Shown here: positions 1-64,000 of the stretch, piece after piece | How positions within the stretch are numbered: position 1 is the first letter of the stretch | Layout of the letters: each line of letters starts with the position of its first letter | Origin: an uncultured Flavobacteriaceae bacterium | GTDB lineage: Bacteria; Bacteroidota; Bacteroidia; Flavobacteriales; Flavobacteriaceae | Direction of reading: 5' to 3' | DNA: 64,000 nucleotides | Assembly (NCBI GenBank): GCA_947501845.1 | Contig: CANMXP010000007.1 | Coordinates: 151,381 to 215,380, forward strand | Program-made: the position numbers and the translations under genes | Notes under the pieces: model-generated | The model's database searches: none | Told to the model about the DNA's origin: nothing | What the model saw: the letters and a program-made list of their open reading frames with translations, nothing else

Positions 1-3000
1 CTTAAAAGGCTTTGGAATATAAGCGTCTGCTCCAGACTCTAAACCTTTTATACGATGCTCTACTGAATTTAAAGCTGTGAGCAAAATAATAGGAATATGA
101 CTTGTTCGAATATTTGTTTTTAGACTGTGACAAAATTCAACACCATCCATCTCGGGCATCAATACATCACTAATGATGATATCTGGCATTTCTTTTAGAG
201 CTATATTCAAAGCCTCTTTACCATTTTCTGCTTCAAATATACTATAGCCTTTAACAAACCCTTCTTTTACCAGTTCTCTTATTTCTTCATTGTCATCAAC
301 GATTAGTATGCTATTTTTAAATGTACTTTCTAATTGGTCTTTATCCTGCTCTTCATTTACATAATCTAAATCCATATCCTGTTCACTTAGGGGATCTGGC
401 ACGGTCATTTCTATTATTTCTTCTGGAAGTAAATGAGCATTGCCCAAGGGCAGTTTTATCATAAAACTAGTACCTTCACCTTTTTCAGATTCTACTTCTA
501 TCACTCCATGATGCAGATCAACTAAATCTTTTGTTATTGCTAAACCTATACCTGATCCTTTATTGGCGGATCCCCTTTTAGGCTTATTCACTTGATAAAA
601 ACGCTGAAAAACATAAGGTAATTGATTTTTATCTATACCATTTCCATTATCCTTAACTTCTATTTGTAGGTACTGTGTTTTTATATCTCTATCAACTATA
701 TAAAGCTCATCATTATCTTTAGGTTTACTTACTCTAACTGTAATCTGTCCTCCTGATGGCGTAAATTTAATGGCATTATATATTAAATTATTGAGGATTT
801 TTTCCAATTTATCCCAATCAAACCAAGCATCTGCTGAATATAATTCACTTTCAAAAGAAAGATTAATTTCGTTTTTCTTTGCTGATGCTCTAAATGAAAA
901 TGTAATTTCCCTAATAAAATTTATAATATTGGCTTTTGTAGTTCCTAACTTGGTTTCTCCTACTTCTATCTTTCTAAACTCCATAAGTTGGTGCACCAAT
1001 CTTAATAACGAATTAGCATTTCGCTGTACTATTTTTAATTTTGACTGTATTGATAAACTATCTCCAACAGATTCTAAAAGTTCTTCTATAGGATTAAGTA
1101 TAAGTGTTATAGGGGTTTTGAATTCATGAGATATATTAGTGAAAAACTGAAGTTTTAATTTATTCACTTCTTCAATTTCTTTTTGTACTTGAAGTGTTGC
1201 GCGTTGTTGAGAACGTAAATTAAGATAAGATTGAACGCCCCATAAAACACCTAAGATTAAAAAACCATATATTAGGTAAGCCCACCAAGTTAACCAAAAA
1301 GGTGGATGTATACTCAATTTTATATTTGCTGAATCTTCATTCCATAATCCATCATTATTAGATGCTTTGACTTTGAACGTATAATTACCTGGCGATAGAT
1401 TTGTATAATGTGCAAAGGGCAACTTTTTAGAATCAACCCAATCCTTATCAAATCCTTCTAGTTTAAATTTAAATCTGTTTTTCTCTGGGGCTGCAAAATG
1501 TAATGCAGCAAATTCAAATGTTAATGTGTTTTCATGATACTTTAAATCTATTGGTTTTGAAATCAATGATATGGTTTTATCAAATAAAATTCTACCATTA
1601 TATTTTTCTCCTATGTTTATGTCTTCATTTTTTATTTTAAAACCTGTTAATTTTACAGGTGCAGGAATGTCATTTTCTTTTAAATGATTGGGATTAAATA
1701 TATTTAACCCTCTTAAACCTCCAAAAAACAAATAACCGTCGTTGTTTTTATAGTAAGCATTCATCCTAAAATTATTACTCTGTAACCCGTCGTCTTTACT
1801 GAAATTTTGAAAAGTCTCGGTTTTAGGGTTAAAATGAGAAATCCCATCGTCTGTACTTATCCATAAATCACCATTATTGTCTTCTAAAATGCCGTATACG
1901 GCATTATTTGCCAATCCATCTTCCTCGGTAAAATGTTTAAAAACTGGGTCTGTATTACCTATGGAAGATAAAGTCATTTTGTTTAAACCACCTCCAAATG
2001 TACCTATCCAAAAATTGCCTTCTCTATCTTCAAGTATTGAAAAAACCGAATTGTGACTTAATGTGTTAGGGTTATTTGGATCATGTTGATAGGAAACAAA
2101 TTGATCGTGTTGGCTATCTGCACTAGGTACAATTAAATTTAAACCACCTTGTAATGTCCCAACCCATATACTCCCATTTTTATCTTCATAAAGGCAGCTA
2201 ACCTCTTTTGCACTAATGCTATATTTATCATTACTATCTGGCAAATAATGTACCCGATTAGAAAAATCGAACTCATTACTATTATCTTTTTTAGTCTTTG
2301 TCCATTTTACCAATCCATCTATTAATGATCCAAACCATAAAACGCCATTTCTATCTTGTAAAGAAGAAAAAACTTCTAACATGTCAAGCTCGGTTAAATT
2401 AGAGGAAATCTTTTCTGATTTATAATCTTGGCGCATATGAACAATACCATCGGTAGTACCTAACCAATAATCTGCATCACTGTCTTTTAAGATAGACCAT
2501 ATATGTTCTTGTGCTCTTTGATTTGATTTGGAACCATCACTATTAAAGTAAAAATGCTTAAACGTTGGAGCTTTATAACTACCATCTTTAAAGATAACTT
2601 TGTTCAATCCATCTTGTGTTCCTACCCAGAAACTATTATCATTTTCTTTAGCAATGACATTAACAGAAGAGTTACTCAAAGAATTCTCAGAAAGCACCTT
2701 TTCATTAAAAAAAAGAAACTCTTTTTGCTTTAAATCACATTTATTCAACCCACCTTCTTCTGTTCCTACCCAAAGTACATTAGTGTTGTCAATTAGTATG
2801 GATTCTATGTTATTACTACTTATGCTTTCTGGTTTCGAAGGATCATGCACATAAGCACTATACTTGCATGTTTTCGGGTTAAAAACATAAAGCCCAAAAC
2901 CATGAATTCCAAATAATAGATTTCCATCTTTTCCTTCAAACATTGTAAGTAAACCTCCAGATTCATCAGTATCAGATTTGGCTGTATCAATTCTATATTC

Positions 3001-3807
3001 TTCGAAGTTTTTTTGGTTTTTTGGTGTAAACTTTTCTGGATCAGTAATTTTTATTAGTTTATGCCCTACTTTTGACGCCCAAAGGGTTCCTTTTTTGTCT
3101 ACAAATAGCAACTTGATACTTTCCTTTATTTTTTCAAAATGAAGAAACTCTGCAATTCCATTTTTAAAAATTATTTTATTTAAACCTTTTAGGGTTCCTG
3201 CCCACAAATTACCTGATTTATCCTTAACAATAGAATGTATCTGATTGCTGTTTATACTTGTCTCATGATTAGGTTTGTGTATATAGTTTATAGGGTTTTC
3301 TCCTATAACATCTGTACTATTAAAATAATATAAACCAGAATGCAATGTGCCTACCCATAATCCACCATTCAATTCGGGGTAAATAGCAGTGATTCTTGCA
3401 TTTTGTAAAACTATAGGGTATGTTGAAAAAGTTTGAGTAAGTCTATTGTATTTACTTACCCCCTTACCTGTACCTATCAATATATTTCCTTCAACATCAA
3501 GTTCCAACTCATATACCGAGTTGCTTACTAAACTATTTGGATTATTAAATTGATGTCTAAAAACAGTAAACTGCTGTCCGTCATACTTATATAATCCATT
3601 AAGTGTACCTATCCATATATAACCATCTAAATCTTGAAGAACCTTCATCACAGAGTTTTGAGTAAACCCTTTCTCATCAATAAAGTGTTCAAACTTTAAA
3701 TCCATATTTTGCGCATGAAATACCCTAGTACTACTAACACCGAAAACGATTAGTATTAACAATATATATTTTCTAATTGGGAATCCTAAAAAATTATTTT
3801 TATGCAT
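1..3807 (-). CDS. Hybrid two-component system sensor histidine kinase/response regulator (HTCS). N-terminus at 3807; the C-terminal part runs off the window start (an AraC-type HTH tail is expected by family analogy). Contains beta-propeller (Reg_prop / Y_Y_Y) repeats, a TM segment, HisKA, HATPase_c and a receiver domain
   Basis: Manual translation of the minus strand from ATG at 3805-3807 gives MHKNNFLGFP... It shows repeated 'LW(V/I)GT..GL' propeller motifs, an H-box (FFTNISHEFKTPITLI), a G-box and a receiver (IIISDVLMPEMDG...PFK). The ORF track did not list it because it is open at the window edge. Confidence 0.85.
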   Translation of the reverse strand, partial: MHKNNFLGFPIRKYILLILIVFGVSSTRVFHAQNMDLKFEHFIDEKGFTQNSVMKVLQDLDGYIWIGTLNGLYKYDGQQFTVFRHQFNNPNSLVSNSVYELELDVEGNILIGTGKGVSKYNRLTQTFSTYPIVLQNARITAIYPELNGGLWVGTLHSGLYYFNSTDVIGENPINYIHKPNHETSINSNQIHSIVKDKSGNLWAGTLKGLNKIIFKNGIAEFLHFEKIKESIKLLFVDKKGTLWASKVGHKLIKITDPEKFTPKNQKNFEEYRIDTAKSDTDESGGLLTMFEGKDGNLLFGIHGFGLYVFNPKTCKYSAYVHDPSKPESISSNNIESILIDNTNVLWVGTEEGGLNKCDLKQKEFLFFNEKVLSENSLSNSSVNVIAKENDNSFWVGTQDGLNKVIFKDGSYKAPTFKHFYFNSDGSKSNQRAQEHIWSILKDSDADYWLGTTDGIVHMRQDYKSEKISSNLTELDMLEVFSSLQDRNGVLWFGSLIDGLVKWTKTKKDNSNEFDFSNRVHYLPDSNDKYSISAKEVSCLYEDKNGSIWVGTLQGGLNLIVPSADSQHDQFVSYQHDPNNPNTLSHNSVFSILEDREGNFWIGTFGGGLNKMTLSSIGNTDPVFKHFTEEDGLANNAVYGILEDNNGDLWISTDDGISHFNPKTETFQNFSKDDGLQSNNFRMNAYYKNNDGYLFFGGLRGLNIFNPNHLKENDIPAPVKLTGFKIKNEDINIGEKYNGRILFDKTISLISKPIDLKYHENTLTFEFAALHFAAPEKNRFKFKLEGFDKDWVDSKKLPFAHYTNLSPGNYTFKVKASNNDGLWNEDSANIKLSIHPPFWLTWWAYLIYGFLILGVLWGVQSYLNLRSQQRATLQVQKEIEEVNKLKLQFFTNISHEFKTPITLILNPIEELLESVGDSLSIQSKLKIVQRNANSLLRLVHQLMEFRKIEVGETKLGTTKANIINFIREITFSFRASAKKNEINLSFESELYSADAWFDWDKLEKILNNLIYNAIKFTPSGGQITVRVSKPKDNDELYIVDRDIKTQYLQIEVKDNGNGIDKNQLPYVFQRFYQVNKPKRGSANKGSGIGLAITKDLVDLHHGVIEVESEKGEGTSFMIKLPLGNAHLLPEEIIEMTVPDPLSEQDMDLDYVNEEQDKDQLESTFKNSILIVDDNEEIRELVKEGFVKGYSIFEAENGKEALNIALKEMPDIIISDVLMPEMDGVEFCHSLKTNIRTSHIPIILLTALNSVEHRIKGLESGADAYIPKPFK

Positions 3808-4061
3808 AATTATGGTAAATTAATTTAGCTAAAAAAGGAGTTAACGGTCCAATTACCTATAAATCAATAATAGGGACATCATACAAGTTAAAAAATTAAC
3901 TTTACTAAAACTAATAGCTTAGTTTATATTTTATAGAGAAGTAATTTTCAATATAACTCTTTAATCCGTTTAAATATGAAAGTAAAACGGCAATTATCTA
4001 TTATAGAATAATCGCCGTTTACAACTAAACAATTAAAAATAATTGTGACTAATTCAACAAA

Positions 4062-5813
4062 CTAATATTGTGGATCCTGAGTAAGGACACCCTGTTGAAG
4101 GTCAATCTGTGCCTGAGGCACAGGGAAATGATCATCCTGCCCTGCAGTATAGACCGCTCCTTGAATCCAAGGTAGTTTACTATCAGACAACTCAGAATCT
4201 AAATAATTATTAATGACTTCTGCATCAATGCCCCAACGTACTAAATCTTGGAAACGCATTCCTTCTAATGCAAATTCTAAACGTGTTTCATGACGTACAG
4301 CTTTTCTAGCATAATCTTGATCTGGAAAAGATGTATACAACCCTAAGTTATAGTTTGCCGCAGGCTGATTTTCATCAATTACTATAGGATCTGAAGAACC
4401 AAACGTTGTATTGGCTACTCTACCCATTACGATATCATCTTGAGCTCTTTCACGTATCATATTAACCATATCTCTTGCTGTCACCAAATCATTCTCTTCA
4501 GCTGCAACTTCAGCTCTCCATAATATAATATGGCTTAACCTTAGTAGTCTCCAATTGTTTCCGTTCAAACCAGCAGACCATGTTGGCGTAGCAACAGAAA
4601 TTACTCTAAAGTTTCTTTTCCAAAACATATTCTTTTTATTCAAGAATGGTCCCATACCAGCTTGGTCAAGCATCCAATCACCACCACTCATTGGTCCCCA
4701 ATCTAAAAATGGAATACCGCGTCTAGCAATTGTCCAATCAACTCTAGGATCAAGTAATTCGTCAGTAGCTGTAAATGGATCTGTATCTAACAATCCATAA
4801 TCCTCTAACAATAAGTCATCCTGAAAAGTATCTAATAATGGTAATCCATTAGCATCAACTTTAAAAGCATTAAACAAATCGAAACTAGGTGCACTATACG
4901 CACAGCATAAACCAATATCTGATCCTCTAGGGAATAATGTTCTATGATCTGTACCAGCATTATGGTCTCCAGCTCCATCATTTACTGTGTATTGTACTTC
5001 AAAAATACTTTCAGCATTATTTTGCTTTTCTTCATCATGATTGTCATAAAAATGATCCATTAAAACAAATGGTCCATTATTTAATATATCGTCTAATATA
5101 GGTTTCGCTTGAGCAAATTCATTTTGGAACATATGAACTCTAGCTTTAAGTGCTTTAGCAGCCCAACGAGAAGCGCGTCCAACATCTGAAGGCGTTTCAT
5201 CCATATTATTATCGATACCCCACTGTAAATCAGCTTCAATGTCATCCCAAATTTCTCTGTCATTAGAAACTTCTCTAGCAACGACATCCTCAGTTATGAA
5301 AGGCACTTTTTCAATTTTGCTTCTTAATTGAAAATGAAACCATGCTCTTAACCATCTGGCCTCAGCCTCTAATTGTGTTGCTTTTTCTGGAGTTATTCTG
5401 TCTCCTGCATTTCTTATTACACGTAAAACGTCATTGGCTCTAGCAACACCATCAAAATTACCTCGCCACAATTCATCAACCCAAGGGTTTGTTGGATCTA
5501 CTTCATAACGTTCTATCAAGTTAATTGGAGCCCAACCACCCGTTTGATCTCCTCTATGCATATCATCTGAAGTAACATCTCCCCACACCCAATTGGTAGC
5601 CGATGCACCACCTGTGCCTCCAGCTCCACCTTGGGAATAACCGTCAATTAATGAATAAGCTCCTATAAGAACCAAATCTGCACCTGCTTCATCTGCAAGG
5701 GTCTCTGGAGTAACTACTCCATTAGGAAAATCTGTAATAAAATCTTCTCCACAAGAACTAAAAACAATTCCCAGAACTGTTAGTAGACTTATTTTTATAT
5801 ACCATTTTTTCAT
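4062..5813 (-). CDS. SusD/RagB-family outer-membrane nutrient-binding lipoprotein
   Basis: 583 aa. Lipoprotein signal (…VFSSCGED). Typical size and position immediately downstream of a SusC-like gene. Confidence 0.8.
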   Translation of the reverse strand: MKKWYIKISLLTVLGIVFSSCGEDFITDFPNGVVTPETLADEAGADLVLIGAYSLIDGYSQGGAGGTGGASATNWVWGDVTSDDMHRGDQTGGWAPINLIERYEVDPTNPWVDELWRGNFDGVARANDVLRVIRNAGDRITPEKATQLEAEARWLRAWFHFQLRSKIEKVPFITEDVVAREVSNDREIWDDIEADLQWGIDNNMDETPSDVGRASRWAAKALKARVHMFQNEFAQAKPILDDILNNGPFVLMDHFYDNHDEEKQNNAESIFEVQYTVNDGAGDHNAGTDHRTLFPRGSDIGLCCAYSAPSFDLFNAFKVDANGLPLLDTFQDDLLLEDYGLLDTDPFTATDELLDPRVDWTIARRGIPFLDWGPMSGGDWMLDQAGMGPFLNKKNMFWKRNFRVISVATPTWSAGLNGNNWRLLRLSHIILWRAEVAAEENDLVTARDMVNMIRERAQDDIVMGRVANTTFGSSDPIVIDENQPAANYNLGLYTSFPDQDYARKAVRHETRLEFALEGMRFQDLVRWGIDAEVINNYLDSELSDSKLPWIQGAVYTAGQDDHFPVPQAQIDLQQGVLTQDPQY

Positions 5814-5831
5814 ATCTTAATTTTTTTTGTT

Positions 5832-8800
5832 TTACATACTAATATTAACACCAAAAATAAACTGTTTTGGTTGTGGCCAAGTTCCAAGGTCGAAACCTCT
5901 ATCTATTTCAGTTAAAGGGAATGTTGGAGGCGCAATTTCTACGTCTAAACCTGAATAATTATCGAACAATGTAATTAAGTTCGTTCCCATTATATATAGT
6001 CTCATTTGTGATAAACCAAATTTATCTAATATAGTATCTGGTACATTGAAACCAATTTGGATGTTTTTCATTCTTAAGAACGAACCATCTTCTATCAAAT
6101 CTGAATGTGTATTTTGTTCAAAGCTAGTAGTACTTGATGCTTTTGGTAAAACAGCATCAGCATTATTATCTAAATAAGGACTACCCCAAGAACGGAATAA
6201 ACGATCTGCAGATTTAGGACCTTGGAATAAACCATAACGTGTAAACCTGTTATAATAGTTAATTAAATCGTTACCTACACTTGTGTACCAAATCATTGAT
6301 AGATCAAAATTTTTGTATTCGAACCCAAGGTTTAAACCTGCTGTAAAATCTGGATGAGGATTACCAATCCAAGTACGATCGTCTGCAGTAATTTCACCAT
6401 CTCCGTCTACATCTCTAATTTTTAAGTTACCTGGCTCGTTATAAGTTCCATTAGTTGGGTGGTTATCTGCTTCAGCTTGAGTTTGAAAAATACCATCTAC
6501 AACATAACCGAAAAATTCTGGAAATGCTCTTCCAACCTGAGCACGTGTATAAACCTGGCTACGTTGGCTTCTTCCTGTAAGGAATTCGTCATCATTACCA
6601 GAAAACTTCAACACTTTATTTTTGTATGTAGACACATTTAATCCTACACTATAACTAAAGTCATTTGAAACTTGTTTATTAAAGTTTAACTCCACATCAA
6701 GTCCTTTGTTCTCTATATCACCAATGTTAATAAATGGTGCTCTGGCTATACCTTCAACATCTGGAATAGCAACTTGGAATAATAAATCACTTGTTTTTTT
6801 CTTCCAAAAATCAACACTTAAATTCAAGCCAAAAGCCAATGTAGCATCAATACCAAAGTTAGTAGATTGTGTTGTTTCCCAAACCGCATCTGGGTTTCCT
6901 TTTGAAGTTGACTGATATCCTAAAGAAATAGTATTATCTCCTCCTGCAATACCATAGTATGAATTTCCTAAACCTGAACCAAAACCGTCATATCCGTTAA
7001 GACTTCCTCCTACATTATCGTTACCAGATTCACCCCAACCTGCTCTTAACTTTAATTGACGTAACCAATTGCTTGTACCTTCCATAAATGATTCATTAGA
7101 TATTACCCAACCTGCAGAAACTGCTGGAAAAACTGCATACTTGTTTGCCGCCAAAAAGTTTGAAGAACCATCACGACGAACTGTTCCCTCTATCATATAC
7201 TTATCGTCATAAGAATAAAATAATCTTGAAAACAGAGAAAACACAGCCCCTTCAGAAGAAGAAGAACTGTTTGTAACATCAGAAGCTCCTGAGCTTAATT
7301 CATAAAAATCTTCATTTGTAGAAATAAAACCTGCTCGTCCTGCTTGAATTTGATCAAACTCATTTTGAGTTGCCTCAGCACCTAATAATATATCAAAATT
7401 ATGCTTTTCAGCTATAGTTTTTGAATAGCTTAAAGTATTAGACCAGTTCCATGTCAAGAAATTAGATCGTGTTTCTGTCAACGTATTCACTGTAGTTCCA
7501 TTAGTGTTTTCTGGATCTCCAAATCTTGGATCGTGATTACTGAACCAATTCATATTGTAACCGAAAAGTGTTTTAACACTTAAATCTTTAATAGGTTTTA
7601 CCTCAAGATAGAAATTACCAGTTACATTTAAGGTTTTTCTTAAATCTCTTCGTTGTCTAAAGTTGTTACCAAGTGGATTTGGACCATCATTTAAGTTTCC
7701 TCCTACGACACCACCTGCATAATTACCAGCTACATCAAACACAGGTATTAAAGGGCTTGTCTCTACAATAGCATTAAAACCTACAGTATTACCTTTACTT
7801 TCACTTAAAGTAGCTCCTAAACGCTGACCAATAGTTAACCAATCTGTCAATTCAGAATCTACATTACTTCTAAAAGCATATCTTTTAAATCCGTTATACT
7901 TAAACACACCTTCTTCACTAAAGAAGTTAGCACTCATAGCATACGATGTCTTCGCTGAACCTCCACTAACAGAAATAGTATAATCTTGCAATAAAGCAGG
8001 TCTATATAACTCTTCTAACCAATCGGTACCATTTTGATTAGTTAAAGTAATTGGATAATTTCTTTCTTCATATAAAGAAGGATCTGTAGATGGGTCTCCA
8101 ATAGAAGCACCATTAGGGAACAAATAATCATTAACCCTAGTAGCTGAAATATTATTAGGATCAAACTGAAAATGAGCATGAGATGGTGTAATACCGTCAT
8201 TGGTTTGTTCTAACCATATCATTTGACCTATTAAATTAGGATCTGTTACTAAATCATATTTAGCATTGTTAATACCAACACCAGTTCTTACATTAAATTC
8301 AAACTTAGCAGCTTGCTCTTTTCTACCTGTTTTGGTCTTAACCAAAATTACACCACTAGCTCCTCTGGCTCCATAAATAGCTGTAGAAGAAGCATCTTTT
8401 AAAACTTGTATAGTCTCTATTTGTGTTGGAGGTGGTAAAGCCGCACCAATAACTCCATCTACTACGTATAATGGATTATTACCATTAATACTTCCAATAC
8501 CACGAATCCTTACTTGAGCTTGTTGCCCCGGTCTTGCAGATGCAACAACAGTTACACCAGAAGCACTACCTTGTAACGCTCTAGTCGCATCTCCACTTGG
8601 TTGTTGATCTAAAAAGTCTTTGTCAACCTTACTCATGGCACTAACAACATTTGTTTTCTTTCTTGATCCATAACCAATTAAAACAACCTCATCTAAAGAC
8701 TGAGCATCTTCAACTAGAGCTACATTAATTGTTGTATTAGAACCAACTGTAATCTCTTTAGTAATAAATCCTGTATAAGAGACTACTAATACCTCTCCTG

Positions 8801-8999
8801 CATCTACAGAGATTGTATACTTTCCATCAAAATCTGTATATGCTCCTTTACTGGTTCCTTTCACCAAAACATTGGCTCCTGCTAAAGGTTCATTAGATTC
8901 GTCTGTAACTGTACCTGTTACATTAACTGTTTGTGCTTGTAACAAAAAAGCACTTAAAAGAAAGAATAACAATAACCCTTTCTTCTTGCCCAAAAACAT
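5832..8999 (-). CDS. SusC/RagA-family TonB-dependent outer-membrane transporter
   Basis: CarbopepD_reg-like N-domain (VNVTGTVTDESNEPLAGANVLVKGT...TDFDGKYTI). Plug motifs (VLIGYGSRKK, IRGIGSINGNNPLYVVDGV, VLKDASSTAIYGARGASGVILVKTK). Long barrel ending in an aromatic-rich C-terminus. Start placed at the internal Met (MFLGKKKG..., ATG at 8997-8999), which gives a plausible signal peptide. The ORF track start is 9041. Confidence 0.88.
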   Translation of the reverse strand: MFLGKKKGLLLFFLLSAFLLQAQTVNVTGTVTDESNEPLAGANVLVKGTSKGAYTDFDGKYTISVDAGEVLVVSYTGFITKEITVGSNTTINVALVEDAQSLDEVVLIGYGSRKKTNVVSAMSKVDKDFLDQQPSGDATRALQGSASGVTVVASARPGQQAQVRIRGIGSINGNNPLYVVDGVIGAALPPPTQIETIQVLKDASSTAIYGARGASGVILVKTKTGRKEQAAKFEFNVRTGVGINNAKYDLVTDPNLIGQMIWLEQTNDGITPSHAHFQFDPNNISATRVNDYLFPNGASIGDPSTDPSLYEERNYPITLTNQNGTDWLEELYRPALLQDYTISVSGGSAKTSYAMSANFFSEEGVFKYNGFKRYAFRSNVDSELTDWLTIGQRLGATLSESKGNTVGFNAIVETSPLIPVFDVAGNYAGGVVGGNLNDGPNPLGNNFRQRRDLRKTLNVTGNFYLEVKPIKDLSVKTLFGYNMNWFSNHDPRFGDPENTNGTTVNTLTETRSNFLTWNWSNTLSYSKTIAEKHNFDILLGAEATQNEFDQIQAGRAGFISTNEDFYELSSGASDVTNSSSSSEGAVFSLFSRLFYSYDDKYMIEGTVRRDGSSNFLAANKYAVFPAVSAGWVISNESFMEGTSNWLRQLKLRAGWGESGNDNVGGSLNGYDGFGSGLGNSYYGIAGGDNTISLGYQSTSKGNPDAVWETTQSTNFGIDATLAFGLNLSVDFWKKKTSDLLFQVAIPDVEGIARAPFINIGDIENKGLDVELNFNKQVSNDFSYSVGLNVSTYKNKVLKFSGNDDEFLTGRSQRSQVYTRAQVGRAFPEFFGYVVDGIFQTQAEADNHPTNGTYNEPGNLKIRDVDGDGEITADDRTWIGNPHPDFTAGLNLGFEYKNFDLSMIWYTSVGNDLINYYNRFTRYGLFQGPKSADRLFRSWGSPYLDNNADAVLPKASSTTSFEQNTHSDLIEDGSFLRMKNIQIGFNVPDTILDKFGLSQMRLYIMGTNLITLFDNYSGLDVEIAPPTFPLTEIDRGFDLGTWPQPKQFIFGVNISM

Positions 9000-9371
9000 A
9001 AATCTGTCGAATAGGCATTTAAAAAAATAAATTTTCCTCATAATTTTAGTTTAGTTAATAATTTAGTTTTTCAAGACTTGTTTAGAAGTATTATTCACTT
9101 ATAAATAAAAGGTGCATAACACATGTCTTAGAATAGGTATGCAAATTACACCTTAAGCATACTTCAAGGTGAGTAAACGGAATTCAACAAAGAGTAAAAA
9201 TCAATCAAAAACCACTTAAGATTCCATATTTATCAATGAATGAGCAAATAATTATTAACTTGGTCTTTTTTTAAGAGGTATTTTAAATATTTCTAAATAC
9301 AACTCTTAAATCCTATATTGTTTAAGCAATTAACATCTAGTATATTTTTAAAGAAAAAGATCTCATTTTTC

Positions 9372-12300
9372 ATGTTGAAAAAAATTTATGGCATTTTAAT
9401 TTTGGCTGTGTTAAGTACAAATTCTTGTACTAAAAACGCTCCGCCTATTTTGAGTGAATCGGATAAACATTTTAGTTTAATTAGCTCAAATCATACAGGA
9501 ATTACATTTTCAAATACCCTAATCGAAACCAAAGATGAAAACCACCTTATTAACGAGAATTTTGTAAACGGGGCTGGTGTTGCTATTGGAGATATTAATA
9601 ATGACGGATTACCTGATATTTATTTTTCGGGAAATCAAGTTAAAGACAAATTATATTTAAACAAAGGACATTTAACTTTCGAGGACATTTCTTTAAAATC
9701 TGGAATAAACAATATTAATTCCTGGTCAACGGGTGTAACCTTTGCCGATGTGAACGCAGACGGCTATCAAGATATTTATGTTTGTAAAAATGTAAATCAA
9801 AAAAAAGGCAACAGCAGCAACCTCCTTTATATAAACAATGGCGATTTAAGTTTTACCGAAAGTGCTCAAGCCTATCGAATCAATGATCCTGGACATTCAA
9901 TTCAAGCCAATTTTTTTGATTTCAATAAAGATGGCTGGGTCGATTTATACCTAGTCAATCAGCCTCCTGGGTATGGAAATAGGTCCAGTGGACAAACACC
10001 ATTAAAATATGCAAATCCGCGTTTTAGTGATAAACTTTTTCTAAATCTGGGAGCAAACAAAGGCTTTGTTGAAATATCGCATATGGCTGGTACAAAAAAT
10101 TTGGCCCATGGACTATCAGCAAGTATTGGAGATATTAATAATGATAGTTGGCCCGATATATATATTACCAACGATTACGACAAACCAGATTATCTGTATG
10201 TAAATAATGGCAATAGGACTTTTAAAAATACCACTAATGAATCCTTTAAACATATTTCTAATTTTAGTATGGGAAGCGATATAGCCGATTTTGACAATGA
10301 TGGGCATCTGGATATTATGGTTGTAGATATGGTAGCCGAAGACCATAAACGTATAAAAACAAACATGGGCGGTATGAATCCTGAGGACTTTTGGGCAATA
10401 GTAGATAGGGGTTGGCACTACCAATACATGTTTAATACATTGCAAAAGAATAATGGCAACAATACCTTTAGTGATCTCGCACAAATTGCTGGGGTTTCAA
10501 ATACAGACTGGAGCTGGGGGCCACTAATTGCAGATTTTGATAATGACGGTCTCAAAGACATTTTTGTCACGAATGGTATTAAAAGAAATATGCGCTACAG
10601 TGATGTAAACAATAAATACGAAATAATTTTAGACAGTATTGAAATTGAAGCAAAAAAACAAAACAAAAGATTTCAAGATGTCGTTAATGTCTTGGCTCTA
10701 GCACAAATGGCTCCTGAAGACAAGCTAAATAATTACATTTATAAAAATAAGGGGAACTTAACTTTTGAAAACAAAATTGAAGATTGGGGGTTTGATTTAC
10801 CAACCTTATCAAATGGCGCCTGCTATGCCGATTTAGATTTAGATGGCGATTTAGATATCGTGATTAACAACATAGACAAAGAAGCATTTATATATAGAAA
10901 CAATACTGCCGAAAGAAACATAGGAAACTATATTAGGTTTAAATTAAAACCAAAAAACAACGCCAATATATATGGCGCAAGAGTTAATTTATATAAAAAT
11001 GACTCTTTATGGCAAATGGTTGAGCTTTCTAACAACAGAGGTTATATGTCTAAAAGTGAAGACATTGCTCATTTTGGAATTGGCGATGCTAATCAAGTTG
11101 AAAAAGCCGAAATTAAATGGCCCAATGGAGCAACCACTTTACTAGAAAATGTTAAAGGCAATCAAACAATTCTGGTTTCGTCTAGAAACATCACAGCTAA
11201 CCAATCTGCTTTTAAAGAGAAAAAAACTACCCCAATTTTTAAAGATATTATTCAAGACACCAAACTTTTACACAAACACAAAGAGAATGTTTATAATGAT
11301 TATCTAAAAGAAGTCTTGTTACCTCACAAAATGTCTCAATTTGGCCCTCATCTTTCTGTTGGAGATGTTAACAATGATAATTTAGAAGATTTTTTTATTG
11401 GCGGATCTGCAGGCTATTCAGGCGTATTATTTCTGCAAAAAGAAGATGGTACTTTTCTAGAAAAAAAAGATGGCGCTTGGACGCAAGATAAAGAAGCCGA
11501 AGATGCTGGAAGTACCTTTTTAGATGTAGATAATGACGGTGATTTAGATCTATTTGTAACCAGCGGTGGTAATGAATTCCCAGAAAACCATAGGCTTTTT
11601 CAAGACAGGTTATACATAAATAACGGTTTAGGTACTTTTAAAAAAGATAAAACTCGAGTCCCAAAATATCATATTAGTAGCTCTGTAGTTAAGCAAGCAG
11701 ACTATGATAATGATGGAGATGTAGACCTTTTTATAGGAGGTAGATTGACACCCCAAAAGTACCCCCATCCAGCAAATAGTAAATTACTTGAAAATAGAAA
11801 TGGTTCCTTTATAGATGTAACCAACACTATAATCCCAGACCTAAACAAACTTGGACTAACAACATCTGCAACATGGACTGATATTAACAATGACACTTTT
11901 TTAGATTTGGTTGTTACAGGAGAATGGATGCCTATCATAATTTTCATAAATAAAAATGGCTCTTTTGTAAGAAAGGAATTTGAAGGCCTTAAAAACACCG
12001 AAGGATGGTACTTTCATGTTACCAGTGCGGATATGGACAAAGACGGAGATAACGATCTTATTGTTGGAAACTTAGGTCTTAATTATAAGTACAAAGCTTC
12101 AAAAGATCACCCTTTTCAGGTTCACAGCTACGATTTTGATCAAAACGGTTCGAATGATATTGTTTTAAGCTATTATAACCATGGGCAAGTATACCCTGTA
12201 CGTGGCAGATCTTGTTCTCTTGAACAAATACCTTCTTTAGAAAAGAAATTTCCAAGTTTCGAATCTTTTGGAAACTCCAATTTAAAAGACATCTATGGTG

Positions 12301-12701
12301 ACAACCTAGATAATGCCTTGCATTTCAAAGCACACGATTTTGCGTCATATTATATTGAAAATATTGAAGGAGAAGATTTTAAGCTACATAAACTGCCTCA
12401 ATCAGCACAAATATCAAGTATTAACGCTATTATTGCTGACGATTTTGATCATGACGGCAATAACGATATTATCATATCAGGAAACTTATATGGTTCTGAA
12501 ATAGAAACCCCTAGAAACGATGCTGGTATAGGCTTATATCTAAAAGGGGATGGAAATGGCAAGTTTAAAAGTATTCCTGTAACAGGAAGTGGATTTTACG
12601 CACCCCACAATGCAAAATCTATGGTAAAGATTAAAGTTAACAAATCCAATGCTATTATAATTGGCAATAATAATGATAGCTTGCAGGTATTTAAATATTA
12701 G
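9372..12701 (+). CDS. FG-GAP / ASPIC-UnbV (CRTAC1-family) repeat lipoprotein
   Basis: Repeated NDG(L/Y)PDIY / DxNxDGxxDL(Y/F) calcium-binding FG-GAP motifs. Lipoprotein signal (LSTNSC) from the internal Met at 9372. C-terminal UnbV/ASPIC-like region. Confidence 0.75.
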   Translation: MLKKIYGILILAVLSTNSCTKNAPPILSESDKHFSLISSNHTGITFSNTLIETKDENHLINENFVNGAGVAIGDINNDGLPDIYFSGNQVKDKLYLNKGHLTFEDISLKSGINNINSWSTGVTFADVNADGYQDIYVCKNVNQKKGNSSNLLYINNGDLSFTESAQAYRINDPGHSIQANFFDFNKDGWVDLYLVNQPPGYGNRSSGQTPLKYANPRFSDKLFLNLGANKGFVEISHMAGTKNLAHGLSASIGDINNDSWPDIYITNDYDKPDYLYVNNGNRTFKNTTNESFKHISNFSMGSDIADFDNDGHLDIMVVDMVAEDHKRIKTNMGGMNPEDFWAIVDRGWHYQYMFNTLQKNNGNNTFSDLAQIAGVSNTDWSWGPLIADFDNDGLKDIFVTNGIKRNMRYSDVNNKYEIILDSIEIEAKKQNKRFQDVVNVLALAQMAPEDKLNNYIYKNKGNLTFENKIEDWGFDLPTLSNGACYADLDLDGDLDIVINNIDKEAFIYRNNTAERNIGNYIRFKLKPKNNANIYGARVNLYKNDSLWQMVELSNNRGYMSKSEDIAHFGIGDANQVEKAEIKWPNGATTLLENVKGNQTILVSSRNITANQSAFKEKKTTPIFKDIIQDTKLLHKHKENVYNDYLKEVLLPHKMSQFGPHLSVGDVNNDNLEDFFIGGSAGYSGVLFLQKEDGTFLEKKDGAWTQDKEAEDAGSTFLDVDNDGDLDLFVTSGGNEFPENHRLFQDRLYINNGLGTFKKDKTRVPKYHISSSVVKQADYDNDGDVDLFIGGRLTPQKYPHPANSKLLENRNGSFIDVTNTIIPDLNKLGLTTSATWTDINNDTFLDLVVTGEWMPIIIFINKNGSFVRKEFEGLKNTEGWYFHVTSADMDKDGDNDLIVGNLGLNYKYKASKDHPFQVHSYDFDQNGSNDIVLSYYNHGQVYPVRGRSCSLEQIPSLEKKFPSFESFGNSNLKDIYGDNLDNALHFKAHDFASYYIENIEGEDFKLHKLPQSAQISSINAIIADDFDHDGNNDIIISGNLYGSEIETPRNDAGIGLYLKGDGNGKFKSIPVTGSGFYAPHNAKSMVKIKVNKSNAIIIGNNNDSLQVFKY

Positions 12702-12822
12702 TGCAATTCTCGTTGCATACTGCGTATAAACTAAAATTTACTTCTATTTGATTTGGGATTACTCTTTTAAAAACTATGTATATTTTAAATTGGTACGGCT
12801 AACTAAAATATAGATAAACGTT

Positions 12823-14655
12823 TTGCATACTTCTAAATTACTAGTACTTTTTTTAATATTTGGCGTTACAGTTGTAGAGGCTCAGAGATTTTTTGAAAAG
12901 AATATTTCTATTTTTTCTGAAATGAAAGTGAATTATGGAAATGCCGTTGCTGACTACGATTTAGATGGTGATTTAGACGTTTTTATTGTGGCATATAATT
13001 CCTTCGATAAAAACGATTCTAATACCTGGAGTAGGCTCCTAAATAATAGAGGTGGGCGGTTTGAAGATGTCACAGAAGATGCTGGATTTGCAAATCAACA
13101 TTCTAATATAAATAAATTCGATTTAAAACTTGGTGCTGCCTGGGGAGACTACAACAATGATGGCTATCCAGATTTATTGCTCGCTCACCAAAATGGCACA
13201 CAACTATATAAAAATACAGGTAATGGCACATTTATCGATGTTAGCGTACAAGCTAATATAACTTCTTGTACTAATAATTGTAGCAATACAGGAGGGCTAT
13301 GGTGGGATTACGATAATGATGGAGATCTTGATCTCTATCTGCAATATCTAGATGCTGCCAATAGATTATTTACCAATAATAACGATGGCACATTTACAGA
13401 GATAGAAGGCGCACTTAATCTTGATGATGGTAATAGAACATGGTCTTGTCTCCCAATTGATGTAAATTATGATGGTTGGATGGATATATATGTGGTAAAC
13501 GATTTTGGTTTGAGTAAATTTTACCTAAGCCAAGAAGGAAAATCGTTTGTTGAGTCAACAGAAGCATACAATTTGGTTAATCTGGGGTGCGGTATGGGTT
13601 CAGATATTGGTGATTATAACAACGATGGATATTTTGATATATACGTAACTAATATAGCTGAAGGCAAAAGTAATCCGCTGTTTATGGGAACTCCTGGAGC
13701 ACCGTTTGAAAATAAAACCAAGGTCGAAAAAGTTGGAAACGGTCATTTTGGCTGGGGCACCCGAATTTTTGATGCTGACAATGATGGAGATCAGGATATA
13801 TATGTTGTTAATGGTGATAATGACTTGCGCTATAAAAATGTATTCTTTAAAAACTTAAGAAGCGAAGGCAGTAATAGTTTTGAAGAATGGTCAAATCAAT
13901 CTGAAGCAGATGGTATTGCAAACGGTATGGGGGCTGAAGTTTTTGATTTTGATAATGATGGTGATCTTGATATTCTGGTTTGCAACACGAATAGCGCCCC
14001 TTATTTATATGAAAATATAGTTGCCACCCCTAATTCTTGGCTACAAGTAAATTTACAGGGCACTACCGTAAACCGAAACGCGTTTGGCGCCACTTTATCT
14101 GCTTTTTCCGAAGGCAAAGCTGTACACAGACTCAATCACGGAGCTGCAATTATGGGACAAAGCATTAAACCCATACATTTTGGCCTTGGGGAAACTAAAA
14201 AAGTAGATAGTCTTATCGTTAAGTGGCCCAATGGTGAAAAAGAAACCATTTACAATATTGACAAAAATCAAAAAATTAGTATCGTTGAAGGTCTGGGGAT
14301 GACCGAAGGAAAAACTTTTGAAGAAACCGAAAATGAAGAAGAAGAGGAAAACAATGAAGAAATCCCTGAGCCAGCATCTGAAGAAATAAGTCTCTCTTGT
14401 ATTCCTAACCCCTTTTCTTTATTTACTGAATTCAAAATCAATACGATCTCTCAAACATCATTAGAAATTAACATTTATTCTATTTCTGGACTTCAAGTAT
14501 GGAATCTTTACAGAGAAAATATTCCAGAAGGCGAATGGTCTGAAAAATGGTATGGAGAAAGCCTAAACGGCCACCACTTCCCTGCTGGTCTCTATATTTA
14601 TCAAATAAAATTAGAGAATAAAACCTGGACAGGAAAACTTGTTTTAAAGAGTTAA
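12823..14655 (+). CDS. FG-GAP / VCBS-repeat protein with T9SS (Por) C-terminal sorting domain
   Basis: Signal peptide (MHTSKLLVLFLIFGVTVVEAQ). Many DxDxDGxxD(I/L)Y repeats. An acidic linker, then a C-terminal ~85-aa block (LSCIPNPFS...GLYIYQIKLENKTWTGKLVLKS) typical of T9SS CTDs. Confidence 0.7.
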   Translation: MHTSKLLVLFLIFGVTVVEAQRFFEKNISIFSEMKVNYGNAVADYDLDGDLDVFIVAYNSFDKNDSNTWSRLLNNRGGRFEDVTEDAGFANQHSNINKFDLKLGAAWGDYNNDGYPDLLLAHQNGTQLYKNTGNGTFIDVSVQANITSCTNNCSNTGGLWWDYDNDGDLDLYLQYLDAANRLFTNNNDGTFTEIEGALNLDDGNRTWSCLPIDVNYDGWMDIYVVNDFGLSKFYLSQEGKSFVESTEAYNLVNLGCGMGSDIGDYNNDGYFDIYVTNIAEGKSNPLFMGTPGAPFENKTKVEKVGNGHFGWGTRIFDADNDGDQDIYVVNGDNDLRYKNVFFKNLRSEGSNSFEEWSNQSEADGIANGMGAEVFDFDNDGDLDILVCNTNSAPYLYENIVATPNSWLQVNLQGTTVNRNAFGATLSAFSEGKAVHRLNHGAAIMGQSIKPIHFGLGETKKVDSLIVKWPNGEKETIYNIDKNQKISIVEGLGMTEGKTFEETENEEEEENNEEIPEPASEEISLSCIPNPFSLFTEFKINTISQTSLEINIYSISGLQVWNLYRENIPEGEWSEKWYGESLNGHHFPAGLYIYQIKLENKTWTGKLVLKS

Positions 14656-14726
14656 TTCTTTGCTAAATAAAGGGGACATAAACTTTTTACAAAGTATTGT
14701 ATTATATAGATTAATTAAAAAACGGT

Positions 14727-15900
14727 TTATCGATTAGCAAAAGAACCATCGTTCTTTCTTAATCTTGGAATTTCAACTGGAATAAATTCATTTTTTTGAG
14801 CTAACGCTTCATTGACCTCAACACCAAGACCAGGTGTATCTAAAACTGGATATCTTGAACCGTCTAATTTGGGTTGTACTGGATAAAATTTTGGATCATT
14901 TGTAAAACCATGAGCACCAGTATTTAATTCTTCTAACCTACTAAAATTAGGGCTAGCAGCTGCCAAGTGAATGCTAGCAGCCGTACAAATTGGTCCTAGA
15001 GGATAATGTGGCATTAAATCTATATAATGAGATTCCTGCCATTGAGGCTACCTTCATTGCTTCAGTAATGCCACCTACGTTACATACATCTACACGGGCA
15101 TACTGCGTAATATTTCGTTCTATAAAAGGTAAAAACTGCCATTTACTTGAAAATTCTTCACCTATTGCAAAAGGAATATCTATCATTTTGCGTAAGGCTT
15201 CATAGGCATCTGGGTTTTCGTCACGAATAGGCTCTTCTATAAAATCTAAAGTTCCTTCTGGCATGCGTTTCATAAATGAATACGTTTCAGCTAAACTCAA
15301 CCTTGAGTGATAATCGATACTTATAGTAATTTTACTTCCAACTTCTTTTCTTAGTGCAAGCATCCATTCTGCAATGATAGTTATAGACTTCCTAGGTTCA
15401 AAACGAGAAATATCTTCTTGCTCTTCAAATTCAGCGGGAGCAAGTCTTAGCATATCCCAACCTTCACTTATCAATCTTTTAGATTGACTTATCAATTCCT
15501 CTAAAGTTGAAAAACGAATTGAAGCAAAGCACGTAACGAAATCACGTTGTTTTCCTCCTAATAATTCATAAACGGGTACTCCTAACGCCTTTCCTTTTAT
15601 ATCATAAAGAGCAATATCTATTGCAGAAATAGCTGCTGTTAAAACACGACCTCCTTCAAAGTATTGACCTCTGTACAAATCTTGCCATATAGCTCCTATT
15701 TACATAGGGTTTCTCCCTATAATTAAAGAGGCATAATGTTTAAGTGCGCCTATAACGGCGTACTCTCTGCCAGATAAACCAGAAGCTCCCCAACCGTAAA
15801 TACCAGAATCGGTTTCTACTTTAACAACTAATTGGCTTCCTGTACCTAATATTTATTGGATACGGTTTAACTGCTGTGATTTTCATTTATATGCAAATTT
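14727..15900 (-). pseudogene. Enolase-superfamily sugar-acid dehydratase (D-mannonate/D-galactonate dehydratase-like), disrupted by at least three frameshifts
   Basis: Minus-strand pieces in three frames. MKITAVKPYPINIR... then ...GSQLVVKVETDSGIYGWGASGLSGREYAVIGALKHYASLIIGRNPM* then ...LYRGQYFEGGRVLTAAISAIDIALYDIKGKALGVPVYELLGG... (ORF 14974-15678). Last, the C-terminal ORF 14727-15014. Together they reconstruct a ~390-aa MR/MLE-family enzyme. Confidence 0.7.
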
Positions 15901-15905
15901 TAGTA

Positions 15906-17201
15906 TTATCCCTTTGGAACAATACGCTCTACTTTTCCTACTAAAAATGTATATGCAAAAAAGCCTAAAAAAGCTACAGCAGCAATAAATATTAAAGCAG
16001 GGCTAAAATCCCCATCTTGTACTAAATATCCAATAACAGTTGGTACAACTATGCTGGATAGCCCCCCAATAAAGTTAAAAGCACCTCCTACTAAGCCTAA
16101 ATTTTCTTTAGGAGCTATTAAAGATACAAACACCCAAGCAATACTAGCCAATCCCATTCCAAAACCAGCAAGGGCCAAGAAGAATATCACAAAAAACGTA
16201 TCATTGGTATAATTAGCCCCAATAATACAGGTTGATAATAGCATCCCAACAAGAATTGGCAATTTTCTAGAAATTTCTGCTGAATATCCTTTTTTAATTA
16301 AAAAATCGGATGTGAAACCAGATAATAAAATACCACAAAATGCAGCTAGATAAGGTACCGATGCATAGAAACCCGATTTAACAAAGTCAAATCCTCTAAA
16401 TTCCACTAAATAAGTTGGAAACCAAGTTAAAAAAAACATGGTAATTGCCCCTAAACAAAACTGACCGATATAGATGCCCCAAAGCTTTCTATAAATAAAT
16501 GCCTGTATAAAATCTGACCATTCAAATTTTTTCTTAACCTCGTCTTTATCCTTGGCACCAATTATACCGCCTCCTTTTTCAATATATTCTAACTCAGATT
16601 CACTAACCCCTTTATGATCTCTAGGGTCTCTGTAAAATATATACCAAACCGCTGCCCAAACAATTCCTATAATTCCTGAAATTATAAATAACCCTCTCCA
16701 CCCTACAGCATCTTGAATAAGTGTTAATAAAGGTATTAAAAAAGCCAAGCCTAAAAACTGACCAGATGTGTACACTGCTATGGCCGATGCCCTTTCGTTT
16801 TCAGGAAACCATCTGCTCACCACTAAATTGTTAATAGGATAAGAAGGTGCTTCAAAAACACCTATACTAGCCCTCAGGCCTATTAAAGCTGTAAAAGAAT
16901 TTACCACCCCTTGTAACAAGGTAGCAATTGACCAAAATACTAGAAGAAATGAGTAAAGTATTCGTGATTTTATTTTGTCTGCAACAATTCCTCCAGGAAT
17001 TTGTAAACTGGCATAAAATATACCAAAAGCAGAAAATACATAGCCCATTTGAACAGTATCTATTCCTAAATCTTTTCGGAGTGCAAAAGCCGCCACAGAT
17101 ATATTGGTTCGGTCTAAATAATTTATTACAACAGTAATAAATATCATTACAAGAATATTATACCTTTTTCTGGTTTCTAATTTAATCGATGTTACACTCA
17201 T
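15906..17201 (-). CDS. MFS transporter (anion:cation symporter family, hexuronate/galactonate-type)
   Basis: 431 aa, 12 predicted TM segments. N-terminal ...NYLDRTNISVAA... motif characteristic of DgoT/ExuT-like MFS permeases. Confidence 0.75.
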   Translation of the reverse strand: MSVTSIKLETRKRYNILVMIFITVVINYLDRTNISVAAFALRKDLGIDTVQMGYVFSAFGIFYASLQIPGGIVADKIKSRILYSFLLVFWSIATLLQGVVNSFTALIGLRASIGVFEAPSYPINNLVVSRWFPENERASAIAVYTSGQFLGLAFLIPLLTLIQDAVGWRGLFIISGIIGIVWAAVWYIFYRDPRDHKGVSESELEYIEKGGGIIGAKDKDEVKKKFEWSDFIQAFIYRKLWGIYIGQFCLGAITMFFLTWFPTYLVEFRGFDFVKSGFYASVPYLAAFCGILLSGFTSDFLIKKGYSAEISRKLPILVGMLLSTCIIGANYTNDTFFVIFFLALAGFGMGLASIAWVFVSLIAPKENLGLVGGAFNFIGGLSSIVVPTVIGYLVQDGDFSPALIFIAAVAFLGFFAYTFLVGKVERIVPKG

Positions 17202-17245
17202 TTAATTGTTTGATTTTGATTTAATTGTTTGATTTTGATTGAATG
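17202..17245. repeat. Perfect tandem duplication of ~21 bp (ttaattgtttgattttgattt x2) abutting the start codon of the MFS transporter
   Basis: Read directly at 17202-17245. Confidence 0.6.
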
Positions 17246-17819
17246 ATGAAAGTCTAAATATATAATAATAGAATCATAAATCGTCCTAGAAGCCAGTAAA
17301 GGCATATACTTGACCTGAAATTACTATAAAACACTTCTAAAACTGAGCAGCAACAAACTGAAACGAATTTTAGAAAGCTTTAAAATAAAAACGAGTAAAT
17401 GTAAGCTTATTTATTAATATTTGATATTAATTCTATCGATTAAGTAGAGATTTAACATCTCAACACATTATATATACCATCAAGGAAGATTTCTTTTTAA
17501 ATCATTAACTGCAAATTAAGAGGAACAATAGTGGCATATCAATTTTTCATTAACATATCAAATGCATGGAAAGGATACAATATTTACGAGTTCGACATAG
17601 GCTTTGATTAATATAACTATGTAAAGTGTTAAAAAACAAATAATTGTCAGTTCGATAGCGTAACGAACGAACGATGAGAAACCTCAAAATAATGAGATTC
17701 CTTCTCATTCTTCGTTCAGGAATGACAATATAAAATTTTATTTATCTGATAATCAATGATTTATAATTTGTATTATGTCGAACTCACGCAATATTAGTAA
17801 TAATTTTAATAGGTAAATG

Positions 17820-19274
17820 TTACTCAGACATTAAGCGTTTTCTAATGTCCGTCAAAGATTCATCAATGATAAGTTTCCCATCTTTAAAAACTTCTTTTAA
17901 CTCTCCTTGTTTTTCTTCTGCCCATGTCACTTGGTCTATAAGTTTATAAGTTCCGTTAGACTTTATAATTTTTAAGAGTCCTTTTGCTGACTTTTTTGTG
18001 CCATCGTCGGTAACTGGATCTTTAAAAATTTCACGCCCTTCACCATTTACCTCTCCATAAGTAGCCTTCATAGCAAAACCAAAGGTATCACGGGTATTAT
18101 ACTGATAAGTAAAAGAACCTATTCCTAAAACGACATTGGTTGAAGCAAACCCTTTCTGTTTTAGGCGTTCACAAATCTGAGTAGCTCGCTCTAAGGTTAT
18201 ACTATCTCCATAAATAGCTCCTATATGTGAGTCTAGCTCTTTATATCCTTTACCGTTTATAGCGCCTCCAAAAACATCCCAAAGCAGTTCTATAACACCT
18301 CTCTGCTCTTTCTTCGTTTTACCATTTGGATTCCCACAAATAATATCTACGGGGTCTCCACTATCGGGTCGAATAACTACTTTTCCTTCTCTATTTAAAA
18401 CGTCTTCTTTCAAGTTAGGTAAATACTCAGTTAATACCTTCCATAAATCCCAAGTATCTGAAACAATAGAAACGATACCACTTGGATAAACTTCAGTTAT
18501 TAACCTTTTAAAAGTTTCTTGTTCACCTGTGTCTGTCCCCATACACATAACGGAGTGTTCTGTAGCCGCTACTGAGCCGCCTATCAATTCGGTATCAGAA
18601 TCTGCGTTATAATAGGTTTCTAAAAAATCTATGGCTGGAATGGTATCTGTTCCTGTAAAACTCAATAAATGTCCCGTTGCACTAAGTTTGGCAGCTTCTA
18701 ATCCTGCCATACCACGCATGGAAAAATCATGCCCTTGCCAATCTACAAATTCTGGTATTGACGATGTTTCCTTTGCATATTTATCTAATATATTTCGGTA
18801 TTGCTTAGCTATGGTAGCTGAATTACATGGCAACCAAACCGTTGTAGACAATAATGTTTCAAAATAATTAGTCAACCAAAAAAATTCAGGCTTTGTATTA
18901 TACATCGTAAACATGGGCACTCTAACAGGTACCGATACGCCTTCAGGCAATGCTTTAATAAGCATAGGTAAATATCCTAAATCATGTAAATCTGAAATAT
19001 GTTGAACATCTACCTTGTTTTCTCCTAAATAGTTATTAATTCTCCTAGTATACTTTTTGCATATAACATCTTTTGGCTGATTGAAAAAATTCTCTTGAAA
19101 ATCTTTAATCATATATTTTTTAATGAAGTACTGTAGTCCAAAAAACACGACCTTGTCAACATTATCAATTCGACTCTTTCTAGGTGTCCAATTAGAATAT
19201 ACCAAGGTTGTATTTTCTGGATATTGTCTTCTGTGATCTACTTTATAACCGTCTGTAAATAATAATGGGTTCAT
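17820..19274 (-). CDS. nadV: Nicotinamide phosphoribosyltransferase family protein (NadV/NAMPT homologue; possibly a Namat-type enzyme)
   Basis: 484 aa. N-terminus MNPLLFTDGYKVDHRRQYP... matches the NAMPT signature (…TDSYK..H…QYP). Size typical of NadV. Confidence 0.8.
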   Translation of the reverse strand: MNPLLFTDGYKVDHRRQYPENTTLVYSNWTPRKSRIDNVDKVVFFGLQYFIKKYMIKDFQENFFNQPKDVICKKYTRRINNYLGENKVDVQHISDLHDLGYLPMLIKALPEGVSVPVRVPMFTMYNTKPEFFWLTNYFETLLSTTVWLPCNSATIAKQYRNILDKYAKETSSIPEFVDWQGHDFSMRGMAGLEAAKLSATGHLLSFTGTDTIPAIDFLETYYNADSDTELIGGSVAATEHSVMCMGTDTGEQETFKRLITEVYPSGIVSIVSDTWDLWKVLTEYLPNLKEDVLNREGKVVIRPDSGDPVDIICGNPNGKTKKEQRGVIELLWDVFGGAINGKGYKELDSHIGAIYGDSITLERATQICERLKQKGFASTNVVLGIGSFTYQYNTRDTFGFAMKATYGEVNGEGREIFKDPVTDDGTKKSAKGLLKIIKSNGTYKLIDQVTWAEEKQGELKEVFKDGKLIIDESLTDIRKRLMSE

Positions 19275-19332
19275 AATTTATTTGATTTAATTTGCGTAAT
19301 TATTACACAAATATAAAAAGCGTTTTTGATTC

Positions 19333-19372
19333 AACAAACTAATTTGCGTTTTTTTTACGCAAATTAGTTTAA
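19333..19372. terminator. Perfect 14-bp inverted repeat with T6 loop (aaactaatttgcgt-tttttt-acgcaaattagttt). Bidirectional terminator-like hairpin
   Basis: Read directly between the 78-aa ORF and nadV. Confidence 0.6.
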
Positions 19373-19378
19373 AATGTG

Positions 19379-19615
19379 CTAATCGTCGATTATTTGGTGA
19401 TCTTTTAAAGCTGAAATTACTTTTCTAGCATAATTTCTATCTAGTTCTTTAATATCTTCAGGAAGATCTTTGTATGGAATGAAGTAGTTTTTCCATCTTT
19501 TAGTAGTTTCTTGAGACAACTTTTCTTTTTGCATTATTTGCTTGGCCCAATTCATCCATTGTTGATGTTCTAGCTCGGCCAAAGTCTCTAATAAATCTAA
19601 TTCTTCTTTTATCAC
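19379..19615 (-). CDS. Hypothetical small protein (78 aa)
   Basis: ORF only. No recognisable motif. Confidence 0.3.
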   Translation of the reverse strand: MIKEELDLLETLAELEHQQWMNWAKQIMQKEKLSQETTKRWKNYFIPYKDLPEDIKELDRNYARKVISALKDHQIIDD

Positions 19616-19730
19616 TTATATATAATTAATATGGTTTCTCCTATGGCTATATTGTTTGGGGTATTCATTAGAAAATAACACTAAGGCTTGGTTACCCAAA
19701 CATTATAATAGTCCACAAATGGCAAGAGAG

Positions 19731-20804
19731 TTATATACTTAATTCTTTAAAAGTTTTTGATTCTGGGCTATAAGAACCATAAACTTGATCAAAATTATTT
19801 TTCAATTTGTTCCAATCAATTGAGGCATCAAATTGATCTAGACAAGTTATTACAATATGACTCTTCTTTGATGTATTATAAATTTGATCGATTTTTTTAG
19901 CATGAAATAACAAATCAAGGTCTAATTCACCTAATCTTAAATGCTTTTGAAACTCGTTATAAACACATGTCTCTTCTTCATTATTCTTTAATTTAATTTC
20001 GCTTTCATTTAACATCCAACCGTTACCATGCCTAGTTATATAAGATCTTGAAACATAAAATGTCTCTATATCTTCTATTTGAAGTTTTTTACAAATTTCA
20101 ATAGCATTTTTTGAAGTTGTATTTGCATAAGTAACATTTGGAAATATACCATGATTCATATCCAACAAAACACCTTGGCTGCCTTCAAATATAAAAGTCT
20201 CGTACTTTTTTAAAAATGAATAATCTTTAATTTTCCAATTCAGACTATTAATGCATTCTAAAAAGTAATTTACTTCACTTCGTAATTCTTCGTTATCATA
20301 TATTCCATAATAATTCGCAATGCCTTTTAATTTTTCAACAAACATTGATCTAGGAGCTAATAAATCAATTGCATATAGTTTATTGGGACCTTCATTCCTT
20401 TTCATTGTTGCACCAATTCCTTTACCGCAACTTCCATGTTTTAAATTTTTAACATTTTTACGATTGTGCCAAACATCAAAGGGCGTTGTTAATTTAGCTA
20501 AGGGGTGGATATAAAGCTCTGTGTTACCGCTTTTCTCTTCTAACTCTTTTTTTTCATTATACAAAAAAGTGGGATGTATTATACAATGTTCGCTAAAATA
20601 GGACGGTAATCCTCTTAATGCTCCACTACCAAAACTAGCATGTATATGTTTCTTGTTATTAATTAACACGGTATGAGCTGCTTGTGGGCCACCAGAGAAA
20701 CGTATAACTATAGATTTAGGATATTGACGACACAGAAAATCGGTGGTAATACCTTTGCCTTCATCACCAAACCCTAAACCTATAACAATTTTAGCTTTTT
20801 TCAT
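19731..20804 (-). CDS. Adenylosuccinate-synthetase-like protein (PurA/PurZ superfamily), C-terminally shorter than housekeeping PurA
   Basis: 357 aa. GLGFGDEGKGITTD (P-loop GxxWGDEGKGK), GGPQAAHT (cf. GGHNAGHT), FEGSQGVLLDMNHGIFPNVTYANTTS (cf. [25 protein letters not shown]). About 75 residues shorter than E. coli PurA, as phage PurZ-type enzymes are. Confidence 0.7.
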   Translation of the reverse strand: MKKAKIVIGLGFGDEGKGITTDFLCRQYPKSIVIRFSGGPQAAHTVLINNKKHIHASFGSGALRGLPSYFSEHCIIHPTFLYNEKKELEEKSGNTELYIHPLAKLTTPFDVWHNRKNVKNLKHGSCGKGIGATMKRNEGPNKLYAIDLLAPRSMFVEKLKGIANYYGIYDNEELRSEVNYFLECINSLNWKIKDYSFLKKYETFIFEGSQGVLLDMNHGIFPNVTYANTTSKNAIEICKKLQIEDIETFYVSRSYITRHGNGWMLNESEIKLKNNEEETCVYNEFQKHLRLGELDLDLLFHAKKIDQIYNTSKKSHIVITCLDQFDASIDWNKLKNNFDQVYGSYSPESKTFKELSI

Positions 20805-20807
20805 TAT

Positions 20808-21668
20808 TTATAACATCTCCATATCATCGAAGCTTGCTCCTGAAATGTCTGTTTTCACACTTTTATTAGATTCATATTTTTCACATACTAGATTTTTCAC
20901 AACTTCGGGTATGGTTTTATAATCGCCTACAGAAATACAGTTATTTCCCAATAACTCTTTCCAACCCTTTTCTGCTTCAACAGCTCTAGGGGAATGATTA
21001 ACGCTTACATGAAATACTTCATATCTCTTTTTAGCCTCTTCCAGCAATTCTATTTCAGAATAAGTCTGTTGCCCCGAACCCATAATTTCTTTGATAGCAG
21101 AAGCGGGCAATGATTTTAAATTAGGTTCATCCCCTATAGTAATTAATACCCCTTTTTGTTTTCTTTTCTCGAAGGCATCCGTTCTTGTATGGAATGCTGC
21201 AAAGTACCAAGCTAGCAAGTAACTTTCTCCTGCGTTTCCTCCGCCTCCAGATTCTATATAAGTTCGGGTAAGCCACATATCCAATTCTTCATCTCCAGAT
21301 TCAAACTGACCTACCTGTAAAGGATAAGAGTCACATTCATGGTCACCAATTCCTAAAAAAAGCAGTGCAGCATCTGGAACACCATCCTGGATAATTCCGC
21401 CCATTAATTTTGGTAAACCCTCTTTAATTAAATCATGCGGTATATGTCCCATACTTCCCGTTACATCTAAAGCTAAAATAACAGGAAACGAATTTGGATG
21501 TATTTCGGAATCCCTTGCTTCTCTAAATTCAATATTTTCGGGATTCATTGAATTATGAGCTCTTCGTTCTTTATTTTGTTGAAAAATATCATTTACAGAT
21601 TTGCTAGCATAACCCGCTTTTTTAGCTCTTAAAAGCCTGTCTCCTATATTATATTTTGTTCCTCCCAT
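20808..21668 (-). CDS. von Willebrand factor type A (vWA) domain protein
   Basis: MIDAS motif VILALDVTGSMGHIP (DxTGSM). 286 aa. Confidence 0.6.
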   Translation of the reverse strand: MGGTKYNIGDRLLRAKKAGYASKSVNDIFQQNKERRAHNSMNPENIEFREARDSEIHPNSFPVILALDVTGSMGHIPHDLIKEGLPKLMGGIIQDGVPDAALLFLGIGDHECDSYPLQVGQFESGDEELDMWLTRTYIESGGGGNAGESYLLAWYFAAFHTRTDAFEKRKQKGVLITIGDEPNLKSLPASAIKEIMGSGQQTYSEIELLEEAKKRYEVFHVSVNHSPRAVEAEKGWKELLGNNCISVGDYKTIPEVVKNLVCEKYESNKSVKTDISGASFDDMEML

Positions 21669-21670
21669 AA

Positions 21671-22006
21671 TTAATATTTTTTTCCAAATAAGTATTCGTA
21701 TCTATTTTTTGTTATCTCGAACTGAATTTTTAAGTTTCTAATTTTTAAAGATATTTCAATATCTTTTTCAACAAAACTATCAGGATTAAAGTCTGCAAAA
21801 GTTAAACTGTTTTTATCTAAAGGACTTATATCAATAGCACTTTCTTGCTCTCTGCTTAAACGCTTAATTTTTAGCTCTATGTCTTCAATTCTTCTTCTAT
21901 AAATTAATTCAGAATCTTCAGCTATAACTTTAGCTCTGTCTTCTCTAATCTGATCGTTGTTTCTTCTTAAAGCATCAACAAATCGTGGTTTTAAATCGTC
22001 ACTCAT
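21671..22006 (-). CDS. Hypothetical coiled-coil protein (111 aa), translationally coupled to the vWA gene
   Basis: ORF. Heptad-like charged sequence. 3-bp spacing to the downstream gene. Confidence 0.35.
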   Translation of the reverse strand: MSDDLKPRFVDALRRNNDQIREDRAKVIAEDSELIYRRRIEDIELKIKRLSREQESAIDISPLDKNSLTFADFNPDSFVEKDIEISLKIRNLKIQFEITKNRYEYLFGKKY

Positions 22007-22236
22007 TTTTGTTTGTTTTTAGGTTCTGTATAATCAACTGTTCTTATTTTCTTTTAAGGAACAAGGTTTAAAATCTCTTCTTTTAATTAGTGCTACAAAA
22101 CAAAGCTAAATATTATGCTTTTACTACCCTATTTTCCGTGAAAATAGTAGAAACCTTTGCTTATCTGTACTATTTTTTAATAAAATATTGATTTTCGTTT
22201 TTTATCTTGTTACGTGATTTTAATCTCTTTTCAGCG

Positions 22237-23205
22237 TTAAATCTTATACTTTTTTGATAATTCATCACACAACTTGGTAATATCTTCTTTTCGTGACAAA
22301 ACGGCTATCCAATTACTTGGAATAACATCATACCCATATAACAAACCTGCTAAACCTCCAGAAATTGCGGCCGTAGTGTCTGTATCTTTTCCTAAGTTGA
22401 CCGATTTTAAAACCGTTTCTTCATAGCTTTTTGAAGTTAGGATACACCATAAGCTGGCCTCTAAACTGTCTAAAACATATCCACTAGAATTAATTTCATT
22501 TTCTTCAAGTTCGTATAAAACTTGTATGTCATAATTCTCTATTTGATTTTCTAATATTTTGTGAAATTTGTCCATTTCTTTTTGGGAACAAATAGGATTA
22601 TTGTTCAAAAAATAGTTTACCTCAATCTGCATCTCTTTATAGGCTTCCCATTTTGTTTTATTCTCCAAAAGCTTAAGAGCATACTCTAAATAAATAAAAC
22701 ATGCTAAAACAGATCTAATATGGGCATGGGTAATTGATGAAACATCTTTAATTATATCAAACCGTTTTTCTATTTTAAGCTCTTTAATATAAAATACGAG
22801 TGGTAAAATTCGCATTAAAGATCCATTACCATTGTCCATTTCTGAATAGCCTCCCGCAAGTATTGGCTTTGTTCCTGTTGCTATAGAATGAATCGCTTGA
22901 TTAGTAGAAATACCAATATCAAAAACTTTCCCGTGTGGTGTCCAAATCTCCTCATTTCTCCATTGAACAAACTTTTTACCTATATCGTTAATATCGTATT
23001 GCTTGCATAAACTTTCTGCAAGACAAAATGTAAGCGAACTATCGTCACTCCAAGTACCTAAAGGCTGTTCATGGGTTCCATATCCTAACATGTCCTTAAC
23101 TGGAAATCGTTTTAAATAATCTCTATCTTTAAATTCAACGGGGACTCCCAAAGCATCTCCTACTGCCAAGCCAAACAATGCTGCATGTATTTTATTCTGC
23201 TTCAT
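22237..23205 (-). CDS. ADP-ribosylglycohydrolase family protein (DraG/ARH-like)
   Basis: N-terminus KIHAALFGLAVGDALGVPVEF... (ARH signature GxAxGDALG). 322 aa. Confidence 0.8.
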   Translation of the reverse strand: MKQNKIHAALFGLAVGDALGVPVEFKDRDYLKRFPVKDMLGYGTHEQPLGTWSDDSSLTFCLAESLCKQYDINDIGKKFVQWRNEEIWTPHGKVFDIGISTNQAIHSIATGTKPILAGGYSEMDNGNGSLMRILPLVFYIKELKIEKRFDIIKDVSSITHAHIRSVLACFIYLEYALKLLENKTKWEAYKEMQIEVNYFLNNNPICSQKEMDKFHKILENQIENYDIQVLYELEENEINSSGYVLDSLEASLWCILTSKSYEETVLKSVNLGKDTDTTAAISGGLAGLLYGYDVIPSNWIAVLSRKEDITKLCDELSKKYKI

Positions 23206-23214
23206 TCTTACTAT

Positions 23215-23685
23215 TTAATTAAAATCATAAACAACCGTTTTGATACCATTATTAACTAAATTATTCAATAAAACAGGCTCTATTTTCTCCCATTTTCCTC
23301 CAGCTAAACCACAACCAATTCTTGGCATATGTACAGAAGCTTTTAAATCTTTTGCTTTTTTAAAAACCTTTTGCATAGCCTCTTCAACAGCCACATACCG
23401 AATTGGTGGATGACCTTGTTCATCTTTTCTAATCTTATGCTGCCCTATTACATTAGCAACCCATAAATCATTTTCAACTTGTATAAACTGTACGTTTCCT
23501 AATTCAAAATCATTTTGTGATTTATACCATGCCCGATAAGAAGCCTCAGGTAATGCCCACCTTTTTGAAATTGCTATTACAAATCCTTTTCCCCATCCCC
23601 CAATATCGTTGCAGATATGGACTATGATTTTATTTCCTTCTGAACTGGGTTGCGTTGCATCACCATTTAAATATTGAATTTCCAT
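23215..23685 (-). CDS. Macro-domain protein of the TARG1/OARD1 (Macro_2) type
   Basis: 156 aa. C-terminal [21 protein letters not shown]...IKTVVYDF aligns with human TARG1 ...[20 protein letters not shown]...IKITVYTL. Confidence 0.7.
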   Translation of the reverse strand: [156 protein letters not shown]

Positions 23686-23689
23686 ACCT

Positions 23690-24556
23690 TTAATTTAGGG
23701 TTTGAGAATTTAAAACATCTTTGATACAATTGCCTATTGGAATCCGATATACTGGTATTTTTATATTGTATAGTTTTATAAAACGTTTTATTTCACTATC
23801 CACATTTTTTTGGTCATAGCGAGATGAGAAATGTCCTAAAATAAGTTTATTTACTTTTATTTCTGAAACCATCTGCATAACTTCTTCGAGCGAACTATGT
23901 TTATTTTTATGATTACCCTTTTCTAATTCTTTTTTGCTTAAAAAGGTAGCTTCGTGTATTAAAACTTCACAATTATCAAACTTTGAATAATCAAAGATTG
24001 GCGTATCTCCAGAATAAATCAATACATTTTTATGTTGTTTTTCATTTATAAAACCTTCGCCTTTTTCCTTTTTTAAAGCAATTAATTCTTCAGCCTTTAA
24101 CTTGTGAAATTCTTTTTTCAGTTTATTTTTAGTTTCTACAACTTTATAAGATAAACTTTTGAGCTGACCATAAATATCAATATGTCTATTCTCAAACCCT
24201 TGAACACTTAAGTTTGATTTAATGTTTATAATTTCATTATCCATTAATGGTTTCCAAAGCGTACCAGAAGTATGCGGATCAAACTTAGTTGTAAATTCAG
24301 CTAAAAATTTGAATGAATTTGCATCTTTTGGATAATGAATAGCAGGTTTTCCATGTGAAAACAACTGATTATATTGCAATAACCCTCCCAAATGATCTCT
24401 ATCTGCATGAGATATAAAAACATGTTTTATTTTGCCTGTTTTTCCTAGCAAATTAGCTGTAAGCCCATCACCTGCATCAAATAGCAAACCTAGCTCTTCT
24501 ATAAAATACCACGTCGCAAATAAAGCCGTTGAATATCCATGTATAGTTAATTTCAT
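23690..24556 (-). CDS. MBL-fold metallo-hydrolase (RNase Z/ElaC-like fold)
   Basis: 288 aa. Motif HVFISHADRDHLGGL (HxHxDH-type, with HxDxDH variant). Confidence 0.6.
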   Translation of the reverse strand: MKLTIHGYSTALFATWYFIEELGLLFDAGDGLTANLLGKTGKIKHVFISHADRDHLGGLLQYNQLFSHGKPAIHYPKDANSFKFLAEFTTKFDPHTSGTLWKPLMDNEIINIKSNLSVQGFENRHIDIYGQLKSLSYKVVETKNKLKKEFHKLKAEELIALKKEKGEGFINEKQHKNVLIYSGDTPIFDYSKFDNCEVLIHEATFLSKKELEKGNHKNKHSSLEEVMQMVSEIKVNKLILGHFSSRYDQKNVDSEIKRFIKLYNIKIPVYRIPIGNCIKDVLNSQTLN

Positions 24557-24558
24557 CT

Positions 24559-25065
24559 TTAGTTTTCCTTTAATAATTCTTTATAAATCCTATAATTCTC
24601 ATCATCATAACACACAAAAATCACCTCTTCTATTATAGGGTTTTGTTTTACTGTTTTTATAGCAATTAATGCGGCTTTTTCTTTTGGAAACTTATAAATT
24701 CCTGTACTTATATTTGGAAAAGCAATACTCTTGACATTATTATCTTTTGCTAATTGTAAACTATTTTTGTAGCAATTTTCTAATAATTGTGCTTCATTAT
24801 TATTTCCTCCATTCCATACTGGACCTACTGTATGGGTTACATACTTAGAAGGTAATAACCCGCCAGTAGTAATCACTGCCTCGCCCGTTTTGCAACCACC
24901 TTGTTTATCCCTAATCTTTATACATGCTTCTAAGATTGTTTTACCTCCTGCTTTATGAATAGCCCCATCAACACCTCCTCCACCTAAAAGCGATGTGTTA
25001 GCTGCATTTACTATAATTTCTACAGCTACTTTTGTAATATTTCCTTGTATGCAACTAATTGTCAT
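24559..25065 (-). CDS. Macro-domain protein (MacroD/YmdB-like O-acetyl-ADP-ribose deacetylase / ADP-ribose-1''-phosphatase type)
   Basis: 168 aa. [23 protein letters not shown] ... GEAVITTGG ... [11 protein letters not shown] are the canonical macro motifs. Confidence 0.85.
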
Positions 25066-25901
25066 TATTCTAGGTTTAGTGCAATTTGCTTGAATTGTTC
25101 AGTACTTTCAATACTCTTAAAAGAGTCTGTACTATAAATTTTATCAAAATGCTTATTAAGTTCCGTTAATCCTTTACTAAAAATACCATGACTAACAGCT
25201 AAATATAATTTACCCGCATTCTTCTTTTTTAACTCTTTAGCCAGCCCCATAAAGGTACCTCCGCCATCACAGATGTCGTCCACTATTAAACACGATTTCC
25301 CTTTCAAATCTTCGGCATATACTTTAAAATCTGATATCTGTCCAGTTTTCACATCTCTTGATTTTGAGCATTCTATAACTTCAATACCGCCTAATGCACT
25401 GGTTAATTTATATATCTTCTTTAAAGCACCGCCATCTGGTGAAATAAGTATAATATCTTCATCTATATCTTGAATTGCTTCTTTAATAAAGTTATGATTT
25501 GAAATCACTTTACAATTATTTAATAATGCTGGAACTACTTCTGAATGCGGGTCATAAACCGTTACGCTATTCAAATTCAAAGCATTTAATAGCTGTGCAT
25601 ATACTTTAACCGACAATGATTCGCCTTTTACCATAACCCTATCTTGCCTTGCTGCTGGGAAATAAGGTATAAATACATCTATTGATTTAATTCCCAATCT
25701 TTGTAATGCATCGATAGCCAAAAGCAACAAACCAAAATCGTTAAATGACTGTACCCTATGCGTTACAGTTACATTTTTGTTTTGATCTATTGGTGTTAAA
25801 ATTTTAATGTGCGGTTCTCCCCCCGAAAAAGTAAAACTTTCAAAATCGATACTTTCTTTTTCAATAAAGGGTCTAAATTTAGGGTCTAAATTTAAAATCA
25901 T
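25065..25901 (-). CDS. Ribose-phosphate pyrophosphokinase family protein (short Prs-like; could be a genuine PRPP synthetase or an ADP-ribose pyrophosphokinase 'Adps'-type homologue)
   Basis: 278 aa. [10 protein letters not shown] (Prs PYFxYARQDR) and [13 protein letters not shown] (PRPP-binding loop). Lacks ~30 N-terminal residues of housekeeping Prs. Confidence 0.78.
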
Positions 25902-25963
25902 ATTGCGTTTATTTTACGCAAATGTATAAAGAGAAAATGAGATAACAAAATTTTGTGTAATAT

Positions 25964-26656
25964 TTACACAAACTTTATTTCAAAATGGAAATCGTTAACG
26001 GTAAGTTGCTTGAATTTCTTTTTATTAAATTTAAAAAGTTTGGCAGGGCGGCCACTTCCAATTTTTTCAATTTTATTGGTTTCTTCAATGATGCCAAAGC
26101 TTAGCGTTTTCTTTCTAAAATTTCTTCGGTCTATTTCTTTTTCTAAAATAGTCATATACAAATTTTCTAAATCGGAAAACGGAAACTCATCATTTAGCAA
26201 ATCAAAGCCAATAGGCTCATAGCTCAATTTTGCTTTTAATCGTTGATGCGCCATATCTAAAATCTGTTGATGATCAAATGCTAATTTTGGTAATTCATTT
26301 AGGTGATACCATTGTACATCTGCTGCATCTGTATCTGCTTTAATATTAAAATGATTAGGTTTTACCAATCCAAAATAACTTACTGAAAGCACTCTATTTC
26401 TAGGATCTCTTTTAGGAGTTCCAAATGTGTAGAGTTGCTCCAGGTAATCTATAGTTATTCCTGTTTCTTCACTAAGTTCCCTTTCTACAGCCTCTTCAAG
26501 CGATTCATTATTAAGAACCAAACCTCCAGGTAAGGCCCACTTCCCTTTAAAAGGTTCAATTCCGCGTTTAATTAATAATACTGACAGATTGTTTTTAGAT
26601 TCGTAACCAAATACAACTGCATCTACAGAGACTTTTATATCTTGATTCACTTTCAT
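25964..26656 (-). CDS. NUDIX hydrolase (ADP-ribose pyrophosphatase-like) with a ~80-aa C-terminal extension
   Basis: Nudix box GGLVLNNESLEEAVERELSEETGI (GX5EX7REUXEEXGU). 230 aa. Confidence 0.8.
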   Translation of the reverse strand: MKVNQDIKVSVDAVVFGYESKNNLSVLLIKRGIEPFKGKWALPGGLVLNNESLEEAVERELSEETGITIDYLEQLYTFGTPKRDPRNRVLSVSYFGLVKPNHFNIKADTDAADVQWYHLNELPKLAFDHQQILDMAHQRLKAKLSYEPIGFDLLNDEFPFSDLENLYMTILEKEIDRRNFRKKTLSFGIIEETNKIEKIGSGRPAKLFKFNKKKFKQLTVNDFHFEIKFV

Positions 26657-26940
26657 TTATGCGTATTTAGAACACAAAGATACAGTCTTTAATCTTTCTC
26701 CTCAAAGAATATTATACCTTGCCTTATTATAACCGTATCCGTAAAATACTTTTTCTACAAATTAATAAATTGAAAAATATTGTAACATTTGTAATTATTA
26801 AGATACATATAATTAGATTGGCAACTATAGAAAAGCAAATAATATAATAAGAATGTACCGATTGAAATATAAAAAAAATTACCTAATATTGTTTGTAAGT
26901 AATTGCTCTTAAAAAATTTACCACCAAAAACTCTAACCTA

Positions 26941-27690
26941 TTGAATACTATCATTGATATTGCTTTTTCATCTGTAAATATTACACTAAGCATACTCGTT
27001 ATTTTACTTATAGTGTATTGGCTTTTCAATATGATTTCTGGAATTGATTTTGATCTAGACGTTGATGTAGATATTGATATTGATGCAGACGTAGATGTAG
27101 ACCTCGATACCAGTCTTGAAAGTGGAAGCATAACCGATCTTGCCAACGCAGAAATTAACAAAGAAGATATTGTTAGAAATCCAAGAAAAAAACTAGAATG
27201 GTGGCAAATTGTATTAATCTACTTCAATTTTGTTGGATTACCGTTTATGTTCACATTTACATGTTGGATTTTTATTTGGTGGTTATGCACCGTAATTTCA
27301 ACAAGTATTACTGAATCTTATAATACTAGTTTTGGATACACGGTCCTTTTAGCTGGTATATTACCATCTTTAATTTTAACCAAACTTTTTACAACACCTT
27401 TTAAAGGTTTTTTTAAGAACTTGAATCAAGACGGAGATTTACCTACAGATTTAACTAGCAAAAAAGGTGTTATGTTATCAAACATATCTGGAGAAAAAAT
27501 GGGATCTGCAGAAGTAGTAGCAGATGGCAATCCCATGTCTATTTATGCCAAATCATTAGATGGCCAAACCATTAAATACAAACAAGATATTTTAATCGTA
27601 AAACAATCTGATGATAAAAATTTTTATTGGGTACTACCCTTCGAAGATGACAATGATAAAATACTTAATATTAATGACATCGAATTCTAA
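26941..27690 (+). CDS. NfeD/YqiJ-like membrane protein (TM segments + acidic DxD repeat + C-terminal OB-fold)
   Basis: 249 aa. TM helices. DFDLDVDVDIDIDADVDVDLD acidic repeat. C-terminal beta-rich NfeD-like segment. Immediately upstream of a flotillin gene, as in yqiJ-yqiK pairs. Confidence 0.6.
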   Translation: MNTIIDIAFSSVNITLSILVILLIVYWLFNMISGIDFDLDVDVDIDIDADVDVDLDTSLESGSITDLANAEINKEDIVRNPRKKLEWWQIVLIYFNFVGLPFMFTFTCWIFIWWLCTVISTSITESYNTSFGYTVLLAGILPSLILTKLFTTPFKGFFKNLNQDGDLPTDLTSKKGVMLSNISGEKMGSAEVVADGNPMSIYAKSLDGQTIKYKQDILIVKQSDDKNFYWVLPFEDDNDKILNINDIEF

Positions 27691-27739
27691 AACATATCAT
27701 ATAACTTAAATCAATTAAAAACAAAACCAAATAACAACT

Positions 27740-29806
27740 ATGGAACACATCACGCAGTTTATTGGAATAGGAGTTGGACTTATTCTGTTCTTAATCATAA
27801 TTTATTTTGCAATTATTGCACTATTCTATAAAAAAGTCCCGCAAGGAGAAGCCTTAGTAAGGACAGGATTTAAGGGTACTAAAGTCGCTACAGATAAAGG
27901 GCTGTACGTAGTACCTGTATTTCATAAAGTAGAAATTATGGATATTTCGGTAAAGAAAATCCAAATTGAGCGTATTGGAGACAACGGATTATTATGTAAG
28001 GATAATATGCGCGCCGATATTAAAGTGGCATTTTTCGTAAGAGTAAACAATGAGGTAGATTTCATAAAAAAAGTAGCACAAACAGTAGGTTGCGAAAGAG
28101 CTTCAGATATTTCTACATTAGAAGAACTTTTTGAAGCCAAATTCTCTGAAGCTTTAAAAACCGTTGGGAAAAAGTTTCAATTTGTAGAGCTTTACGAAGC
28201 ACGTAGAGAATTTCGTGATGAAATTGTTGATATTATTGGTACAGATCTTAATGGTTATACCTTAGAAGATTGCGCCATAGATTACTTAGAGCAAACACCT
28301 GTTCAATTTTTAAAGTCTGATAACATTCTAGATGCAGAGGGGATTAAAAAAATCACAGAACTCACTGCTGAACAAAACATGAAAGCTAATCTTATTAAAC
28401 GCGATGAAGAAAAAGTAATTCGCAAGCAAGATGTTGAAGCGCGTGAAGCCATTTTAGAGTTGGATAAACAATTAGCAGAAAAAGAAGAACAACAAAGAAG
28501 AGAGATCTCTAACATAAAAGCCCGTGAAGAAGCAGAGATCTTAAAAGTAGCTCAAGAAGAACGTTTAAAATCTGAAAGTGCCAGAATTTCTACTGAAGAA
28601 AAAGTAAAAGTGGCTGAAGAAAATATGGAGCGTCAAATTATAGTTGCAGCAAAAAACAAGCAACGTACAGATGCTGTAGAATCTGAAAGAGTTGAAAAAG
28701 ACAGAATGCTAGAAGCTACAGAAAGAGAACGTATCGTTACTTTAGCTCAAATTGAAAAAGAAAAAGTAGTAGAAGTTGAAAAGAAAAGTATTCAAGATGT
28801 GATTCGAGATAGAGTGATGCTTGAAAAAGGCGTGGTAGAAGAGCAAGAAAACATGAAAGACATCGAAGCATTTAAGACTGCCGACAGAGAAAAGCAAGTA
28901 AAGATTACAATTGCAGAAGCTAACGCACAAGAATCATTAATTAAAACCATAAAAGCTGCGGAAGCCGAAAAAGAAGCATCTAAACAAAAAGCAGAAGAAA
29001 TTAATATTGAAGCGGAAGCGAAGAAACAAGCGAGCCAAAAAGAAGCGGAAGCTAGAAAAACACTAGCCGAAGCCAAAGCTAAAGAAGAAGCAACTATTGG
29101 TATGTCTGAAGCGCAAGTAATGCATGCAAAAGCAGATGCCAACGAACGTCAAGGTCTGGTAGAAGCAACTATTATAGAAGAAAAAGCTAAAGCAGAAGCT
29201 GCTGGAATTTTAGCTAAAGCAGAAGCTGTGAAAGAAGAAGGTATAGCTCAAGCTGAAGTCATTAAGGAGCAAGCCTTAGCAGAAGCTACTGGTATAGAAG
29301 AAAAAGCTAACGCTATGAAAAAATTAGATGGTGTTGGTAAAGAACATGAAGAATTTAAATTACGTTTAGACAAAGAATTACAAGTAGATCTAGCCGAAAT
29401 TAATATTCAAAAAGAAATTGCAGATGCGCAAGCTGAAGTTATTGGTGAAGCATTAAAAGCAGCAAATATTGATATTGTTGGTGGTGAGACAATGTTCTTC
29501 GATCAAATTATTGGACAAATCACAAAATCTAAAGGTGTAGACCGTCTGGTAAATCATTCAGATAATATTACCCAAGTAAAAGATGCTATTCTAGGAAGCG
29601 ATGATGTTAAAGGCAATCTATTAGATAAAATCAAAGAGTTTGCAACCAAATATGGTATCTCTTCAGAAGACATTAAAAACTTAACAGTTGCTAATTTGTT
29701 AATGGATTTAAAATCTAAAACATCAAATACCAGCGAAGAAACCCTATTTAATAACCTAGCGAACCTTGCCAAGGGCTTAGGTTTATCTGATAAAAAGTTA
29801 GGGTAA
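27740..29806 (+). CDS. Flotillin-like SPFH/band-7 protein (YqiK/FloA-like) with long Ala/Glu/Lys-rich coiled-coil
   Basis: 688 aa. N-terminal TM anchor. SPFH core (…GEALVRTGFKGTKV…YVVPVFHKVEIMDISVKKIQI…). Long EA-repeat region. Confidence 0.8.
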   Translation: MEHITQFIGIGVGLILFLIIIYFAIIALFYKKVPQGEALVRTGFKGTKVATDKGLYVVPVFHKVEIMDISVKKIQIERIGDNGLLCKDNMRADIKVAFFVRVNNEVDFIKKVAQTVGCERASDISTLEELFEAKFSEALKTVGKKFQFVELYEARREFRDEIVDIIGTDLNGYTLEDCAIDYLEQTPVQFLKSDNILDAEGIKKITELTAEQNMKANLIKRDEEKVIRKQDVEAREAILELDKQLAEKEEQQRREISNIKAREEAEILKVAQEERLKSESARISTEEKVKVAEENMERQIIVAAKNKQRTDAVESERVEKDRMLEATERERIVTLAQIEKEKVVEVEKKSIQDVIRDRVMLEKGVVEEQENMKDIEAFKTADREKQVKITIAEANAQESLIKTIKAAEAEKEASKQKAEEINIEAEAKKQASQKEAEARKTLAEAKAKEEATIGMSEAQVMHAKADANERQGLVEATIIEEKAKAEAAGILAKAEAVKEEGIAQAEVIKEQALAEATGIEEKANAMKKLDGVGKEHEEFKLRLDKELQVDLAEINIQKEIADAQAEVIGEALKAANIDIVGGETMFFDQIIGQITKSKGVDRLVNHSDNITQVKDAILGSDDVKGNLLDKIKEFATKYGISSEDIKNLTVANLLMDLKSKTSNTSEETLFNNLANLAKGLGLSDKKLG

Positions 29807-29816
29807 CATAATCTCA

Positions 29817-29851
29817 TTCACTTGCTTGTCAGTCTCTGGCAAGCAAGTGAA
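29817..29851. terminator. 12-bp inverted repeat hairpin (ttcacttgcttg…caagcaagtgaa) just after the flotillin stop
   Basis: Read directly. Confidence 0.45.
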
Positions 29852-29867
29852 TTAAACCTCTTAATTA

Positions 29868-30308
29868 GTGTCCAAATTAAAAATCATTTTCATTGTAATC
29901 ATTTCAGCAATGGTATTCTGTTTAACTGATAATATATTCTCAAGAGAAGAATATCTAAAGGGAATTATTATTAAAAAAGGGTACAGAAACAAAATGATTA
30001 TTACAGCGACAGGAAATAATACCAGTAGAGGACACAGTGTTGTTAATACTCCAACTTATGATCCTAATGGGTATATAATATTTATTAAAGATAAAAATGG
30101 TGATCAAATAGTGATAAGGAGTAACCGGGATACTTATACCAACGCTTACAAAGGTGATTCTATAAAATACCGTTTATCAAAAGGCTTTTTTTCTAGAAAA
30201 ATATGGAAATCTTCTATAGTTGAAGTCATGCCAAATTTTGAAAACAGAAAACAATTTTTAAATAAAAAACTATCACCACTAGAAAAATTTCTTAAAAACA
30301 ACAGATGA
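29868..30308 (+). CDS. Hypothetical small membrane-anchored protein (146 aa)
   Basis: ORF with N-terminal hydrophobic segment. Confidence 0.35.
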   Translation: MSKLKIIFIVIISAMVFCLTDNIFSREEYLKGIIIKKGYRNKMIITATGNNTSRGHSVVNTPTYDPNGYIIFIKDKNGDQIVIRSNRDTYTNAYKGDSIKYRLSKGFFSRKIWKSSIVEVMPNFENRKQFLNKKLSPLEKFLKNNR

Positions 30309-30326
30309 TTTTAACTAAAAAAGTAC

Positions 30327-33300
30327 ATGATAAGTAATTCCATAAAAGAAAAAACTATGGAACAAACCAATTCAGAGAATAACATACAGTTAGACGGTGG
30401 CACCTATGAGATTATTCAAGGGCGTTTACAAAAACAAAAAAGTGAACTACTTTCAAGATTGTCTCAATTAAACGATGCTCGCAAAAGTGTTTTCGGCAAT
30501 GTTGAAACTAAACTTATTGCCAATAATCGCATCAATACCGAAAACAACTGTATAGCCAGAGATATTGTTACCATTGGAGATAAGTGTTTATTTGGTTATA
30601 ATGTACACTTTGGACTTCGAACAGGTATCACACTTGCAGATGTGTTTAGCATTTACACTTACGATAGTGATCACTTCACCATTCAGCCCTTAGATATACT
30701 AGAAGATGCTATTTTTATAAACGATTTCACCAATCTTTATAAATACTATAGAAATACCATTTTTTCAAAATTTGCCATAGTTGGTAATTATTTGCACATG
30801 GTATTTCAATTAAGCGATAGTATCACAGATATAAAAACATTTAAATGGTTAATTAACGACAATAAACTTGAATATGTAGACAATCGTAGTGAACACGAAT
30901 TTAAATTCCCTAATCAGCATGAATTCAATTGGGTGGAACCTACCAGAGACCATCATGTGTATGGCGAGCACCCTCACATATCTATTCTAGATAAAGTATT
31001 TGTAGAAACTATTGGTGGGGATTTAACTATTAAAATAGAAGATAATACAGAGGATGGTAAAGGTATTTATAGTGAGCCCGTAGAGCATCCAGATCAAACC
31101 TTAGATGACGGACAGTATAAATATGCAGACTTAGGTAATTTAATTACTTTAGAAATAAAGCCTTTTCAGGAAACTCCAAGGTATTTTGTTTATAATCATA
31201 AAATACAAGAGGTAAAAAAAATACCAAGTATTGCCGATGCTTGTGTATTATTACCAGATGATCAAGGTATTATTTTTGCAGATGGCTATTATTTACAATC
31301 TGGAGATTTTAAATTATTTGATAATGGTATTTCCAACGTTAAATTCAAAAAGAAAGTAAGTTCTCCTAACGGTGAAGATTTTCTTTATGTATTTTATGAA
31401 AGTGAAAGAGGCTTGTATGTACTCATGTCTTACAATGTTATAGAACAAGAGGTAAAGACACCTATTATCTGTAACGGGTATACCATTTTAAATGATGGTG
31501 AATTATGTTACTTTAAAACCGAAGACGAACAGACAAAACACCATGTTATTCAAATATGGCAAACCCCATTTTTAAAAGGTGATGTTATTCCTTCAGAACA
31601 TACCGATACGCTTTTATATAAAATAGGAAATAAAGACATCGTAAAGGCCATGGCAGAATGTCAAGCCTTAATTACCTTACTAAATAAAGAAGACAGTTAC
31701 GATGGACTGTATGATGATATTGCTAAATCCTCAAGCGATGTTTTAAATAGTTATTACTGGATAACAGAGCCTGACACTTTTCTGATTAATGAGCCTCTAA
31801 CAGAATTAAACGAGGCCGCTAATGCAGCTATAGATGAATTTGAAAAAGTAGTTCAACTGCGTAAAACTGCTGCAAATATTACCAAAGACACGCAGACCAA
31901 AGCAAATGGTATTTTTGGAAAAATTAAAAGCAGCACTTTTAAGTCTATTGAAGACTTCGTTTTTGTACTATCACAATTAAGAACACTAAGAGGCGAAGTT
32001 ATAGGTTTAAACGATATTCGGTACATAGATACATCATTTATTAGCGGATTAGAAGAAGAGATAGTCCTTCAAAATGATAAAATTTCTGAGCGTTGTGTGC
32101 AATTTTTATTGAACGACAAAGCGCTTATACCTTATCACAACCGTGTTGCTGAAAAAGAAACAGCATTAGACGAGATTAAAAAAGTTATTGACGCTAAAAA
32201 ATTAGAAGAAGATGTCAATCAAATCGCTACCGATTTGGAAATGCTCATAGATATTGTTTCAAACTTAGAAATAGAAGACGCTTCGCATTCTACAAAAATT
32301 ATTGATAACATTTCATTAATTTTTGCCACCATTAATCAACTTAAAGCAGGATTAAAAAACAAATTAAAAGCTTTAGGAGAAAAGGAAGCTTCAGCTGAAT
32401 TTGCTGCGCAGCTAAAATTAGTAGATCAAAGCATTATTAATTATTTAGATATTGCTACCACACCAGAAAAAACAGACGAACTACTAAATAAAGTGTCAGT
32501 ACATTTAGAAGACTTAGAAGGTCGGTTTGCAGATTTTGAAGATTTCATCTCTCAAATTATTGAAAAAAGAGAAGAAGTATATAATGCTTTTGAAACTAGG
32601 AAAAATAGCCTTGTTGAAGCTAGAAATAAAAAAGCGATAACCTTAGAGGCCGCAGCCAACAGAATCTTAAAAGGGGTAACAAAAAAAGCCTTAAGCTTTA
32701 AAACTACGGTTGAGATTAACGGTTATTTTGCTTCTGATTTAATGATTAATAAGCTTCGTGATATTATAACGAGGCTTAAAGATTTAGATGATGCTGGAAA
32801 GGCTGAAGCTATTGAAACAGGACTTAAAGTTGCTAAAGAAGATGCTGTTAGAAAACTAAAAGACACTCAAGATTTATATGAAGATGGCGAAAACATTATT
32901 AAACTAGGCAAACACAAATTTGGAGTTAACAAACAGCCTTTAGACCTTACTATTGTTTATAAAGACGAAACCTTAAAATATCATCTAACAGGTACCGATT
33001 TTTATCAAACTATTGAAGACAAAACGCTAATTACATCTCAAAAATATTGGAATCAAGAATTAATTTCAGAAAATCAACATATATACAGGTCCTCTTATTT
33101 GGCCTATAAAATATTCACAAATGCATCGCTTGATATAAATCAACTTAACGAAACAGAGTTACTCGAGCTTGTAAAAAATGAAAGTAGTAAAAACTATTCT
33201 GAAGGTTATATAAAAGGGGTTCATGATGAAGATGCAACCCAAATTTTAAAGGCTTTAATTAACAAACATCACGATTTGGGGCTATTGCGTTATACACCTA

Positions 33301-35249
33301 TAGTTAGAGCCTACGCACAGTTCTTTTGGAACGCTTTAGACAATGAAACTAAAGCGATCTGGAATCAAAAAATAAAAGCTTCAGGCGAAGTTTTATCAGC
33401 TTTTCCTAACAGTAAAGAATACCAAGTTATTATAGATGCATTAAATCATGAATTAAGCACATGTATATTTCAAAACATCATTTCTAAACATGATGAAGAT
33501 GGCATAGATACGCTTGAATTTGAAACGGCCTCATATTTATTTGATGAGTTACAAAGCGACAACACCTTTTGTATTAGCAAAACGGCTCAAGAATTATTTA
33601 ACAACTTTACAAAGGCTTTAGAAAGCAAAAACGTATTTACAGCTTTTAAAATGTCTCTTAAAACCGCTCTTGGTGATAAAAATATAACTACCGATGCCGT
33701 ACAATTAGCTGTGCAATGGGTGAGTTCTTTTGTAAAATCTCAAGCTCCAGAAAATATAGAATACATTTATGAAGTTGTTGCGCTAATACTATTTAAAAGT
33801 GAGGCCAACTCAAATATCATTCAGGTAAGCCCAACCTTAGTTATCCAAAATTTAAAAGGAAGTCACACTTCAATTAACGAGGGGAATTTTGAGTTCAATT
33901 ATCATCATTTTATAAATCAGCTACAACACTTCTATACCATTGAAGTACCCGCATTTAACGAGTATCGTGAAGCTAAACATTCTGTAACCGAAGCCCTGAA
34001 GGAACAACTAAAACTTGAAGAGTTTAAACCAAGAGTGTTATCATCTTTTGTAAGAAACAAACTTATAGACAAAGTCTATTTGCCATTATTTGGAGATAAT
34101 TTATCCAAACAATTAGGAAGTATAGGCGATAACAAACGTACCGACCGTATGGGGATGCTATTACTTATATCACCTCCTGGTTATGGTAAAACCACTCTAA
34201 TGGAATACATGGCAAATCGTTTAGGACTTATATTTATGAAAATAAATGGTCCAGCCATAGGTCATGAAGTCACTTCTGTAGATCCATTAACAGCAAATAA
34301 CTCTGCAGCTCGAGAAGAACTGAACAAGCTTAATTTAGCTTTTGAAATGGGTAATAACGTCATGCTGTATTTGGACGATATACAACATTGTAACCCAGAG
34401 TTTTTACAAAAATTTATATCGCTTGCTGATGGCACTCGTAAAATAGAAGGTGTTTATAATGGTAAACCTAAAACTTACGATTTGCGCAGCAAAAAGTTTT
34501 GTGTAATAATGGCAGGTAATCCATATACCGAAAGTGGGGAGAAATTTCAAATACCAGATATGTTAGCTAACCGTGCTGATATTTATAATTTAGGTGATAT
34601 TATTGGAGATACTGCAGATTTATTTAAGCTTAGCTTAATTGAAAATGCATTAACCTCAAACCCTATTCTACACCAATTAAGCAGTAAATATTTTGAAGAC
34701 ATCTATGAATTAATAGAAGTTGTAGAATCTGGAAATCGAGACAACTTAGCACTTAAAGGCAACCATACAAAACAAGAAATTCAAGATTATTTAGCAGTAT
34801 TAGACAAGGTTGTTACCATTCGTAATACCGTATTAAAGGTAAACGAAACCTATATTAAATCGGCTGCAATGGATGACAATTATCGTATTGAACCTTCTTT
34901 TAAACTACAGGGGTCTTATCGTGATATGAACAAATTGGTAGCCAAGGTAGTTCCCATTATGAACAATAAAGAACTACAAACTCTTTTATTGTCGCATTAT
35001 GAAAATGAATCGCAAACACTCACAAGTGCTGCCGAGGCCAATTTATTAAAATACAAAGAGCTTACACATACTATCGATGAAACCGAAACTGAGCGCTGGA
35101 AAACCATTAAAGATACGTTTGTAAAAAACAATAAGTTAAAAGGTTTCGGCGATCAAAATGAAATGACACAAGTGCTTGCACAAATGATGCAATTTAGCGA
35201 ACATTTAGAAGGCATACAGAATGTACTAAAGAGTGGTTTGGATAGGTAA
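30327..35249 (+). CDS. Very large (1640 aa) protein with C-terminal AAA+ ATPase (AAA_5/MoxR-dynein-like) domain
   Basis: Walker A LLISPPGYGKTTLMEY. Walker B-like VMLYLDDIQHCN. Arginine-finger region NRADIYNLGDI. Long coiled-coil/alpha-helical N-terminal two thirds without recognisable motifs. The true start may be the Met at 30357 (MEQTNSENN). Confidence 0.6.
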   Translation: MISNSIKEKTMEQTNSENNIQLDGGTYEIIQGRLQKQKSELLSRLSQLNDARKSVFGNVETKLIANNRINTENNCIARDIVTIGDKCLFGYNVHFGLRTGITLADVFSIYTYDSDHFTIQPLDILEDAIFINDFTNLYKYYRNTIFSKFAIVGNYLHMVFQLSDSITDIKTFKWLINDNKLEYVDNRSEHEFKFPNQHEFNWVEPTRDHHVYGEHPHISILDKVFVETIGGDLTIKIEDNTEDGKGIYSEPVEHPDQTLDDGQYKYADLGNLITLEIKPFQETPRYFVYNHKIQEVKKIPSIADACVLLPDDQGIIFADGYYLQSGDFKLFDNGISNVKFKKKVSSPNGEDFLYVFYESERGLYVLMSYNVIEQEVKTPIICNGYTILNDGELCYFKTEDEQTKHHVIQIWQTPFLKGDVIPSEHTDTLLYKIGNKDIVKAMAECQALITLLNKEDSYDGLYDDIAKSSSDVLNSYYWITEPDTFLINEPLTELNEAANAAIDEFEKVVQLRKTAANITKDTQTKANGIFGKIKSSTFKSIEDFVFVLSQLRTLRGEVIGLNDIRYIDTSFISGLEEEIVLQNDKISERCVQFLLNDKALIPYHNRVAEKETALDEIKKVIDAKKLEEDVNQIATDLEMLIDIVSNLEIEDASHSTKIIDNISLIFATINQLKAGLKNKLKALGEKEASAEFAAQLKLVDQSIINYLDIATTPEKTDELLNKVSVHLEDLEGRFADFEDFISQIIEKREEVYNAFETRKNSLVEARNKKAITLEAAANRILKGVTKKALSFKTTVEINGYFASDLMINKLRDIITRLKDLDDAGKAEAIETGLKVAKEDAVRKLKDTQDLYEDGENIIKLGKHKFGVNKQPLDLTIVYKDETLKYHLTGTDFYQTIEDKTLITSQKYWNQELISENQHIYRSSYLAYKIFTNASLDINQLNETELLELVKNESSKNYSEGYIKGVHDEDATQILKALINKHHDLGLLRYTPIVRAYAQFFWNALDNETKAIWNQKIKASGEVLSAFPNSKEYQVIIDALNHELSTCIFQNIISKHDEDGIDTLEFETASYLFDELQSDNTFCISKTAQELFNNFTKALESKNVFTAFKMSLKTALGDKNITTDAVQLAVQWVSSFVKSQAPENIEYIYEVVALILFKSEANSNIIQVSPTLVIQNLKGSHTSINEGNFEFNYHHFINQLQHFYTIEVPAFNEYREAKHSVTEALKEQLKLEEFKPRVLSSFVRNKLIDKVYLPLFGDNLSKQLGSIGDNKRTDRMGMLLLISPPGYGKTTLMEYMANRLGLIFMKINGPAIGHEVTSVDPLTANNSAAREELNKLNLAFEMGNNVMLYLDDIQHCNPEFLQKFISLADGTRKIEGVYNGKPKTYDLRSKKFCVIMAGNPYTESGEKFQIPDMLANRADIYNLGDIIGDTADLFKLSLIENALTSNPILHQLSSKYFEDIYELIEVVESGNRDNLALKGNHTKQEIQDYLAVLDKVVTIRNTVLKVNETYIKSAAMDDNYRIEPSFKLQGSYRDMNKLVAKVVPIMNNKELQTLLLSHYENESQTLTSAAEANLLKYKELTHTIDETETERWKTIKDTFVKNNKLKGFGDQNEMTQVLAQMMQFSEHLEGIQNVLKSGLDR

Positions 35250-35295
35250 AGAGAAAACTTTTACGTCTCTCTTCTAATTAGTAACACATTCATTA

Positions 35296-36357
35296 TCAAC
35301 ATATTTGACTGTAAAATAGACTTCTTAATTCCACAAGAAGTCTATTTATCTTTTCAAGATCAGGTCTGTTTTGTAAACTAGAATCAGCATACCGTTTTAC
35401 TAACTCTTTTTTCCGCTCTTCAGCCCAAAACACCAACTCATCATATTCATATTTACCTTGCTTGACATCTAGCAGAAAAGCTCTATCAGGACGCATAACA
35501 TGAATAATCTTTTCGAAGGCAATTTCCTTAGCCATATGCAATAGTCTAAACGTATGCATCATATTTTTAGAATCGTAATTTTTACCGTGAGACACAGTTG
35601 TTTTATAACGTTCTTCATTGCGCTTGCCTACCCAATCCCAATATTCTTTATACTTTTTACAATATGTTGAATATCCATCTTTGTTAAAGAAAAGCATTCC
35701 TATTGCTATTTCTCCTTTAGGAATAGAACTTAGTGCAATATCATTGGCTATTTCACTTTTTATAATGCCTTTATAAGGAATCTCTAAGCTATGATATAGA
35801 TTATTGCAATCTTTAAGATGTGAAATATTTGCTATACCGCAATTTTCTTGTTTTATCTTTTTAGCATCTAAAAATGTTTTTAAAGACATTGTTTTGCCTT
35901 TTTCATATACCAAACAAAAATCTAAAACCGACTTACGTTCTTTTTCAACAGGATTCACAATTTTCTTTTCCAAACCTCTTGCTTTTTTAATTTGAGCATA
36001 GGCATAGTTAGCAAATGACTTTTCACATTGTTTAGACAAAAAATACTCGAGCTTTATCTCATCAAATATAGGATGCTTGTAAAGCACACATTCTTCAGGT
36101 ACATTTAATAACTCTAGGATATTAGGGTTGTTTTTTGAGCAGAGTTCTATAAATTTTCGTAGCTCATAATAGACAATATCATTCGTTTCATTGTTTATTT
36201 GACCAATATAATCAAGCGAATAAAAGCTTTCTTTAGGAAGAACGAACACACCTCTTATATCAGTATCTGATGTAGGTGTGTCCAATCCATAAGCTCTACT
36301 CCCACTTATACATTCAAAAATGATATGCCCCGAAGCTTTTAATTCTTCTAGTGTCAT
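35296..36357 (-). CDS. Pol-beta-superfamily nucleotidyltransferase (RlaP-like, 'RNA-ligase-associated' NTase family)
   Basis: GSRAYGLDTPTSDTDIRGVF (GS…D.D NTase motif). 353 aa. Confidence 0.65.
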   Translation of the reverse strand: MTLEELKASGHIIFECISGSRAYGLDTPTSDTDIRGVFVLPKESFYSLDYIGQINNETNDIVYYELRKFIELCSKNNPNILELLNVPEECVLYKHPIFDEIKLEYFLSKQCEKSFANYAYAQIKKARGLEKKIVNPVEKERKSVLDFCLVYEKGKTMSLKTFLDAKKIKQENCGIANISHLKDCNNLYHSLEIPYKGIIKSEIANDIALSSIPKGEIAIGMLFFNKDGYSTYCKKYKEYWDWVGKRNEERYKTTVSHGKNYDSKNMMHTFRLLHMAKEIAFEKIIHVMRPDRAFLLDVKQGKYEYDELVFWAEERKKELVKRYADSSLQNRPDLEKINRLLVELRSLFYSQIC

Positions 36358-37103
36358 TATATTATCGTTTTTAAAAACAACTCGTTAAAGTCATCTGGAT
36401 TAGATTTTTTATTAACTAATTTATTTTTAATTCTATTGTTTTCGTTTACTATATCTCTTACTAAATGTATTAAATCCACTTCTACAGGATCATTACTTTT
36501 CTCTATACGCTCACTCTTTAACGCAATAAGTGCATCTAATTTGGAATGATAACTTGTATCTATTAATGAATACATCTCTCTAAACAACACTGGTGGAATA
36601 GTTTCATTTTTATAAATCCAGTTTGCACAAAGTGCTGTGCGTATTGCATAGAAGAAACTTTTTAATGTCATCTTCTCTGAACCTAATGTCTCTTCAAAAT
36701 TTTTATTCATACTATGAAAATGATAAAACCCAGAAACTGGATTAAAGTTAGCATTGGCTACTTTCTTTATCTCATTTAAGAAATCATTATTTGCACGATA
36801 TACAATTGGTGAAAATAACCATCCTGTAAAAGATGCATTTGACTTTGCTAATAATCGTAATGCCTTTCGGATATCCCAACCAGAACCATCCAAATCATCT
36901 TCCGTCATAAACTGTATCGTATCTGCTTGTTCCCAAAGGTTTAAATACCAATCTTTAGAATGTTTGTACACAAAGCGTATATCATAATCAGAATCTGGAG
37001 ACGCAAAGCCCCAGGCTCTACTTCCCGATTCTACTGCGAACAAGATTTCTATATTTTTATCCTGTTCTATTTGTCTTAATTTGTCTAATATTTTCGCTTT
37101 CAT
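36357..37103 (-). CDS. Pol-beta-superfamily nucleotidyltransferase (RlaP-like), paralogue of the downstream gene
   Basis: GSRAWGFASPDSDYDIRFVY. 248 aa. 1-nt overlap with the next NTase gene. Confidence 0.65.
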   Translation of the reverse strand: MKAKILDKLRQIEQDKNIEILFAVESGSRAWGFASPDSDYDIRFVYKHSKDWYLNLWEQADTIQFMTEDDLDGSGWDIRKALRLLAKSNASFTGWLFSPIVYRANNDFLNEIKKVANANFNPVSGFYHFHSMNKNFEETLGSEKMTLKSFFYAIRTALCANWIYKNETIPPVLFREMYSLIDTSYHSKLDALIALKSERIEKSNDPVEVDLIHLVRDIVNENNRIKNKLVNKKSNPDDFNELFLKTII

Positions 37104-37139
37104 AATTTTACTAATTTATACTTCAAAAGTAAAATCATG

Positions 37140-37160
37140 GTACGCAGTTATTCTGCGTAG
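37140..37160. promoter_or_regulatory. Palindrome gtacgcag-ttatt-ctgcgtag upstream of the NTase operon. Divergent relative of the ...ttttgcgtagt... element seen at 40301, 44511, 49358
   Basis: Read directly. Confidence 0.35.
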
Positions 37161-37241
37161 TGAATATTATTTGTTATATTACCTTTAAATACGCTCCTTA
37201 ATAAAACAAAAATGCGTCAACCTAAATCAACGCATTTCCTA

Positions 37242-38342
37242 TTACTTATTCACTGAGAAAATGTCCTTTAACTGCTCAATAACGTTACCGTTACCAGCAA
37301 CAGTAATCTCACCAATTTTATCAGCAATTTTCTCTACGTATTCCATCTCTTTTAATTTAAACAACATACTGTTGTCTTCCATTAATTTTGCAGTATTTAA
37401 CAAGCTTCGTGTAGACGCAGTTTCTTCTCGTCTTGTTACCACATTTGCTTGCGCTTTTTTGTGAGCAATCAATACTTGGTTCATGATATCTTTCATATCA
37501 CCTGGTAAGATCACATCTCTAATACCAGTATGTAATACGTTTACACCCAATTTACCAGCTTGTGCTTTTACATCGTTTAAAACAGCTTGAGCAATAGTTT
37601 CTTTTTGCTCTAACAATTCATCTAATGTATAAGTACCAACAAAGGCTCTCAATGCTAATTGTAAGACAATATATAATTGCTTTTCGTAATCTTTATTGTG
37701 CATTAATGCAGTCTCAATGTTTGCGACTTTATATTGCGCATAAAAGTTAATACGAACTGTTGCCTTATCTTTAGTTAACAATTCTTGACCAGCAACTTCT
37801 AATTGTAACTGACGTAAATCGGCTTTTGCTATTTTAATCGTTTGGTCATTTCTCCAGAAGTGGTATGTACCATGTTCTAAAGTTTTTACAAACTTATCGT
37901 TTACAATCATAACCGCTTTTTCGTAAGCAGCTACTTCAAATACTCTGATGTATCTGCTTAATTCTGGCTTATTGTAGATTGCTTTTTCGATAGCTTCTGT
38001 AATCTCGATTTTGCTTAAATCTGCAGTTACAAATTTATAGTCAATCAAGCTATTCCAGTACGTGTAACGTCCTGCAGCTAATACCTGCTTAAAGTTACCG
38101 TTTTCGTATACCAAAACAATCTCATTATCCTTAACCTCAACTACGGTTAACATATCTGCCAAAGCTTGATCTTTAAGTAAGATCTCTAATGCTTTTGGCG
38201 CGTTAAATGGCTGAGACAAGCTATATTTTACAACTTTCGCTCTAAAGCCTATCCAATGCTTACCCTCGGTAATAACACGTGTGTAATTACCATTTTTAAA
38301 CACTAAACCTACCATACCTGCATGAATTCTTACTCTTTTCAT
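37242..38342 (-). CDS. SPFH/band-7 (stomatin/prohibitin-like) protein
   Basis: 366 aa. SPFH core (…ATVRINFYAQYKV…DELLEQKETIAQAV…) plus C-terminal coiled-coil (…HKKAQANVVTRREETASTRSLLNTAKLMEDN…). Confidence 0.75.
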   Translation of the reverse strand: MKRVRIHAGMVGLVFKNGNYTRVITEGKHWIGFRAKVVKYSLSQPFNAPKALEILLKDQALADMLTVVEVKDNEIVLVYENGNFKQVLAAGRYTYWNSLIDYKFVTADLSKIEITEAIEKAIYNKPELSRYIRVFEVAAYEKAVMIVNDKFVKTLEHGTYHFWRNDQTIKIAKADLRQLQLEVAGQELLTKDKATVRINFYAQYKVANIETALMHNKDYEKQLYIVLQLALRAFVGTYTLDELLEQKETIAQAVLNDVKAQAGKLGVNVLHTGIRDVILPGDMKDIMNQVLIAHKKAQANVVTRREETASTRSLLNTAKLMEDNSMLFKLKEMEYVEKIADKIGEITVAGNGNVIEQLKDIFSVNK

Positions 38343-38740
38343 GATTTCTAATTTTTTTGTTCTGATGTTTTTGTTTTTTTGTCAGAACGGTTAAACATTT
38401 ATAATAGAACCTCTTATTTAAAGGTAGCTATTCATTTGTAAAACAAAGCGAAGGAAAACCATCTTTCTAACTACGGAAACACAACCAATTTAAAGTGTTT
38501 TTAAGTATTGTTTCTTAGAAGATTAATCAATTAAGACATGCAAAAATTCACAATATCTTTTTTTGAAAAATGAGTCTTTAAAAGAACACTCAAAACATCT
38601 AAAAATGCGAGTGCATTTCAAGGTGTTGCCTGGACTGCTTAAACAACAAGTTGTTTTCGCGAGCTTTAATTCACTTTGTTTTTGTCGTTTAGAGTGAGAC
38701 ACACTTGAGACCTATTTTTAAAAGTTGGCCTTCTTTTCTA

Positions 38741-38805
38741 AAAATGGATAAAAGTCCACATCCTACATTATGAGTGTAGTGCTCTACCTACTGAGCTATG
38801 TAACC
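38741..38805 (-). ncRNA. tRNA-like element: intact tRNA-Met(CAU)-type 5' two-thirds (acceptor 5' strand, D-arm, anticodon arm CUACA-CUCAUAA-UGUAG) but degenerate T-arm and no matching acceptor 3' strand
   Basis: Reverse complement reads GGTTACATAGCTCAGTAGGTAGAGCACTACACTCATAATGTAGGATGTGGAC... Confidence 0.35.
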
Positions 38806-38810
38806 TAAAA

Positions 38811-38877
38811 TGGTGGTCACAACAGGATTCGAACCTGTGCAAAAATCTATTGCTCTAACCGCTGAGCTACTTCCCCA
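38811..38877 (-). ncRNA. tRNA-like element lacking an anticodon arm: acceptor-5'/D-arm (GGGGAAGTAGCTCAGCGGTTAGAGC) joined by 14 nt to a T-arm (CAGGTTCGAATCCTG), ending in genomically encoded ACCA. Candidate tRNA mimic (Y-RNA/YrlA-like)
   Basis: Reverse complement of 38811-38877. The complementary CTTCCCC lies 20 nt upstream in the transcript (38894-38900), adjacent to another T-arm. Confidence 0.35.
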
Positions 38878-40300
38878 TGTTTTCCGATATAATTAGAGGG
38901 GAAGATGGGAGTCGAACCCATGACACATAGATGTCGGTTATTGTTTAACCAAATAACCAGTTGGTACCAAGCCAAGTTGAACATAAAAACCTCATACGAA
39001 ACCGTAAGGATTTATACAATAGTGCTATATCGAAACACGTAACAAGACTTACTTGATATTTTTTCTGTAAAAACAGATATTTTGTACCTCTTACCAGATT
39101 CGAACTGGCACTTTCAGATTCCTCTGAACAGATAGGCTCTAAATGCGCTTCCCTACTTTACATCCTGCGTATTTCGGTGCTTCTGCAAAACCTAGTCATT
39201 GGCGGGCGCACCACCAACCACATCATCCTATCACTCCACGGTTACGTTAATCTTTTTCCGCAGCTCTTCCCTTTAAGCTAAAGAGGTATTTTATATTTAA
39301 AAAAAGCGTTCTGAGAATACCTTCGCTTATAGACAAGCTTTCCTAGTATTATAGCCGTAGCCTTTCTCTAGTTTTCCACATACTTCTCATTGCTTAGAGA
39401 AATATGTACTTGTCTGATGCCTAATTACATTACAGCTGTTCAGCGACTTAGACTTGGCTTGCATAGTGGTTATTTACCACGCTTTGCAACTACAAGGGTT
39501 GGCTCCCTCACCATTAGTAGGCGTCCTCTATTTGAGGCGGCCTATTAGAATGTTCACTACACAGTAAAGGCTTGCGACCTCTACCGTCCCATATATTGCA
39601 ATGGGTTTAGGCAACTACTAGCTGCTGTAATGTTCGAAGTCTTTTGCGATTTGCTCACCGACTGAGCTATCCTTAAATTGGTTTATAGGATGGGACTTGA
39701 ACCCAAATAGTTTTTCGACCTAGGAAAAGGGCTTCGAAAATGGCTTCGTAGATTTTTGCCCACAAAATACCAACCTTTTCCTTGTGTGCCTCCCAACACA
39801 CGACATTTTAAGTTACCGAACAATTTCTCATCGGGTCACTCTAATATTGCAATACGCTCCGCTAGGCTGGATAACCTAAACGTAACCCATTACTACAACT
39901 TTCCCTGTTGATGTCTCCATCGCAAGCCTAATTCCTGTTGGCTATAAGCTCTTATTTACTTTAGCGGTTGCCCCTAGCAAATAATAACTTATGTGAGTTG
40001 CTTGCTTACCTGTACTGCCTTCTAATGAAAGTAGTCTCCACTTGCTGTGTCCGCAAATAGATTTATCCTTGTTGCCAAGTTTATCTAAGGACGATAAGCC
40101 GCCCCATCACTCAATAACCGAGATTAAAGAATGATGATTTTTTATACTAATGAAACTAATATTTAGCTTCAATTTATGTCAATGAACATTTTTTATTAAG
40201 CTCTGCCAGTTTCTAACGTCTGGCAGAGCGCTACTTTTAAAAAGTCTAATTCCAAAAGACTTTTTAGATTCCCAATTTCTCGGGAATGACAGCTACCTGT

Positions 40301-40356
40301 CAATTACTCTGCAAATATTTTGTGATATTGCGCAATGATTTTGCGTAGTTAAAAAT
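40301..40356. promoter_or_regulatory. Copy of a shared ~55-bp cis-element (ctctgcaaatatttt-N5-attgcgcaat-N-attttgcgtagtt-aaaa) immediately upstream (minus orientation) of the ncRNA region
   Basis: Near-identical copy at 44511-44565. Related copy at 49358-49415. Confidence 0.5.
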
Positions 40357-40868
40357 TATTTTAATTTTCTAAATGTTAAACTCATTCTTCCGTTTTCAGT
40401 ATTTGATTTTGTTATAGCATGTTGCCACTCGTTTTGAATCTCATTAGCCATATAAATTAATGAACCAGAAACAAGATTAAAGTCAACAATTATCTCTCGA
40501 TTTTTAACATTTCTAAATCGAAGTGTTCTAGTCTCACCCACAGAAATAATCACTACACCTGTATCATTTTCTAGAATGTCTATTTGATCAGAATGAAATC
40601 CCATTGATGAGTTTCCATCTTCATAATAGTTTATCAAACAATTATTAGGTCTAAAACCAAGAGTACTATTAATGGATTCAATAATGTCTTTTAAGTCAGA
40701 TGTAAAAGGCTGAAAAGGATATTCCATTTGAGAATAATCATAAGCCCTTCCAAAACTAGCTGTTTTCCTTGCCGACATTCTTTCATCCCAAATAATATTA
40801 TTTTTTAATATTTCAAACAATGACTCATGATTATCTAAAAAGTTTTCTCTATAAATAATTCCTTCCAT
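40356..40868 (-). CDS. alkB: AlkB-family Fe(II)/2-oxoglutarate-dependent dioxygenase (nucleic-acid demethylase)
   Basis: 170 aa. HxD (MGFHSDQ), distal His (EWQHAI) and RxSxTFR (RMSLTFR) signature. Confidence 0.72.
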   Translation of the reverse strand: MEGIIYRENFLDNHESLFEILKNNIIWDERMSARKTASFGRAYDYSQMEYPFQPFTSDLKDIIESINSTLGFRPNNCLINYYEDGNSSMGFHSDQIDILENDTGVVIISVGETRTLRFRNVKNREIIVDFNLVSGSLIYMANEIQNEWQHAITKSNTENGRMSLTFRKLK

Positions 40869-40971
40869 AATTTTGTTAAATTTTATTCACTTGGTTTAAA
40901 AATTCCGCCAGATTTTAGGTTAAATAAAACCCAGCAGAATTAACTAACTAGGAACAGGGACCTATTCCTAA

Positions 40972-41466
40972 GTGAAGTACTTTACACCACCTTATCTGCA
41001 CAAGACGAACTTGCAAAGGCATAAGGTTTAGCTTTAAAGACAAACCCCATTCCTAATATATAGCCCATAGCATCCTTAAGCGCCACATTAGACTGAAACT
41101 TAGGGTCAGTATTAATATCTGCGTGTACCTCTAATTCAACATTATATTTGTCTAGTATATCACAGATAGTAATGCTACTTCAACAGACATTGTTACCTCT
41201 TTAAGCATTCGCTCTTTAATACCAATGTGTTTTGTGCCTTTATAATTTGTCATAAACATAAAACCACCTTTACCTTCTCGAAGTACTACAATGACAGTTG
41301 CATACTCTACGTGAGATTTATAGGCTTGAGAATCCGAACCCACACAAACCTTAAGACGATGTCCTGCTTTTTGCTCTCTTATAATGGCATTTTCTATGAT
41401 ATCTGTAATAGGCAGATCAAACACTTTACCACTAAAGTTTCTCCATTTTTGTTGTGCAATTTTCAT
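40972..41466 (-). pseudogene. DUF458/YkuK-family (RNase-H-like fold) gene interrupted by a single frameshift
   Basis: ORF 41152-41466 (…KVCVGSDSQ…VIVVLREGKGGFMF…VEVALLSVIY*) continues in another frame as CDILDKYNVELEVHADINTDPKFQSNVALKDAMGYILGMGFVFKAKPYAFASSSCADKVV* ending at 40972. Both halves match the YkuK pattern (GTDSQ…GKGG…HxDhxxD…KPxAFA). Confidence 0.5.
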
Positions 41467-41500
41467 GATTACTCATTTTTTTAGTTAAACATTTATATTG

Positions 41501-41573
41501 TGGAACAAACTGGACTCGAACCAGTATCTTCGGAGCTTCAATCCGACGCATAGACCTGTTTTGCTATTGTTCC
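41501..41573 (-). tRNA. tRNA-Phe (GAA)
   Basis: Manual fold of the reverse complement GGAACAATAGCAAAACAGGTCTATGCGTCGGATTGAAGCTCCGAAGATACTGGTTCGAGTCCAGTTTGTTCCA. Perfect 7-bp acceptor, anticodon loop UUGAAGC, T-loop TTCGAGT. CCA not encoded. Confidence 0.8.
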
Positions 41574-41578
41574 TTTTT

Positions 41579-41651
41579 GGGTGACTTTGGGATTCGAACC
41601 CTATTTTCCTCATTCACAGTGAGGTGTTTTACCACATAAACTAAAGCCACC
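41579..41651 (-). tRNA. tRNA-His (GUG)
   Basis: Anticodon arm CCUCA-CUGUGAA-UGAGG. Discriminator C. T-arm AGGGTTCGAATCCCA. Confidence 0.75.
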
Positions 41652-41659
41652 ATAGCCTG

Positions 41660-41730
41660 TTAATCCGATAGGACTCGAACCTATACCTCAGGAGTCAAAT
41701 TCCTGTATGCTGCCTTTACATCACGGATTA
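41660..41730 (-). tRNA. tRNA-Gln (UUG)
   Basis: Acceptor TAATCCG/CGGATTA. Anticodon arm CAGGA-AUUUGAC-UCCUG. T-arm ATAGGTTCGAGTCCTAT. Confidence 0.7.
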
Positions 41731-41735
41731 ATTTG

Positions 41736-41860
41736 TAGGTCTAATAGGATTTGAACCCATACCACAAGGGTCGAAATATTATATATTCACGAATTCCTAT
41801 TTAATGAAATGGTTATACAATGAGCTAAACCTTGTATGCTATCCGTTACACCATAGACCT
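41736..41860 (-). tRNA. Atypical ~125-nt tRNA-like gene: canonical acceptor (AGGTCTA/TAGACCT), D-arm and T-arm, UAG at the anticodon position, but a ~53-nt AT-rich insertion inside/after the anticodon loop (enclosed by helix CAAGG…CCTTG)
   Basis: Manual fold. Paralogous to 42420-42541, including the insertion. Confidence 0.45.
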
Positions 41861-41866
41861 ATTTTG

Positions 41867-41940
41867 TACTCCCCCTTGGATTCGAACCAAGACTTAACAG
41901 GGCTTAAACCTGATGCCTCTTCCATTTGGGCTAGTGGAGC
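41867..41940 (-). tRNA. 74-nt class-I (short variable arm) tRNA-like gene with anticodon UAA (Leu-type anticodon on a non-Leu-type body), discriminator A
   Basis: Anticodon arm (U)CAGG-UUUAAGC-CCUG(U). Acceptor GCTCCAC/GGGGAGT with one mismatch. Confidence 0.5.
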
Positions 41941-41945
41941 AATTG

Positions 41946-42019
41946 TACAGGGAAAGAGACTCGAACTCTCAAATTTCAGATTCTAAATCTGACGCCTATA
42001 CCTATTCGGCTACCCCTGC
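41946..42019 (-). tRNA. 74-nt class-I tRNA-like gene with anticodon UAG (Leu-type anticodon, short variable arm), discriminator A
   Basis: Anticodon arm UCAGA-UUUAGAA-UCUGA perfect. Acceptor GCAGGGG/TCCCTGT with two G·U. Confidence 0.5.
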
Positions 42020-42024
42020 ATGTG

Positions 42025-42098
42025 TTGAGATGTCAGAATTCGAACCTGAACCCTTCGCCTTATGAGAGCGATGCTCTACCAAATTAAGCTACATCTCA
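42025..42098 (-). tRNA. tRNA with CAU anticodon (elongator Met or lysidine-Ile2 type; U1-A72)
   Basis: TGAGATG-TAGCTTAATTTGGTAGAGCA-TCGCT-CTCATAA-GGCGA…CATCTCA-A. Confidence 0.75.
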
Positions 42099-42108
42099 CT
42101 ATGCCTTG

Positions 42109-42181
42109 TTGAGATATTAGGACTTGAACCTAAACCTATCATCGTATCAGGATGATGCTCTACCAATTAAGCTATATCTCA
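42109..42181 (-). tRNA. tRNA-Ile (GAU)
   Basis: TGAGATA…TCATC-CTGATAC-GATGA…TATCTCA-A. Confidence 0.78.
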
Positions 42182-42186
42182 ATATG

Positions 42187-42258
42187 TTGAGGCAATAGGA
42201 TTCGAACCTATGACTTTCACGATGTAAGCGTGACGCTCTTCCTCTGAGCTATACCTCA
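42187..42258 (-). tRNA. tRNA-Val (UAC)
   Basis: TGAGGTA…TCACG-CTTACAT-CGTGA…TGCCTCA-A. Confidence 0.75.
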
Positions 42259-42263
42259 ATTTG

Positions 42264-42335
42264 TACTCCGTAAGGGAATTGAACCCTTAATTCCACATAG
42301 AAAGTGTGGCGTCTTAGCCATTTGACCAACGGAGC
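42264..42335 (-). tRNA. tRNA-Glu (UUC)
   Basis: GCTCCGT…CCACA-CTTTCTA-TGTGG…ACGGAGT-A. Confidence 0.7.
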
Positions 42336-42340
42336 TATTG

Positions 42341-42412
42341 CGGTTCATACGAGAATCGAACTCGTATCTCCCGAGAGACAGTCGGGAAGGATAACCATTA
42401 CCCCAATGAACC
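42341..42412 (-). tRNA. tRNA-Asp (GUC), discriminator G
   Basis: GGTTCAT…CCCGA-CTGTCTC-TCGGG…ATGAACC-G. Confidence 0.75.
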
Positions 42413-42419
42413 AATTTTG

Positions 42420-42541
42420 TACATCTACTAAGATTCGAACTTAGACTTAGAGATTAGAAATGCTATGCATTCACAAACACCTTCATTTAAAATAAAATGA
42501 GTGAGCTAAATCTCTTGTGCTATCCCTTACACCATAGATGC
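42420..42541 (-). tRNA. Atypical ~122-nt tRNA-like gene, paralogue of 41736-41860: acceptor GCATCTA/TAGATGT, D-arm TGGTGTAAGGGATAGCA, loop start TTTAGCTCA (UAG), ~50-nt insertion closed by helix AGAGA…TCTCT, normal T-arm
   Basis: Manual fold. The insertions of the two paralogues align (…TTAAAT…GTGAAT…ATTTC…). Confidence 0.45.
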
Positions 42542-42547
42542 ATGTTG

Positions 42548-42630
42548 TGGAAGTGGTAGGACTCGAACCTACAAACTCATAAGAGACCAGATTTACAGTC
42601 TGGCGAGCCAACCAATTGCTCAACACTTCC
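42548..42630 (-). tRNA. tRNA-Tyr (GUA), class II with long variable arm
   Basis: GGAAGTG…CCAGA-CTGTAAA-TCTGG + 13-nt variable arm + GTAGGTTCGAGTCCTAC + CACTTCC-A. Confidence 0.78.
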
Positions 42631-42638
42631 TTTATTTG

Positions 42639-42711
42639 AGACAAGGATGAGATTCGAACTCATAAATAACGGATTTGCAATCAGACGCCTTAGCCATTCA
42701 GCCACCTTGTC
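42639..42711 (-). tRNA. tRNA-Cys (GCA)-like, discriminator U. The anticodon stem has two mismatches relative to a canonical Cys tRNA (UCUGA…UCCGU), so possibly a weakened/pseudo tRNA
   Basis: GACAAGG…TCTGA-TTGCAAA-TCCGT…CCTTGTC-T. Confidence 0.5.
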
Positions 42712-42715
42712 TTAG

Positions 42716-42787
42716 CTATATTGGAAGGATTCGAACCTACAACTTCAGACTTAACAGGTCTTTGCTCTACCTTTGAGCTACAATATC
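42716..42787 (-). tRNA. tRNA-Asn (GUU), discriminator G
   Basis: Anticodon loop CUGUUAA. T-arm GTAGGTTCGAATCCTTC. One G1·A72 mismatch in the acceptor. Confidence 0.65.
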
Positions 42788-42792
42788 ATTTG

Positions 42793-42880
42793 CGGAGAGT
42801 AGAGGAATCGAACCTCCACCGCCTCTGGTGCGGCCTTGTTTAGCAGACAAGTGCAACAAACCAATATTTGCCTACTCTCC
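42793..42880 (-). tRNA. tRNA-Ser (GCU), class II, discriminator G
   Basis: GGAGAGT…CTTGT-CTGCTAA-ACAAG + 16-nt variable stem-loop + GGAGGTTCGATTCCTCT + ACTCTCC-G. Confidence 0.78.
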
Positions 42881-42894
42881 ATTAATTACTTTCG

Positions 42895-42967
42895 TCTGAG
42901 AGACAGGATTCGAACCTGCAACCTCTCGCTTCCAAAGCGAGTAAACCAACCATCGTTATCCTCTCAG
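42895..42967 (-). tRNA. tRNA-Pro (UGG), C1-G72, discriminator A, G at position 8
   Basis: CTGAGAG…CTCGC-TTTGGAA-GCGAG…CTCTCAG-A. Confidence 0.65.
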
Positions 42968-42972
42968 TTTTG

Positions 42973-43115
42973 CGGAAGGAGTGGGAGTCGAACCCACACG
43001 AGTCATTAACTCCGAACACTTTTAACTCAAAGATTTCTATTCTGATAAACAGGATTCGTTGAATTCGTAAACACATTTCAAGAGTGTGGCCACCACTAAT
43101 TTGGCTTGTCCTTCC
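42973..43115 (-). tRNA. Atypical ~143-nt tRNA-like gene: acceptor GGAAGGA/TCCTTCC, discriminator G, apparent anticodon arm ACACU-CUUGAAA-UGUGU (UGA, Ser-type), T-arm GTGGGTTCGACTCCCAC, but ~75 nt between the anticodon stem and the T-stem (Ser variable arm plus ~55-nt AT-rich insertion)
   Basis: Manual fold of the reverse complement. Confidence 0.4.
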
Positions 43116-43121
43116 GTTTTG

Positions 43122-43194
43122 TTGACGCGGTGGGTCTCGAACCCACGACCTCGGCGTTAAAAGCACCTTGCTCTGCCAACTGAGCTACGCGTCA
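43122..43194 (-). tRNA. tRNA-Lys (UUU), discriminator A
   Basis: TGACGCG-TAGCTCAGTTGGCAGAGCA-AGGTG-CTTTTAA-CGCCG…GTGGGTTCGAGACCCAC-CGCGTCA-A. Confidence 0.75.
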
Positions 43195-43218
43195 CTATGT
43201 TATTTCAATGAACATCAT

Positions 43219-43256
43219 AAAAAAAGCGCCTCGTTTTATGGAAGGCGCTTTTTTTA
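43219..43256. terminator. A-tract / GC hairpin / T-tract (aaaaaaagcgcct-cgttttatgga-aggcgcttttttt). Bidirectional terminator-like structure at the 5' side of the tRNA array
   Basis: Read directly. Confidence 0.55.
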
Positions 43257-43379
43257 TATTTATGAATACGTATCTATGTATCCATAACCTTCCTAGTATA
43301 TATTGTAAATCTTTCATCATTCCCTGCCGCGACCATCTGTTTCGGCGAGCCTATGCAGAGACTTATTTGAATAGTATGT

Positions 43380-43670
43380 TCTAAATAGTTTGTCATTTGT
43401 TTTTTAATTATTTCGACGGTGCAAATATGAAATGTATTTTTGAATTACACAAGAAAAATATCAATTTAATTTACTGACAATCAATTAGTTATGTTAGGTT
43501 TAGAAAATAGAGTCCCTGTCCGTTTTTTACGGATAATCGTTAATTTTCACAATAGTCAGTCTCCCTGTTGTTTATCAATTATTTGCTATTTTTTATACTT
43601 GCTTAACTTTTCATTTTATTTTTAAAAAAATTCATAAAAAAAGCGTCCAATTTTCATTGGACGCTCGATA
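43380..43670. repeat. Copy A of a ~270-bp intergenic module also present at 47470-47725. Ends in the hairpin aaaaaaagcgtccaat-tttc-attggacgct
   Basis: Aligned blocks, e.g. aattacacaagaaaaatatcaatttaatttactgacaatcaattagtta vs aattacgcaagaaaaaaaataatttaatttactaaaaatcaaatagtta. Confidence 0.55.
43634..43665 (-). terminator. 10-bp stem hairpin followed (on the minus strand) by a U-tract. Intrinsic terminator downstream of the HEPN-like gene and upstream of the tRNA array
   Basis: agcgtccaat/attggacgct with tttc loop. A8 tract on the plus strand. Confidence 0.6.
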
Positions 43671-43853
43671 TTCTAAGTTTTAACTGTGTTTAATTCACAA
43701 TTTATGTTTTAAATTTAGATACAAAACGTCCGTTTAGATGATTCAGTAAAACTTCTGACCCTCTATAATCACATTCACTAAAGCGTGATTTCGGTTGAAT
43801 ATGTATCTGTTTTGTTATCATTTTTTGTTATTACGAAGCAAATATAACTTTTA

Positions 43854-44492
43854 TTATTTTTCAGTTGGTTTATAATCATCGGGATATGGAAATGAGTCTG
43901 TCAAGCTTCTCATTATAATTAAAAAATTTTTTAGTTCGACAAAAAACTCATCGAAGTCTCCAATATCTCTATTTTTATATGCGTGTATTGCATTTCGCCT
44001 TTGTTGAATTTTTAAAATCCAATCAATTATATCCAACCTTCCTTCTTCTTTCCAAATTTCTCTTATTTTTTTTGGATAAATTTCTTTAGCAAAAAATACT
44101 CTTAACTTTTCTAATATTAATATATCTGGTTCAATTAATCCCCCGTGTTTATCTCTGTATCCTCTTAATGTCGATTTTAAGGCACTTTCTTCATAACTAC
44201 TGTGCCATACAGAAAGGAATAATTTTAACACTCCTTCGGTCAAACTACCCAAAGTTGTCCACGCAAGTATTAAACCACCATCCTCCTTTTTTATGTCGTC
44301 AGTATTAAAAACACGCAGAACTCTAGCTAATGACGCTTGCCAATCTAATCTTGATTTAGCCATTAAGTCAGCTACTTTTATGGGTGCCCATCCATTAGAA
44401 CTACTCCAAAAATCAGCAAGTCCTTCTGTCAATTTTATTATTCTTTCTATAACCTCTTCATTAGAATAAGCTAAAGGTTCATTCTCCTCCAT
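43854..44492 (-). CDS. Hypothetical protein with a C-terminal HEPN-like Rx4H motif (…QQRRNAIHAY…). Candidate HEPN RNase/RNA-binding domain
   Basis: 212 aa. Motif seen by eye. No other recognisable domain. Confidence 0.35.
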   Translation of the reverse strand: MEENEPLAYSNEEVIERIIKLTEGLADFWSSSNGWAPIKVADLMAKSRLDWQASLARVLRVFNTDDIKKEDGGLILAWTTLGSLTEGVLKLFLSVWHSSYEESALKSTLRGYRDKHGGLIEPDILILEKLRVFFAKEIYPKKIREIWKEEGRLDIIDWILKIQQRRNAIHAYKNRDIGDFDEFFVELKNFLIIMRSLTDSFPYPDDYKPTEK

Positions 44493-44510
44493 AATGTTTA
44501 TTTAAATTAA

Positions 44511-44565
44511 TTACTCTGCAAATATTTTACACTATTGCGCAATATTTTTGCGTAGTAAAAATCAT
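44511..44565. promoter_or_regulatory. Copy of the shared ~55-bp cis-element (ctctgcaaatatttt-N5-attgcgcaat-atttttgcgtagt-aaaa) directly upstream of the HEPN-like gene
   Basis: ~90% identical to 40301-40356. Confidence 0.5.
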
Positions 44566-45101
44566 TTCCTTTTCTTCTTTGATTTTTTAGATGATTTCTT
44601 CTTTTTATCCAATTTCATCTTCTTTTCTATACGCCTTTGTTCATCTACCATAAAATCATAATAATGATCATTATAGCAGTGCCTTTTTGCTTCTTTTAAG
44701 TATTTTAAGCAGGTTTTGTATTTTCCTTGCGTTTCCTCTATATAAGAAGACAACCAATTTATTTCGGCTTTACTTATCGTTTCTATAGTTTGTGAAAAGT
44801 CTACTAGTTTTTTTGCTCTATCTATCTTGTTATTCCAAATTAGGTATTTGATGTACATTGGATAAACATCTTCGTAACTGGTATCTATAGCAATAACTTT
44901 ATCAAAACATTCAAATGCTTTCTCTGGCATCGATAAATATTTTGCATAGATTTCTCCTAATAAGCAAAGTGACGCACAGTGGTTTTCATCGTACGAAAGT
45001 GCATAGTTTAAAGATTCACAAACTTCTTCCCAGTCACTACAAAAACCACTTGTTGCAGCTTTTGCTTTTAAATAATAACTGTCTGCTAATGTTAATCCCA
45101 T
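44562..45101 (-). CDS. TPR-like helical-repeat protein with lysine-rich C-terminal tail
   Basis: 179 aa. Tail [17 protein letters not shown]. Overlaps prfH by 10 nt (operon). Confidence 0.35.
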
Positions 45102-45787
45102 TTTTGTTGTCTTAAATTATTCTTTAATTCTTGTCGTTTAGACTTGTAATTTTTATTTATTTTTTGTGTTTTAAAATCAGTTCCAATAAAAACACGTACT
45201 GGATTCCCTCTTTCTAAATTGAGGTGGTTTCCCCATTGGTTCTGAACTGATTTTTTTAATTGCTCATTATTATATTCAGCTACTTTTTCTTGTAACCGTT
45301 TTATAGCTATCTTTTTATTTTGGTGCTGAGACCTGCTGTCCATTACCAAAACCTGTATGCCTGTTTTTGTATGTGTTGCTCTAATGGCTGAGCTTACTTT
45401 ATTAACATGTTGTCCTCCTGGCCCTGAACTTCTAATAGCTTGAAATTTTATATCGCTATCTATTAAAAGAGTCCCTTTCTCAGCTTCAATTTCATAAATA
45501 CCAACAAACCAATTTTTTCGCTTACGAAATTTTCTGAAAGATGATTTTCCTATCCATTGTACTGTCCCCAACCAATTGCTTAAAAAAGACTCCAACGCTT
45601 TTCCTTGTAATTGAATAGTTGCAGATTGTAACGTTCCGTTTTCTGTACCAGATTCTCTTTGTAATAGCGTATATTCTATTTTCGCTTTTTTTATCTCTTC
45701 AATGAAATACTTTAAAACTTGAGCTACAACCCAGCAACATTCAATAGGTCCTCTTCCTGATGTTATTTGTATTGTTTTTGTTTTCAT
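45092..45787 (-). CDS. prfH: PrfH (peptide-chain-release-factor homologue H), the partner of RtcB2 in ribosome/rRNA-repair modules
   Basis: 231 aa. GGQ motif [15 protein letters not shown]. Short RF-like architecture lacking a codon-recognition domain. Start overlaps the rtcB stop. Confidence 0.8.
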
Positions 45788-47178
45788 TATTTATCCATTC
45801 TAACAATTTTTGGTGTAAATGTTCCTAACACTTCTACCAATTCTTGTTGATTATTCATTACTTTTTTAATGTTCTTATAAGCCATTGGTGCTTCATCTAC
45901 GCCACCACCAATAAGCGTAACATCATGCATTTTTAATTGCTGCTTTATATCACTTTTTGTGAATTTCTCTTTGCACTTTCTTCGTGAATGCAAACGTCCT
46001 GCTCCATGAGATGCCGAGTTTAAGCTTTCACTATTACCCAAGCCTTGTACTATATATCCAGGAGCAGTCATCGATCCTGGGATAATACCCAACTCGCCTT
46101 TATTGGCTGGTGTTGCTCCTTTACGATGTACAATACATTCTTTATCGTTTACCATTTCTTTCCAAGCAAAATTGTGGTGATTTTCAATCTTAACTACAGC
46201 TTTAGAACCCAGTAACTTTCCTATGCGATAATGAATGTCGTCATGACATGCCTTAGCGTAATCACCAGCTAGATTCATAGCTAGCCAATATTCTTGACCA
46301 TCATGCGTATTTAAATCCAGCCATGCTAAATGCTGAACATTTTTAGGTAATGGGCATTGTTTACTAGCTAAATAGGTATAATGTTTTGCAATGTTAGCTC
46401 CTAATCCTCTTGAGCCACTATGTGACAATACACCTATGTAATCACCAGCTTTAAGCTGCCATTGATTATCCTCATCCGTTATAGAAACCACTCCAAACTC
46501 CACAAAATGATTGCCTCCTCCCGATGTTCCCAATTGCTTAAATGCTTTTATCTTTAACCGTTTTAGTAAAGGAATATCGTCAAACTCAGCTCTTGCAAAA
46601 ATCTCATGGTCGTGTTTTTTATCATGTGTTTCATACATCCCAAATTTGGTGTGATTTGATAAAATATTCTCCAACTGATGTTGCTTCCCCTTTAAATAAG
46701 AAGCTTTCATTGGGTAAATGGTTAAACACATTCTACACCCAATATCTACCCCAACACCATAAGGAATTACTGCATTATCAGTTGCTAAAACAGCGCCTAT
46801 TGGCAACCCATAACCTGAATGTGCATCTGGCATTAAAGCTCCTGATACAGCTATTGGTAATTTTAAGGCATCGTATAATTGGTACTTTGCTTGTTCATCA
46901 ATCTCGTTTTCACCATAAATATTAAAAGGCACTCTTGTATTTTTAAGTTGATGAAATTTAACCTCAACTGGCTTTACCAAACCTTCAACTACTTTTCCCC
47001 AAATGGCATTACCTTGAAATTTTTCTGGGTTTTGTAATACGGCTTTCGCTTCTTCCAAAATGCGTTCTTTTTTTTCTCTTTTTCGGTATCTGTTTATTTG
47101 CCCTAAAGCAATATTGATACTATTATTTTTTGGGAACCCCAATTTTATTAGGTCTTTCCCTTTTAGTTTATTTCCCAT
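45787..47178 (-). CDS. rtcB: RtcB-family RNA 3'-phosphate/5'-OH ligase (RtcB2-type, paired with PrfH)
   Basis: 463 aa. [33 protein letters not shown] catalytic motifs. Confidence 0.85.
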
Positions 47179-47469
47179 GATATAATGAGATGTTAGATGT
47201 TAGAGGAAAGACATAAGACGTTCCTCATAAAATATGTTTTGTATGGTATTTCGGAAAGTGTTGCCTTAAAAATTAAGGCATAAAAAAAGTCCAAAACGTT
47301 TTGGCTTCGGACTCTTTTAATATGATAGATGAAATTCTATGTAATAGGAAAGTAGTCTCGAAGCGTATGCACAATAGAACCTGGTTCTTTTTGTGTATTT
47401 TTATTTAATTGATACTTGAACATGTACTTCGTTTTTAGTTGAAAAGACCTTTCGACTGCGCTCAAGGTG

Positions 47470-47725
47470 ACAATTCAAAATTAATAATTTGTTTTGCTTT
47501 ATTGCGATGCAAAGATGATATGCATTTTTTAATTACGCAAGAAAAAAAATAATTTAATTTACTAAAAATCAAATAGTTAACTTGATTTTAAACAATAGAA
47601 TTTCTGTCCGCATTATGCAGATATTGCAATTAATTGATAAACGGATATTTAGCTTTAAACTCACATGTTGCCAAATCGGAAAAAAATTATAAAAAAAAGC
47701 GTCCAATTTCTTGGACGCCTTTTAG
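47470..47725. repeat. Copy B of the ~270-bp intergenic module (see 43380-43670). Ends in the hairpin aaaaaaaagcgtccaa-tttc-ttggacgc
   Basis: Alignment with copy A. Confidence 0.55.
47691..47722 (-). terminator. Hairpin + U-tract terminator (minus strand) downstream of the second RtcB gene
   Basis: gcgtccaa/ttggacgc stem, A8 tract on plus. Confidence 0.6.
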
Positions 47726-47888
47726 ATTTTATACCTTTTTAAAGTTTTCACCTATTTCATGTGTAGTAGAAATAGCTTTTCAGCATCCTTTTTATGTTTA
47801 ATTAATATATCACTCATAGGTTTAAACTTTTATTTAATTTGTAATTGTTGAGTGCAAATATGCATAAAATTTAGCAAACTTTCCAAAA

Positions 47889-49274
<1,386 letters not shown>

Positions 49275-49357
49275 TTATTTTTCTTTAAGCTCCGTTAGCT
49301 TCCTCGTCTAACGGAGCTCTACTTTAAAGTCTATCTAAAGACTTATTCATGATTCCG

Positions 49358-49415
49358 AGACAAATATTTTAAGTAACTGCGCAATTATTTTGCACAGTTA
49401 ATTAATTTTTACAAT
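49358..49415. promoter_or_regulatory. Third copy of the shared cis-element (caaatatttt-aagta-actgcgcaat-tattttgcacagtt-aattaa), ~90 bp upstream of the divergent rtcB
   Basis: Alignment with 40301-40356 and 44511-44565. Confidence 0.45.
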
Positions 49416-49469
49416 CTTGATCCTTCTATATACATTCATACTCGTAAAATTTATTAAAACCTTTAAATA

Positions 49470-51080
49470 ATGAACATTAAAATTGCATCTGTACTGTATT
49501 TATTTGGCTTAACATTACAATTATTTTCTCAAGAAACACCTAAAAACTGGCATCTATTAGATGAAAAAGAAGACAATATCCCTGGAATTAGTCTTGAAAA
49601 AGCTTATAACCTGTTGAAAGAGCATAATAAAAAGTCATCACCAGTAATAGTTGCTGTTTTAGACTCTGGCTTAGATATCAATCATGAAGATATTAATCCC
49701 ATTTTATGGGTCAATCCCAAAGAAATTGAAGGCAATAATTTAGATGATGATGGCAATGGTTATATTGACGACGTTCATGGTTGGAATTTTATTGGTGGCC
49801 CAAACGGACAAAATATAGAAGCCGAAACTTTAGAACTAACAAGATTCTACAAAAAATTCAAAGAACAATTTAAAGGGAAAAACAAATTTAATATTGCTCC
49901 TGAAGAAAAAGAAGATTATGAAAAGTTCCTCATATATATGAAAGCATACAATGAAGGAAAAAGCAAATTAAAATCCTCTATAAAAAATAACACAGAAGAA
50001 TTTACGTTTTTTGACAAGCTAATACCTCCACTACAAGAAGCAGTTGGAAAAAACTCATTTACCGAAAAAGAACTTAAAAAAGCGAAGCTTAAAGGCCAAA
50101 AACTTGAAAACTTAAGAGCTAAGTTTTTTAGAATTTTAGAGCGAAACAAAGAAAAGGACCTTACCTCAGTAAAATTAATCAAACATTACGAAGACCTTTC
50201 ATCTCAAATGGAATCTTTAAACACCAGATTAGAATATAACTATAGTTTAGATTTTGACGGCAGAGCCATTATTGGTGATGATTATAGTAACTTAAATGAA
50301 AAAATTTATGGTAACAATGATGTTTCTAAAAGGGCTGAACACGGTACCCACGTTTCTGGCATTATAGGCGCTGTTAGACATAACAATATTGGCATTAACG
50401 GTATTGCAGATAATGTCATTATAATGCCCATTCGAAACACACCTATGGGAGATGAAGCCGATAAAGATGTCGCTAATGGTATCCGTTATGCTGTTGATAA
50501 TGGTGCTAAAATTATTAATATGAGCTTTGGAAAAGATTTTTCTCCCCAAAAAGAAGCTGTTGATGAAGCGGTTAAATATGCACAAGAAAAAGGCGTGCTC
50601 CTGGTACATGCAGCAGGAAATGATAATAAAAACACAGACTATTTTTACAATTATCCTAGTGCCTTATTAAAAGACGGTTCAGTTGCTGATAATTGGATTG
50701 AAGTGGGAGCCAGCTCTTTTAATTTGAATGAAAAACTACCAGCTACATTCTCCAATTATGGTAATGTATCTGTTGATATTTTTGCGCCAGGGGTCGATAT
50801 CTATGCCACTTTGCCCAATAACGCTTATGATACTAGAAGCGGAACTAGCATGGCAGCCCCTGTAGTTTCTGGTATTGCAGCCTTGCTATTTTCATATTTC
50901 CCACATTTAACACCCGAACAAGTCATATCAATCATCACTGAATCTGGCATTACTTATAACATAGATGTTAACCAACCTGGTTCAGAAAATAAAGTACCAT
51001 TTTCTTCTTTATCAAAAACTGGCAAGATTATAAATGCTTATTCTGCGGTCAAACTAGCTTTAAAGAACTATGACAACTAA
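49470..51080 (+). CDS. Secreted subtilisin-like serine protease (peptidase S8)
   Basis: Signal peptide. Catalytic triad motifs VAVLDSGLD (Asp), HGTHVSGIIG (His), GTSMAAPVVSG (Ser). Confidence 0.85.
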   Translation: MNIKIASVLYLFGLTLQLFSQETPKNWHLLDEKEDNIPGISLEKAYNLLKEHNKKSSPVIVAVLDSGLDINHEDINPILWVNPKEIEGNNLDDDGNGYIDDVHGWNFIGGPNGQNIEAETLELTRFYKKFKEQFKGKNKFNIAPEEKEDYEKFLIYMKAYNEGKSKLKSSIKNNTEEFTFFDKLIPPLQEAVGKNSFTEKELKKAKLKGQKLENLRAKFFRILERNKEKDLTSVKLIKHYEDLSSQMESLNTRLEYNYSLDFDGRAIIGDDYSNLNEKIYGNNDVSKRAEHGTHVSGIIGAVRHNNIGINGIADNVIIMPIRNTPMGDEADKDVANGIRYAVDNGAKIINMSFGKDFSPQKEAVDEAVKYAQEKGVLLVHAAGNDNKNTDYFYNYPSALLKDGSVADNWIEVGASSFNLNEKLPATFSNYGNVSVDIFAPGVDIYATLPNNAYDTRSGTSMAAPVVSGIAALLFSYFPHLTPEQVISIITESGITYNIDVNQPGSENKVPFSSLSKTGKIINAYSAVKLALKNYDN

Positions 51081-51112
51081 TTTTATTGACAGATACGAAT
51101 TAAAATTAGCTA

Positions 51113-52129
51113 ATGGCACTAAATAAAAACGCATTAATACGCTATAAAACCATTGATAAATGTCTCCAAAACAATTATAGACAATGGACATTAGATGATT
51201 TGATAGAGGCGTGCTCTGATACATTATGTGAATATGAAGGCAGGGAAGTAAATGTAAGCAAACGCACTGTTCAATTAGACATCCAAATGATGCGTAGTGA
51301 TAAACTAGGTTATAACGCTCCAATTGTTGTCTACGACAAAAAGTTCTACAAATATGAGGATGAAGATTATTCTATAACTGACATTCCCCTCAACGAAAAT
51401 GACATGAATGTGCTTTCGGAAACGGTTGAGATGTTAAAGCAATTTAAAGACTTCTCTTTATTTTCAGAATTAGGTGGTATTATTCAACGTTTGGAAGATA
51501 AAGTTTATACCGAAAAAACACATCAATCCGCCATTATACATTTAGACAAGAATGAAAAGCTAAAAGGCTTAGAACATTTAGATATATTGTATCAGGCCAT
51601 TTTAAAAAAGATGGTTCTAAAAATTGAGTACCAATCATTTAAAGCAAGGCAGGCCTCTGAGATTATTTTTCATCCGTTTATTTTAAAAGAGTTTAACAAT
51701 CGCTGGTTTTTAATAGGTAAACCAGGAGTAGAAGCTAAAAAACCGATAGTTACTTTTGCTTTAGACAGAATAGTTGCTATCGATTATGATACTACAATCA
51801 AATACAAAAACGACAACTTTAATGGCGATCAATATTATAAAGATGTCATTGGGGTTACTGTTTCAAATACCCGTGCTGAAAGAATCCAATTTTGGGTAGA
51901 CAAGAAAAATGCTCCTTATGTAATAACTAAGCCTTTTCACAATTCACAAAGGGTCATAAAACAAACCGATGACGGTGTTGTTTTTAACATTTTTGTGCAA
52001 ATTAATTTTGAATTGGAACGGATGATCTTGGGTTTTGGAGACTCTATTGAAGTTATTAAACCAAAACGTCTTAGAGATCGCATGCAACAAAAGTTAGAAA
52101 AGGCTGTAGAATTTTACGAAAAAGAATAG
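51113..52129 (+). CDS. WYL-domain transcriptional regulator (N-terminal wHTH + WYL + C-terminal extension; BrxR/CapW-like architecture)
   Basis: HTH region …SKRTVQLDIQMMR. WYL region …IIFHPFILKEFNNRWFLIG…FALDRIVAIDY…. Confidence 0.6.
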   Translation: MALNKNALIRYKTIDKCLQNNYRQWTLDDLIEACSDTLCEYEGREVNVSKRTVQLDIQMMRSDKLGYNAPIVVYDKKFYKYEDEDYSITDIPLNENDMNVLSETVEMLKQFKDFSLFSELGGIIQRLEDKVYTEKTHQSAIIHLDKNEKLKGLEHLDILYQAILKKMVLKIEYQSFKARQASEIIFHPFILKEFNNRWFLIGKPGVEAKKPIVTFALDRIVAIDYDTTIKYKNDNFNGDQYYKDVIGVTVSNTRAERIQFWVDKKNAPYVITKPFHNSQRVIKQTDDGVVFNIFVQINFELERMILGFGDSIEVIKPKRLRDRMQQKLEKAVEFYEKE

Positions 52130-52283
52130 TATCTGCTTAAGGTACATTTTTATGTTCTATAATAAATAATATTAGCCTTATTTTCTAAGTAAATATACTT
52201 TACTCATTAAAACGCCCCGTTCACTCAATCATATTTTATTTAAAAGATCCATTTTATCTAGATTTGAAGAAATAATCATTCAA

Positions 52284-55109
52284 ATGGGTTTAAAAAAATA
52301 CAATTCTTATTTATTTTTCTTCTTTCTCTTTATTACATCGTTGTGCTCTGCTCAAAGAGGTATTATTTCTGGTGTATTAGAAGATGAATCTGGAATTCCC
52401 CTTCCTGGAGTCAATGTTATTGTAAAAGGAACTACTAGTAGTGTTCAAACTGATTTCGATGGCAATTATAGTATTGAATGTCAGGTAGGTGATATTTTGC
52501 TGTTTACCTACATTGGAATGAAAACAAGGGAAGCAAAGGTGACCTTAGAGATGTTTGGTGACCAAAAATTAACGCAATCTAAACGAGAGGAGCCAGTATC
52601 TAACATTATCAATGAAGCCTACTCCAATGCTCTGAAAACAGTTATAGATTCATTATCTCGTTCACAGGATATTTCAGAAAACCCATTAAAATATAATAAA
52701 AGAAACTATTATTTTGATTATGATAGAATTAAAAATATAAAAGAAGACTCAAACAAGATTAAAGTAACTTATTTTAGACCAGATATCTTTTATAAAATTG
52801 GATTTAATAGTTCAACTAGCTTTCAATTTGTTGACAAAAATAATTTGCCCGAATTACAAAAGACTTTCGTACAAGGAAGACCAGTAAATGGAAGTAATCA
52901 ATGGTTTGGTCCTGAAACAGATGAAATGTTTTCTTTTGGATCGACTATTAATGCGTTGACCTTTGATGGCTCAAATTACTTGTATGACACCAATGGGAGA
53001 TTAATCAATAGTGTCGCTGGGAATCAAACACTTCCATATAACAATAATCTATTTAAGACCAGTAAGATATTATCAAACAACCTAAATCTAGCAATATCAA
53101 ATAATATACATTCCATTAATCTGAACTTAAGAAGAAAGACTCAAGAAGATTTATTTGGTATTGAAAAAGGAAACTTAACTCAAATAGATTTTAACTACAA
53201 TTTCAAGAGCAAGCATAAGGTTTTTTTTAAATCGAATACTGAAATTAACAATCAACCAAATATTAATGGTTTTTACAGCAATATCCTGTTAGCGTCTTAT
53301 ATAACTCCTACTTCATTTGAAAATAATCAGGGATATATTTTTGATGATAATATGCAGCGTAATTTTAGTCCTAATCATTTTAACAATCCATTTTGGTTGT
53401 TAAATTTAAATAGAAACAGAAACAGGTCAACATCTATACTTTTTGGAGTAAAGAATAAGTTTAATATCACCGATGACTTAAAATTAAACACAATCCTAAG
53501 TTTCAATAAGGAAAAAGATAAAATCAACTTTGCATTACCCATAAATACTGTTGGTTTTGTAAGCGGATATAGAAGTAATAAAGGTTATTTTAAAGAAACA
53601 TTACATGGTTATTTAGCTTTAAAATATAAAAAGTTTATTGATGATTTTTCCAATATTGAAATTGAATCATCAATAAAATATTTGGATGCCTCTCTTAAAT
53701 ACGACTTAATGGAACTTAGTGATTTTTCAGACTTAAGTTTTAACAATCCGTCAAATGGGTCATTTGTTTCTCACAAAGTGAAAAATAATTCCATTCGTCT
53801 TGCAAATGAAATAAAGTTTGACTTAGACGTAGATTTTGATGCTGATATAACTTTAAAAAACAACTCTATTATATCCTCATTACAAGGAAATGAAGTTTTA
53901 TTACCAGCAATACAATTATATATAGATGCTTCTCAAATATTTTATACTGACTGGTTAAATACATTTTCAATAGCCGTTGGTATAGCTAAAGAAGCCAAAG
54001 AATCACCTTTGTTTTATTCTAATCTAAGCCATAATAGCCTTAATATTACACCCGAACAATCACAATCTTTATTAGCCAATAATGATCTATTTAATTCTAA
54101 GGCATTAGATTTTGAAACAGGTACTAATTTCGATATTGAAAGTAACATGCGATTATTTTATAATGTTGTTAATATTGGTATAAACTATTATGTCTCAAAA
54201 ACTAATAACAATATCTTTCCTCTTCTTACAAATGGTGCATTTGAATTACAAAATGTAGCATCAATAAAAAACAGAGGTCTAGATGCCAGTCTTGAATTTA
54301 ACATAGGCCGTTCGTGGAATAAGTTTCTTTATCAACCCACATTCCTTTTTTCTAGAAGTAGAGCAAAAGTCTTAAAGCTAAATGATGGCAGAACTTCTAT
54401 TCCCATTGCAGGTTTTAGTAATGTATCTAAAAATTTAATTGTTGGTGAGCAAACAGGAGCTATTGTAGGATCTACTTTCTTAAGAGATGCTAATGGTTCT
54501 GTTATAATGGGTAATGAAGGTTATCCAATAGTAGATTCACAAAATAAAATTATTGGAAATACAACTCCTGATTTTAATTTGAGTATGGATAATAATTTTA
54601 AAATTGGAAAAATTAAAATCAATTTTTTAATTGATTATCAAAAAGGTGGAGATGTTTGGAGTGGCACAAAAAATGTCTTGAATTACATAGGAAAATCTCA
54701 AGAGTCTGCAAATTTAAGAGAAACAACAAACTTTATATTTAACGGAGTAGACCAGTTTGGTAATACTAATACAATTCCTGTAGATTTTGCAAATCCAAAT
54801 CAGGATGTTATGTCGAATAGATGGGTACGGTATGGTTTTGATGGTGTCGATGAGGAAGCTATTGTTGATGGATCATTTATCAACTTAAAATCAATCAGTC
54901 TTTCATACGATTTTGGAAAGAATAATAAAGATGATTTATTCAGACAATTTGAATTAAGTCTTTATGGGTTTAATCTATTATCATACACAAAAGCATCAGG
55001 AGTATCACCATATTCTTCCTTATTCAATTATACTTCAGGTAAAGGATTAGATTATTTCAATACTCCATTAATAAAAGAAATAGGATTTAAAATCAATATA
55101 AAAATCTAA
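52284..55109 (+). CDS. SusC-like outer-membrane beta-barrel protein with signal peptide and CarbopepD_reg N-domain but NO recognisable plug domain
   Basis: 941 aa. GIISGVLEDESGIPLPGVNVIVKGTTSSVQTDFDGNYSI (CarbopepD_reg). The remainder is Asn/Tyr/Gly-rich with alternating-hydrophobic C-terminus (…EIGFKINIKI). No IVVxGYG…IRG…DGVP… plug motifs seen. Confidence 0.5.
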   Translation: MGLKKYNSYLFFFFLFITSLCSAQRGIISGVLEDESGIPLPGVNVIVKGTTSSVQTDFDGNYSIECQVGDILLFTYIGMKTREAKVTLEMFGDQKLTQSKREEPVSNIINEAYSNALKTVIDSLSRSQDISENPLKYNKRNYYFDYDRIKNIKEDSNKIKVTYFRPDIFYKIGFNSSTSFQFVDKNNLPELQKTFVQGRPVNGSNQWFGPETDEMFSFGSTINALTFDGSNYLYDTNGRLINSVAGNQTLPYNNNLFKTSKILSNNLNLAISNNIHSINLNLRRKTQEDLFGIEKGNLTQIDFNYNFKSKHKVFFKSNTEINNQPNINGFYSNILLASYITPTSFENNQGYIFDDNMQRNFSPNHFNNPFWLLNLNRNRNRSTSILFGVKNKFNITDDLKLNTILSFNKEKDKINFALPINTVGFVSGYRSNKGYFKETLHGYLALKYKKFIDDFSNIEIESSIKYLDASLKYDLMELSDFSDLSFNNPSNGSFVSHKVKNNSIRLANEIKFDLDVDFDADITLKNNSIISSLQGNEVLLPAIQLYIDASQIFYTDWLNTFSIAVGIAKEAKESPLFYSNLSHNSLNITPEQSQSLLANNDLFNSKALDFETGTNFDIESNMRLFYNVVNIGINYYVSKTNNNIFPLLTNGAFELQNVASIKNRGLDASLEFNIGRSWNKFLYQPTFLFSRSRAKVLKLNDGRTSIPIAGFSNVSKNLIVGEQTGAIVGSTFLRDANGSVIMGNEGYPIVDSQNKIIGNTTPDFNLSMDNNFKIGKIKINFLIDYQKGGDVWSGTKNVLNYIGKSQESANLRETTNFIFNGVDQFGNTNTIPVDFANPNQDVMSNRWVRYGFDGVDEEAIVDGSFINLKSISLSYDFGKNNKDDLFRQFELSLYGFNLLSYTKASGVSPYSSLFNYTSGKGLDYFNTPLIKEIGFKINIKI

Positions 55110-55114
55110 AGGTT

Positions 55115-58100
55115 ATGCATACTAGAAAAGCGATACTATTCATTCTAATTTCATTCCTGTTTTCATTTAAGGGCATAGAGCTGCACAGACAAAGCTTTAT
55201 TGAGAAGGTTTATACACAAACCGATCGATCTCTATACTTTCCAGAGGATACTATTTGGTTTAAATCTTATATCACAAATGCTGAAGGCAAAATATCAACA
55301 ATTAGCGAGGTTATGCATGCGCAATTAATATCCCCAAAAGGAATTGTAGTTAAAGACATTAAGCTTTCAATTACTCAAGGTTATGCATATGGTGATTTTG
55401 AAATTGAAGAAGATTGGGTTGGTGGGATATATAAAATCCGTATGTTCACCAACTGGATGAGAAATTTTGGAAAATCTTCATTTTTTGAAAAAGAGCTTGT
55501 TGTTCAAAAAGTTATAAGTCCAAACCTATTAATGACTTTGGAGTTTGATAAAGAGTCCTATGGAAGTAATTCTGAAGTCATTGCTCACTTTGAAGTAAAA
55601 GATCTAAAAAACGAACCTTTATCAAATAAAGAAATACAATTCGATGTTCACATCAAAGGTAAAAAAATAAAATCTGAAACAGTAACAATAGGTGTCAATG
55701 GAAAATATGATATCACCTTTAATCTACCTCATAATTTAAAGTCTACAGATGTACTACTAAATGTATTGGTTCCACACAAAAGTTCTAAAGAATCTATTTC
55801 AAGAAGTGTTCCTGTCACCTTAAATAATGTTGACTTACAATTTTTTCCAGAAAGTGGCAGAGCCATAATAGGTATTGACAATCAAATTGCTTTTAAAGCG
55901 GTGAATGAATTTGGAAAGCCTACTGATATTTCTGGTGACATTGTAGATACAAAAGGCCAACTAATTAAAACGTTTAGGAGTTTTCATGATGGTATGGGAA
56001 GTTTTACTTTTACACCTAATTCAGAACAGTATTATGCTAAAATTACTGAACCGTTTAAATCTGATTCATTAATACCTCTTCCAAAGGCACATATTAAAGG
56101 GGCTTCATTTAGTATAATTGATAAGAATAATTCTTATTACATAAATATCCATTCAAATGAAAAAACGGCGTTGACACTTTCTGTTTCTAATGCTTATAAA
56201 GAATTGGTTACAAAACAACTTTATGTGTCAAATAATGAGGCTTCATTTCAATTGAGTAAAGAAGATTTGTCTAAAGGAATTATTAAAGTGTCTTTGCAAA
56301 GTGAGAAAGGTAATGTTTTAGCAGAACGATTACTCTTCGCTAATAAGTCGAACCAATTAAAAGTGAATGTATCTCTGGACAAAAAGACTTATAACACTAG
56401 AGAAAAAGTGATAGTAAAAATAAAAACAACCGATGCTTTCGATAACCCCGTCCCATCCAATTTATCAGTCAGTGTTGCTGACAATAAGTTAGTTTCATTT
56501 GCTAATGATAAACAGGATAACATTCAATCTTATCTACTAATGTCTTCTGAATTGAGAGGCAAAATATATAAACCTTCATTTTACTTTGATCCAGATGAAG
56601 ATAAAGCTGAAAAAGCTCTAGATTACGTCATGCTTACACATGGTTGGAGAAGATATATTAATGATACTATAACATTTGAAAACGCAAGATTTCGGCCTGA
56701 TCTAAAAGCAATTCAGTATGGTAAAGTAGTTGATAAAAATTCTAAAGGAATAAAGAGCCATTTATTGTTATTTAATCAGGATTCAGACAAGGTGTTAAAG
56801 TTTGATACTAATGAAAAAGGCGCATTTTCATTTAAAGTTGATAAGATTAGTAATATGGTTTTAGTTGCTTACACAGACGATGGTAAAAAATTAAACATCA
56901 TTAGGGAAAAATTTGTTAAGGCTACTGTTCAAAATGATAAACAGCAATCTAATGATAAAAAAAGTATTATAGGATTTAAGCGAAATGATATTAAAAAACC
57001 TCTTAATAAAACAATTAAGGAAGCGGTAAAACAAATGGGGGCAGTCGCTATAACTTTAGATGAGGATAGTGCACAACTTGATGAGATTGTAGTTGTTGGT
57101 TATGGAATACAAAAAAAGAGAGCGCTCTCTGGTGCAGTTGTTACTGTTGTTGAGGACAACAGTATTTCTAAAATAAATGTAGATAATATTGGTCAATTAT
57201 TACAAGGTAGAATATCAGGTGTTCAAGTTGTAAATGCTTCAGGTCTTTATGGTAGTAGATCTAATATTTCAATTAGAGGATCGAGCTCTATAACAGGGAA
57301 TTCACAACCTCTATTTGTGATTGATGGTGTACCCTATAACCAGAATGATTTAGGAGGCGGTGCATTACAAAATATTGACCCATTAAATATAAATAATATT
57401 CATGTTCTAAAAGGAGCAGCAGCTTCCTCTTTATATGGCTCGAATGGGGTAAATGGTGTTGTTATAATAACAACTAAAAATCAAGCCTTTAATCGTCTTT
57501 ATGGCAGCAAGTCTTTAAACAATAAGAAATTTAAGAACTACGCTGTACAGACATTTCATAATTATGGACTAAACACTTATAACAGTAAACAATTCTATAT
57601 CCCGATATATGAGAGCGAAACGTTTTTAAATGATAGAAATGATTTTAGGGAAACTATTTATTGGAATCCAGTAATACAAACTGATGAAAATGGAGAAGCT
57701 TCTTTTGAATATTATAATTCGGATGCTATAACATCATTTATTATTACAACGGAAGGTATTGGATACAATGGGTTAATTGGTAAGAATGAAACAAAATATG
57801 CTACAAAAAAAATATTAAATATTGATTTTAAAGCTCCTAGCTATATGGTGCTTAATGACACGATAAGTTTGCCTATAACAATAAGTAATGAGTCCAACAG
57901 ATTAATTACAGCAAAATTAAATATAGAACTCCCTGATGAGTTAAAACCCCTTGAGCCTTTCAAAGAATTAAGTATTAACATTAAACCTAATTCATATGAA
58001 GTTAAAAACATCAAGATTACACCTATTAAAAAAACTAAAGAAACTACAATTAAAATTAGTGCCATTGGGGATGATTATAATGATAAAATAGATAAGAATG

Positions 58101-59695
58101 TTACAATCATTAGCCCTTATTTTCCAACTCAAACATCTATTTCAGGACATAAAGATGGAACATATCAGTTTGATATTAATAATGTTGTGGATGGAAGTTT
58201 AAAGGCGGAATTTTCTATATATACTGATATTGTTGGGAATGTCATGGACGGCATTGAATCTTTAATAAGAGAGCCTTATGGGTGTTTTGAACAAGTATCT
58301 TCAAGCACATATCCTAACGTTTTAATATTAAAATATCTTAAGGAAGCAAATAAGAGCAACCCAGAAATAGAAAAAAAAGCATTGAGTTTCATAAAAAAGG
58401 GGTACAGAAAATTAGCTGCATATGAAACCTCCGAAGGTGGTTTCGAATGGTATGGACATACACCTCCTCATGAAGCGTTATCTGCTTATGGTTTAATGGA
58501 GTTTATGGAAATGAAAGACGTATATGATGGTGTAAGTGACCAGATGATTCAAAGAACAGTCAATTATCTTATTAGTAGAAAGAATGGTGTAGGAGGCTTT
58601 AAACAGAATAGAGGTAAATATGGTTTTTCAGCTGCTCCTGAAAATGTAAATAATGCTTATATCATTTATGCGCTAAGTGAATCTAAAATAAAAGTAGATG
58701 TTGAAAAAGAATATAACGCCGCTTTTAACGAAGCCTTGACAAGTAATGATTCATATAGAATGGCTTTAATGGCTTGCGCTAGTTTTAATTTAAACAAGCT
58801 TGAAAACGCCCATCTTCTTATTAGCAAAATAAAAGAGAATATTAATCTTTATGGTTTTAATAAACTATCTGTCGAAAATACAATCACACGATCTTATGGC
58901 AATGCCAAAGAAATTGAAACTACTGCATTCTCCATTTTTGCCTTGTTGAAACAAGGTGAATCTGAATACCTTGTAAGTCAAGGAATAGAATCTATTTTAT
59001 CAAAAAGGAAATATGGCCGATTTGGTTCTACACAGGCAACCTCAATGGCATTAAAAGCATTGATCGAATATACCAAAACTCAAAAACAGAAGATTGTAAA
59101 TGATAGTTCAATTGAAATTATTATTAATGGTCATAGCTTAAAAGAGAAATTAACCGTGAATAGTACAGGCAAAATTGTCATTGAGAATATCGAAAATTAT
59201 ATAAAACCTGGCAAACAAAATGTGACCATAAGTTTTTCAAATCCAGAAATCACATTCCCGTATATGCTTAATGTAGAATGGGACAGTACACTTCCAAACA
59301 TTTCGCCTGAATGTAAGTTAGAACTTAAGACGAATATATCTGATCCTATATATCAAGTTGGAGAAACTATTCGAATGAATATTAACGTGATAAATAAAAC
59401 AAATAAGCCCTTACCAATGACCACTGCCATTATTGGTATTCCTTCTGGCACATCAGCGCAACCGTGGCAGTTAAAAGAAATATTGAAACAACATAAAGCA
59501 GACTATTTTGAGATTTTTGATAATTATTTAGTATTCTATTGGAAAGAGTTTAATAGCTCAGAAAGTAAAGAAATTAAATTAGATCTTAAAGCAGAAGTCT
59601 CAGGTAGCTATCATGCACCAGCTAGTACCGTTTATTTATACTATGCGGATGAATTTAAACATTGGTTAAGAGGGAACAAAGTAGTAATTGAATAG
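55115..59695 (+). CDS. Alpha-2-macroglobulin-family protein (MG domains + thioester-domain-like region, motif GCFEQ) carrying an internal CarbopepD_reg-like + TonB-plug module
   Basis: 1526 aa. N-terminal MG-like TDRSLYFPEDTIWFKSYI. Internal IVVVGYGIQKKRALSGAVVTV…LQGRISGVQV…ISIRGSSSITGNSQPLFVIDGVPY…HVLKGAAASSLYGSNGVNGVVIITTK (classic SusC plug). Downstream MG motif TIYWNPVIQTDENGEASFEY. TED-like REPYGCFEQ…GGFEWYG. Confidence 0.6.
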   Translation: MHTRKAILFILISFLFSFKGIELHRQSFIEKVYTQTDRSLYFPEDTIWFKSYITNAEGKISTISEVMHAQLISPKGIVVKDIKLSITQGYAYGDFEIEEDWVGGIYKIRMFTNWMRNFGKSSFFEKELVVQKVISPNLLMTLEFDKESYGSNSEVIAHFEVKDLKNEPLSNKEIQFDVHIKGKKIKSETVTIGVNGKYDITFNLPHNLKSTDVLLNVLVPHKSSKESISRSVPVTLNNVDLQFFPESGRAIIGIDNQIAFKAVNEFGKPTDISGDIVDTKGQLIKTFRSFHDGMGSFTFTPNSEQYYAKITEPFKSDSLIPLPKAHIKGASFSIIDKNNSYYINIHSNEKTALTLSVSNAYKELVTKQLYVSNNEASFQLSKEDLSKGIIKVSLQSEKGNVLAERLLFANKSNQLKVNVSLDKKTYNTREKVIVKIKTTDAFDNPVPSNLSVSVADNKLVSFANDKQDNIQSYLLMSSELRGKIYKPSFYFDPDEDKAEKALDYVMLTHGWRRYINDTITFENARFRPDLKAIQYGKVVDKNSKGIKSHLLLFNQDSDKVLKFDTNEKGAFSFKVDKISNMVLVAYTDDGKKLNIIREKFVKATVQNDKQQSNDKKSIIGFKRNDIKKPLNKTIKEAVKQMGAVAITLDEDSAQLDEIVVVGYGIQKKRALSGAVVTVVEDNSISKINVDNIGQLLQGRISGVQVVNASGLYGSRSNISIRGSSSITGNSQPLFVIDGVPYNQNDLGGGALQNIDPLNINNIHVLKGAAASSLYGSNGVNGVVIITTKNQAFNRLYGSKSLNNKKFKNYAVQTFHNYGLNTYNSKQFYIPIYESETFLNDRNDFRETIYWNPVIQTDENGEASFEYYNSDAITSFIITTEGIGYNGLIGKNETKYATKKILNIDFKAPSYMVLNDTISLPITISNESNRLITAKLNIELPDELKPLEPFKELSINIKPNSYEVKNIKITPIKKTKETTIKISAIGDDYNDKIDKNVTIISPYFPTQTSISGHKDGTYQFDINNVVDGSLKAEFSIYTDIVGNVMDGIESLIREPYGCFEQVSSSTYPNVLILKYLKEANKSNPEIEKKALSFIKKGYRKLAAYETSEGGFEWYGHTPPHEALSAYGLMEFMEMKDVYDGVSDQMIQRTVNYLISRKNGVGGFKQNRGKYGFSAAPENVNNAYIIYALSESKIKVDVEKEYNAAFNEALTSNDSYRMALMACASFNLNKLENAHLLISKIKENINLYGFNKLSVENTITRSYGNAKEIETTAFSIFALLKQGESEYLVSQGIESILSKRKYGRFGSTQATSMALKALIEYTKTQKQKIVNDSSIEIIINGHSLKEKLTVNSTGKIVIENIENYIKPGKQNVTISFSNPEITFPYMLNVEWDSTLPNISPECKLELKTNISDPIYQVGETIRMNINVINKTNKPLPMTTAIIGIPSGTSAQPWQLKEILKQHKADYFEIFDNYLVFYWKEFNSSESKEIKLDLKAEVSGSYHAPASTVYLYYADEFKHWLRGNKVVIE

Positions 59696-59851
59696 TTGTT
59701 TTCTAATATTAGCTTATAGCTTCGTATGAAAATATTCAAGCAACTAAACCAATTTTTGTCTTATAAATTTGTTAGATTAGTAGAGTGTTTGTGAGTATTT
59801 GAAATAATATCAAGTAACTTCATCTAATACTAATTATCTAAATCAATATTA

Positions 59852-60244
59852 ATGACAATACTTACAATCAAAGATGAAACTGCTTCGGGAGATATTTTAA
59901 ATGAAATACGAATTAAAGTAGAAAACGAAAGGACTACGCTGAAAGATATTATTACAGCTCGTGTATTAACAGAAGTAGAAAATTATAATAATTCTAAATC
60001 AGAGTATTTTAAAGGATTGATTCAACCAAGTGATACAGAGAAAACATTAAACGGATTTCGAGTTAAAAAAAGAAAATCCATAGATGGAGAGCAGCAAGTT
60101 TATGTTGCGCTTTATGCATTCATGCGTAATGGCTTTTTTGTAATTGTAGATGATGAACAAATTACAGATTACGATGAAGAAATACTTGTAAACACAGACA
60201 CCAAAATAAGTTTTTTTAGATTAACGCCATTAGTTGGAGGTTAA
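59852..60244 (+). CDS. Hypothetical 130-aa protein ending in Gly-Gly (…RLTPLVGG*). Possible ubiquitin-like/beta-grasp tail
   Basis: ORF. The GG terminus and an 11-nt overlap with the next gene are read directly. Fold is not verifiable. Confidence 0.3.
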   Translation: MTILTIKDETASGDILNEIRIKVENERTTLKDIITARVLTEVENYNNSKSEYFKGLIQPSDTEKTLNGFRVKKRKSIDGEQQVYVALYAFMRNGFFVIVDDEQITDYDEEILVNTDTKISFFRLTPLVGG

Positions 60245-60248
60245 GAAT

Positions 60249-62759
60249 ATGAATGATTTTTTTAAAAGAATGTTTGGGCATCAAGCCAAAGAAACCCAAA
60301 AAGAAACATCAGTTAATAAGGAAGTACAATTATTCATAAATGACTTTGTTAATGAGTCTATAGAGACAAAAGAAGGTTACGCAATAAAACTAAGCGGTCT
60401 TGAACATTATAAATCTCTTAAAACAAAACCTATTGACTTTAAAAAGGATGTTATTCACCTTTTAATTTACTATAAAAATATTGGATATCAAGGCATCAAT
60501 CACATATGGTCTAAAGAATCATATTTTGTGAAAGATGTATTTTCTAAACTATTAAGTTTATTAATGCGTTCATCAGCTTTAAGTTTTAATGAAGATGAAT
60601 TGCTGAAATTAAGCATAGAACTTTCTGCAAAGAAGAGTAGTTATTTTCACACACCTGAATGGCCAATCATCCCTTTTTTAAGCAGAGTAGAAAAACTGGC
60701 AAAAGATTCTACACTTACTCCTAAGCTAAAAGAAAGCCTTAATCATATTCAAAAGCTAATTTCTAATCAAAGATATGTTTATGCTGACGAGACTAAAGTT
60801 TTAAATAGAATTAAGCTTATTAAAGAAGGTCCAAAACAGTTTTCTATTAGTAGCAGTGATAAACTAGGTAAAGCTATTTTAAATACCACAAAAGCATTTA
60901 AAGATGAAAAGGAAGAAGCATTTATTTCATTATTGAACCATTTTTCAAAAGGAAGAGAAAAAAGTACACCAACAAAGGCTTGGTTTAAAGACTGTAATAG
61001 TAAAATAGAATTAATTGGGAAAGAATTCTTGGTAACCAGTTTTATATCATGGATTGGTTTGATAATACAAGTGCTAAAGGAAATCCATAAAGATAAATCT
61101 TATGAGTTTACATTTGCTTCCGATGAAAATATTCAATTGCTAAGATCATCTATTTGGATGAGTTCTGTATTGAATGATAATAACTTAAATCAAACAGTAG
61201 AAGACTTAGGCTTGTGGAGTTTTAAAAAATTGTCAGGTCACGGTGCCGTTAGTGTAAAATTAGGTAATGCTTGTATTTATGCATTTTCTAAATTACCATA
61301 TAAGGATGGGGTTTCAAGGTTGACGAAGTTTAGAATGAAAATTAAATACCCTTCTGTACAATCACTAATCACTAAGGCTATTGTTAGAGTTGCAGAGGCT
61401 GAAGGCAAGACAATGGATGAAATAGAGGAGCTCGCTGTTCAAGATTTTAAATTAAATGATAATTATCAATTAATCAAAGATTTTGGTTCTTATAAAGGAA
61501 TAATAACAATTATAGACAGTAGCACTGTAACCTTATTATGGGAAAATGAAAAAGGAAAACAAATTAAGACTATTCCTAAATACGTAAAAGACAACTTGCC
61601 TACGGAATTAAGGGAATTTAAAAAGCTGATAAAGGATATTCAATCAAATCTCAGCGCACAAAGGAATAGAATAGAAAAAATATTTTTAGGCAAGCGACAA
61701 TGGACATTTTCAGAATGGGAAGAATTATACTTAGAAAATAAATTATTAGCCTTTTTTGGAACAAAACTTATCTGGAATTTTACTGAAAATAATAAGACAA
61801 TAAGTGCCATTTTTCATAATGAAAAATTTGTCGATACTCAAGGGGTTATAAATGTTGATTTCAAGAAATCCTTAGTAGAATTGTGGCATCCTGTAACTGC
61901 TACTATAAAAGAAGTAGAATTATGGAGAGAATGGTTGCTTGAGAACCAAGTGAAACAACCTTTCAAGCAAGCTCACCGAGAAGTATATATAGTTACAGAA
62001 GCTGAAAAGACAACAAATTCTTATTCTAATAGGTATGCAGCGCATATTATTAGGCAACATATTTTTAATGCCTTATGCAGAGAAAGAGGGTGGCGCTATC
62101 AACTTCAAGGACAATGGGATTCTCATAATATTCCAACACTATACATTCCTTCTTGGAAATATAGAATAGAATTTTGGACTGATACCGAAGGTGTATATGA
62201 TTCAGCTAATGACATGGGGATATTTAATTATTTGCAAACTGACCAAGTTCGTTTTTACGATGAGTTTAATCAAGTTAATACGAGTGATGTTCCTGCAATA
62301 GTTTTTTCTGAATCTATGCGAGATGTCGATTTGTTTGTTGGTGTTACAAGTATTGGAGCTGACCCAAATTGGCGAGATGGCGGAGAAGAAAGATTTCATG
62401 GTTATTGGTCTAATTTTTCATTTGGAGAATTGGCTACAAGTGGTTTAGAACGAAAAGCTTTGCTTGAAAATCTAATACCAAAACTTCAAATAAAAGAAGA
62501 ATGCAGTTTTGAGGGAAATTTTCTTGTTGTAAAAGGTAAACTGAGGGTTTATAAAATTCATATGGGGAGTGGTAATATTTTGATGAAACCTAATGATCAA
62601 TATTTGTGTATAGTAGCGGACAGAAAAAAAGAACAAAATGTGTTTTTACCATTTGAAGGAGACTCAACATTATCTACCATATTAAGCAAAGCATTTATGT
62701 TAGCAAACGATGATAAGATTAAGGATAAGACAATAACGAGTCAAATTGAAAGGCGTTAA
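60249..62759 (+). CDS. DUF4132-like large protein (MolR-C-terminal-type domain)
   Basis: ~837 aa from ATG 60249 (ORF track starts at TTG 60234). C-terminal motifs LWHPV…ELWREWLLEN…QPFKQAHREVY resemble the DUF4132 signature. Confidence 0.45.
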   Translation: MNDFFKRMFGHQAKETQKETSVNKEVQLFINDFVNESIETKEGYAIKLSGLEHYKSLKTKPIDFKKDVIHLLIYYKNIGYQGINHIWSKESYFVKDVFSKLLSLLMRSSALSFNEDELLKLSIELSAKKSSYFHTPEWPIIPFLSRVEKLAKDSTLTPKLKESLNHIQKLISNQRYVYADETKVLNRIKLIKEGPKQFSISSSDKLGKAILNTTKAFKDEKEEAFISLLNHFSKGREKSTPTKAWFKDCNSKIELIGKEFLVTSFISWIGLIIQVLKEIHKDKSYEFTFASDENIQLLRSSIWMSSVLNDNNLNQTVEDLGLWSFKKLSGHGAVSVKLGNACIYAFSKLPYKDGVSRLTKFRMKIKYPSVQSLITKAIVRVAEAEGKTMDEIEELAVQDFKLNDNYQLIKDFGSYKGIITIIDSSTVTLLWENEKGKQIKTIPKYVKDNLPTELREFKKLIKDIQSNLSAQRNRIEKIFLGKRQWTFSEWEELYLENKLLAFFGTKLIWNFTENNKTISAIFHNEKFVDTQGVINVDFKKSLVELWHPVTATIKEVELWREWLLENQVKQPFKQAHREVYIVTEAEKTTNSYSNRYAAHIIRQHIFNALCRERGWRYQLQGQWDSHNIPTLYIPSWKYRIEFWTDTEGVYDSANDMGIFNYLQTDQVRFYDEFNQVNTSDVPAIVFSESMRDVDLFVGVTSIGADPNWRDGGEERFHGYWSNFSFGELATSGLERKALLENLIPKLQIKEECSFEGNFLVVKGKLRVYKIHMGSGNILMKPNDQYLCIVADRKKEQNVFLPFEGDSTLSTILSKAFMLANDDKIKDKTITSQIERR

Positions 62760-62776
62760 ACTTAAATTATAAGTAA

Positions 62777-63578
62777 ATGGTAAAAATAGTAGTTCTTTTT
62801 TTGGGAATATTTTTAAGTTGTAATCTAGTTATTTCTCAAACCCAAACAGAACATTGGGAGTCTTATATAGCATCTTATGAAGGTGGAAAACCTGGTTCTA
62901 CTATGGTAAGAATGGATTTAATTAACTCAGCTCCCTTATATAGGATACAATTACGTTTTAGTTTCTGGGATAACTTACGAAAGCGAAAGAGAAGATGGTT
63001 TTCCAAAAGGTGATGAGATATTTAAGTTATTACATAAAATTGGTGATGAATTAGAAACAATTCTTAATAAAAGTGTAGAGTATGTTTTAGTTGGCTCTTT
63101 TATGCACAATTTTGAAAGATTAGAATACTTCTATTTAAAATCAGATGAGGGTATAAAAAAAAAGATTGAGCAATTTTATAAAACCAGCTACCCAAATAAA
63201 AAATACTATTTAAACATTAAAGAAGACAAGCATTGGAAATATTATACAAAGTTCCTTTATCCTAATGAAGAAACCATTAATTATATGGAAGATCAAAAGG
63301 TTTTGGAAGCTCTAAAAAATGCTGGTGACAATTTGACTAAAGCAAGAAAAATTGATCATTGGGCTTATTTTCTTGATAATACTAGTATGCTTTCATTTAA
63401 AAAAGAAGTAATAAAACAAGGGTTCAAAATAGAATCTTCTAGCAAAATTGAAAATAAAAACATGCCTTATAGACTTCATTTTTTCAGAATAGACCATATT
63501 GATATTGATTCTATTTACCCAATCACATCATTATTAAGAAAAATGGCTATTCAACATAATGGAGACTATGATGGCTAG
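62777..63578 (+). pseudogene. Secreted DUF695-like + RraB-like (regulator of RNase activity B family) protein split by one frameshift
   Basis: ORF 62777-63013 (signal peptide, …EHWESYIASYEGGKPGSTMVRMDLINSAPL) continues in the frame of ORF 63102-63578 from ~62922 (…YIGYNYVLVSGITYESEREDGFPKGDEIFKLLHKIGDELETILNKSVEYVLVGSFMHNFERLEYF…DHWAYF…). Confidence 0.4.
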
Positions 63579-64000
63579 GAAACCTCAGTTGAAAAGGATT
63601 AAAATTTAAGATAACAAAATATTGTTTAGGTTTTTTAGTTTTTCTATTAATTGACTTAAATCAAGAATTCACTCAAGAATACAAACAAAAATTTAAAGAT
63701 TATGCTCATCAAATTAAACCAGTGATCTCCGTTATTGTCAACATGAAACATAAAAATGACTGTTCAAAAGCAATAGAAAAGAAAGTGAGGTATGAATGGG
63801 GAAATTATGTTTATGAATACCCCTAAGGAAAATGGACTGAATATTATAAAAATGGAAATATTGCTAATAAAACTATTTTAATAACCACAGAAGGTCTCAT
63901 ATCCCTCAAAGCTGGTAGTATCCAATAAACTGTGTAAACAGAAAATTAGGCGGGTTTTAAAACCCGCCTAATTTTTTTAATTAATTTTAAAACACCGTTT

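Follow-up and report, generated by a model that had tools for sequence, protein, structure and literature searches.

A long accessory tRNA array ('L-array') joined to a chromosomal RNA-damage response is, on balance, the probable identity of the tRNA genes at 41500-43194 on the minus strand of the window (the whole 64-kb stretch of DNA analysed), which lie inside an island of RNA-repair genes. The array is apparently an emergency source of tRNAs, linked to RNA repair and switched on when translation falters, and its anatomy agrees with the earlier idea of a replenished or protected tRNA pool. Its neighbours include two RtcB genes, PrfH, two RlaP-family genes, an AlkB-like dioxygenase and a Band-7 protein (Table 1). 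With its SusC/SusD, type IX secretion tails and NAD salvage, the remainder of the window is ordinary for a Bacteroidota chromosome, and no phage, integrase or transposase genes were found in the 64 kb. The gene calls, neighbourhood and gene content thus bear out both the dense accessory tRNA array and the chromosomal RNA-repair island free of phage structural genes that had been predicted. The array is set apart from the RtcB-PrfH operon, because a terminator follows the HEPN-fold gene. The location of a tRNA array beside GOLLD RNA and beside RtcB/PrfH/RlaP/AlkB repair genes is in both respects an already published association.

Table 1. Features of the window, in order of minus-strand transcription.
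Feature	Position	Strand or orientation	Details
Upstream repair operon	43641..49271	-	RtcB, RtcB, PrfH, TPR protein, HEPN-fold protein, terminator
RtcB	47889-49271	-	upstream repair operon
RtcB	45787-47178	-	upstream repair operon
PrfH	45092-45787	-	upstream repair operon; equivalog match; RtcB adjoins PrfH
TPR protein	44562-45101	-	upstream repair operon
HEPN-fold protein	43854-44492	-	upstream repair operon
Terminator after HEPN-fold gene	43641-43666	-	end of upstream repair operon
Promoter-like box TTTCATATTTGCA	43420..43432	-	upstream of leader; identical in close relative L167
Leader ORF (MTNYLEHTIQISLCIGSPKQMVAAGNDERFTIYTRKVMDT)	43274..43396	-	40 codons, 19 different amino acids
Intrinsic terminator	43219..43255	-	A-tract, GCGCCU stem, U7; ends 24 nt before first tRNA
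tRNA-Lys(UUU)	43121..43194	-	ARAGORN, Rfam 60.9 bits
Class-II tRNA-Ser(UGA), interrupted	42973..43115	-	55-bp insert in anticodon loop
Insert in tRNA-Ser(UGA)	43023-43077	reverse	55 bp; insert model 47.9 bits on + strand
tRNA-Pro(UGG)	42894..42967	-	ARAGORN, Rfam 35.9 bits
Class-II tRNA-Ser(GCU)	42792..42880	-	ARAGORN, Rfam 44.4 bits
tRNA-Asn(GUU)	42715..42787	-	ARAGORN, Rfam
tRNA-Cys(GCA)	42638..42711	-	ARAGORN, Rfam
Class-II tRNA-Tyr(GUA)	42547..42630	-	ARAGORN, Rfam
tRNA-Arg(UCU), interrupted	42419..42541	-	50-bp insert after U33
Insert in tRNA-Arg(UCU)	about 42460-42509	forward	50 bp, 64.4 bits
tRNA-Asp(GUC)	42340..42412	-	ARAGORN; non-canonical anticodon loop CU-GUC-UC (U37)
tRNA-Glu(UUC)	42263..42335	-	ARAGORN; anticodon loop CU-UUC-UA (U37)
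tRNA-Val(UAC)	42186..42258	-	ARAGORN, Rfam 69.5 bits
tRNA-Ile(GAU)	42108..42181	-	ARAGORN, Rfam
tRNA with anticodon CAU	42024..42098	-	ARAGORN; presumably elongator Met or Ile2
tRNA-Leu(UAG)	41945..42019	-	75 nt, without long variable arm; ARAGORN, Rfam
tRNA-Leu(UAA)	41866..41940	-	75 nt, without long variable arm; ARAGORN, Rfam
tRNA-Arg(UCG), interrupted	41735..41860	-	53-bp insert after U33
Insert in tRNA-Arg(UCG)	about 41776-41828	forward	53 bp, 71.7 bits
tRNA-Gln(UUG)	41659..41730	-	ARAGORN, Rfam
tRNA-His(GUG)	41579..41651	-	G-1 encoded; ARAGORN
tRNA-Phe(GAA)	41500..41573	-	G37; ARAGORN
ykuK (RNase H-like, PF04308)	40985..41466	-	34 nt after last tRNA; one frameshift
AlkB-like 2OG-Fe(II) dioxygenase	40356..40868	-	
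GOLLD RNA	39305..39782	-	RF02032, full-length match, model positions 1-416
tRNA-like and Y-RNA-like elements, whole block	38745..39287	-	all below YrlA gathering score
tRNA-like gene	39084-39287	-	insert of about 120 nt
Two circularly permuted tRNA-like units	38745-38960	-	
SPFH/Band-7 protein	37242-38342	-	block 35296..38342
Terminator after Band-7 gene	37208-37239	-	
RlaP-family nucleotidyltransferase	36357-37103	-	
RlaP-family nucleotidyltransferase	35296-36357	-	

ARAGORN found 16 co-oriented tRNA genes in the array and no other tRNA in the window, and the Rfam tRNA model scored the same 16 at 35.9-69.5 bits, all above its gathering score of 29. Together with three longer, interrupted genes they make up 19 members, separated by spacers of about 3-14 nt, in keeping with the 4-15 nt originally proposed. 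The original prediction of 19 tRNA(-like) genes stands for the array as such, with 16 canonical and three tRNA-derived members, but it misidentified two of them as "long UAG-like". The layout is one tRNA per codon box, with a single isoacceptor per amino acid, and 16 of the 20 amino acids are covered; the lack of Ala, Gly, Thr and Trp, and of a long arm in Leu, had been correctly noticed, whereas Arg, then counted as missing, is present as two interrupted genes. The body of the CAU tRNA is similar to that of the adjacent Ile(GAU). The supposed enrichment for anticodon-nuclease targets is no more than chance (p 0.15), because the array covers so many amino acids: by our own arithmetic, a random 16 of 20 would include all seven named targets with probability C(13,9)/C(20,16) = 0.15.

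The gaps between the ARAGORN calls (41731-41865, 42413-42546 and 42968-43120) correspond to the three elements first described as 'long', and all three are tRNA-derived genes. When introns were allowed, ARAGORN called two of them as tRNA-Arg(tct) and tRNA-Arg(tcg), interrupted at position 33 by 50 and 53 nt, respectively. The two "long UAG-like" tRNAs were therefore rejected, since their TAG represents the first three insert bases (TT followed by TAGCTCA...) and not an anticodon; they are really tRNA-Arg(UCU) and tRNA-Arg(UCG). In tRNA-Ser(UGA), the additional 55 nt sit within the anticodon loop and not in the variable arm. In silico deletion of the inserts gives canonical cloverleaves, called by ARAGORN as Arg(tct), Arg(tcg) and Ser(tga), and a canonical tRNA was regained in eight of nine cases overall. 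Stems are perfect in all three interrupted window genes. Compensatory changes distinguish the two Arg copies in their acceptor, anticodon and T stems, and compensatory pairs distinguish the anticodon stem of Ser(UGA) from that of L167, which has an uninterrupted Arg(ACG) where the window has the interrupted Arg(UCG). The inserts occur in both orientations at a TT^TCNA target, in the anticodon loop or the T-loop, and a search of about 1 Mb found no copy outside array tRNAs. Their hairpin covaries (95.6% of cells paired, both sides changed in two pairs, a level that 0 of 500 shuffles attained), and this covariation is strictly Watson-Crick, as DNA or either strand would show. Such a tRNA-loop-specific insert family, seen only in array tRNAs, appears to be new. 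The interrupted Arg, Arg and Ser genes would be functional only if the insert leaves the transcript.

The array is preceded by what looks like a regulatory leader. The promoter-like box, which has an analogue (TTTACTTTGCA) in Chryseobacterium leaders, presumably acts as the promoter, and ORFs of 35-60 codons with 17-20 different amino acids stand at the place of the leader ORF in eight related loci. A stretch of 40 residues taken from real protein has a 0.018 chance of containing at least 19 amino acids, and 19 are reached by 9% of equal-sized mechanical ORFs in the AT-rich window. Leader ORF and terminator lie directly before the first tRNA in the window and in L167, L101, L102, L103, L187, L188/L189 and L190. 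The first tRNA begins 2 nt after the U-tract in four Chryseobacterium loci and 24 nt after it in the window, leaving no space for a separate promoter, so that any expression of the array would need read-through. In folding, the 5' strand of the terminator (43240-43246) can pair with 43287-43293, in the last leader codons, as an antiterminator; with the 3' strand unmade, it pairs with the last 6-9 leader codons in all five leaders folded by hand. An automated fold gave the alternative pairing in six of eight loci, L103 being positive only by hand and two loci failing, and of 100 shuffled controls per locus, 2-17 did as well as the real leader, a moderate result. The antiterminator helix differs by lineage with complementarity kept (GGAAGG:CCUUCC vs AGGUGCU:AGCACCU), and a ribosome at the leader stop codon would mask its segment. 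The terminator hairpin wins at equilibrium in every fold, so the proposed switch relies on a kinetic argument. Free RNA forms the antiterminator, and the device would thus be ON without any translation, unlike classical trp logic. The trp, his and thr attenuators likewise combine a short ORF, an intrinsic terminator and an alternative helix with its 5' strand in the ORF, but the window leader has no run of regulatory codons and samples nearly all amino acids, its downstream genes are tRNAs, and no 1:2 'pause' helix enforcing termination without translation was identified in it. Rfam gave a weak Thr_leader-like match at 43217-43312 (27.6 bits). Judged from sequence, the module architecture is that of a putative translation-sensing attenuator, and the conserved Flavobacteriales module of promoter, leader ORF of about 40 codons, abutting terminator, array and ykuK appears to be new.

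Several array tRNAs depart from the canonical form. In related arrays, U37 is present in seven of eight copies of tRNA-Asp and three of five of tRNA-Glu, and position 37 is a pyrimidine in 11 of 95 array tRNAs against 0 of 21 non-array tRNAs, a contrast built on near-universal purine 37 and a small number of tRNAs outside arrays in other taxa. The question of whether the anticodon loops are mutated is thus answered in the affirmative only in part. The short-arm form of Leu(UAG) is common to L167, L099 and L101, and the short-arm Leu tRNAs are 77-80% identical to phage tRNA-Leu. Systematically non-canonical anticodon loops together with short-arm Leu tRNAs appear to be new, as does an array turnover seemingly as rapid as that of the adjoining coding DNA: the mean identity between the array tRNAs of the window and L167 is 79.7%, equal to the nucleotide identity of the adjacent ykuK. 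Despite this divergence they fold as tRNAs, and all 16 uninterrupted genes score well. Array composition varies between close relatives (window vs L167; L188 vs L189), and L167 contains duplicated tRNA 3' halves and one chimeric gene. Identity elements are kept (G-1/C73 in His, U73 in Cys, G73 in Asp, and A73 in Leu, Val, Ile and Phe), the Arg tRNAs keep an A20-type D-loop, and the array tRNAs are presumably aminoacylated. Free-standing hairpins copying the Asp anticodon stem-loop, CCGACUGUCUCUCGG, lie in the spacers of Chryseobacterium arrays.

In every related locus examined, ykuK follows the tRNA array, and every island examined encodes the RNase H-like YkuK together with an RNA ligase, which is RtcB in the window and an Rnl2, RLIG1-like or LigT-like enzyme in relatives. 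The interruption of three of the 19 genes and the ykuK frameshift could reflect decay. The GOLLD RNA lies 1.7 kb downstream of the array in the same orientation and matches its Rfam model at 133.1 bits (E about 1e-36), below the gathering score of 150; its linker carries a tRNA-like insert, and about 570 nt of further non-coding sequence (39783-40350) lie on its 5' side. GOLLD is absent from the related Flavobacteriales islands examined. Comparable tRNA-like elements precede Band_7 in L188, L189, L101 and L174, and the module of leader, terminator, array, ykuK, tRNA-like elements and Band-7 recurs beside repair genes in Chryseobacterium and other Flavobacteriales. The earlier reader had overlooked the GOLLD RNA, the leader ORF and terminator before the array, and the insert family.

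All these elements may form a single transcription unit, running from a promoter near 43430 through the leader ORF, terminator, 19 tRNAs, ykuK, AlkB-like gene, GOLLD and tRNA-like/Y-RNA-like elements to Band-7. Under brisk translation of the leader, the ribosome would reach the stop codon and cover the last-codon segment, the terminator would form and the array would be off. Under slow or failed translation (tRNAs cleaved or depleted, ribosomes damaged), that segment would stay free and pair with the terminator 5' strand, and RNA polymerase would read through into the array, which would thus be induced by translational stress. The output would be a spare set with one tRNA per codon box, in which members with an odd loop (Asp and Glu with U37, Phe with G37) or with a short arm (Leu) may evade nucleases or modifications of housekeeping tRNAs, while the RtcB, PrfH, RlaP and AlkB proteins encoded nearby would repair damaged RNA.

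Other readings bear on parts of this picture or on all of it. It is possible, if unlikely, that the interrupted genes are genuine intron-containing tRNA genes, cut by a structure-recognising protein endonuclease and rejoined by the island RNA ligase; if true, this would supplement the emergency supply and not displace it. Structure recognition would account for inserts working in either orientation, and splicing is consistent with the canonical tRNAs regained on deletion, the perfect stems and compensatory changes, the covarying hairpin, the ligase and YkuK of every island and the confinement of the insert to array tRNAs. The insert points are also places where archaeal tRNA introns occur: after 33 or 36 of the anticodon loop, and after A58 of the T-loop, where the T54-A58 motif is left intact. 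On the other hand, no bulge-helix-bulge motif could be drawn at the insert junctions, no EndA-type endonuclease domain was found in the window, and the insert is far below group I intron size, with no ribozyme detected by Rfam. Its occurrence in both orientations relative to the tRNA points to DNA-level insertion, its strictly Watson-Crick covariation also fits DNA, and L101 and L187 carry inserts with no RtcB within 20 kb. Moreover, two insert-filled copies are flawed: Pro in L101 has a T-stem mismatch, and the L167 copy that stands between Tyr and Arg is a chimera with acceptor strands unable to pair.

We doubt that the array is what remains of a decaying tRNA island brought in, along with GOLLD, by a phage or mobile element, now useless to the host and eroded by a selfish mini-insertion targeting tRNA loops. 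Phages and prophages are the typical carriers of GOLLD and long tRNA arrays, which spread horizontally, and the three interrupted genes, the frameshifted ykuK, the duplicated halves and chimera of L167, the rapid tRNA divergence and the phage-like Leu tRNAs would suit such an origin. However, the window has no phage, integrase or transposase genes, no similar array or insert occurs in any phage record or viral contig searched, the module is conserved across Chryseobacterium species and other Flavobacteriales beside host repair genes, the 16 uninterrupted genes remain good tRNAs despite about 20% divergence, and Asp U37 is kept across divergent arrays. It is improbable that the array RNAs serve mainly to soak up anticodon nucleases or other tRNA-binding toxins, as decoys or sponges, and not as adaptors: the uninterrupted members retain complete cloverleaves and identity elements, and one tRNA per codon box has the look of a decoding set, although pyrimidine 37 in Asp and Glu, the Asp stem-loop hairpins of Chryseobacterium spacers and interrupted Arg and Ser genes unable to decode as transcribed would fit a sponge, as proposed for the Anabaena array (PMC8421152). 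Long housekeeping clusters exist in some bacteria, Bacillota above all, and L078 is such a case; it is nevertheless scarcely credible that this is the organism's housekeeping tRNA cluster, with a terminator abutting the first gene, Arg solely as interrupted genes, Leu without a class-II arm and one isoacceptor per amino acid. The four missing amino acids, the content differing sharply among close relatives and the non-canonical position 37 of Asp and Glu make the array accessory, not housekeeping.

The emergency supply has parallels in several known systems. Phage tRNAs reportedly escape host anticodon nucleases via anticodon-loop changes, a finding attributed to van den Berg et al. in 2023. 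The window tRNAs are likewise extra copies with departing loops, marked by U37 in Asp and Glu and by G37 in Phe, but they are cell-encoded. Fujishima et al. are said to have described in 2010 non-canonical archaeal tRNA introns and to have proposed their transposition in Thermoproteales. These introns, like the window inserts, are short related sequences at the anticodon loop and the T-loop (about 58/59) of different tRNA genes, with an RtcB ligase encoded nearby, whereas the window inserts belong to a bacterium, show no bulge-helix-bulge or EndA, and have both orientations and a defined target. The Salmonella rsr-yrlBA-rtcBA repair operon unites Ro, Y RNA and RtcB. RtcB2-PrfH is a ribosome repair module (PMC9304027, PMC9223846). 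The window resembles them in its RtcB-PrfH pair and its tRNA-like and Y-RNA-like elements, but it has no Ro gene and adds a full tRNA array and GOLLD; relatives have TROVE/Ro genes and bona fide YrlA. RlaP restores damaged tRNA 3' ends (PMC12776372). GOLLD is found in or beside tRNA arrays (PMC6582537, PMC12286853), and, as in phages, prophages and mycobacteria (Weinberg 2009; Morgado 2020), the window GOLLD is array-adjacent with a tRNA-like element in its linker; it differs from the published settings in its score (133 vs 150 bits) and in lying in a chromosomal repair island without phage genes. L-arrays are supernumerary, horizontally spread and rtcB-neighboured, and the Anabaena array is induced by translation inhibitors, aids survival and is under repressor control at direct repeats, not attenuation (PMC8421152). 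Like the window array, the trn operon of PCC 7120 consists of about 20 co-oriented, packed and non-periodic tRNAs, is supernumerary and patchy, has RNA-processing neighbours including rtcB and is proposed to help under translational stress (Santamaria-Gomez et al. 2021, PMC8421152). The window array differs from it in its Bacteroidota host, in having no HNH homing endonuclease in view, in its leader ORF and terminator, in the ykuK that always follows and in the small insert carried by three members.

A real tRNA array, probably an accessory operon with atypical tRNAs and a GOLLD RNA, is integrated into an RNA-repair island of this chromosome. The dense, co-oriented array of 19 genes in the original prediction was confirmed by ARAGORN, by the Rfam tRNA model and by removal of inserts in silico. 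ARAGORN called 16 minus-strand tRNA genes here and made no further call in the rest of the window, and two tRNA-Arg genes were added once introns were allowed; the same 16 genes score 35.9–69.5 bits with the Rfam model (gathering score 29). Leaving out three interrupted genes, the transcript order is Lys(UUU), Pro(UGG), Ser(GCU), Asn(GUU), Cys(GCA), Tyr(GUA), Asp(GUC), Glu(UUC), Val(UAC), Ile(GAU), CAU, Leu(UAG), Leu(UAA), Gln(UUG), His(GUG) and Phe(GAA). Gaps of 135, 134, and 153 nt between the called genes hold the three elements that had been noticed earlier as unusually long. Two of these, originally read as UAG-like tRNAs, are actually tRNA-Arg(tct) and tRNA-Arg(tcg); the TAG is the start of an insert, and a UAG anticodon is ruled out by the true anticodons, which come after it. 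The third is a class-II tRNA-Ser(UGA), whose anticodon stem is ACACU/AGUGU by comparison with the closely related locus L167; a long variable arm has been ruled out as the cause of its length, the variable arm being normal and the extra sequence lying within the anticodon loop. Only Ala, Gly, Thr, and Trp are absent from the set, and the earlier list of missing amino acids was right for these four and wrong in including Arg. With its 19 genes in 1.7 kb, spacers of 3–14 nt and no repeating order, the array agrees in gene number, orientation, spacing, and non-periodicity with the long accessory tRNA arrays known as L-arrays (about 15–43 co-oriented tRNA genes, operon-close and non-periodic). In almost every member the discriminator base is followed by C-A(-A) instead of CCA, so that each of them depends on a CCA-adding or repair enzyme; two RlaP-family nucleotidyltransferases are encoded in the same island.

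Several components of this island have been described separately. Long accessory tRNA arrays, their rtcB neighborhood and their induction by translational stress have been published (PMC8421152), as have GOLLD RNAs beside or inside tRNA arrays (PMC6582537, PMC12286853), ribosome repair by RtcB–PrfH (PMC9304027, PMC9223846) and tRNA-end repair by RlaP (PMC12776372). The literature searched contained nothing on ykuK-linked tRNA arrays, leader-controlled tRNA arrays or short insertions within tRNA loops of bacteria. Two long-standing puzzles, long tRNA arrays and GOLLD RNA, come together here in what looks like a single transcription unit that also includes enzymes for the repair of ribosomes and tRNAs. 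In transcript order this minus-strand block encodes RtcB, a terminator, a second RtcB, PrfH (NCBIfam equivalog, 234 bits), a TPR protein, a 212-residue HEPN-fold protein, a terminator, the leader, the array, ykuK and an AlkB-like dioxygenase, followed by about 2 kb of non-coding DNA, an SPFH/Band-7 gene, a terminator and two RlaP-family nucleotidyltransferases. The RNA treated here as a divergent GOLLD matches RF02032 over the full length of the model with its conserved motifs aligned, at 133.1 bits (E about 1e-36), under the gathering score of 150. Its linker contains a permuted tRNA-like element, and downstream of it come a tRNA-like gene that carries a large insert and a pair of circularly permuted tRNA mimics resembling Y RNA. 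GOLLD was absent from the related Flavobacteriales islands examined. The circularly permuted units, placed just upstream of the Band-7 gene, have the architecture of the bacterial Y RNA YrlA (T-arm, acceptor 3′ strand, loop, acceptor 5′ strand, D-arm), and comparable units are present in four other loci. No Ro/TROVE gene was found in the window; in L174 a YrlA above gathering score directly follows the tRNA array.

Coordinates of features in the window and in the loci fetched for comparison (L numbers)
Feature	Locus	Coordinates	Strand	Remark
Continuous minus-strand block	window	49271–35296	−	everything co-oriented
Terminator before leader	window	43641–43666	−	
tRNA array	window	41500–43194	−	19 genes
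ykuK	window	40985–41466	−	frameshift near 41150
GOLLD RNA	window	39305–39782	−	perhaps to about 40350
Circularly permuted tRNA-like units	window	38745–38960	−	
Circularly permuted tRNA-like units	L188	10716–11069		
Circularly permuted tRNA-like units	L189	10787–11127		
Circularly permuted tRNA-like units	L101	16785–18015		
Circularly permuted tRNA-like units	L174	4184–4310		
DUF3686 AAA giant protein	window	30327–35249		
NAD salvage/ADP-ribose operon	window	17820–26656	−	suggested function
Subtilase and WYL/WCX-domain regulator	window	49470–52129	+	divergent from outer RtcB gene
Asp-loop-copy hairpins	L101	8536–8836		
Asp-loop-copy hairpins	L187	8994–9060		
Asp-loop-copy hairpins	L190	9019–9086		
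Asp-loop-copy hairpins	L103	9804–9872		
83-nt tRNA-Cys(GCA)	L099	38–120		
83-nt tRNA-Cys(GCA)	L102	9767–9849		
83-nt tRNA-Cys(GCA)	L190	9492–9574		
tRNA body with anticodon CAU or CUU	L188, L189	9577–9650		same positions in both
Duplicated tRNA 3′ halves	L167	965–1059, 1719–1849		Cys and Leu(UAG)
Flavo-1 RNA (RF01705)	L099	9889–9977	−	
Flavo-1 RNA (RF01705)	L101	16057–16173	−	
bpX/bpMoxR gene set	L187	475–8048		
bpX/bpMoxR gene set	L190	11–7746		
bpX/bpMoxR gene set	L101	1–2091		

The surroundings are those of an ordinary Bacteroidota chromosome, with SusC/SusD, FG-GAP proteins carrying type IX secretion tails, a NAD-salvage/ADP-ribose operon, an alpha-2-macroglobulin and a DUF3686 AAA giant. 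Gene annotation detected no phage, integrase or transposase genes in the window, in accordance with the chromosomal, phage-free setting originally proposed. Phage records gave single-tRNA matches only, covering at most 8% of the array query, and a search of viral contigs for the AlkB-like neighbor gave only chance matches, or none. Phage counter-defence tRNAs are phage-encoded, whereas the window array has no phage genes around it. The operon assigned to NAD salvage and ADP-ribose handling codes for NAMPT, an adenylosuccinate-synthetase-like protein, an ADP-ribosylglycohydrolase, two macro-domain proteins, a metallo-beta-lactamase-fold protein, a PRPP-synthetase-like protein and an NrtR-type Nudix regulator, a content that suggests such a function. 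The WYL protein encoded with a subtilase beside the outer RtcB gene is a candidate regulator of the repair genes.

Comparison with other genomes shows which neighbor travels with the array. The HEPN-fold gene was rejected as a marker: any tRNA was present in only 3 of 80 homologue loci, and two close homologues (84–86% identity) lie in unrelated contexts, so this gene is not array-linked. The marker is ykuK, which codes for an RNase H-like protein. Every locus fetched through it has a co-oriented tRNA array immediately upstream: a Chryseobacterium scophthalmum-like genome (L099), C. foetidum (L101), C. nematophagum (L102), a Flavobacteriaceae MAG (L103), strain CT-SW4 (L187), two metagenome contigs (L188 and L189) and C. 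soldanellicola (L190). The repair genes 3′ of ykuK are variable, either Rnl2, RLIG1-like or LigT-like ligases, or RtcB with PrfH, and RNase T, R2K ATP-grasp proteins, Ro/TROVE and Band-7 are also found there in relatives. The array module is shared by culturable Chryseobacterium, with GOLLD absent from the loci examined in that genus. In the window ykuK has a single frameshift, and its halves are 91–92% identical to the intact L167 protein; this could reflect a pseudogene, a sequencing error or recoding.

These comparisons also show how fast the arrays change. The locus L167, a metagenome contig found through the AlkB-like gene, has a YkuK 91% identical to that of the window, the same leader and a nearly identical gene order; the 14 comparable tRNAs have a mean identity of 79.7%, equal to that of ykuK coding DNA, and range from 99% (Asp) to 53% (His). 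Contigs L188 and L189, which come from one sample, have identical flanks and different arrays. At the same synteny point, related genomes contain arrays of 2 to about 19 genes with differing content; such a patchy occurrence with quick turnover fits horizontal spread and is also characteristic of L-arrays. The sequence comparison favors the view that the array tRNAs are fast-evolving accessory, not housekeeping, genes in which tRNA folding has been kept. That the array is supernumerary to the housekeeping set is favored indirectly by the four absent amino acids, the non-canonical anticodon loops and the differences in content among close relatives.

The original prediction had considered the array to be enriched for anticodon-nuclease targets. 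This has no statistical weight, since a random choice of 16 of the 20 amino acids includes all seven targets with P = 0.15. The related idea of nuclease-linked tRNA variants is partially supported, by the unusual position 37 of tRNA-Asp and tRNA-Glu. To our knowledge, a purine at this position is nearly universal. Array tRNA-Asp has the loop CU-GUC-UC, with U37, in seven of eight copies (six of seven loci); tRNA-Glu has U37 in three of five copies and G37 in the other two, and tRNA-Phe often has G37. Overall, a pyrimidine at position 37 is found in 11 of 95 array tRNAs versus 0 of 21 non-array tRNAs of other fetched loci. The array loops with U37 (Asp and Glu) or G37 (Phe) are non-canonical; phage counter-defence tRNAs are defined by anticodon-loop differences from the host tRNA that block a nuclease. 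In Chryseobacterium-type arrays, a free-standing spacer hairpin, CCGACUGUCUCUCGG, copies the anticodon stem-loop of array tRNA-Asp, U37 included, and is flanked by longer inverted repeats; it may act as a nuclease decoy. The conserved U37 in Asp and Glu and the Asp stem-loop copies of relatives point to a specific candidate toxin directed at tRNAs in Bacteroidota. Another atypical form is that of both array Leu tRNAs, of 75 nt, which have a Leu-type D-arm and A73 and lack the long variable arm; it is also present in L167, L099, and L101. Three relatives have a tRNA-Cys(GCA) of 83 nt with a long variable arm, closely similar to the class-II tRNA-Tyr of the same arrays and weakly preferred by the tRNA-Sec model of Rfam, which looks like an anticodon switch from Tyr.

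Upstream of the first tRNA, the window and eight related loci have an intrinsic terminator preceded by an ORF of 35–60 codons. The distance from the end of the U-tract to the first tRNA is 24 nt in the window and 2 nt in four Chryseobacterium loci; this leaves no room for a promoter, and therefore the array can be expressed only by read-through. When the nascent RNA is folded up to the terminator loop, the 5′ strand of the terminator pairs with the last 6–9 codons of the ORF, in an alternative structure that encloses a hairpin holding the stop codon; this pairing is lost from the fold when the stretch that a ribosome halted there would cover is masked. The helix is GGAAGG:CCUUCC in the window and L167, GGGAGA:UCUCCC in L188 and AGGUGCU:AGCACCU in Chryseobacterium, and the different sequences in two lineages amount to covariation at the level of the helix. 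Shuffle controls were moderate, the observed pairing being reached in 2–17 of 100 trials per locus, and two loci failed the automated antiterminator test, one of them owing to how the terminator was located. Equilibrium folding was dropped as evidence for the antiterminator because the terminator always wins, the alternative appearing only in the co-transcriptional fold. Leader-peptide attenuators combine a short translated ORF with a terminator and with an antiterminator that overlaps the ORF and excludes the terminator, and the sequence features of all three, a putative leader ORF among them, are present here in conserved positions; the cluster of regulatory codons typical of such attenuators is absent from the array leaders. 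Instead of codon runs, the leaders contain 17–20 different residues, and the chance of finding 19 or more amino acids in 40 residues is 0.018 for real window proteins and 0.09 for mechanical ORFs. A switch 5′ of the array that senses translation is plausible, and from the folding model we infer that the leader would be a translation-coupled attenuator reporting general translational health. If this model holds, the cell would read its overall translation through a leader sampling nearly every tRNA, and would respond with a fresh, partly atypical tRNA set. Among the features analyzed, it is the architecture of leader and terminator that bears on whether this array, like L-arrays, would normally be silent and be induced by translational stress. 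The predicted switch is simple and open to assay.

The inserts that interrupt array tRNAs form a new, loop-specific family, and their fate in RNA is the most interesting question raised by the locus. In tRNA-Arg(tct) and tRNA-Arg(tcg), inserts of 50 and 53 nt were located at position 33 by ARAGORN; they begin as stem-TT|TAGCTCA... and are followed by the anticodon as ...GCATT|TCT-AA and ...ATATT|TCG-AC, respectively. Both genes are homologous end to end, insert included, with compensatory differences in the acceptor, anticodon and T stems. The tRNA-Ser(UGA) has an additional 55 nt (CUUGA|...|AA), and in silico deletion of the insert gave a canonical cloverleaf in all three genes. Nine copies were found: these three, three in L167 (in the T-loops of Ser(GCU) and Arg(UCU) and in one chimeric gene), two in C. 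foetidum L101 (T-loops of Pro and Cys) and one in strain CT-SW4 L187 (T-loop of Cys). They align end to end only after reverse-complementing of the T-loop copies and of the Ser(UGA) copy in the window, with the consensus TT|TAGCTCA ... AT-rich ... AGGnnTTCRYGAATGCnnnGCATT|TCNAA. Read in the frame of the element, every target consists of a 5-bp stem and a 7-nt loop, with the cut at NT^TCNAN, and is one of the Arg anticodon loops (TT^TCTAA and TT^TCGAC), the complement of the Ser(UGA) loop (TT^TCAAG) or the complement of the T-loop (AT^TCGAA, after A58). Empty orthologous sites exist for Pro (L102, L187, L190), for Cys (L099, L102, L190) and for the Arg(UCU) anticodon loop (L167). The target, TT^TCNA, is a defined one, both junctions carry TT, and the element has one subterminal hairpin that covaries (GC, AU, and GU/AC variants; 95.6% paired, matched by 0 of 500 shuffles). 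A covariance model recovered only these nine copies, all in array tRNAs, in about 1 Mb searched, and a degenerate pattern, run against the window and all 190 loci, had no match beyond array tRNAs; viral contigs gave only chance matches, or none.

At 50–55 nt the inserts are too short for a group I intron, whose ribozyme core takes 200 nt or more, and no Rfam intron or ribozyme matched them at E ≤ 1. Splicing of the archaeal type would call for a bulge-helix-bulge; this motif, sought as 3-nt bulges separated by 4 bp, was not found at the junctions, where folding predicts either extended hairpins or a three-way junction (the T-loop copies alone allow a relaxed look-alike, drawn by hand), and no EndA-family splicing endonuclease domain is encoded in the window. 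Both orientations and the sequence-defined target argue for insertion at the DNA level, and no transposase for the element was seen in the window. MITEs and IS200/IS605-derived miniature elements, for comparison, have many dispersed copies, terminal inverted repeats or subterminal hairpins, and a cognate transposase. Room for removal at the RNA level is left because the host tRNA stems are intact and compensated, because the T-loop insertion site spares the T54–A58 motif, and because each of the islands codes for YkuK as well as for an RNA ligase, with two RtcB ligase genes in the window. On either outcome the element would be new: the first tRNA introns in Bacteria to be spliced by proteins, or a selfish element of a new kind that targets tRNAs. 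It is conceivable, and in our judgment improbable, that they represent a new class of bacterial tRNA intervening sequence: a mobile element homing to 7-nt tRNA loops at TT^TCNA in either orientation, tolerated since a protein endonuclease, for which the array-linked YkuK and the HEPN-fold protein are candidates, would cut the transcript and the RNA ligase of the island, RtcB in this case, would reseal it. If true, this would be protein-catalyzed tRNA splicing in Bacteria, within a translation-sensing, attenuator-controlled emergency tRNA operon bearing GOLLD.

Other observations concern the loci compared. Contigs L188 and L189 share a tRNA body whose anticodon is CAU in one and CUU in the other, an anticodon shift inside the array. 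In L167, duplicated 3′ halves of tRNA-Cys and tRNA-Leu(UAG), the latter present twice, follow the intact genes and consist of the T-arm 3′ strand and the acceptor 3′ strand with an altered pseudo-T-loop. The DUF3686 AAA giant protein also flanks the array downstream in several loci, and a bpX/bpMoxR gene set (PF19915–PF19920, PF20030) lies upstream of the array in three Chryseobacterium loci. Finally, in two Chryseobacterium loci a Flavo-1 RNA is located on the opposite strand immediately after the Ro/TROVE gene.

What the first reader, a model, noticed from the sequence alone, without database searches (positions are those of the whole stretch)
41736..41860. Three tRNA-like genes carry ~50-55-nt AT-rich insertions. 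Two are paralogous, with the insertion enclosed by the anticodon-stem helix
Genes at 41736-41860 and 42420-42541 share acceptor/D-arm/T-arm features and the loop start TTTAGCTCA (UAG at the anticodon position), followed by ~50 nt closed by a 5-6-bp helix (CAAGG…CCTTG; AGAGA…TCTCT). The helix abuts a normal 4-nt variable loop and T-arm. So the insertion lies within the anticodon loop, like an intron, yet it is far too short for the group-I introns known in bacterial tRNAs.

The two insertions align with each other (TTAAAT…GTGAAT…ATTTC), so the insertion is conserved, not debris.

A third gene (42973-43115) has a ~55-nt insertion between the anticodon stem and the T-stem.

Possibilities: a novel short intervening sequence needing a dedicated endonuclease/ligase (RtcB is adjacent), non-translational tRNA mimics with an extended anticodon arm, or decoy substrates for anticodon nucleases.
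Basis: seen in the sequence. Interest (0 to 1): 0.75.

Follow-up and report, generated by a model that had tools for sequence, protein, structure and literature searches.

The report
Hairpin mini-transposon interrupting spare tRNA genes
Three spare tRNA genes (two arginine, one serine), next to RNA-repair genes in a marine flavobacterium, are each split in the anticodon loop by a copy of a roughly 50-base mobile hairpin element that lands only in tRNA loops, and whether it is later cut out like an intron is not known.

Summary
The three genes are tRNA-Arg(UCG), tRNA-Arg(UCU) and tRNA-Ser(UGA), members of a 19-gene tRNA array in an RNA-repair island of a Flavobacteriaceae chromosome. Each carries a 50-55-nt insertion in the anticodon loop. 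The true anticodon lies at the 3' end of the insertion, not at "UAG".

All three insertions belong to one element family. The copy in the serine gene is in reverse orientation. I found 26 copies in ten related arrays and none elsewhere in about 1 Mb. All lie in the 7-nt anticodon loop or T loop, at 5'-WTT^C/G, in either orientation. Orthologous genes in relatives are empty sites. Removing the element exactly restores a normal tRNA in 18 of the 21 interrupted array genes (17 fully canonical).

The element is not a group I intron and has no bulge-helix-bulge motif. Reverse copies show that it spreads as DNA. My best reading (about 0.5) is a selfish hairpin mini-transposon colonising dispensable tRNA genes. 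However, interrupted genes look as intact as uninterrupted ones, and they decay only where an intact duplicate sits beside them. RNA-level removal with resealing by the adjacent RtcB therefore stays open (about 0.27). I found no published description.

The parts
41735..41860 (-). tRNA-Arg(UCG) gene interrupted in the anticodon loop (gene A)
   Evidence: ARAGORN intron mode. After exact removal of the element the ARAGORN score is 121.0, against 121.5 for intact orthologues.
41774..41826 (-). Element copy A, 53 bp, forward relative to the tRNA: AGCTCA...TTCGTGAAT-ATATAATAT-TT, flanked by TTT on both sides. The cut position is equivalent from 31/32 to 34/35.
   Evidence: nhmmer E about 1e-9. Core coordinates and equivalent cut shifts.
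42419..42541 (-). tRNA-Arg(UCU) gene interrupted in the anticodon loop (gene B)
   Evidence: Score after excision is 117.3, against 116.9 for intact orthologues. The same-site copy in L143 has 88% element identity.
42458..42507 (-). Element copy B, 50 bp, forward orientation
42972..43115 (-). tRNA-Ser(UGA) gene interrupted in the anticodon loop (gene C), with a normal long variable arm
   Evidence: Intron-less orthologues occur in L003, L004, L125 and L126. Score after excision is 108.0, against 108.2 for intact orthologues.
43024..43078 (+). Element copy C, 55 bp, with the element top strand on the + strand, so reverse relative to the tRNA. It belongs to the subtype with GTTGAATTCGTAAAC.CATTT.
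   Evidence: Same-site copies in L127 and L200 are 85-89% identical.
41500..43194 (-). Long tRNA array (L-array type) of 19 genes: 16 uninterrupted and 3 interrupted
   Evidence: Orthologous arrays occur in nine related genomes.
45787..47178 (-). RtcB RNA ligase, the candidate sealing enzyme if the element is removed from RNA (context only)
   Evidence: Pfam PF01139, E = 7.5e-83.
45092..45787 (-). PrfH (release factor H), the usual partner of RtcB (context only)
   Evidence: TIGR03072, E = 8.8e-70, above the curated cut-off.
47889..49271 (-). Second, divergent RtcB-family protein (context only)
   Evidence: PF01139, E = 2.5e-33.
40985..41466 (-). RNase H-like (PF04308) gene immediately downstream of the array in every related genome. 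It is frameshifted here (context only).

Best explanation
**What it is.** The three genes are tRNA-Arg(UCG), tRNA-Arg(UCU) and tRNA-Ser(UGA). They belong to a spare, L-type tRNA array inside an RNA-repair island of a Flavobacteriaceae chromosome (Psychroserpens/Winogradskyella group). Each is interrupted in its anticodon loop by one copy of a 47-55-bp non-coding hairpin element.

**Anatomy of the element (shown).** The top strand reads A(G/A)CTCA, then a long imperfect hairpin closed by TCA...TGA, then AT, then a small hairpin (GCnnnGC or a variant), then ATTT.

**How it inserts.**
- Shown: it sits at 5'-(A/T)TT^C/G-3', and only in the 7-nt anticodon loop or T loop of array tRNA genes.
- Shown: it occurs in whichever orientation puts TTC on its top strand.
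- Shown: related genomes have empty orthologous sites.
- Inferred: it therefore spreads as DNA. It probably uses single-stranded hairpin DNA extruded by the tRNA gene and an enzyme supplied in trans, in the manner of IS200/IS605-type peel-and-paste elements.

**Consequence (inferred, about 50% likely).** The element is a selfish coloniser of dispensable spare tRNA genes. The interrupted genes give no working tRNA while the element is in place. Some of them then decay or are replaced.
For: **One family, found only in tRNA loops.**
- There are 26 copies in the window plus nine related arrays, and none elsewhere in about 1.06 Mb searched.
- The window holds exactly three.

**Both orientations.**
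- 9 copies are forward in anticodon loops, 4 are reverse in anticodon loops and 13 are reverse in T loops.
- An anticodon-loop forward copy (window A) shares CATTAAATAGGAATTCGTGAAT with a T-loop reverse copy (L126 Asn).

**Empty orthologous sites and exact junctions.**
- Intron-less Arg(TCG), Arg(TCT), Ser(TGA), Gln, Trp, Glu, Phe and Val genes occur in relatives.
- Exact removal of the core restores an ARAGORN-recognised tRNA in 18 of the 21 interrupted array genes (17 fully canonical; L127 Gln keeps a 6-nt loop), including three genes that carry two copies each.

**Targeting rather than survivorship.**
- The arrays contain 850 WTT^S sites. Only 23% lie in anticodon or T loops, 241 lie in harmless spacers and 99 in D loops.
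- Yet 22 of 22 copies counted lie in the two 7-nt loops (P about 1e-14, or about 1e-9 if only 14 insertion events were independent).

**The element's hairpins are conserved.** They show compensatory changes.

**Relatives exist outside tRNA genes** in metagenomes.

**Some hosts are dead.**
- L125 Gln has two copies and has lost its 3' acceptor strand.
- L126 Pro has a truncated 3' end.
- The Gln gene of L127 and L125 would have a 6-nt loop after excision.
- L125 Trp carries G19A and a T-stem mismatch.

**No RNA-level signal common to both orientations.** There is no bulge-helix-bulge motif, no Rfam ribozyme or intron hit and no endonuclease candidate nearby.
Against: - After excision, interrupted hosts are as good as uninterrupted array tRNAs. 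The ARAGORN score difference is -0.6 +/- 4.3. Unpaired stem positions are 0.78 against 0.81 per gene. Universal-nucleotide violations are 0.44 against 0.32.
- The two clearly decayed hosts are exactly the two that have an intact copy of the same tRNA next to them. All other interrupted array genes are the only copy of that anticodon in their array and look intact apart from the short loop of L127 Gln. My own Fisher estimate for this association is about 0.004.
- Same-site copies differ by structure-preserving changes in the host. For Ser(UGA), window against L127, there are 2 double compensatory changes, 2 one-sided changes and 0 disruptive changes among 12 differences.
- Two RtcB genes flank the array.
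- No transposase was seen within 10 kb of five arrays.
- The element has no terminal inverted repeats.
Confidence: 0.5

Rival explanations
1. **Intervening sequence removed from the RNA.** The element spreads as DNA but behaves as an intron. The pre-tRNA is cut at both loop junctions by a structure-specific nuclease or a repair-pathway nuclease, and the loop is resealed by the adjacent RtcB (or by an Rnl2-type ligase in some relatives). The RNA-repair pathway would then double as a tRNA-splicing pathway.
For: - Host tRNAs are as intact as uninterrupted ones, and three of the genes that hold two copies are still recognised as tRNAs.
- Decay is seen only where an intact duplicate exists.
- Host stems flanking same-site copies show compensatory changes.
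- Junctions always allow an exact 7-nt loop to be restored, apart from the Gln gene.
- Two RtcB genes, PrfH, two RlaP genes and AlkB surround the array. An Rnl2-like ligase is present in L125.
- In Anabaena, rtcB is co-regulated with the L-array (PMC8421152).
- Anticodon-loop breaks are the classical substrate of RNA repair ligases (established knowledge).
Against: - Forward and reverse copies give complementary RNA sequences at the junctions (UUU^AGC and UUU^C against G^AAA and CU^AA). No sequence-specific RNase could serve both.
- No bulge-helix-bulge motif.
- No EndA-like or other candidate endonuclease in the neighbourhood.
- Some hosts are dead, including a Gln gene that still looks intact although its loop would be 6 nt. 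Intact appearance is therefore weak evidence.
- The arrays are recombining mosaics, so dating insertions against host divergence is unsafe.
Confidence: 0.27
2. **Removal at the DNA level.** Precise excision, either peel-and-paste or like the internal eliminated sequences (IES) of ciliates, regenerates the intact tRNA gene in part of the population. The elements would then act as reversible locks on spare tRNA genes.
For: - The same motifs are conserved in both orientations, which fits recognition of DNA.
- Exact excision restores the gene.
- Orthologous sites are either empty or filled, with no scars.
- The element's own 3' end (ATTT) mimics the target WTT, as in IS200/IS605 elements, where the left-flank and right-end cleavage sites are read in the same way (established knowledge).
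Against: - No recombinase or transposase was found nearby.
- Both orientations occur within one array, whereas IS200/IS605 elements show a strand bias.
- I have no evidence of excision events.
Confidence: 0.1
3. **Function without removal.** The long forms work as they are, as tRNA-like RNAs with an extended anticodon arm. They might act as decoys or sponges for tRNA-cleaving toxins, or as regulators.
For: - The tRNA body is conserved.
- The authors of PMC8421152 speculated that array tRNAs might act as sponges for toxin RNases.
Against: - The same element also disrupts T loops, which destroys the tRNA elbow.
- Orientation is variable.
- Most orthologues lack the element.
- The 'UAG anticodon' on which this idea rested is an artefact.
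- The folds of A and B are no more stable than shuffled sequence (z = -0.68 and -0.57).
Confidence: 0.06
4. **A classical intron.** The element is either a degenerate group I self-splicing intron or an archaeal-type bulge-helix-bulge intron.
For: - The position is in the anticodon loop, with U before the 5' junction.
- RtcB is the archaeal tRNA-splicing ligase (established knowledge).
Against: - At 50-55 nt it has no group I core, and Rfam gives no hit even at E = 10.
- The intron ends in U, not G.
- Anticodon-loop copies cannot form the 4-bp central helix of a bulge-helix-bulge motif, and in T-loop copies the bulges are wrong.
- Reverse-orientation copies exist.
Confidence: 0.02

Closest known systems
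Non-canonical tRNA introns of Thermoproteales (Archaea) that spread between tRNA genes by intron transposition (recalled from memory: Fujishima et al. 2010; not retrieved here)
   Same: - Short (tens of nt), related intervening sequences found in many different tRNA genes.
- They occur at several positions, including the anticodon loop and the T loop, sometimes with more than one per gene.
- They are sporadic among orthologues.
- The ligase is RtcB.
   Different: - Those introns carry a bulge-helix-bulge motif, are cut by EndA, and are all in the sense orientation.
- Here there is no such motif and no EndA was found.
- The host is a bacterium, both orientations occur, and the target is a strict WTT^C/G site.
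Group I self-splicing introns in bacterial tRNA anticodon loops (surveyed in PMC13011429)
   Same: - They interrupt the anticodon loop of bacterial tRNA genes.
- They are missed by standard tRNA finders.
- They are sporadic.
   Different: - Group I introns are at least about 200 nt long, with a catalytic core, and are self-splicing.
- This element is 50-55 nt, has no Rfam match, also sits in T loops and occurs in both orientations.
Small hairpin mobile elements: MITEs, REP elements with their RAYT transposases, and IS200/IS605-derived palindrome-associated transposable elements (PATEs)
   Same: - Non-coding, tens of bp, built around hairpins.
- Many diverged copies, with presence or absence varying between genomes.
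- A short specific target, either orientation, and mobilisation in trans.
- For IS200/IS605: insertion 3' of a short target without terminal inverted repeats, and seamless excision.
   Different: - Known families sit in intergenic DNA.
- To my knowledge and in the searchable literature, none is reported to be confined to the anticodon and T loops of tRNA genes.
- No partner transposase has been identified here.
Intervening sequences (IVS) in bacterial 23S rRNA helices 25 and 45
   Same: - Extra hairpins inserted into terminal loops of a structural RNA gene.
- Sporadic among strains and operons, and transcribed with the host RNA.
   Different: - IVS are removed by RNase III without religation, and the rRNA works in pieces.
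- A tRNA cut in its anticodon loop would need religation.
[quoted passage not shown]
   Same: - The host locus is such an array: 19-22 tightly packed tRNA genes, roughly one per anticodon, beside RNA-repair genes.
- L-arrays are reported in Bacteroidetes.
   Different: That study does not describe interrupted genes or loop insertions. It notes only that 3 of 26 Anabaena array tRNAs were undetectable.

Membership tests
Bulge-helix-bulge, protein-spliced tRNA intron (archaeal/eukaryal type) | Two 3-nt bulges separated by a 4-bp helix formed by 5'-exon positions -6 to -3 and intron positions -6 to -3 | tested here: not met
   Tested over all equivalent cut positions. Window copies reach only 2-3 of 4 pairs, and those pairs clash with the anticodon stem. 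T-loop copies can pair G53UUC56 with GAGC, but the outer helix is then out of register, giving a 5-nt bulge.
Bulge-helix-bulge, protein-spliced tRNA intron (archaeal/eukaryal type) | A splicing endonuclease (EndA/Sen family) encoded in the genome | tested here: inconclusive
   No such domain was found in the window ORFs scanned or in about 20 kb around five related arrays. Whole genomes could not be searched.
Bulge-helix-bulge, protein-spliced tRNA intron (archaeal/eukaryal type) | An RtcB-type ligase is available | tested here: met
   Two RtcB-family genes, at 45787-47178 and 47889-49271.
Bulge-helix-bulge, protein-spliced tRNA intron (archaeal/eukaryal type) | Mature spliced tRNA exists | not testable with these tools
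   No RNA data are available.
Group I intron in tRNA | Catalytic core (P3-P9), length of about 200 nt or more, and a match to the Rfam group I intron model | tested here: not met
   The insertions are 50-55 nt. Rfam gives no match in 38000-44000 even at E = 10.
Group I intron in tRNA | U at the last 5'-exon position and G at the last intron position | tested here: not met
   U precedes the 5' junction, but for every equivalent cut position the intron ends in T or A.
Non-autonomous mobile DNA element (MITE-like) | Multiple homologous copies at non-homologous sites | tested here: met
   26 copies in 10 tRNA species and two kinds of loop.
Non-autonomous mobile DNA element (MITE-like) | Orthologous empty sites and exact junctions | tested here: met
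   Intron-less orthologues exist. Exact excision restores the tRNA in 18 of 21 interrupted array genes, 17 of them fully canonical.
Non-autonomous mobile DNA element (MITE-like) | A defined target with a short direct repeat | tested here: met
   WTT^C/G target with TT or TTT on both sides.
Non-autonomous mobile DNA element (MITE-like) | Terminal inverted repeats | tested here: not met
   The ends, AGCTCA... and ...GCATTT, are not inverted repeats. The hairpins are internal.
Non-autonomous mobile DNA element (MITE-like) | An autonomous partner or transposase | tested here: inconclusive
   None within the window or within 10 kb of five arrays. Complete genomes were not searchable.
IS200/IS605-type single-strand (peel-and-paste) element | Insertion 3' of a short target without duplication, sub-terminal hairpins and seamless excision | tested here: inconclusive
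   The junctions fit the reading 'inserted 3' of WTT, with the element ending in ATTT', and two hairpins are present. A 2-3-nt target duplication explains the same data.
IS200/IS605-type single-strand (peel-and-paste) element | Orientation bias relative to replication | tested here: not met
   Both orientations occur within single arrays.
L-type tRNA array (PMC8421152) | A long, tightly spaced tRNA gene array, distinct from housekeeping genes, next to RNA-processing or repair genes such as rtcB | tested here: met
   19 genes in 1.7 kb with spacers of 4-13 nt. RtcB, PrfH, RlaP, AlkB and Band 7 genes flank it.

The most novel reading that the evidence does not exclude
These would be the first protein-dependent (not self-splicing) tRNA introns in Bacteria. 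Under this reading a roughly 50-nt hairpin element spreads as DNA into anticodon and T loops. It is tolerated because the neighbouring RNA-repair machinery, a loop-cutting nuclease plus RtcB, excises it and reseals the loop. That would give bacterial RtcB a splicing role, and it would show how archaeal and eukaryal tRNA introns could have arisen from loop-targeting transposons.
Probability: 0.27. Interest if true: 0.95.

Novelty: new variant of a known kind. Interest (0 to 1): 0.72.

Why it matters
**Annotation.** tRNA genes split by about 50 nt are invisible to standard tRNA finders. Array gene content is therefore under-counted. Here Arg-UCG, Arg-UCU and Ser-UGA were missed.

**Targeting.** A mobile element whose target is the loop of a tRNA hairpin, and not the surrounding spacers, is an unusual and very specific preference. 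It points to recognition of folded single-stranded nucleic acid.

**An open question made testable.** The locus offers a direct test of what bacterial RtcB is for, and of whether bacteria ever splice tRNAs with enzymes. One tRNA-seq or RT-PCR experiment on a culturable Winogradskyella or Psychroserpens strain would decide between dead genes and spliced genes.

**Origin of introns.** If the genes are spliced, this is a living example of a transposon becoming a tRNA intron.

Tried and rejected
- **Phage origin.** I first took the locus for a phage tRNA array. This is rejected. SusC/SusD genes, a type IX secretion sorting domain and housekeeping genes surround it, and phage collections hold no relative.
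- **Known RNA families.** Rfam at E up to 10 gives no ribozyme, intron or other family inside the insertions, and none for the non-tRNA relatives.
- **Thermodynamic signal.** The minimum-free-energy folds of A and B are not better than shuffled sequence (z = -0.68 and -0.57).
- **Bulge-helix-bulge motif.** Not present.
- **First DNA patterns.** Patterns built from A and B alone found only a chance coding match or nothing in viral contigs. A looser pattern gave 120 chance hits with no tRNA context.
- **T-loop and context-free patterns.** They found nothing in viral contigs. Plasmid and phage BLAST also found nothing.
- **Which strand folds.**
  - The element's top strand folds better than its complement in 8 of 9 forward copies and 10 of 17 reverse copies.
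  - In the fixed stem pairs, reverse copies show 8 G.T against 8 A.C mismatches.
  - The top strand is T-rich, so I treat this test as inconclusive.
- **Molecular clock.** Same-site element copies (72-92% identity) are more alike than AlkB four-fold sites (46-84%). However, the Gln segment of L125 and L127 is about 96% identical where AlkB four-fold sites are 53% identical. The arrays recombine, so the clock is invalid. I rejected it as evidence for constraint.
- **Operator hypothesis for the GAATGCnnnGCATT palindrome.** There are no further copies in the window, and the changes in the palindrome are compensatory, as expected for a hairpin.
- **Guide pairing with the flank.** The element's internal GTTCG or GTTG can pair with the 3' flank CGAAC (T loop) or CAAC (Phe). 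The forward anticodon-loop copies do not co-vary with their flanks, so I left this as an observation.
- **Candidate endonuclease.** Pfam and NCBIfam give nothing for the ORFs at 43854-44492 and 44562-45101.
Full report
**1. The observation**

The window carries a tRNA array on the minus strand. ARAGORN in default mode finds 16 genes between 41500 and 43194 and leaves three gaps of about 125, 123 and 144 nt. Rfam's tRNA model also skips these gaps.

With introns allowed, ARAGORN converts each gap into a complete cloverleaf:
- tRNA-Arg(TCG) at 41735-41860 with a 53-nt insertion
- tRNA-Arg(TCT) at 42419-42541 with a 50-nt insertion
- tRNA-Ser(TGA) at 42972-43115 with a 55-nt insertion

These are the acceptor, D and T arms, the closing helices CAAGG/CCTTG and AGAGA/TCTCT, and the 4-nt variable loops.

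Two details are wrong. First, 'TTTAGCTCA' is not an anticodon loop with UAG. It is a TTT repeat plus the left end of the insertion. The true loops, TTTCGAC and TTTCTAA, lie at the 3' end of the insertion. Second, the third insertion is in the anticodon loop of a class II tRNA-Ser, not between the anticodon stem and the T stem. Arg and Ser(UGA) are exactly the specificities otherwise missing from the array.

**2. Where the locus lies**

The window is not a phage. It encodes SusC/SusD proteins, a protein with a type IX secretion sorting domain, an MFS transporter and purine/NAD enzymes.

The array is surrounded by RNA-repair genes:
- two RlaP nucleotidyltransferases
- a Band 7 protein
- AlkB
- an RNase H-like protein (PF04308)
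- PrfH (TIGR03072, above its cut-off)
- two RtcB-family ligases

A GOLLD-like RNA also lies nearby (133 bits, E = 5.5e-36, below the gathering score of 150).

The closest AlkB homologues come from Psychroserpens, Winogradskyella and other Flavobacteriaceae. The array matches the long 'L-arrays' that Santamaria-Gomez et al. link to rtcB and translational stress, and which they report in Bacteroidetes (PMC8421152).

**3. Orthologous arrays**

I fetched the neighbourhood of AlkB homologues. Five came by exact-protein look-up and 80 from species-representative genomes. Ten loci carry the same array directly upstream of the RNase H-like and AlkB genes.

Winogradskyella PG-2 (L004) has intron-less Ser(TGA), Arg(TCT), Gln, Trp and Phe genes. 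L126 has an intron-less Arg(TCG) whose anticodon arm reads 'acaagg tttcgac ccttgt', which is the window gene minus the insertion. Empty orthologous sites therefore exist.

Other arrays carry homologous insertions in other tRNAs:
- Gln(TTG) in L127 and L125
- Trp(CCA) in L125
- Glu(TTC) in L148 and L200
- Phe(GAA) in L126

**4. One family, two orientations, two loops**

The insertion in Ser(TGA) and Phe(GAA) is the reverse complement of the one in Glu(TTC). That one in turn aligns with the Arg, Gln and Trp insertions.

An iterated nhmmer profile finds 26 non-redundant copies in about 1.06 Mb. This covers the whole window, the ten arrays with their flanks, and 70 AlkB loci that lack an array. 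Every copy lies inside a tRNA gene, or in one case a tRNA-like gene beside the GOLLD-like RNA:

| Position and orientation relative to the tRNA | Copies |
|---|---|
| Anticodon loop, forward | 9 |
| Anticodon loop, reverse | 4 |
| T loop, reverse (between G57 and A58) | 13 |

A profile built without the window copies hits exactly the three window insertions (E = 5e-8 to 9e-7; next best 0.39).

Read on the element's top strand, every copy has the form: x-(A/T)TT, then A(G/A)CTCA, then a long hairpin, then TGAAT, then a small hairpin or tail, then ATTT, then C/G-y. The empty site is therefore WTT^C/G. The cut position is ambiguous over 3-5 nt because of the T repeat.

Orientation follows the strand that carries TTC. 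It is the sense strand for Arg, Glu and Trp, and the antisense strand for Phe(GAA), Ser(UGA)+A and the T loop (ATT^CGAA).

**5. Structure of the element**

On the 26-sequence alignment A2, two stems are supported by compensatory change. One is the stem that closes the long hairpin (columns 7-11 with 39-43; pair 10-40 is CG 7, UG 6, AU 5, UA 3). The other is the small 3' hairpin (pair 46-55 is GC 15, AU 5). Overall 85.9% of cells are paired, against 21-40% when the partner columns are slid, and none of 500 shuffles reaches the observed value.

An alternative hairpin pairs the internal TTCG with the flanking CGAA of the T loop.

There is no bulge-helix-bulge motif. The window copies reach only 2-3 of the 4 central pairs, and those pairs compete with the anticodon stem. 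T-loop copies can pair G53UUC56 with GAGC, but the outer helix is then out of register. No Rfam family matches.

**6. Targeting or survivorship?**

The ten cleaned arrays contain 850 WTT^S sites:

| Location of the cut | Sites |
|---|---|
| Spacers between genes | 241 |
| Stems | 161 |
| D loops | 99 |
| Anticodon or T loops | 199 (23%) |

All 22 copies that lie in tRNAs recognised after excision are in the two 7-nt loops. The probability under uniform site use is about 1e-14, or about 1e-9 if only 14 events were independent.

Insertions into spacers would be harmless, so their absence cannot be due to selection. The insertion process itself must recognise the 5-bp stem with its 7-nt loop. Together with the reverse-orientation copies, this points to a DNA-level process acting on folded single-stranded DNA. 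This last step is inference. No transposase lies within 10 kb of five arrays.

**7. Are the interrupted genes alive?**

*Evidence that they are alive*
- Exact removal of the core restores an ARAGORN-recognised tRNA in 18 of the 21 interrupted array genes, 17 of them fully canonical, including three genes with two copies each.
- Their scores match uninterrupted tRNAs of the same anticodon (difference -0.6 +/- 4.3).
- Stem defects are equal: 0.78 against 0.81 unpaired stem positions per gene (p = 0.78).
- Universal nucleotides are kept equally well: 0.44 against 0.32 violations (p = 0.26).
- For Ser(UGA), the window and L127 genes differ at 12 positions, with two double compensatory changes, two one-sided changes and no disruptive change in stems.
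- The two clearly decayed hosts, L125 Gln and L126 Pro, are the only ones with an intact copy of the same tRNA beside them. L126 Leu(TAA), which I first took for a remnant, is a full gene carrying this element plus a second, unrelated 45-nt insertion.

*Evidence that they are dead*
- The Gln gene of L127 and L125 would have a 6-nt loop after excision, yet in L127 it still looks otherwise intact.
- L125 Trp has G19A and a T-stem mismatch.
- Forward and reverse copies present complementary sequences at the RNA junctions, so one sequence-specific RNase cannot process both.
- No nuclease candidate was found.

*The attempted clock failed.* Same-site element copies (72-92% identity) are about as diverged as their exons, and both are more alike than AlkB four-fold sites. 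However, the Gln segment is about 96% identical between L125 and L127, where AlkB four-fold identity is 53%. The arrays are recombining mosaics, so the comparison says nothing about constraint.

**8. Distribution**

- No copy was found in IMG/VR viral contigs, GenBank phages or plasmids.
- A context-free pattern found 34 metagenome stretches. Fourteen resemble the element, and most are not in tRNAs:
  - one locus shared by five peat contigs, just upstream of a gene for a secreted protein
  - two copies on one contig (L228)
  - two TARA ocean contigs, upstream of an ORF
  - one copy in the T loop of a tRNA-Val 3' fragment (L240)
- The module is therefore a more general small repeat of Bacteroidota-like genomes, and the tRNA-loop lineage is one branch of it.

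**9. Literature**

Full-text searches found no description of short interruptions of this kind in bacterial tRNA genes. [quoted passage not shown]

**10. Verdict**

*Shown*
- The three window genes are tRNA-Arg(UCG), tRNA-Arg(UCU) and tRNA-Ser(UGA).
- Each is interrupted by a copy of one mobile hairpin element family.
- The family targets WTT^C/G in anticodon and T loops, in either orientation, with empty orthologous sites.

*Inferred*
- Insertion happens at the DNA level, through hairpin single-stranded DNA and an enzyme acting in trans.

*Open*
- The fate of the interrupted genes.

| Reading | Weight |
|---|---|
| Selfish interruption of dispensable genes | about 0.5 |
| Removal from the RNA, with the loop resealed by RtcB | about 0.27 |
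| Precise excision at the DNA level | about 0.1 |
| Function of the unspliced form | about 0.06 |
| Classical intron | about 0.02 |

I file it as a new variant of a known kind (a small hairpin mobile element) with an unprecedented target. It also has a realistic chance of being a bacterial, enzyme-spliced tRNA intron.

Noticed in passing
window 39305-39782 (-) and 39084-39287 (-): A GOLLD-like RNA (RF02032, 133 bits, E = 5.5e-36, below the gathering score of 150) is followed by a tRNA-like gene ('acctctttagcttaaaggg...ccagttcgaatctggtaagaggtac') with an internal insertion of about 120 nt. The same pair follows AlkB in L127, L148 and L178. In L126 the T loop of this tRNA-like gene carries a copy of the element (L126:11734-11784).
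   Followed up: partly
window 38745-38929 (-): This stretch holds degenerate tRNA pieces. Two Rfam tRNA hits are only 61-63 nt long (36 and 32.5 bits), one lacking an anticodon arm. A weak YrlA (Y RNA-like) hit overlaps them (33.6 bits, E = 1.6e-4). No Ro/Rsr gene was seen in the window.
   Followed up: no
window 40985-41466 (-): The RNase H-like (PF04308) gene lies directly downstream of the array in all relatives, where it encodes 161 aa. Here it is split into two reading frames near 41168-41172. This is either a frameshift (pseudogene) or a sequencing error.
   Followed up: yes
window 47179-47888: A 710-nt stretch between the two RtcB-family genes has no ORF longer than 55 aa on either strand and no Rfam match at gathering scores. 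It may hold an unannotated RNA or a regulatory region.
   Followed up: no
window 43195-43853 (-): About 650 nt without genes lie upstream of the first array gene (tRNA-Lys). They contain two terminator-like GC hairpins followed by T runs on the minus strand, at about 43215-43255 and 43640-43672. The second of these in transcription order ends only about 20 nt before tRNA-Lys. This suggests a leader or attenuator controlling the array.
   Followed up: no
L003:8887-9005 and L126:8761-8925: tRNA-Leu(UAA) carries a different, unrelated insertion of about 45 nt (ATTGGCGA.TAAAAACA..TGTTTTTA.GA.GG.ACCGAACGAAGTT...) at the 5' side of the anticodon arm, conserved between the two genomes. In L126 the same gene also has a T-loop copy of the main element. 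A second family of tRNA-interrupting sequence therefore exists in these arrays.
   Followed up: partly
L125:8880-9135 and L126:7350-7555: Interrupted and decayed Gln and Pro genes each sit directly next to an intact, divergent allele of the same tRNA. The L125 and L127 Gln segments are about 96% identical although AlkB four-fold sites are 53% identical. The arrays appear to be mosaics that exchange segments by recombination.
   Followed up: partly
L216:7337-7383, L217, L220, L226, L231 (peat metagenomes); L234:2118-2165 and L237:2854-2896 (TARA): Shorter relatives of the element (AGCTCAC...TATTCGTGAATGCTTCGCATTTC) lie 0-20 nt upstream of the start codon of a divergently read gene, which in the peat contigs encodes a secreted protein. 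The small hairpin shows compensatory GC/AT changes between contigs. No Rfam family matches.
   Followed up: partly
L240:8480-8700: In a GC-richer organism, an intact tRNA-Val is followed by a duplicated 3' fragment of itself. The T loop of that fragment is split, at the same G57/A58 position, by a related insertion of about 110 nt that looks like two units.
   Followed up: no
window 17820-26656 and 30327-35249: Next to the RNA-repair island lies an NAD-salvage and ADP-ribose cluster (NAMPT-like protein, PRPP synthetase-like protein, NrtR-type Nudix regulator, ADP-ribosylglycohydrolase). There is also a 1640-aa DUF3686/AAA ATPase. These gene sets are often seen in conflict or defence contexts.
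   Followed up: no

Follow-up and report, generated by a model that had tools for sequence, protein, structure and literature searches.

The question raised by this locus is whether a TonB-dependent transporter can be divided, in nature, between two genes whose products would have to meet in the outer membrane. Within the window, i.e. the whole 64,000-nt stretch of DNA that was analysed, a gene for a SusC/RagA-type barrel protein devoid of a plug is followed, after a spacer of 5 nt (AGGTT), by a gene for an alpha-2-macroglobulin (A2M)-family protein which carries a SusC-type plug (Table 1). The coordinates of the two ORFs and their 5-bp spacing, as given in a preliminary description of this DNA, match the ORF calls exactly. 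On the 3' side of the A2M-like gene there are a 130-aa ORF and a gene for a DUF4132 protein. We suggest, with a probability of roughly 0.6, that the pair is a naturally split SusC/RagA-type TonB-dependent transporter, the two genes encoding one outer-membrane machine in which a periplasmic thioester protein plugs the barrel in trans.

Table 1. Features of the gene pair (positions in the window; aa numbering of the respective protein)
Feature	Position	Strand	Basis
Plug-less SusC/RagA-type outer-membrane barrel protein, 941 aa (gene 1)	52284..55109	+	ORF, TIGR04056, AF2, Foldseek
Signal peptide, approx. aa 1-24 (...SLCSAQ/R), no conserved lipobox	52284..52355	+	sequence, homologue N-termini, AF2; putative cleavage site
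N-terminal extension (NTE), CarbopepD_reg beta-sandwich, aa 28-96	52365..52571	+	PF13715, PF13620
Linker of about 75 aa at the TonB box/plug place of canonical SusC, aa 97-175	52572..52808	+	alignment, AF2
SusC-type beta-barrel, aa 176-940	52809..55103	+	TIGR04056 positions 215-980, AF2, Foldseek
A2M-family thioester-motif protein with SusC NTE, TonB box and plug cassette, 1526 aa (gene 2)	55115..59695	+	Pfam, NCBIfam
Hydrophobic N-terminal signal sequence, approx. aa 1-20	55115..55174	+	sequence, homologue N-termini; putative cleavage
First macroglobulin (MG2) domain, aa 31-114	55205..55456	+	PF01835 E=2e-12
Strongly conserved, partly helical segment, aa 460-530 (DDKQD..SYLL.SSEL.GK...P.FYF......ALDYVMLTHGWRRY)	56492..56704	+	conservation, AF2
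CarbopepD_reg-like (SusC NTE-like) beta-sandwich, aa 532-601	56708..56917	+	AF2 strands pLDDT 69-82
Variable disordered linker, candidate residual bait, aa 602-654	56918..57076	+	AF2 pLDDT 25-33
TonB box LDEIVVVGYG, aa 655-664	57077..57106	+	translation, alignments
Plug domain, aa 674-782	57134..57460	+	PF07715
C-terminal linker, plug to MG7, about aa 795-846	57497..57652	+	AF2 pLDDT <50 over most of aa 794-845
A2M (MG7) domain, aa 847-935	57653..57919	+	PF00207 E=7e-9
Thioester domain (TED), aa 1033-1319	58211..59071	+	PF07678 E=4e-31; AF2 all-helical, pLDDT 80-93
CxEQ thioester motif GCFEQ, aa 1056-1060	58280..58294	+	translation, alignment to human A2M
C-terminal MG8/receptor-binding-like domain, about aa 1400-1526	59312..59692	+	weak bMG10 match, AF2 beta-sandwich pLDDT 81-93

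For the product of the first gene a SusC-like fold is predicted with confidence. The AF2 model (pLDDT 86.6, pTM 0.76) has long antiparallel strands all along the barrel, and a Foldseek search with this model gave SusC BT2264 (5fq6/5fq7) as the top match (E=1e-43, TM 0.68), RagA being matched as well; by sequence the nearest relatives are canonical SusC proteins. A helix is modelled at aa 3-21, and the N-termini of homologues finish in AQ or SQ ahead of the NTE. Pfam recognised only this NTE, as CarbopepD_reg_2/CarboxypepD_reg (PF13715, E=6e-13; PF13620, E=4e-9), and it resembles the solved SusC NTE domains 9hfj and 6ytc. Pfam, TIGR04056 and AF2 thus agree with the signal peptide, CarbopepD_reg domain and SusC-like barrel that had been described in this protein.

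The lack of plug motifs noted in the preliminary description was borne out too. A normal plug was looked for and none was detected: neither Pfam nor NCBIfam gave a Plug match in the barrel protein at E<=0.1, and a custom plug HMM, built from 120 homologues, matched 0 of 60 ORFs of the barrel family in 58 loci, in which it nevertheless recognised canonical TonB-dependent transporters. PF07715 is likewise missing in all of about 80 close barrel homologues (920-950 aa), and alignment with canonical SusC revealed no TonB box in the barrel protein. Where the nearest canonical SusC proteins have their TonB box and plug (~150 aa), the barrel protein has an unrelated stretch of ~75 aa, after which homology picks up at LPELQKTFVQGRP. 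This linker had no family match in Pfam or NCBIfam, and the model has a pLDDT below 50 for aa 93-143.

The second protein had been attributed to the A2M family, and Pfam found its MG2, A2M and TED domains. The MG2 domain aligns with residues 123-206 of human A2M, and additional MG domains occupy the sequence to about aa 456, with AF2 beta-sandwiches at aa 330-456. The segment of aa 460-530, common to all three cassette classes described below, contains many invariant or near-invariant columns and has a pLDDT of 28-41. At the C-terminus, relatives match A2M_recep and bMG10. In profile alignments eukaryotic A2M, CD109 and TEP1 match the family better (E~1e-47 to 1e-34) than YfhM does (E~1e-14), Foldseek with the model retrieved A2ML1, CD109 and TEP1 at E~1e-40, and the modelled body is nearer to native-state A2M proteins (TM 0.40-0.43) than to activated states (~0.22). 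Some relatives are annotated as 'large extracellular alpha-helical protein'.

The motif CXEQ is the hallmark of the thioester (PMC5764988). GCFEQ aligns residue for residue with PYGCGEQ of human A2M, and CxEQ is invariant among the matches listed (120/120 and 120/120 homologues, 240 altogether). Judging from these alignments, GCFEQ is a valid and intact CxEQ thioester motif, and the earlier claim that it replaces the thioester CGEQ has to be abandoned.

As regards the location of this protein, its N-terminus bears a hydrophobic signal sequence, and no N-terminal Cys or lipobox was found in it or in its homologues; it is therefore not expected to be a lipoprotein. Some homologues have a typical AQ cleavage site and many an atypical signal-peptide cleavage region, and no type IX secretion C-terminal domain was found in the A2M-like protein. 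We infer from these sequence features that it is Sec-exported, non-lipidated and periplasmic.

The part missing from the barrel protein was identified in the middle of the A2M-like protein. The Plug domain (PF07715) scored 71.8 bits (E=8e-20), clearly above the cutoff of 23.9, and the SusC/RagA signature TIGR04057 (aa 759-788; 47.8 bits against a cutoff of 46.2) extends to position 57478, just beyond the end of the Plug. Every plug peptide quoted in the preliminary description is present, and the plug motifs IRG and PL.VIDG are invariant. In the TonB box, L655 is invariant and E657 is at least 90% conserved (28 sequences, several orders); the box aligns with the TonB-box region of the SusC structures 8aa4, 5t3r and 6sli, and with QLEEVVVTALG of canonical relatives. 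Among homologues at 35-70% identity, the conservation of the thioester motif is equalled by that of the TonB box and of the core motifs of the plug. The CarbopepD_reg-like stretch described ahead of the plug was corroborated by its AF2 beta-sandwich and by alignment with the PF13715/PF13620 domains of relatives (for homologues P0047 and P0083, PF13620 is among the precomputed annotations), though in this protein itself it lies below detection by Pfam.

After the cassette, the family profile realigns from position 837 onward with human A2M from residue 725, which is the end of the bait region (690-728). According to this alignment, the cassette occupies the site where A2M has its bait region: the site holds an NTE, a TonB box and a plug, and the flanking disordered linkers (about 70 and 50 aa) could still serve as bait. 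The stretch of aa 602-654 is the least conserved in the family. AF2 confidence is low for the plug alone, as expected because the barrel is missing from the model. The plug is of generic SusC type: it resembles the canonical proteins nearest to the barrel no more than it does other SusC proteins, and so does not establish a common origin of the two genes by fission.

The two proteins are complementary with respect to the SusC/RagA model TIGR04056: the barrel protein matches only positions 215-980 (161.7 bits), and the A2M-like protein positions 58-205 (aa 635-789, 176.9 bits), both halves missing the curated whole-protein cutoff of 368.25 bits. In the proposed machine, gene 1 would supply the signal peptide, NTE and large beta-barrel, without TonB box or plug, and gene 2 the complete SusC N-terminal cassette on two long flexible linkers. 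In TonB-dependent transporters both termini of the plug are on the periplasmic side, and so the cassette could enter the empty barrel from below. Its entry would shut the pore and leave the macroglobulin body of roughly 150 kDa hanging beneath the outer membrane, where TonB would grip the TonB box and pull, like in an ordinary transporter. As the plug sits at the bait-sensing site of A2M, gate opening, or proteolysis of the plug or linkers, may be physically coupled to the thioester trigger. The trans-plug complex, its periplasmic location and its coupling to TonB are what we infer from the gene pair.

The pair is widespread. Homologues of the A2M-like protein that share its domain set and have a length of about 1520 aa number at least 990, and both ORFs, intact here, are also full-length in hundreds of other genomes (isolates and metagenome-assembled genomes of several orders), at 35-70% identity. 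In 82 related loci, spanning Flavobacteriales, Cytophagales, Chitinophagales, Saprospiraceae and Bacteroidales, the barrel gene and the A2M-like gene are the only conserved neighbours, usually 2-5 nt apart. Among related loci with full context, which are not phylogenetically independent, a plug-less barrel gene is adjacent to 49/50 plug-bearing A2M-like genes versus 0/12 plug-free relatives. In the one exception, L050 (Ascidiimonas), the plug-bearing gene has no adjacent barrel gene, which may be located elsewhere in the same genome. When plug and barrel divergence were compared by a mirror-tree partial correlation, with the A2M body as the control variable, the signal was weak (r=0.11, permutation p=0.09). 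Three sister classes exchange cassettes between identical flanks; one of them has a TonB C-terminal domain at the cassette site, and the plug-free class a simple low-complexity linker.

Neither at this locus nor as a conserved feature of the 82 loci did a SusD/RagB lid lipoprotein gene adjoin the pair, and no penicillin-binding-protein neighbour indicating linkage to pbpC (PBP1c) is conserved among them. In locus L001 a penicillin-binding protein is encoded two genes off, and its cluster recurs in 4 loci. The WYL regulator, to which the pair had been linked, and the S8 protease, listed as a relevant neighbour, are singletons missing in 82/82 other loci; moreover, PADLOC found no match for the pair on this DNA, and the supposed defence-island setting is not supported. 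What stands of the original proposal is its core, a plug-less barrel plugged in trans, which is supported by the recurrence of the pair across Bacteroidota and the above co-variation; the loss of the thioester and the regulator, protease and defence context do not stand. The delivery of captured proteases or peptides, which was likewise put forward, would be speculative.

Could the architecture be simply an artefact, i.e. a frameshifted, rearranged or pseudogenised SusC gene beside a chimeric mis-assembly? Apart from the unusual architecture nothing speaks for this, both ORFs are intact and full-length in hundreds of genomes, and the idea, hardly credible, is refuted by the conservation data. 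A hidden fusion is excluded as well, because spacer length and reading frame differ between loci. It also appears improbable that the two proteins function independently, their adjacency reflecting co-regulation, with the Plug serving as a protein-protein module outside the barrel, whose lumen its own loops or another protein would close. The plug-barrel contact is indeed deduced from sequence, the mirror-tree signal is weak and one locus has the plug-bearing gene without a barrel. However, this explanation has to contend with the co-variation, with the complementary halves of the SusC model and with the fact that the barrel's only candidate inner filler, aa 93-143, is short and disordered, while a SusC-size barrel without a plug would be a large open pore.

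Two other explanations accept the contact and assign it a different purpose. In one, which we consider rather unlikely, the plug and barrel merely hold the macroglobulin at the outer membrane, in place of the lipid anchor that A2M has in E. coli and Salmonella; the protein would be a conventional periplasmic protease trap, the linkers its bait, and TonB would have no mechanistic part. The linkers (aa 602-654 and about 795-845) are variable, disordered and bait-like, the lipobox is absent, the CxEQ motif is intact and the plug-free sister class manages with a plain linker, all of which would fit. On the other hand, the TonB box (L655, E657, VVxGYG) is conserved across orders like the structural plug motifs, as would hardly be expected if it belonged to a passive anchor, and in one sister class the cassette site holds a TonB C-terminal domain, which argues for a real link to the TonB system. 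In the other, by analogy to PopC and Oar, the barrel would be a dedicated translocon or anchor putting the macroglobulin-like protein on the cell surface, where it would trap external proteases. The requirement of a TonB-dependent transporter for protein secretion, that of PopC by Oar, is documented (PMC6434023); the closest solved relatives by sequence are eukaryotic-type A2M, CD109 and TEP, which act extracellularly, and the extracellular annotation of some relatives points in the same direction. Nevertheless, the cassette retains the SusC order of NTE, TonB box and plug, and in SusC the NTE and TonB box are periplasmic; as both plug termini are periplasmic, both halves of the A2M body would have to lie on that side. 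Together with the absence of a type IX C-terminal domain and of a lipobox, this makes surface display very improbable.

If the split transporter plugged in trans is accepted, its role is a matter of speculation: most likely it would intercept or covalently capture proteins, be they proteases, protein toxins or cargo, where they enter through the TonB-controlled gate. A bolder version, possible in our opinion yet doubtful, is a force-activated thioester protein, in which the pull of TonB would extract or unfold the plug and so replace bait cleavage; the macroglobulin would turn reactive and entrants would be covalently captured in the periplasm. Were this true, the sister classes (with a TonB C-terminal domain or only an NTE) would suggest Bacteroidota-wide thioester 'gate guards' with three handles onto TonB-dependent transporters.

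To our knowledge, every description of a TonB-dependent transporter has been of a single polypeptide plugged by its own N-terminus, and every description of an A2M-family protein has had a flexible bait whose cleavage is the trigger. The conserved Bacteroidota module departs from both, as a SusC plug and TonB box are built into the bait site of a macroglobulin with a thioester motif; a literature search did not find a description of such a split barrel/macroglobulin-plug pair. If the complex forms, it would constitute a natural system for plug insertion and extraction in trans, would link a covalent-capture protein to the force of TonB or to the opening of the gate, and would offer a handle on the function of hundreds of vaguely annotated proteins. 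Current annotations include 'TonB-dependent receptor plug domain-containing protein', 'carboxypeptidase-like regulatory domain-containing protein', 'MG2 domain-containing protein' and 'TonB family protein'. Bacteroidota ecology relies on SusC-type transport, and the module may reveal an envelope-defence or uptake strategy specific to this phylum.

Among known systems, the SusC/RagA transporters (TIGR04056; e.g. BT2264, BT1763, RagA) share all their parts with this locus, i.e. signal peptide, NTE, barrel, TonB box, plug and signature. Here, however, the parts are divided between two polypeptides, another large protein contains the TonB box and plug, a SusD-like lid gene does not adjoin and each half is under the family cutoff. 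Type I bacterial A2Ms (E. coli ECAM/YfhM, Salmonella SaA2M) have a similar MG array, TED with CXEQ, C-terminal MG domain and cell-envelope export (PMC5764988), but the A2M-like protein lacks the lipobox and inner-membrane anchor, is not encoded beside pbpC and has a folded SusC cassette at the bait site. The type II A2M MagD/YfaS of Pseudomonas, encoded in the six-gene mag operon, is part of a multiprotein envelope complex; it is devoid of CXEQ, bound to the inner membrane via MagB and has kept its bait region (PMC5764988). The putative complex deduced here from the genes would similarly contain a macroglobulin and be encoded in one operon, in this case of two genes, with CXEQ present and an outer-membrane barrel as the partner.

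LptD-LptE, in which the lumen of an outer-membrane barrel is filled by the separately encoded small lipoprotein LptE, would be a comparable two-protein plug and barrel, with unrelated folds and no TonB coupling. The cork and barrel of FhuA, exported separately, reportedly reconstitute an active transporter in E. coli (as Braun et al., J Bacteriol 2003, are said to have found). A cork-less FhuA, delta5-160, is also known (PMC9581862). As in these laboratory constructs, plug and barrel are separate polypeptides here; in contrast to them, the split is natural and conserved, and the plug is internal to a 1526-aa protein.

Comparative genomics gives good support to a two-gene SusC-type system, in which a barrel protein and an alpha-2-macroglobulin-like (A2M-like) protein form a split transporter, and we infer that the plug of the latter closes the barrel in trans. 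The NCBIfam SusC/RagA model (TIGR04056) is shared out between the two products: positions 215-980 correspond to aa 176-940 of the barrel protein (161.7 bits) and positions 58-205 to aa 635-789 of the A2M-like protein (176.9 bits), which makes them complementary, non-overlapping pieces of one SusC model. The A2M-like protein also exceeds the cutoff of the SusC/RagA signature TIGR04057. Only 5 bases (AGGTT) separate the two ORFs.

Coordinates of the barrel and A2M-like genes, their domains, and neighbouring or related features (window positions, unless a compared locus, L, or residues of the A2M-like protein, aa, are given)
Feature	Position	Direction or strand	Basis or remark
TAnnTTTG element	52259-52266		Bacteroidetes-type
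Barrel-protein ORF, 941 aa	52284-55109	same as A2M-like ORF	
A2M-like ORF, 1526 aa	55115-59695	same as barrel ORF	
MG2	aa 31-114		Pfam/NCBIfam search
MG sandwiches	first in model of aa 330-1526		AlphaFold2
Conserved, partly helical segment	aa 460-530 (56492-56704)		AlphaFold2, very low confidence
Beta-sandwich, CarbopepD_reg/N-terminal extension-like	aa 532-601		AlphaFold2
Disordered linker, ~70 aa, containing TonB box	after the aa 532-601 sandwich		AlphaFold2
TonB box LDEIVVVGYG	aa 655-664		
Plug PF07715	aa 674-782		71.8 bits, cutoff 23.9; only moderate confidence in AlphaFold2
Second linker, ~50 aa	after plug		AlphaFold2, low confidence
A2M domain	aa 847-935		Pfam/NCBIfam search
Thioester domain (TED)	aa 1033-1319		E=4e-31
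MG7, CUB, TED, MG8	C-terminal to second linker		AlphaFold2, confident
DUF3686/DUF7902/AAA_5 ATPase, 1640 aa	30327-35249	plus	upstream of pair
RF-1-domain gene	45092-45787	minus	adjoins RtcB genes
RtcB RNA-ligase genes, two paralogues	45787-47178, 47889-49271	minus	
S8 subtilase gene	49470-51080		
DUF4132+DUF7737 protein	60234-62759	plus	downstream of pair
TonB_C-class A2M-like gene, Rapidithrix thailandica	L041:7193-12070		TonB_C at aa 812-887 of its product
S9 prolyl oligopeptidase gene	L050:4999-7212		adjoins A2M-like gene
M1 aminopeptidase genes	L060:12302-14914, L062:12139-14748		adjoin A2M-like genes
ECF sigma factor gene, 142-aa ORF, 156-aa ORF, Winogradskyella forsetii	L002:5597-7013		directly upstream of plug-less barrel

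The sole Pfam match of the barrel protein is CarbopepD_reg (aa 28-96), and a search of Pfam and NCBIfam for a plug gave no match at E<=0.1, in agreement with the preliminary description, which had reported a barrel gene without one. PF07715 is absent from all of the approximately 80 close homologues (920-950 aa); it is present in the relatives that rank next, canonical SusC/RagA proteins of 1020-1100 aa. In a joint alignment, these canonical relatives display a TonB box (QLEEVVVTALG) and a plug (IRG...PL.VVDG...ILKG...ANG.I.ITTK), where the barrel protein has an unrelated stretch of about 75 aa instead, becoming alignable with canonical SusC again from LPELQKTFVQGRP onward. The AlphaFold2 model is confident (pLDDT 86.6, pTM 0.76) and shows a long-stranded barrel apart from the disordered aa 93-143; Foldseek matched it to RagA and to SusC proteins, among them BT2264 (E=1e-43, TM 0.68). 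We also built a plug HMM from 120 homologues; it matched none of 60 barrel-family ORFs, although it did pick up ordinary TonB-dependent transporters in those loci. A plug hidden inside the barrel protein is thus ruled out by Pfam, NCBIfam, the custom HMM and the disorder in the model. The TAnnTTTG element, 18 nt upstream of the barrel start codon, is only a weak hint, since this motif is common by chance, and scans for promoters and terminators yielded counts no different from chance.

The plug-like stretch of the A2M-like protein proved to score over the domain threshold, and every peptide string quoted from the two genes in the preliminary description is present. Family members of 35-70% identity all share L655 of the TonB box, and at least 90% of them keep E657. 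Positions 837-1485 of the family profile align with residues 725-1424 of human A2M, starting at the end of its bait region (690-728), and the MG domain at the N-terminus corresponds to A2M MG2 in the alignment. The nearest solved sequence relatives are eukaryotic A2M, CD109, A2ML1 and TEP1 (E 1e-47 to 1e-34), in comparison with only ~1e-14 for E. coli YfhM and Salmonella A2M. PYGCFEQ of the family falls on PYGCGEQ of human A2M. The thioester motif had previously been considered replaced, which was incorrect, because GCFEQ conforms to CXEQ, the hallmark of thioester A2M proteins (PMC5764988), and does not vary among the 240 homologues listed.

In the AlphaFold2 model, which covers aa 330-1526 (pLDDT 71.7), the body of the protein is closer to the native state of A2M proteins (TM 0.40-0.43) than to the activated state (~0.22). 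Outside the TED, few stretches are conserved as highly as the segment at aa 460-530 (DDKQD..SYLL.SSEL.GK...P.FYF...ALDYVMLTHGWRRY). As this segment is common to all three cassette classes described below, it was rejected as a plug-class-specific interface. The N-terminus has a hydrophobic signal sequence devoid of cysteine, and a type IX C-terminal domain is absent; judging from these signals, the protein is probably a Sec-exported, non-lipidated envelope protein.

At least 990 homologues of the A2M-plug protein were found, all of ~1520 aa with an identical Pfam set and usually annotated as 'TonB-dependent receptor plug domain-containing protein'. The C-terminal half, used to scan genomes, matched at least 597 loci in Flavobacteriaceae, Cytophagales, Chitinophagales, Saprospiraceae and Bacteroidales, 80 of which were listed and, with 2 further loci, compared with the window. 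When the ORFs of these 82 loci and the window were clustered, the A2M-like gene recurred in 81 loci and the barrel in 58, and no other cluster was present in more than 10, which leaves these two as the only conserved genes. Among loci with complete upstream and downstream context, a plug-less barrel was adjacent to the plug-bearing A2M-like gene in 49 cases and missing in one, Ascidiimonas meishanensis (L050), whereas none of 12 plug-free A2M-like genes had an adjacent barrel; these loci are phylogenetically non-independent, though the pattern covers several orders. The barrel is usually located upstream, with a spacer of 2-5 nt, and once, in a Cytophagia MAG (L046), downstream.

A search with the R. 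thailandica protein divided the thioester-motif A2M-like clade into three classes: (1) proteins of ~1600-1660 aa with CarbopepD_reg and TonB_C, annotated 'TonB family protein' (at least 22 clusters), (2) plug-bearing proteins of the window type and (3) proteins of ~1450-1500 aa with CarbopepD_reg followed by a low-complexity linker. Plug-free relatives retain CarbopepD_reg at the same position. In the TonB_C class (L041 and homologues P0241-P0258, P0264, P0267, P0273 and P0274), a second CarbopepD_reg and PF03544 replace the plug at the bait site. In an alignment, the cassette varies between identical flanks in all classes, one being ...LMTxGWRRFTW followed by CarbopepD_reg and the other FYxPxY...RTDFRxTIYWNP. 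In this clade, modules of the TonB system have thus been put at the bait site repeatedly, which argues that its tie to TonB-dependent transport is functional, not accidental. No conserved partner genes of the plug-free and TonB_C classes were found.

As is well established, in all solved TonB-dependent transporters both the TonB box and the junction of the plug with strand 1 face the periplasm, so a plug that a periplasmic protein carries between two flexible linkers can enter an empty barrel from below. A barrel of SusC size without a plug would be a large open pore and hence needs one; as the sole orphan plug of the locus is encoded by the next gene, we propose a two-polypeptide transporter. 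The macroglobulin would be suspended under the outer membrane, TonB would bind its conserved TonB box, and the A2M trigger site would be coupled either to opening of the gate or to proteolysis of the plug or linkers. According to a 2022 study, A2M changes conformation after the cleaved bait has retracted from a central channel (PMC9352918), which makes a force-driven version conceivable. We consider a new TonB-coupled thioester mechanism unlikely. As for physiological role, speculative candidates are a decoy receptor, ratcheted uptake or a gate at which proteases or protein toxins are captured.

Similarity of the plug to 41 canonical relatives does not follow that of the barrel (Spearman -0.12), so fission of one SusC gene is no more than a possible origin of the split transporter. 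Across 54 pairs, a mirror-tree comparison of plug and barrel, controlled for the A2M body, showed a weak correlation (partial r=0.11, p=0.09).

While genomics supports the split transporter well, two other parts of the original interpretation, thioester loss and a link to the WYL regulator and S8 protease, are not supported. These two neighbours are singletons among the compared loci and were rejected as parts of the system, and PADLOC did not assign the pair to a defence system; neither the ATPase upstream nor the DUF4132+DUF7737 protein downstream was scored as defence. Peptidase genes of different clans (S8, S9 and M1) adjoin A2M-like genes in several unrelated loci, which may be a coincidence or a sign of a loose functional tie to proteolysis. 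The RtcB and RF-1-domain genes of the window form a PrfH-like arrangement (45092-49271), and these RNA-repair genes, rather than the pair, may be the target of the WYL regulator. In W. forsetii, the C-terminal half of the plug HMM is matched twice in tandem (E~1e-12 each) by the 156-aa ORF, which is missing from the window and may encode a regulatory or accessory mini-plug protein.

Among known systems, type I bacterial A2Ms are lipoproteins linked to pbpC with a free bait, and type II lack CXEQ and lie in the mag operon (PMC5764988). The partner in the window, a CXEQ-type member of the family, fits neither. The barrel is homologous to SusC and predicted to work in a SusC-like manner, but it lacks the plug in the same chain that defines that family, stays below its score cutoff and has no SusD pairing. 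A separate plug has its closest precedents in FhuA, reportedly split in the laboratory, and in the unrelated LptDE. A cork-less FhuA has also been reported (PMC9581862). Full-text searches, mostly outside subscription journals, brought up neither an A2M-plug protein nor a TonB-dependent transporter that is split in nature, so an earlier mention is possible.
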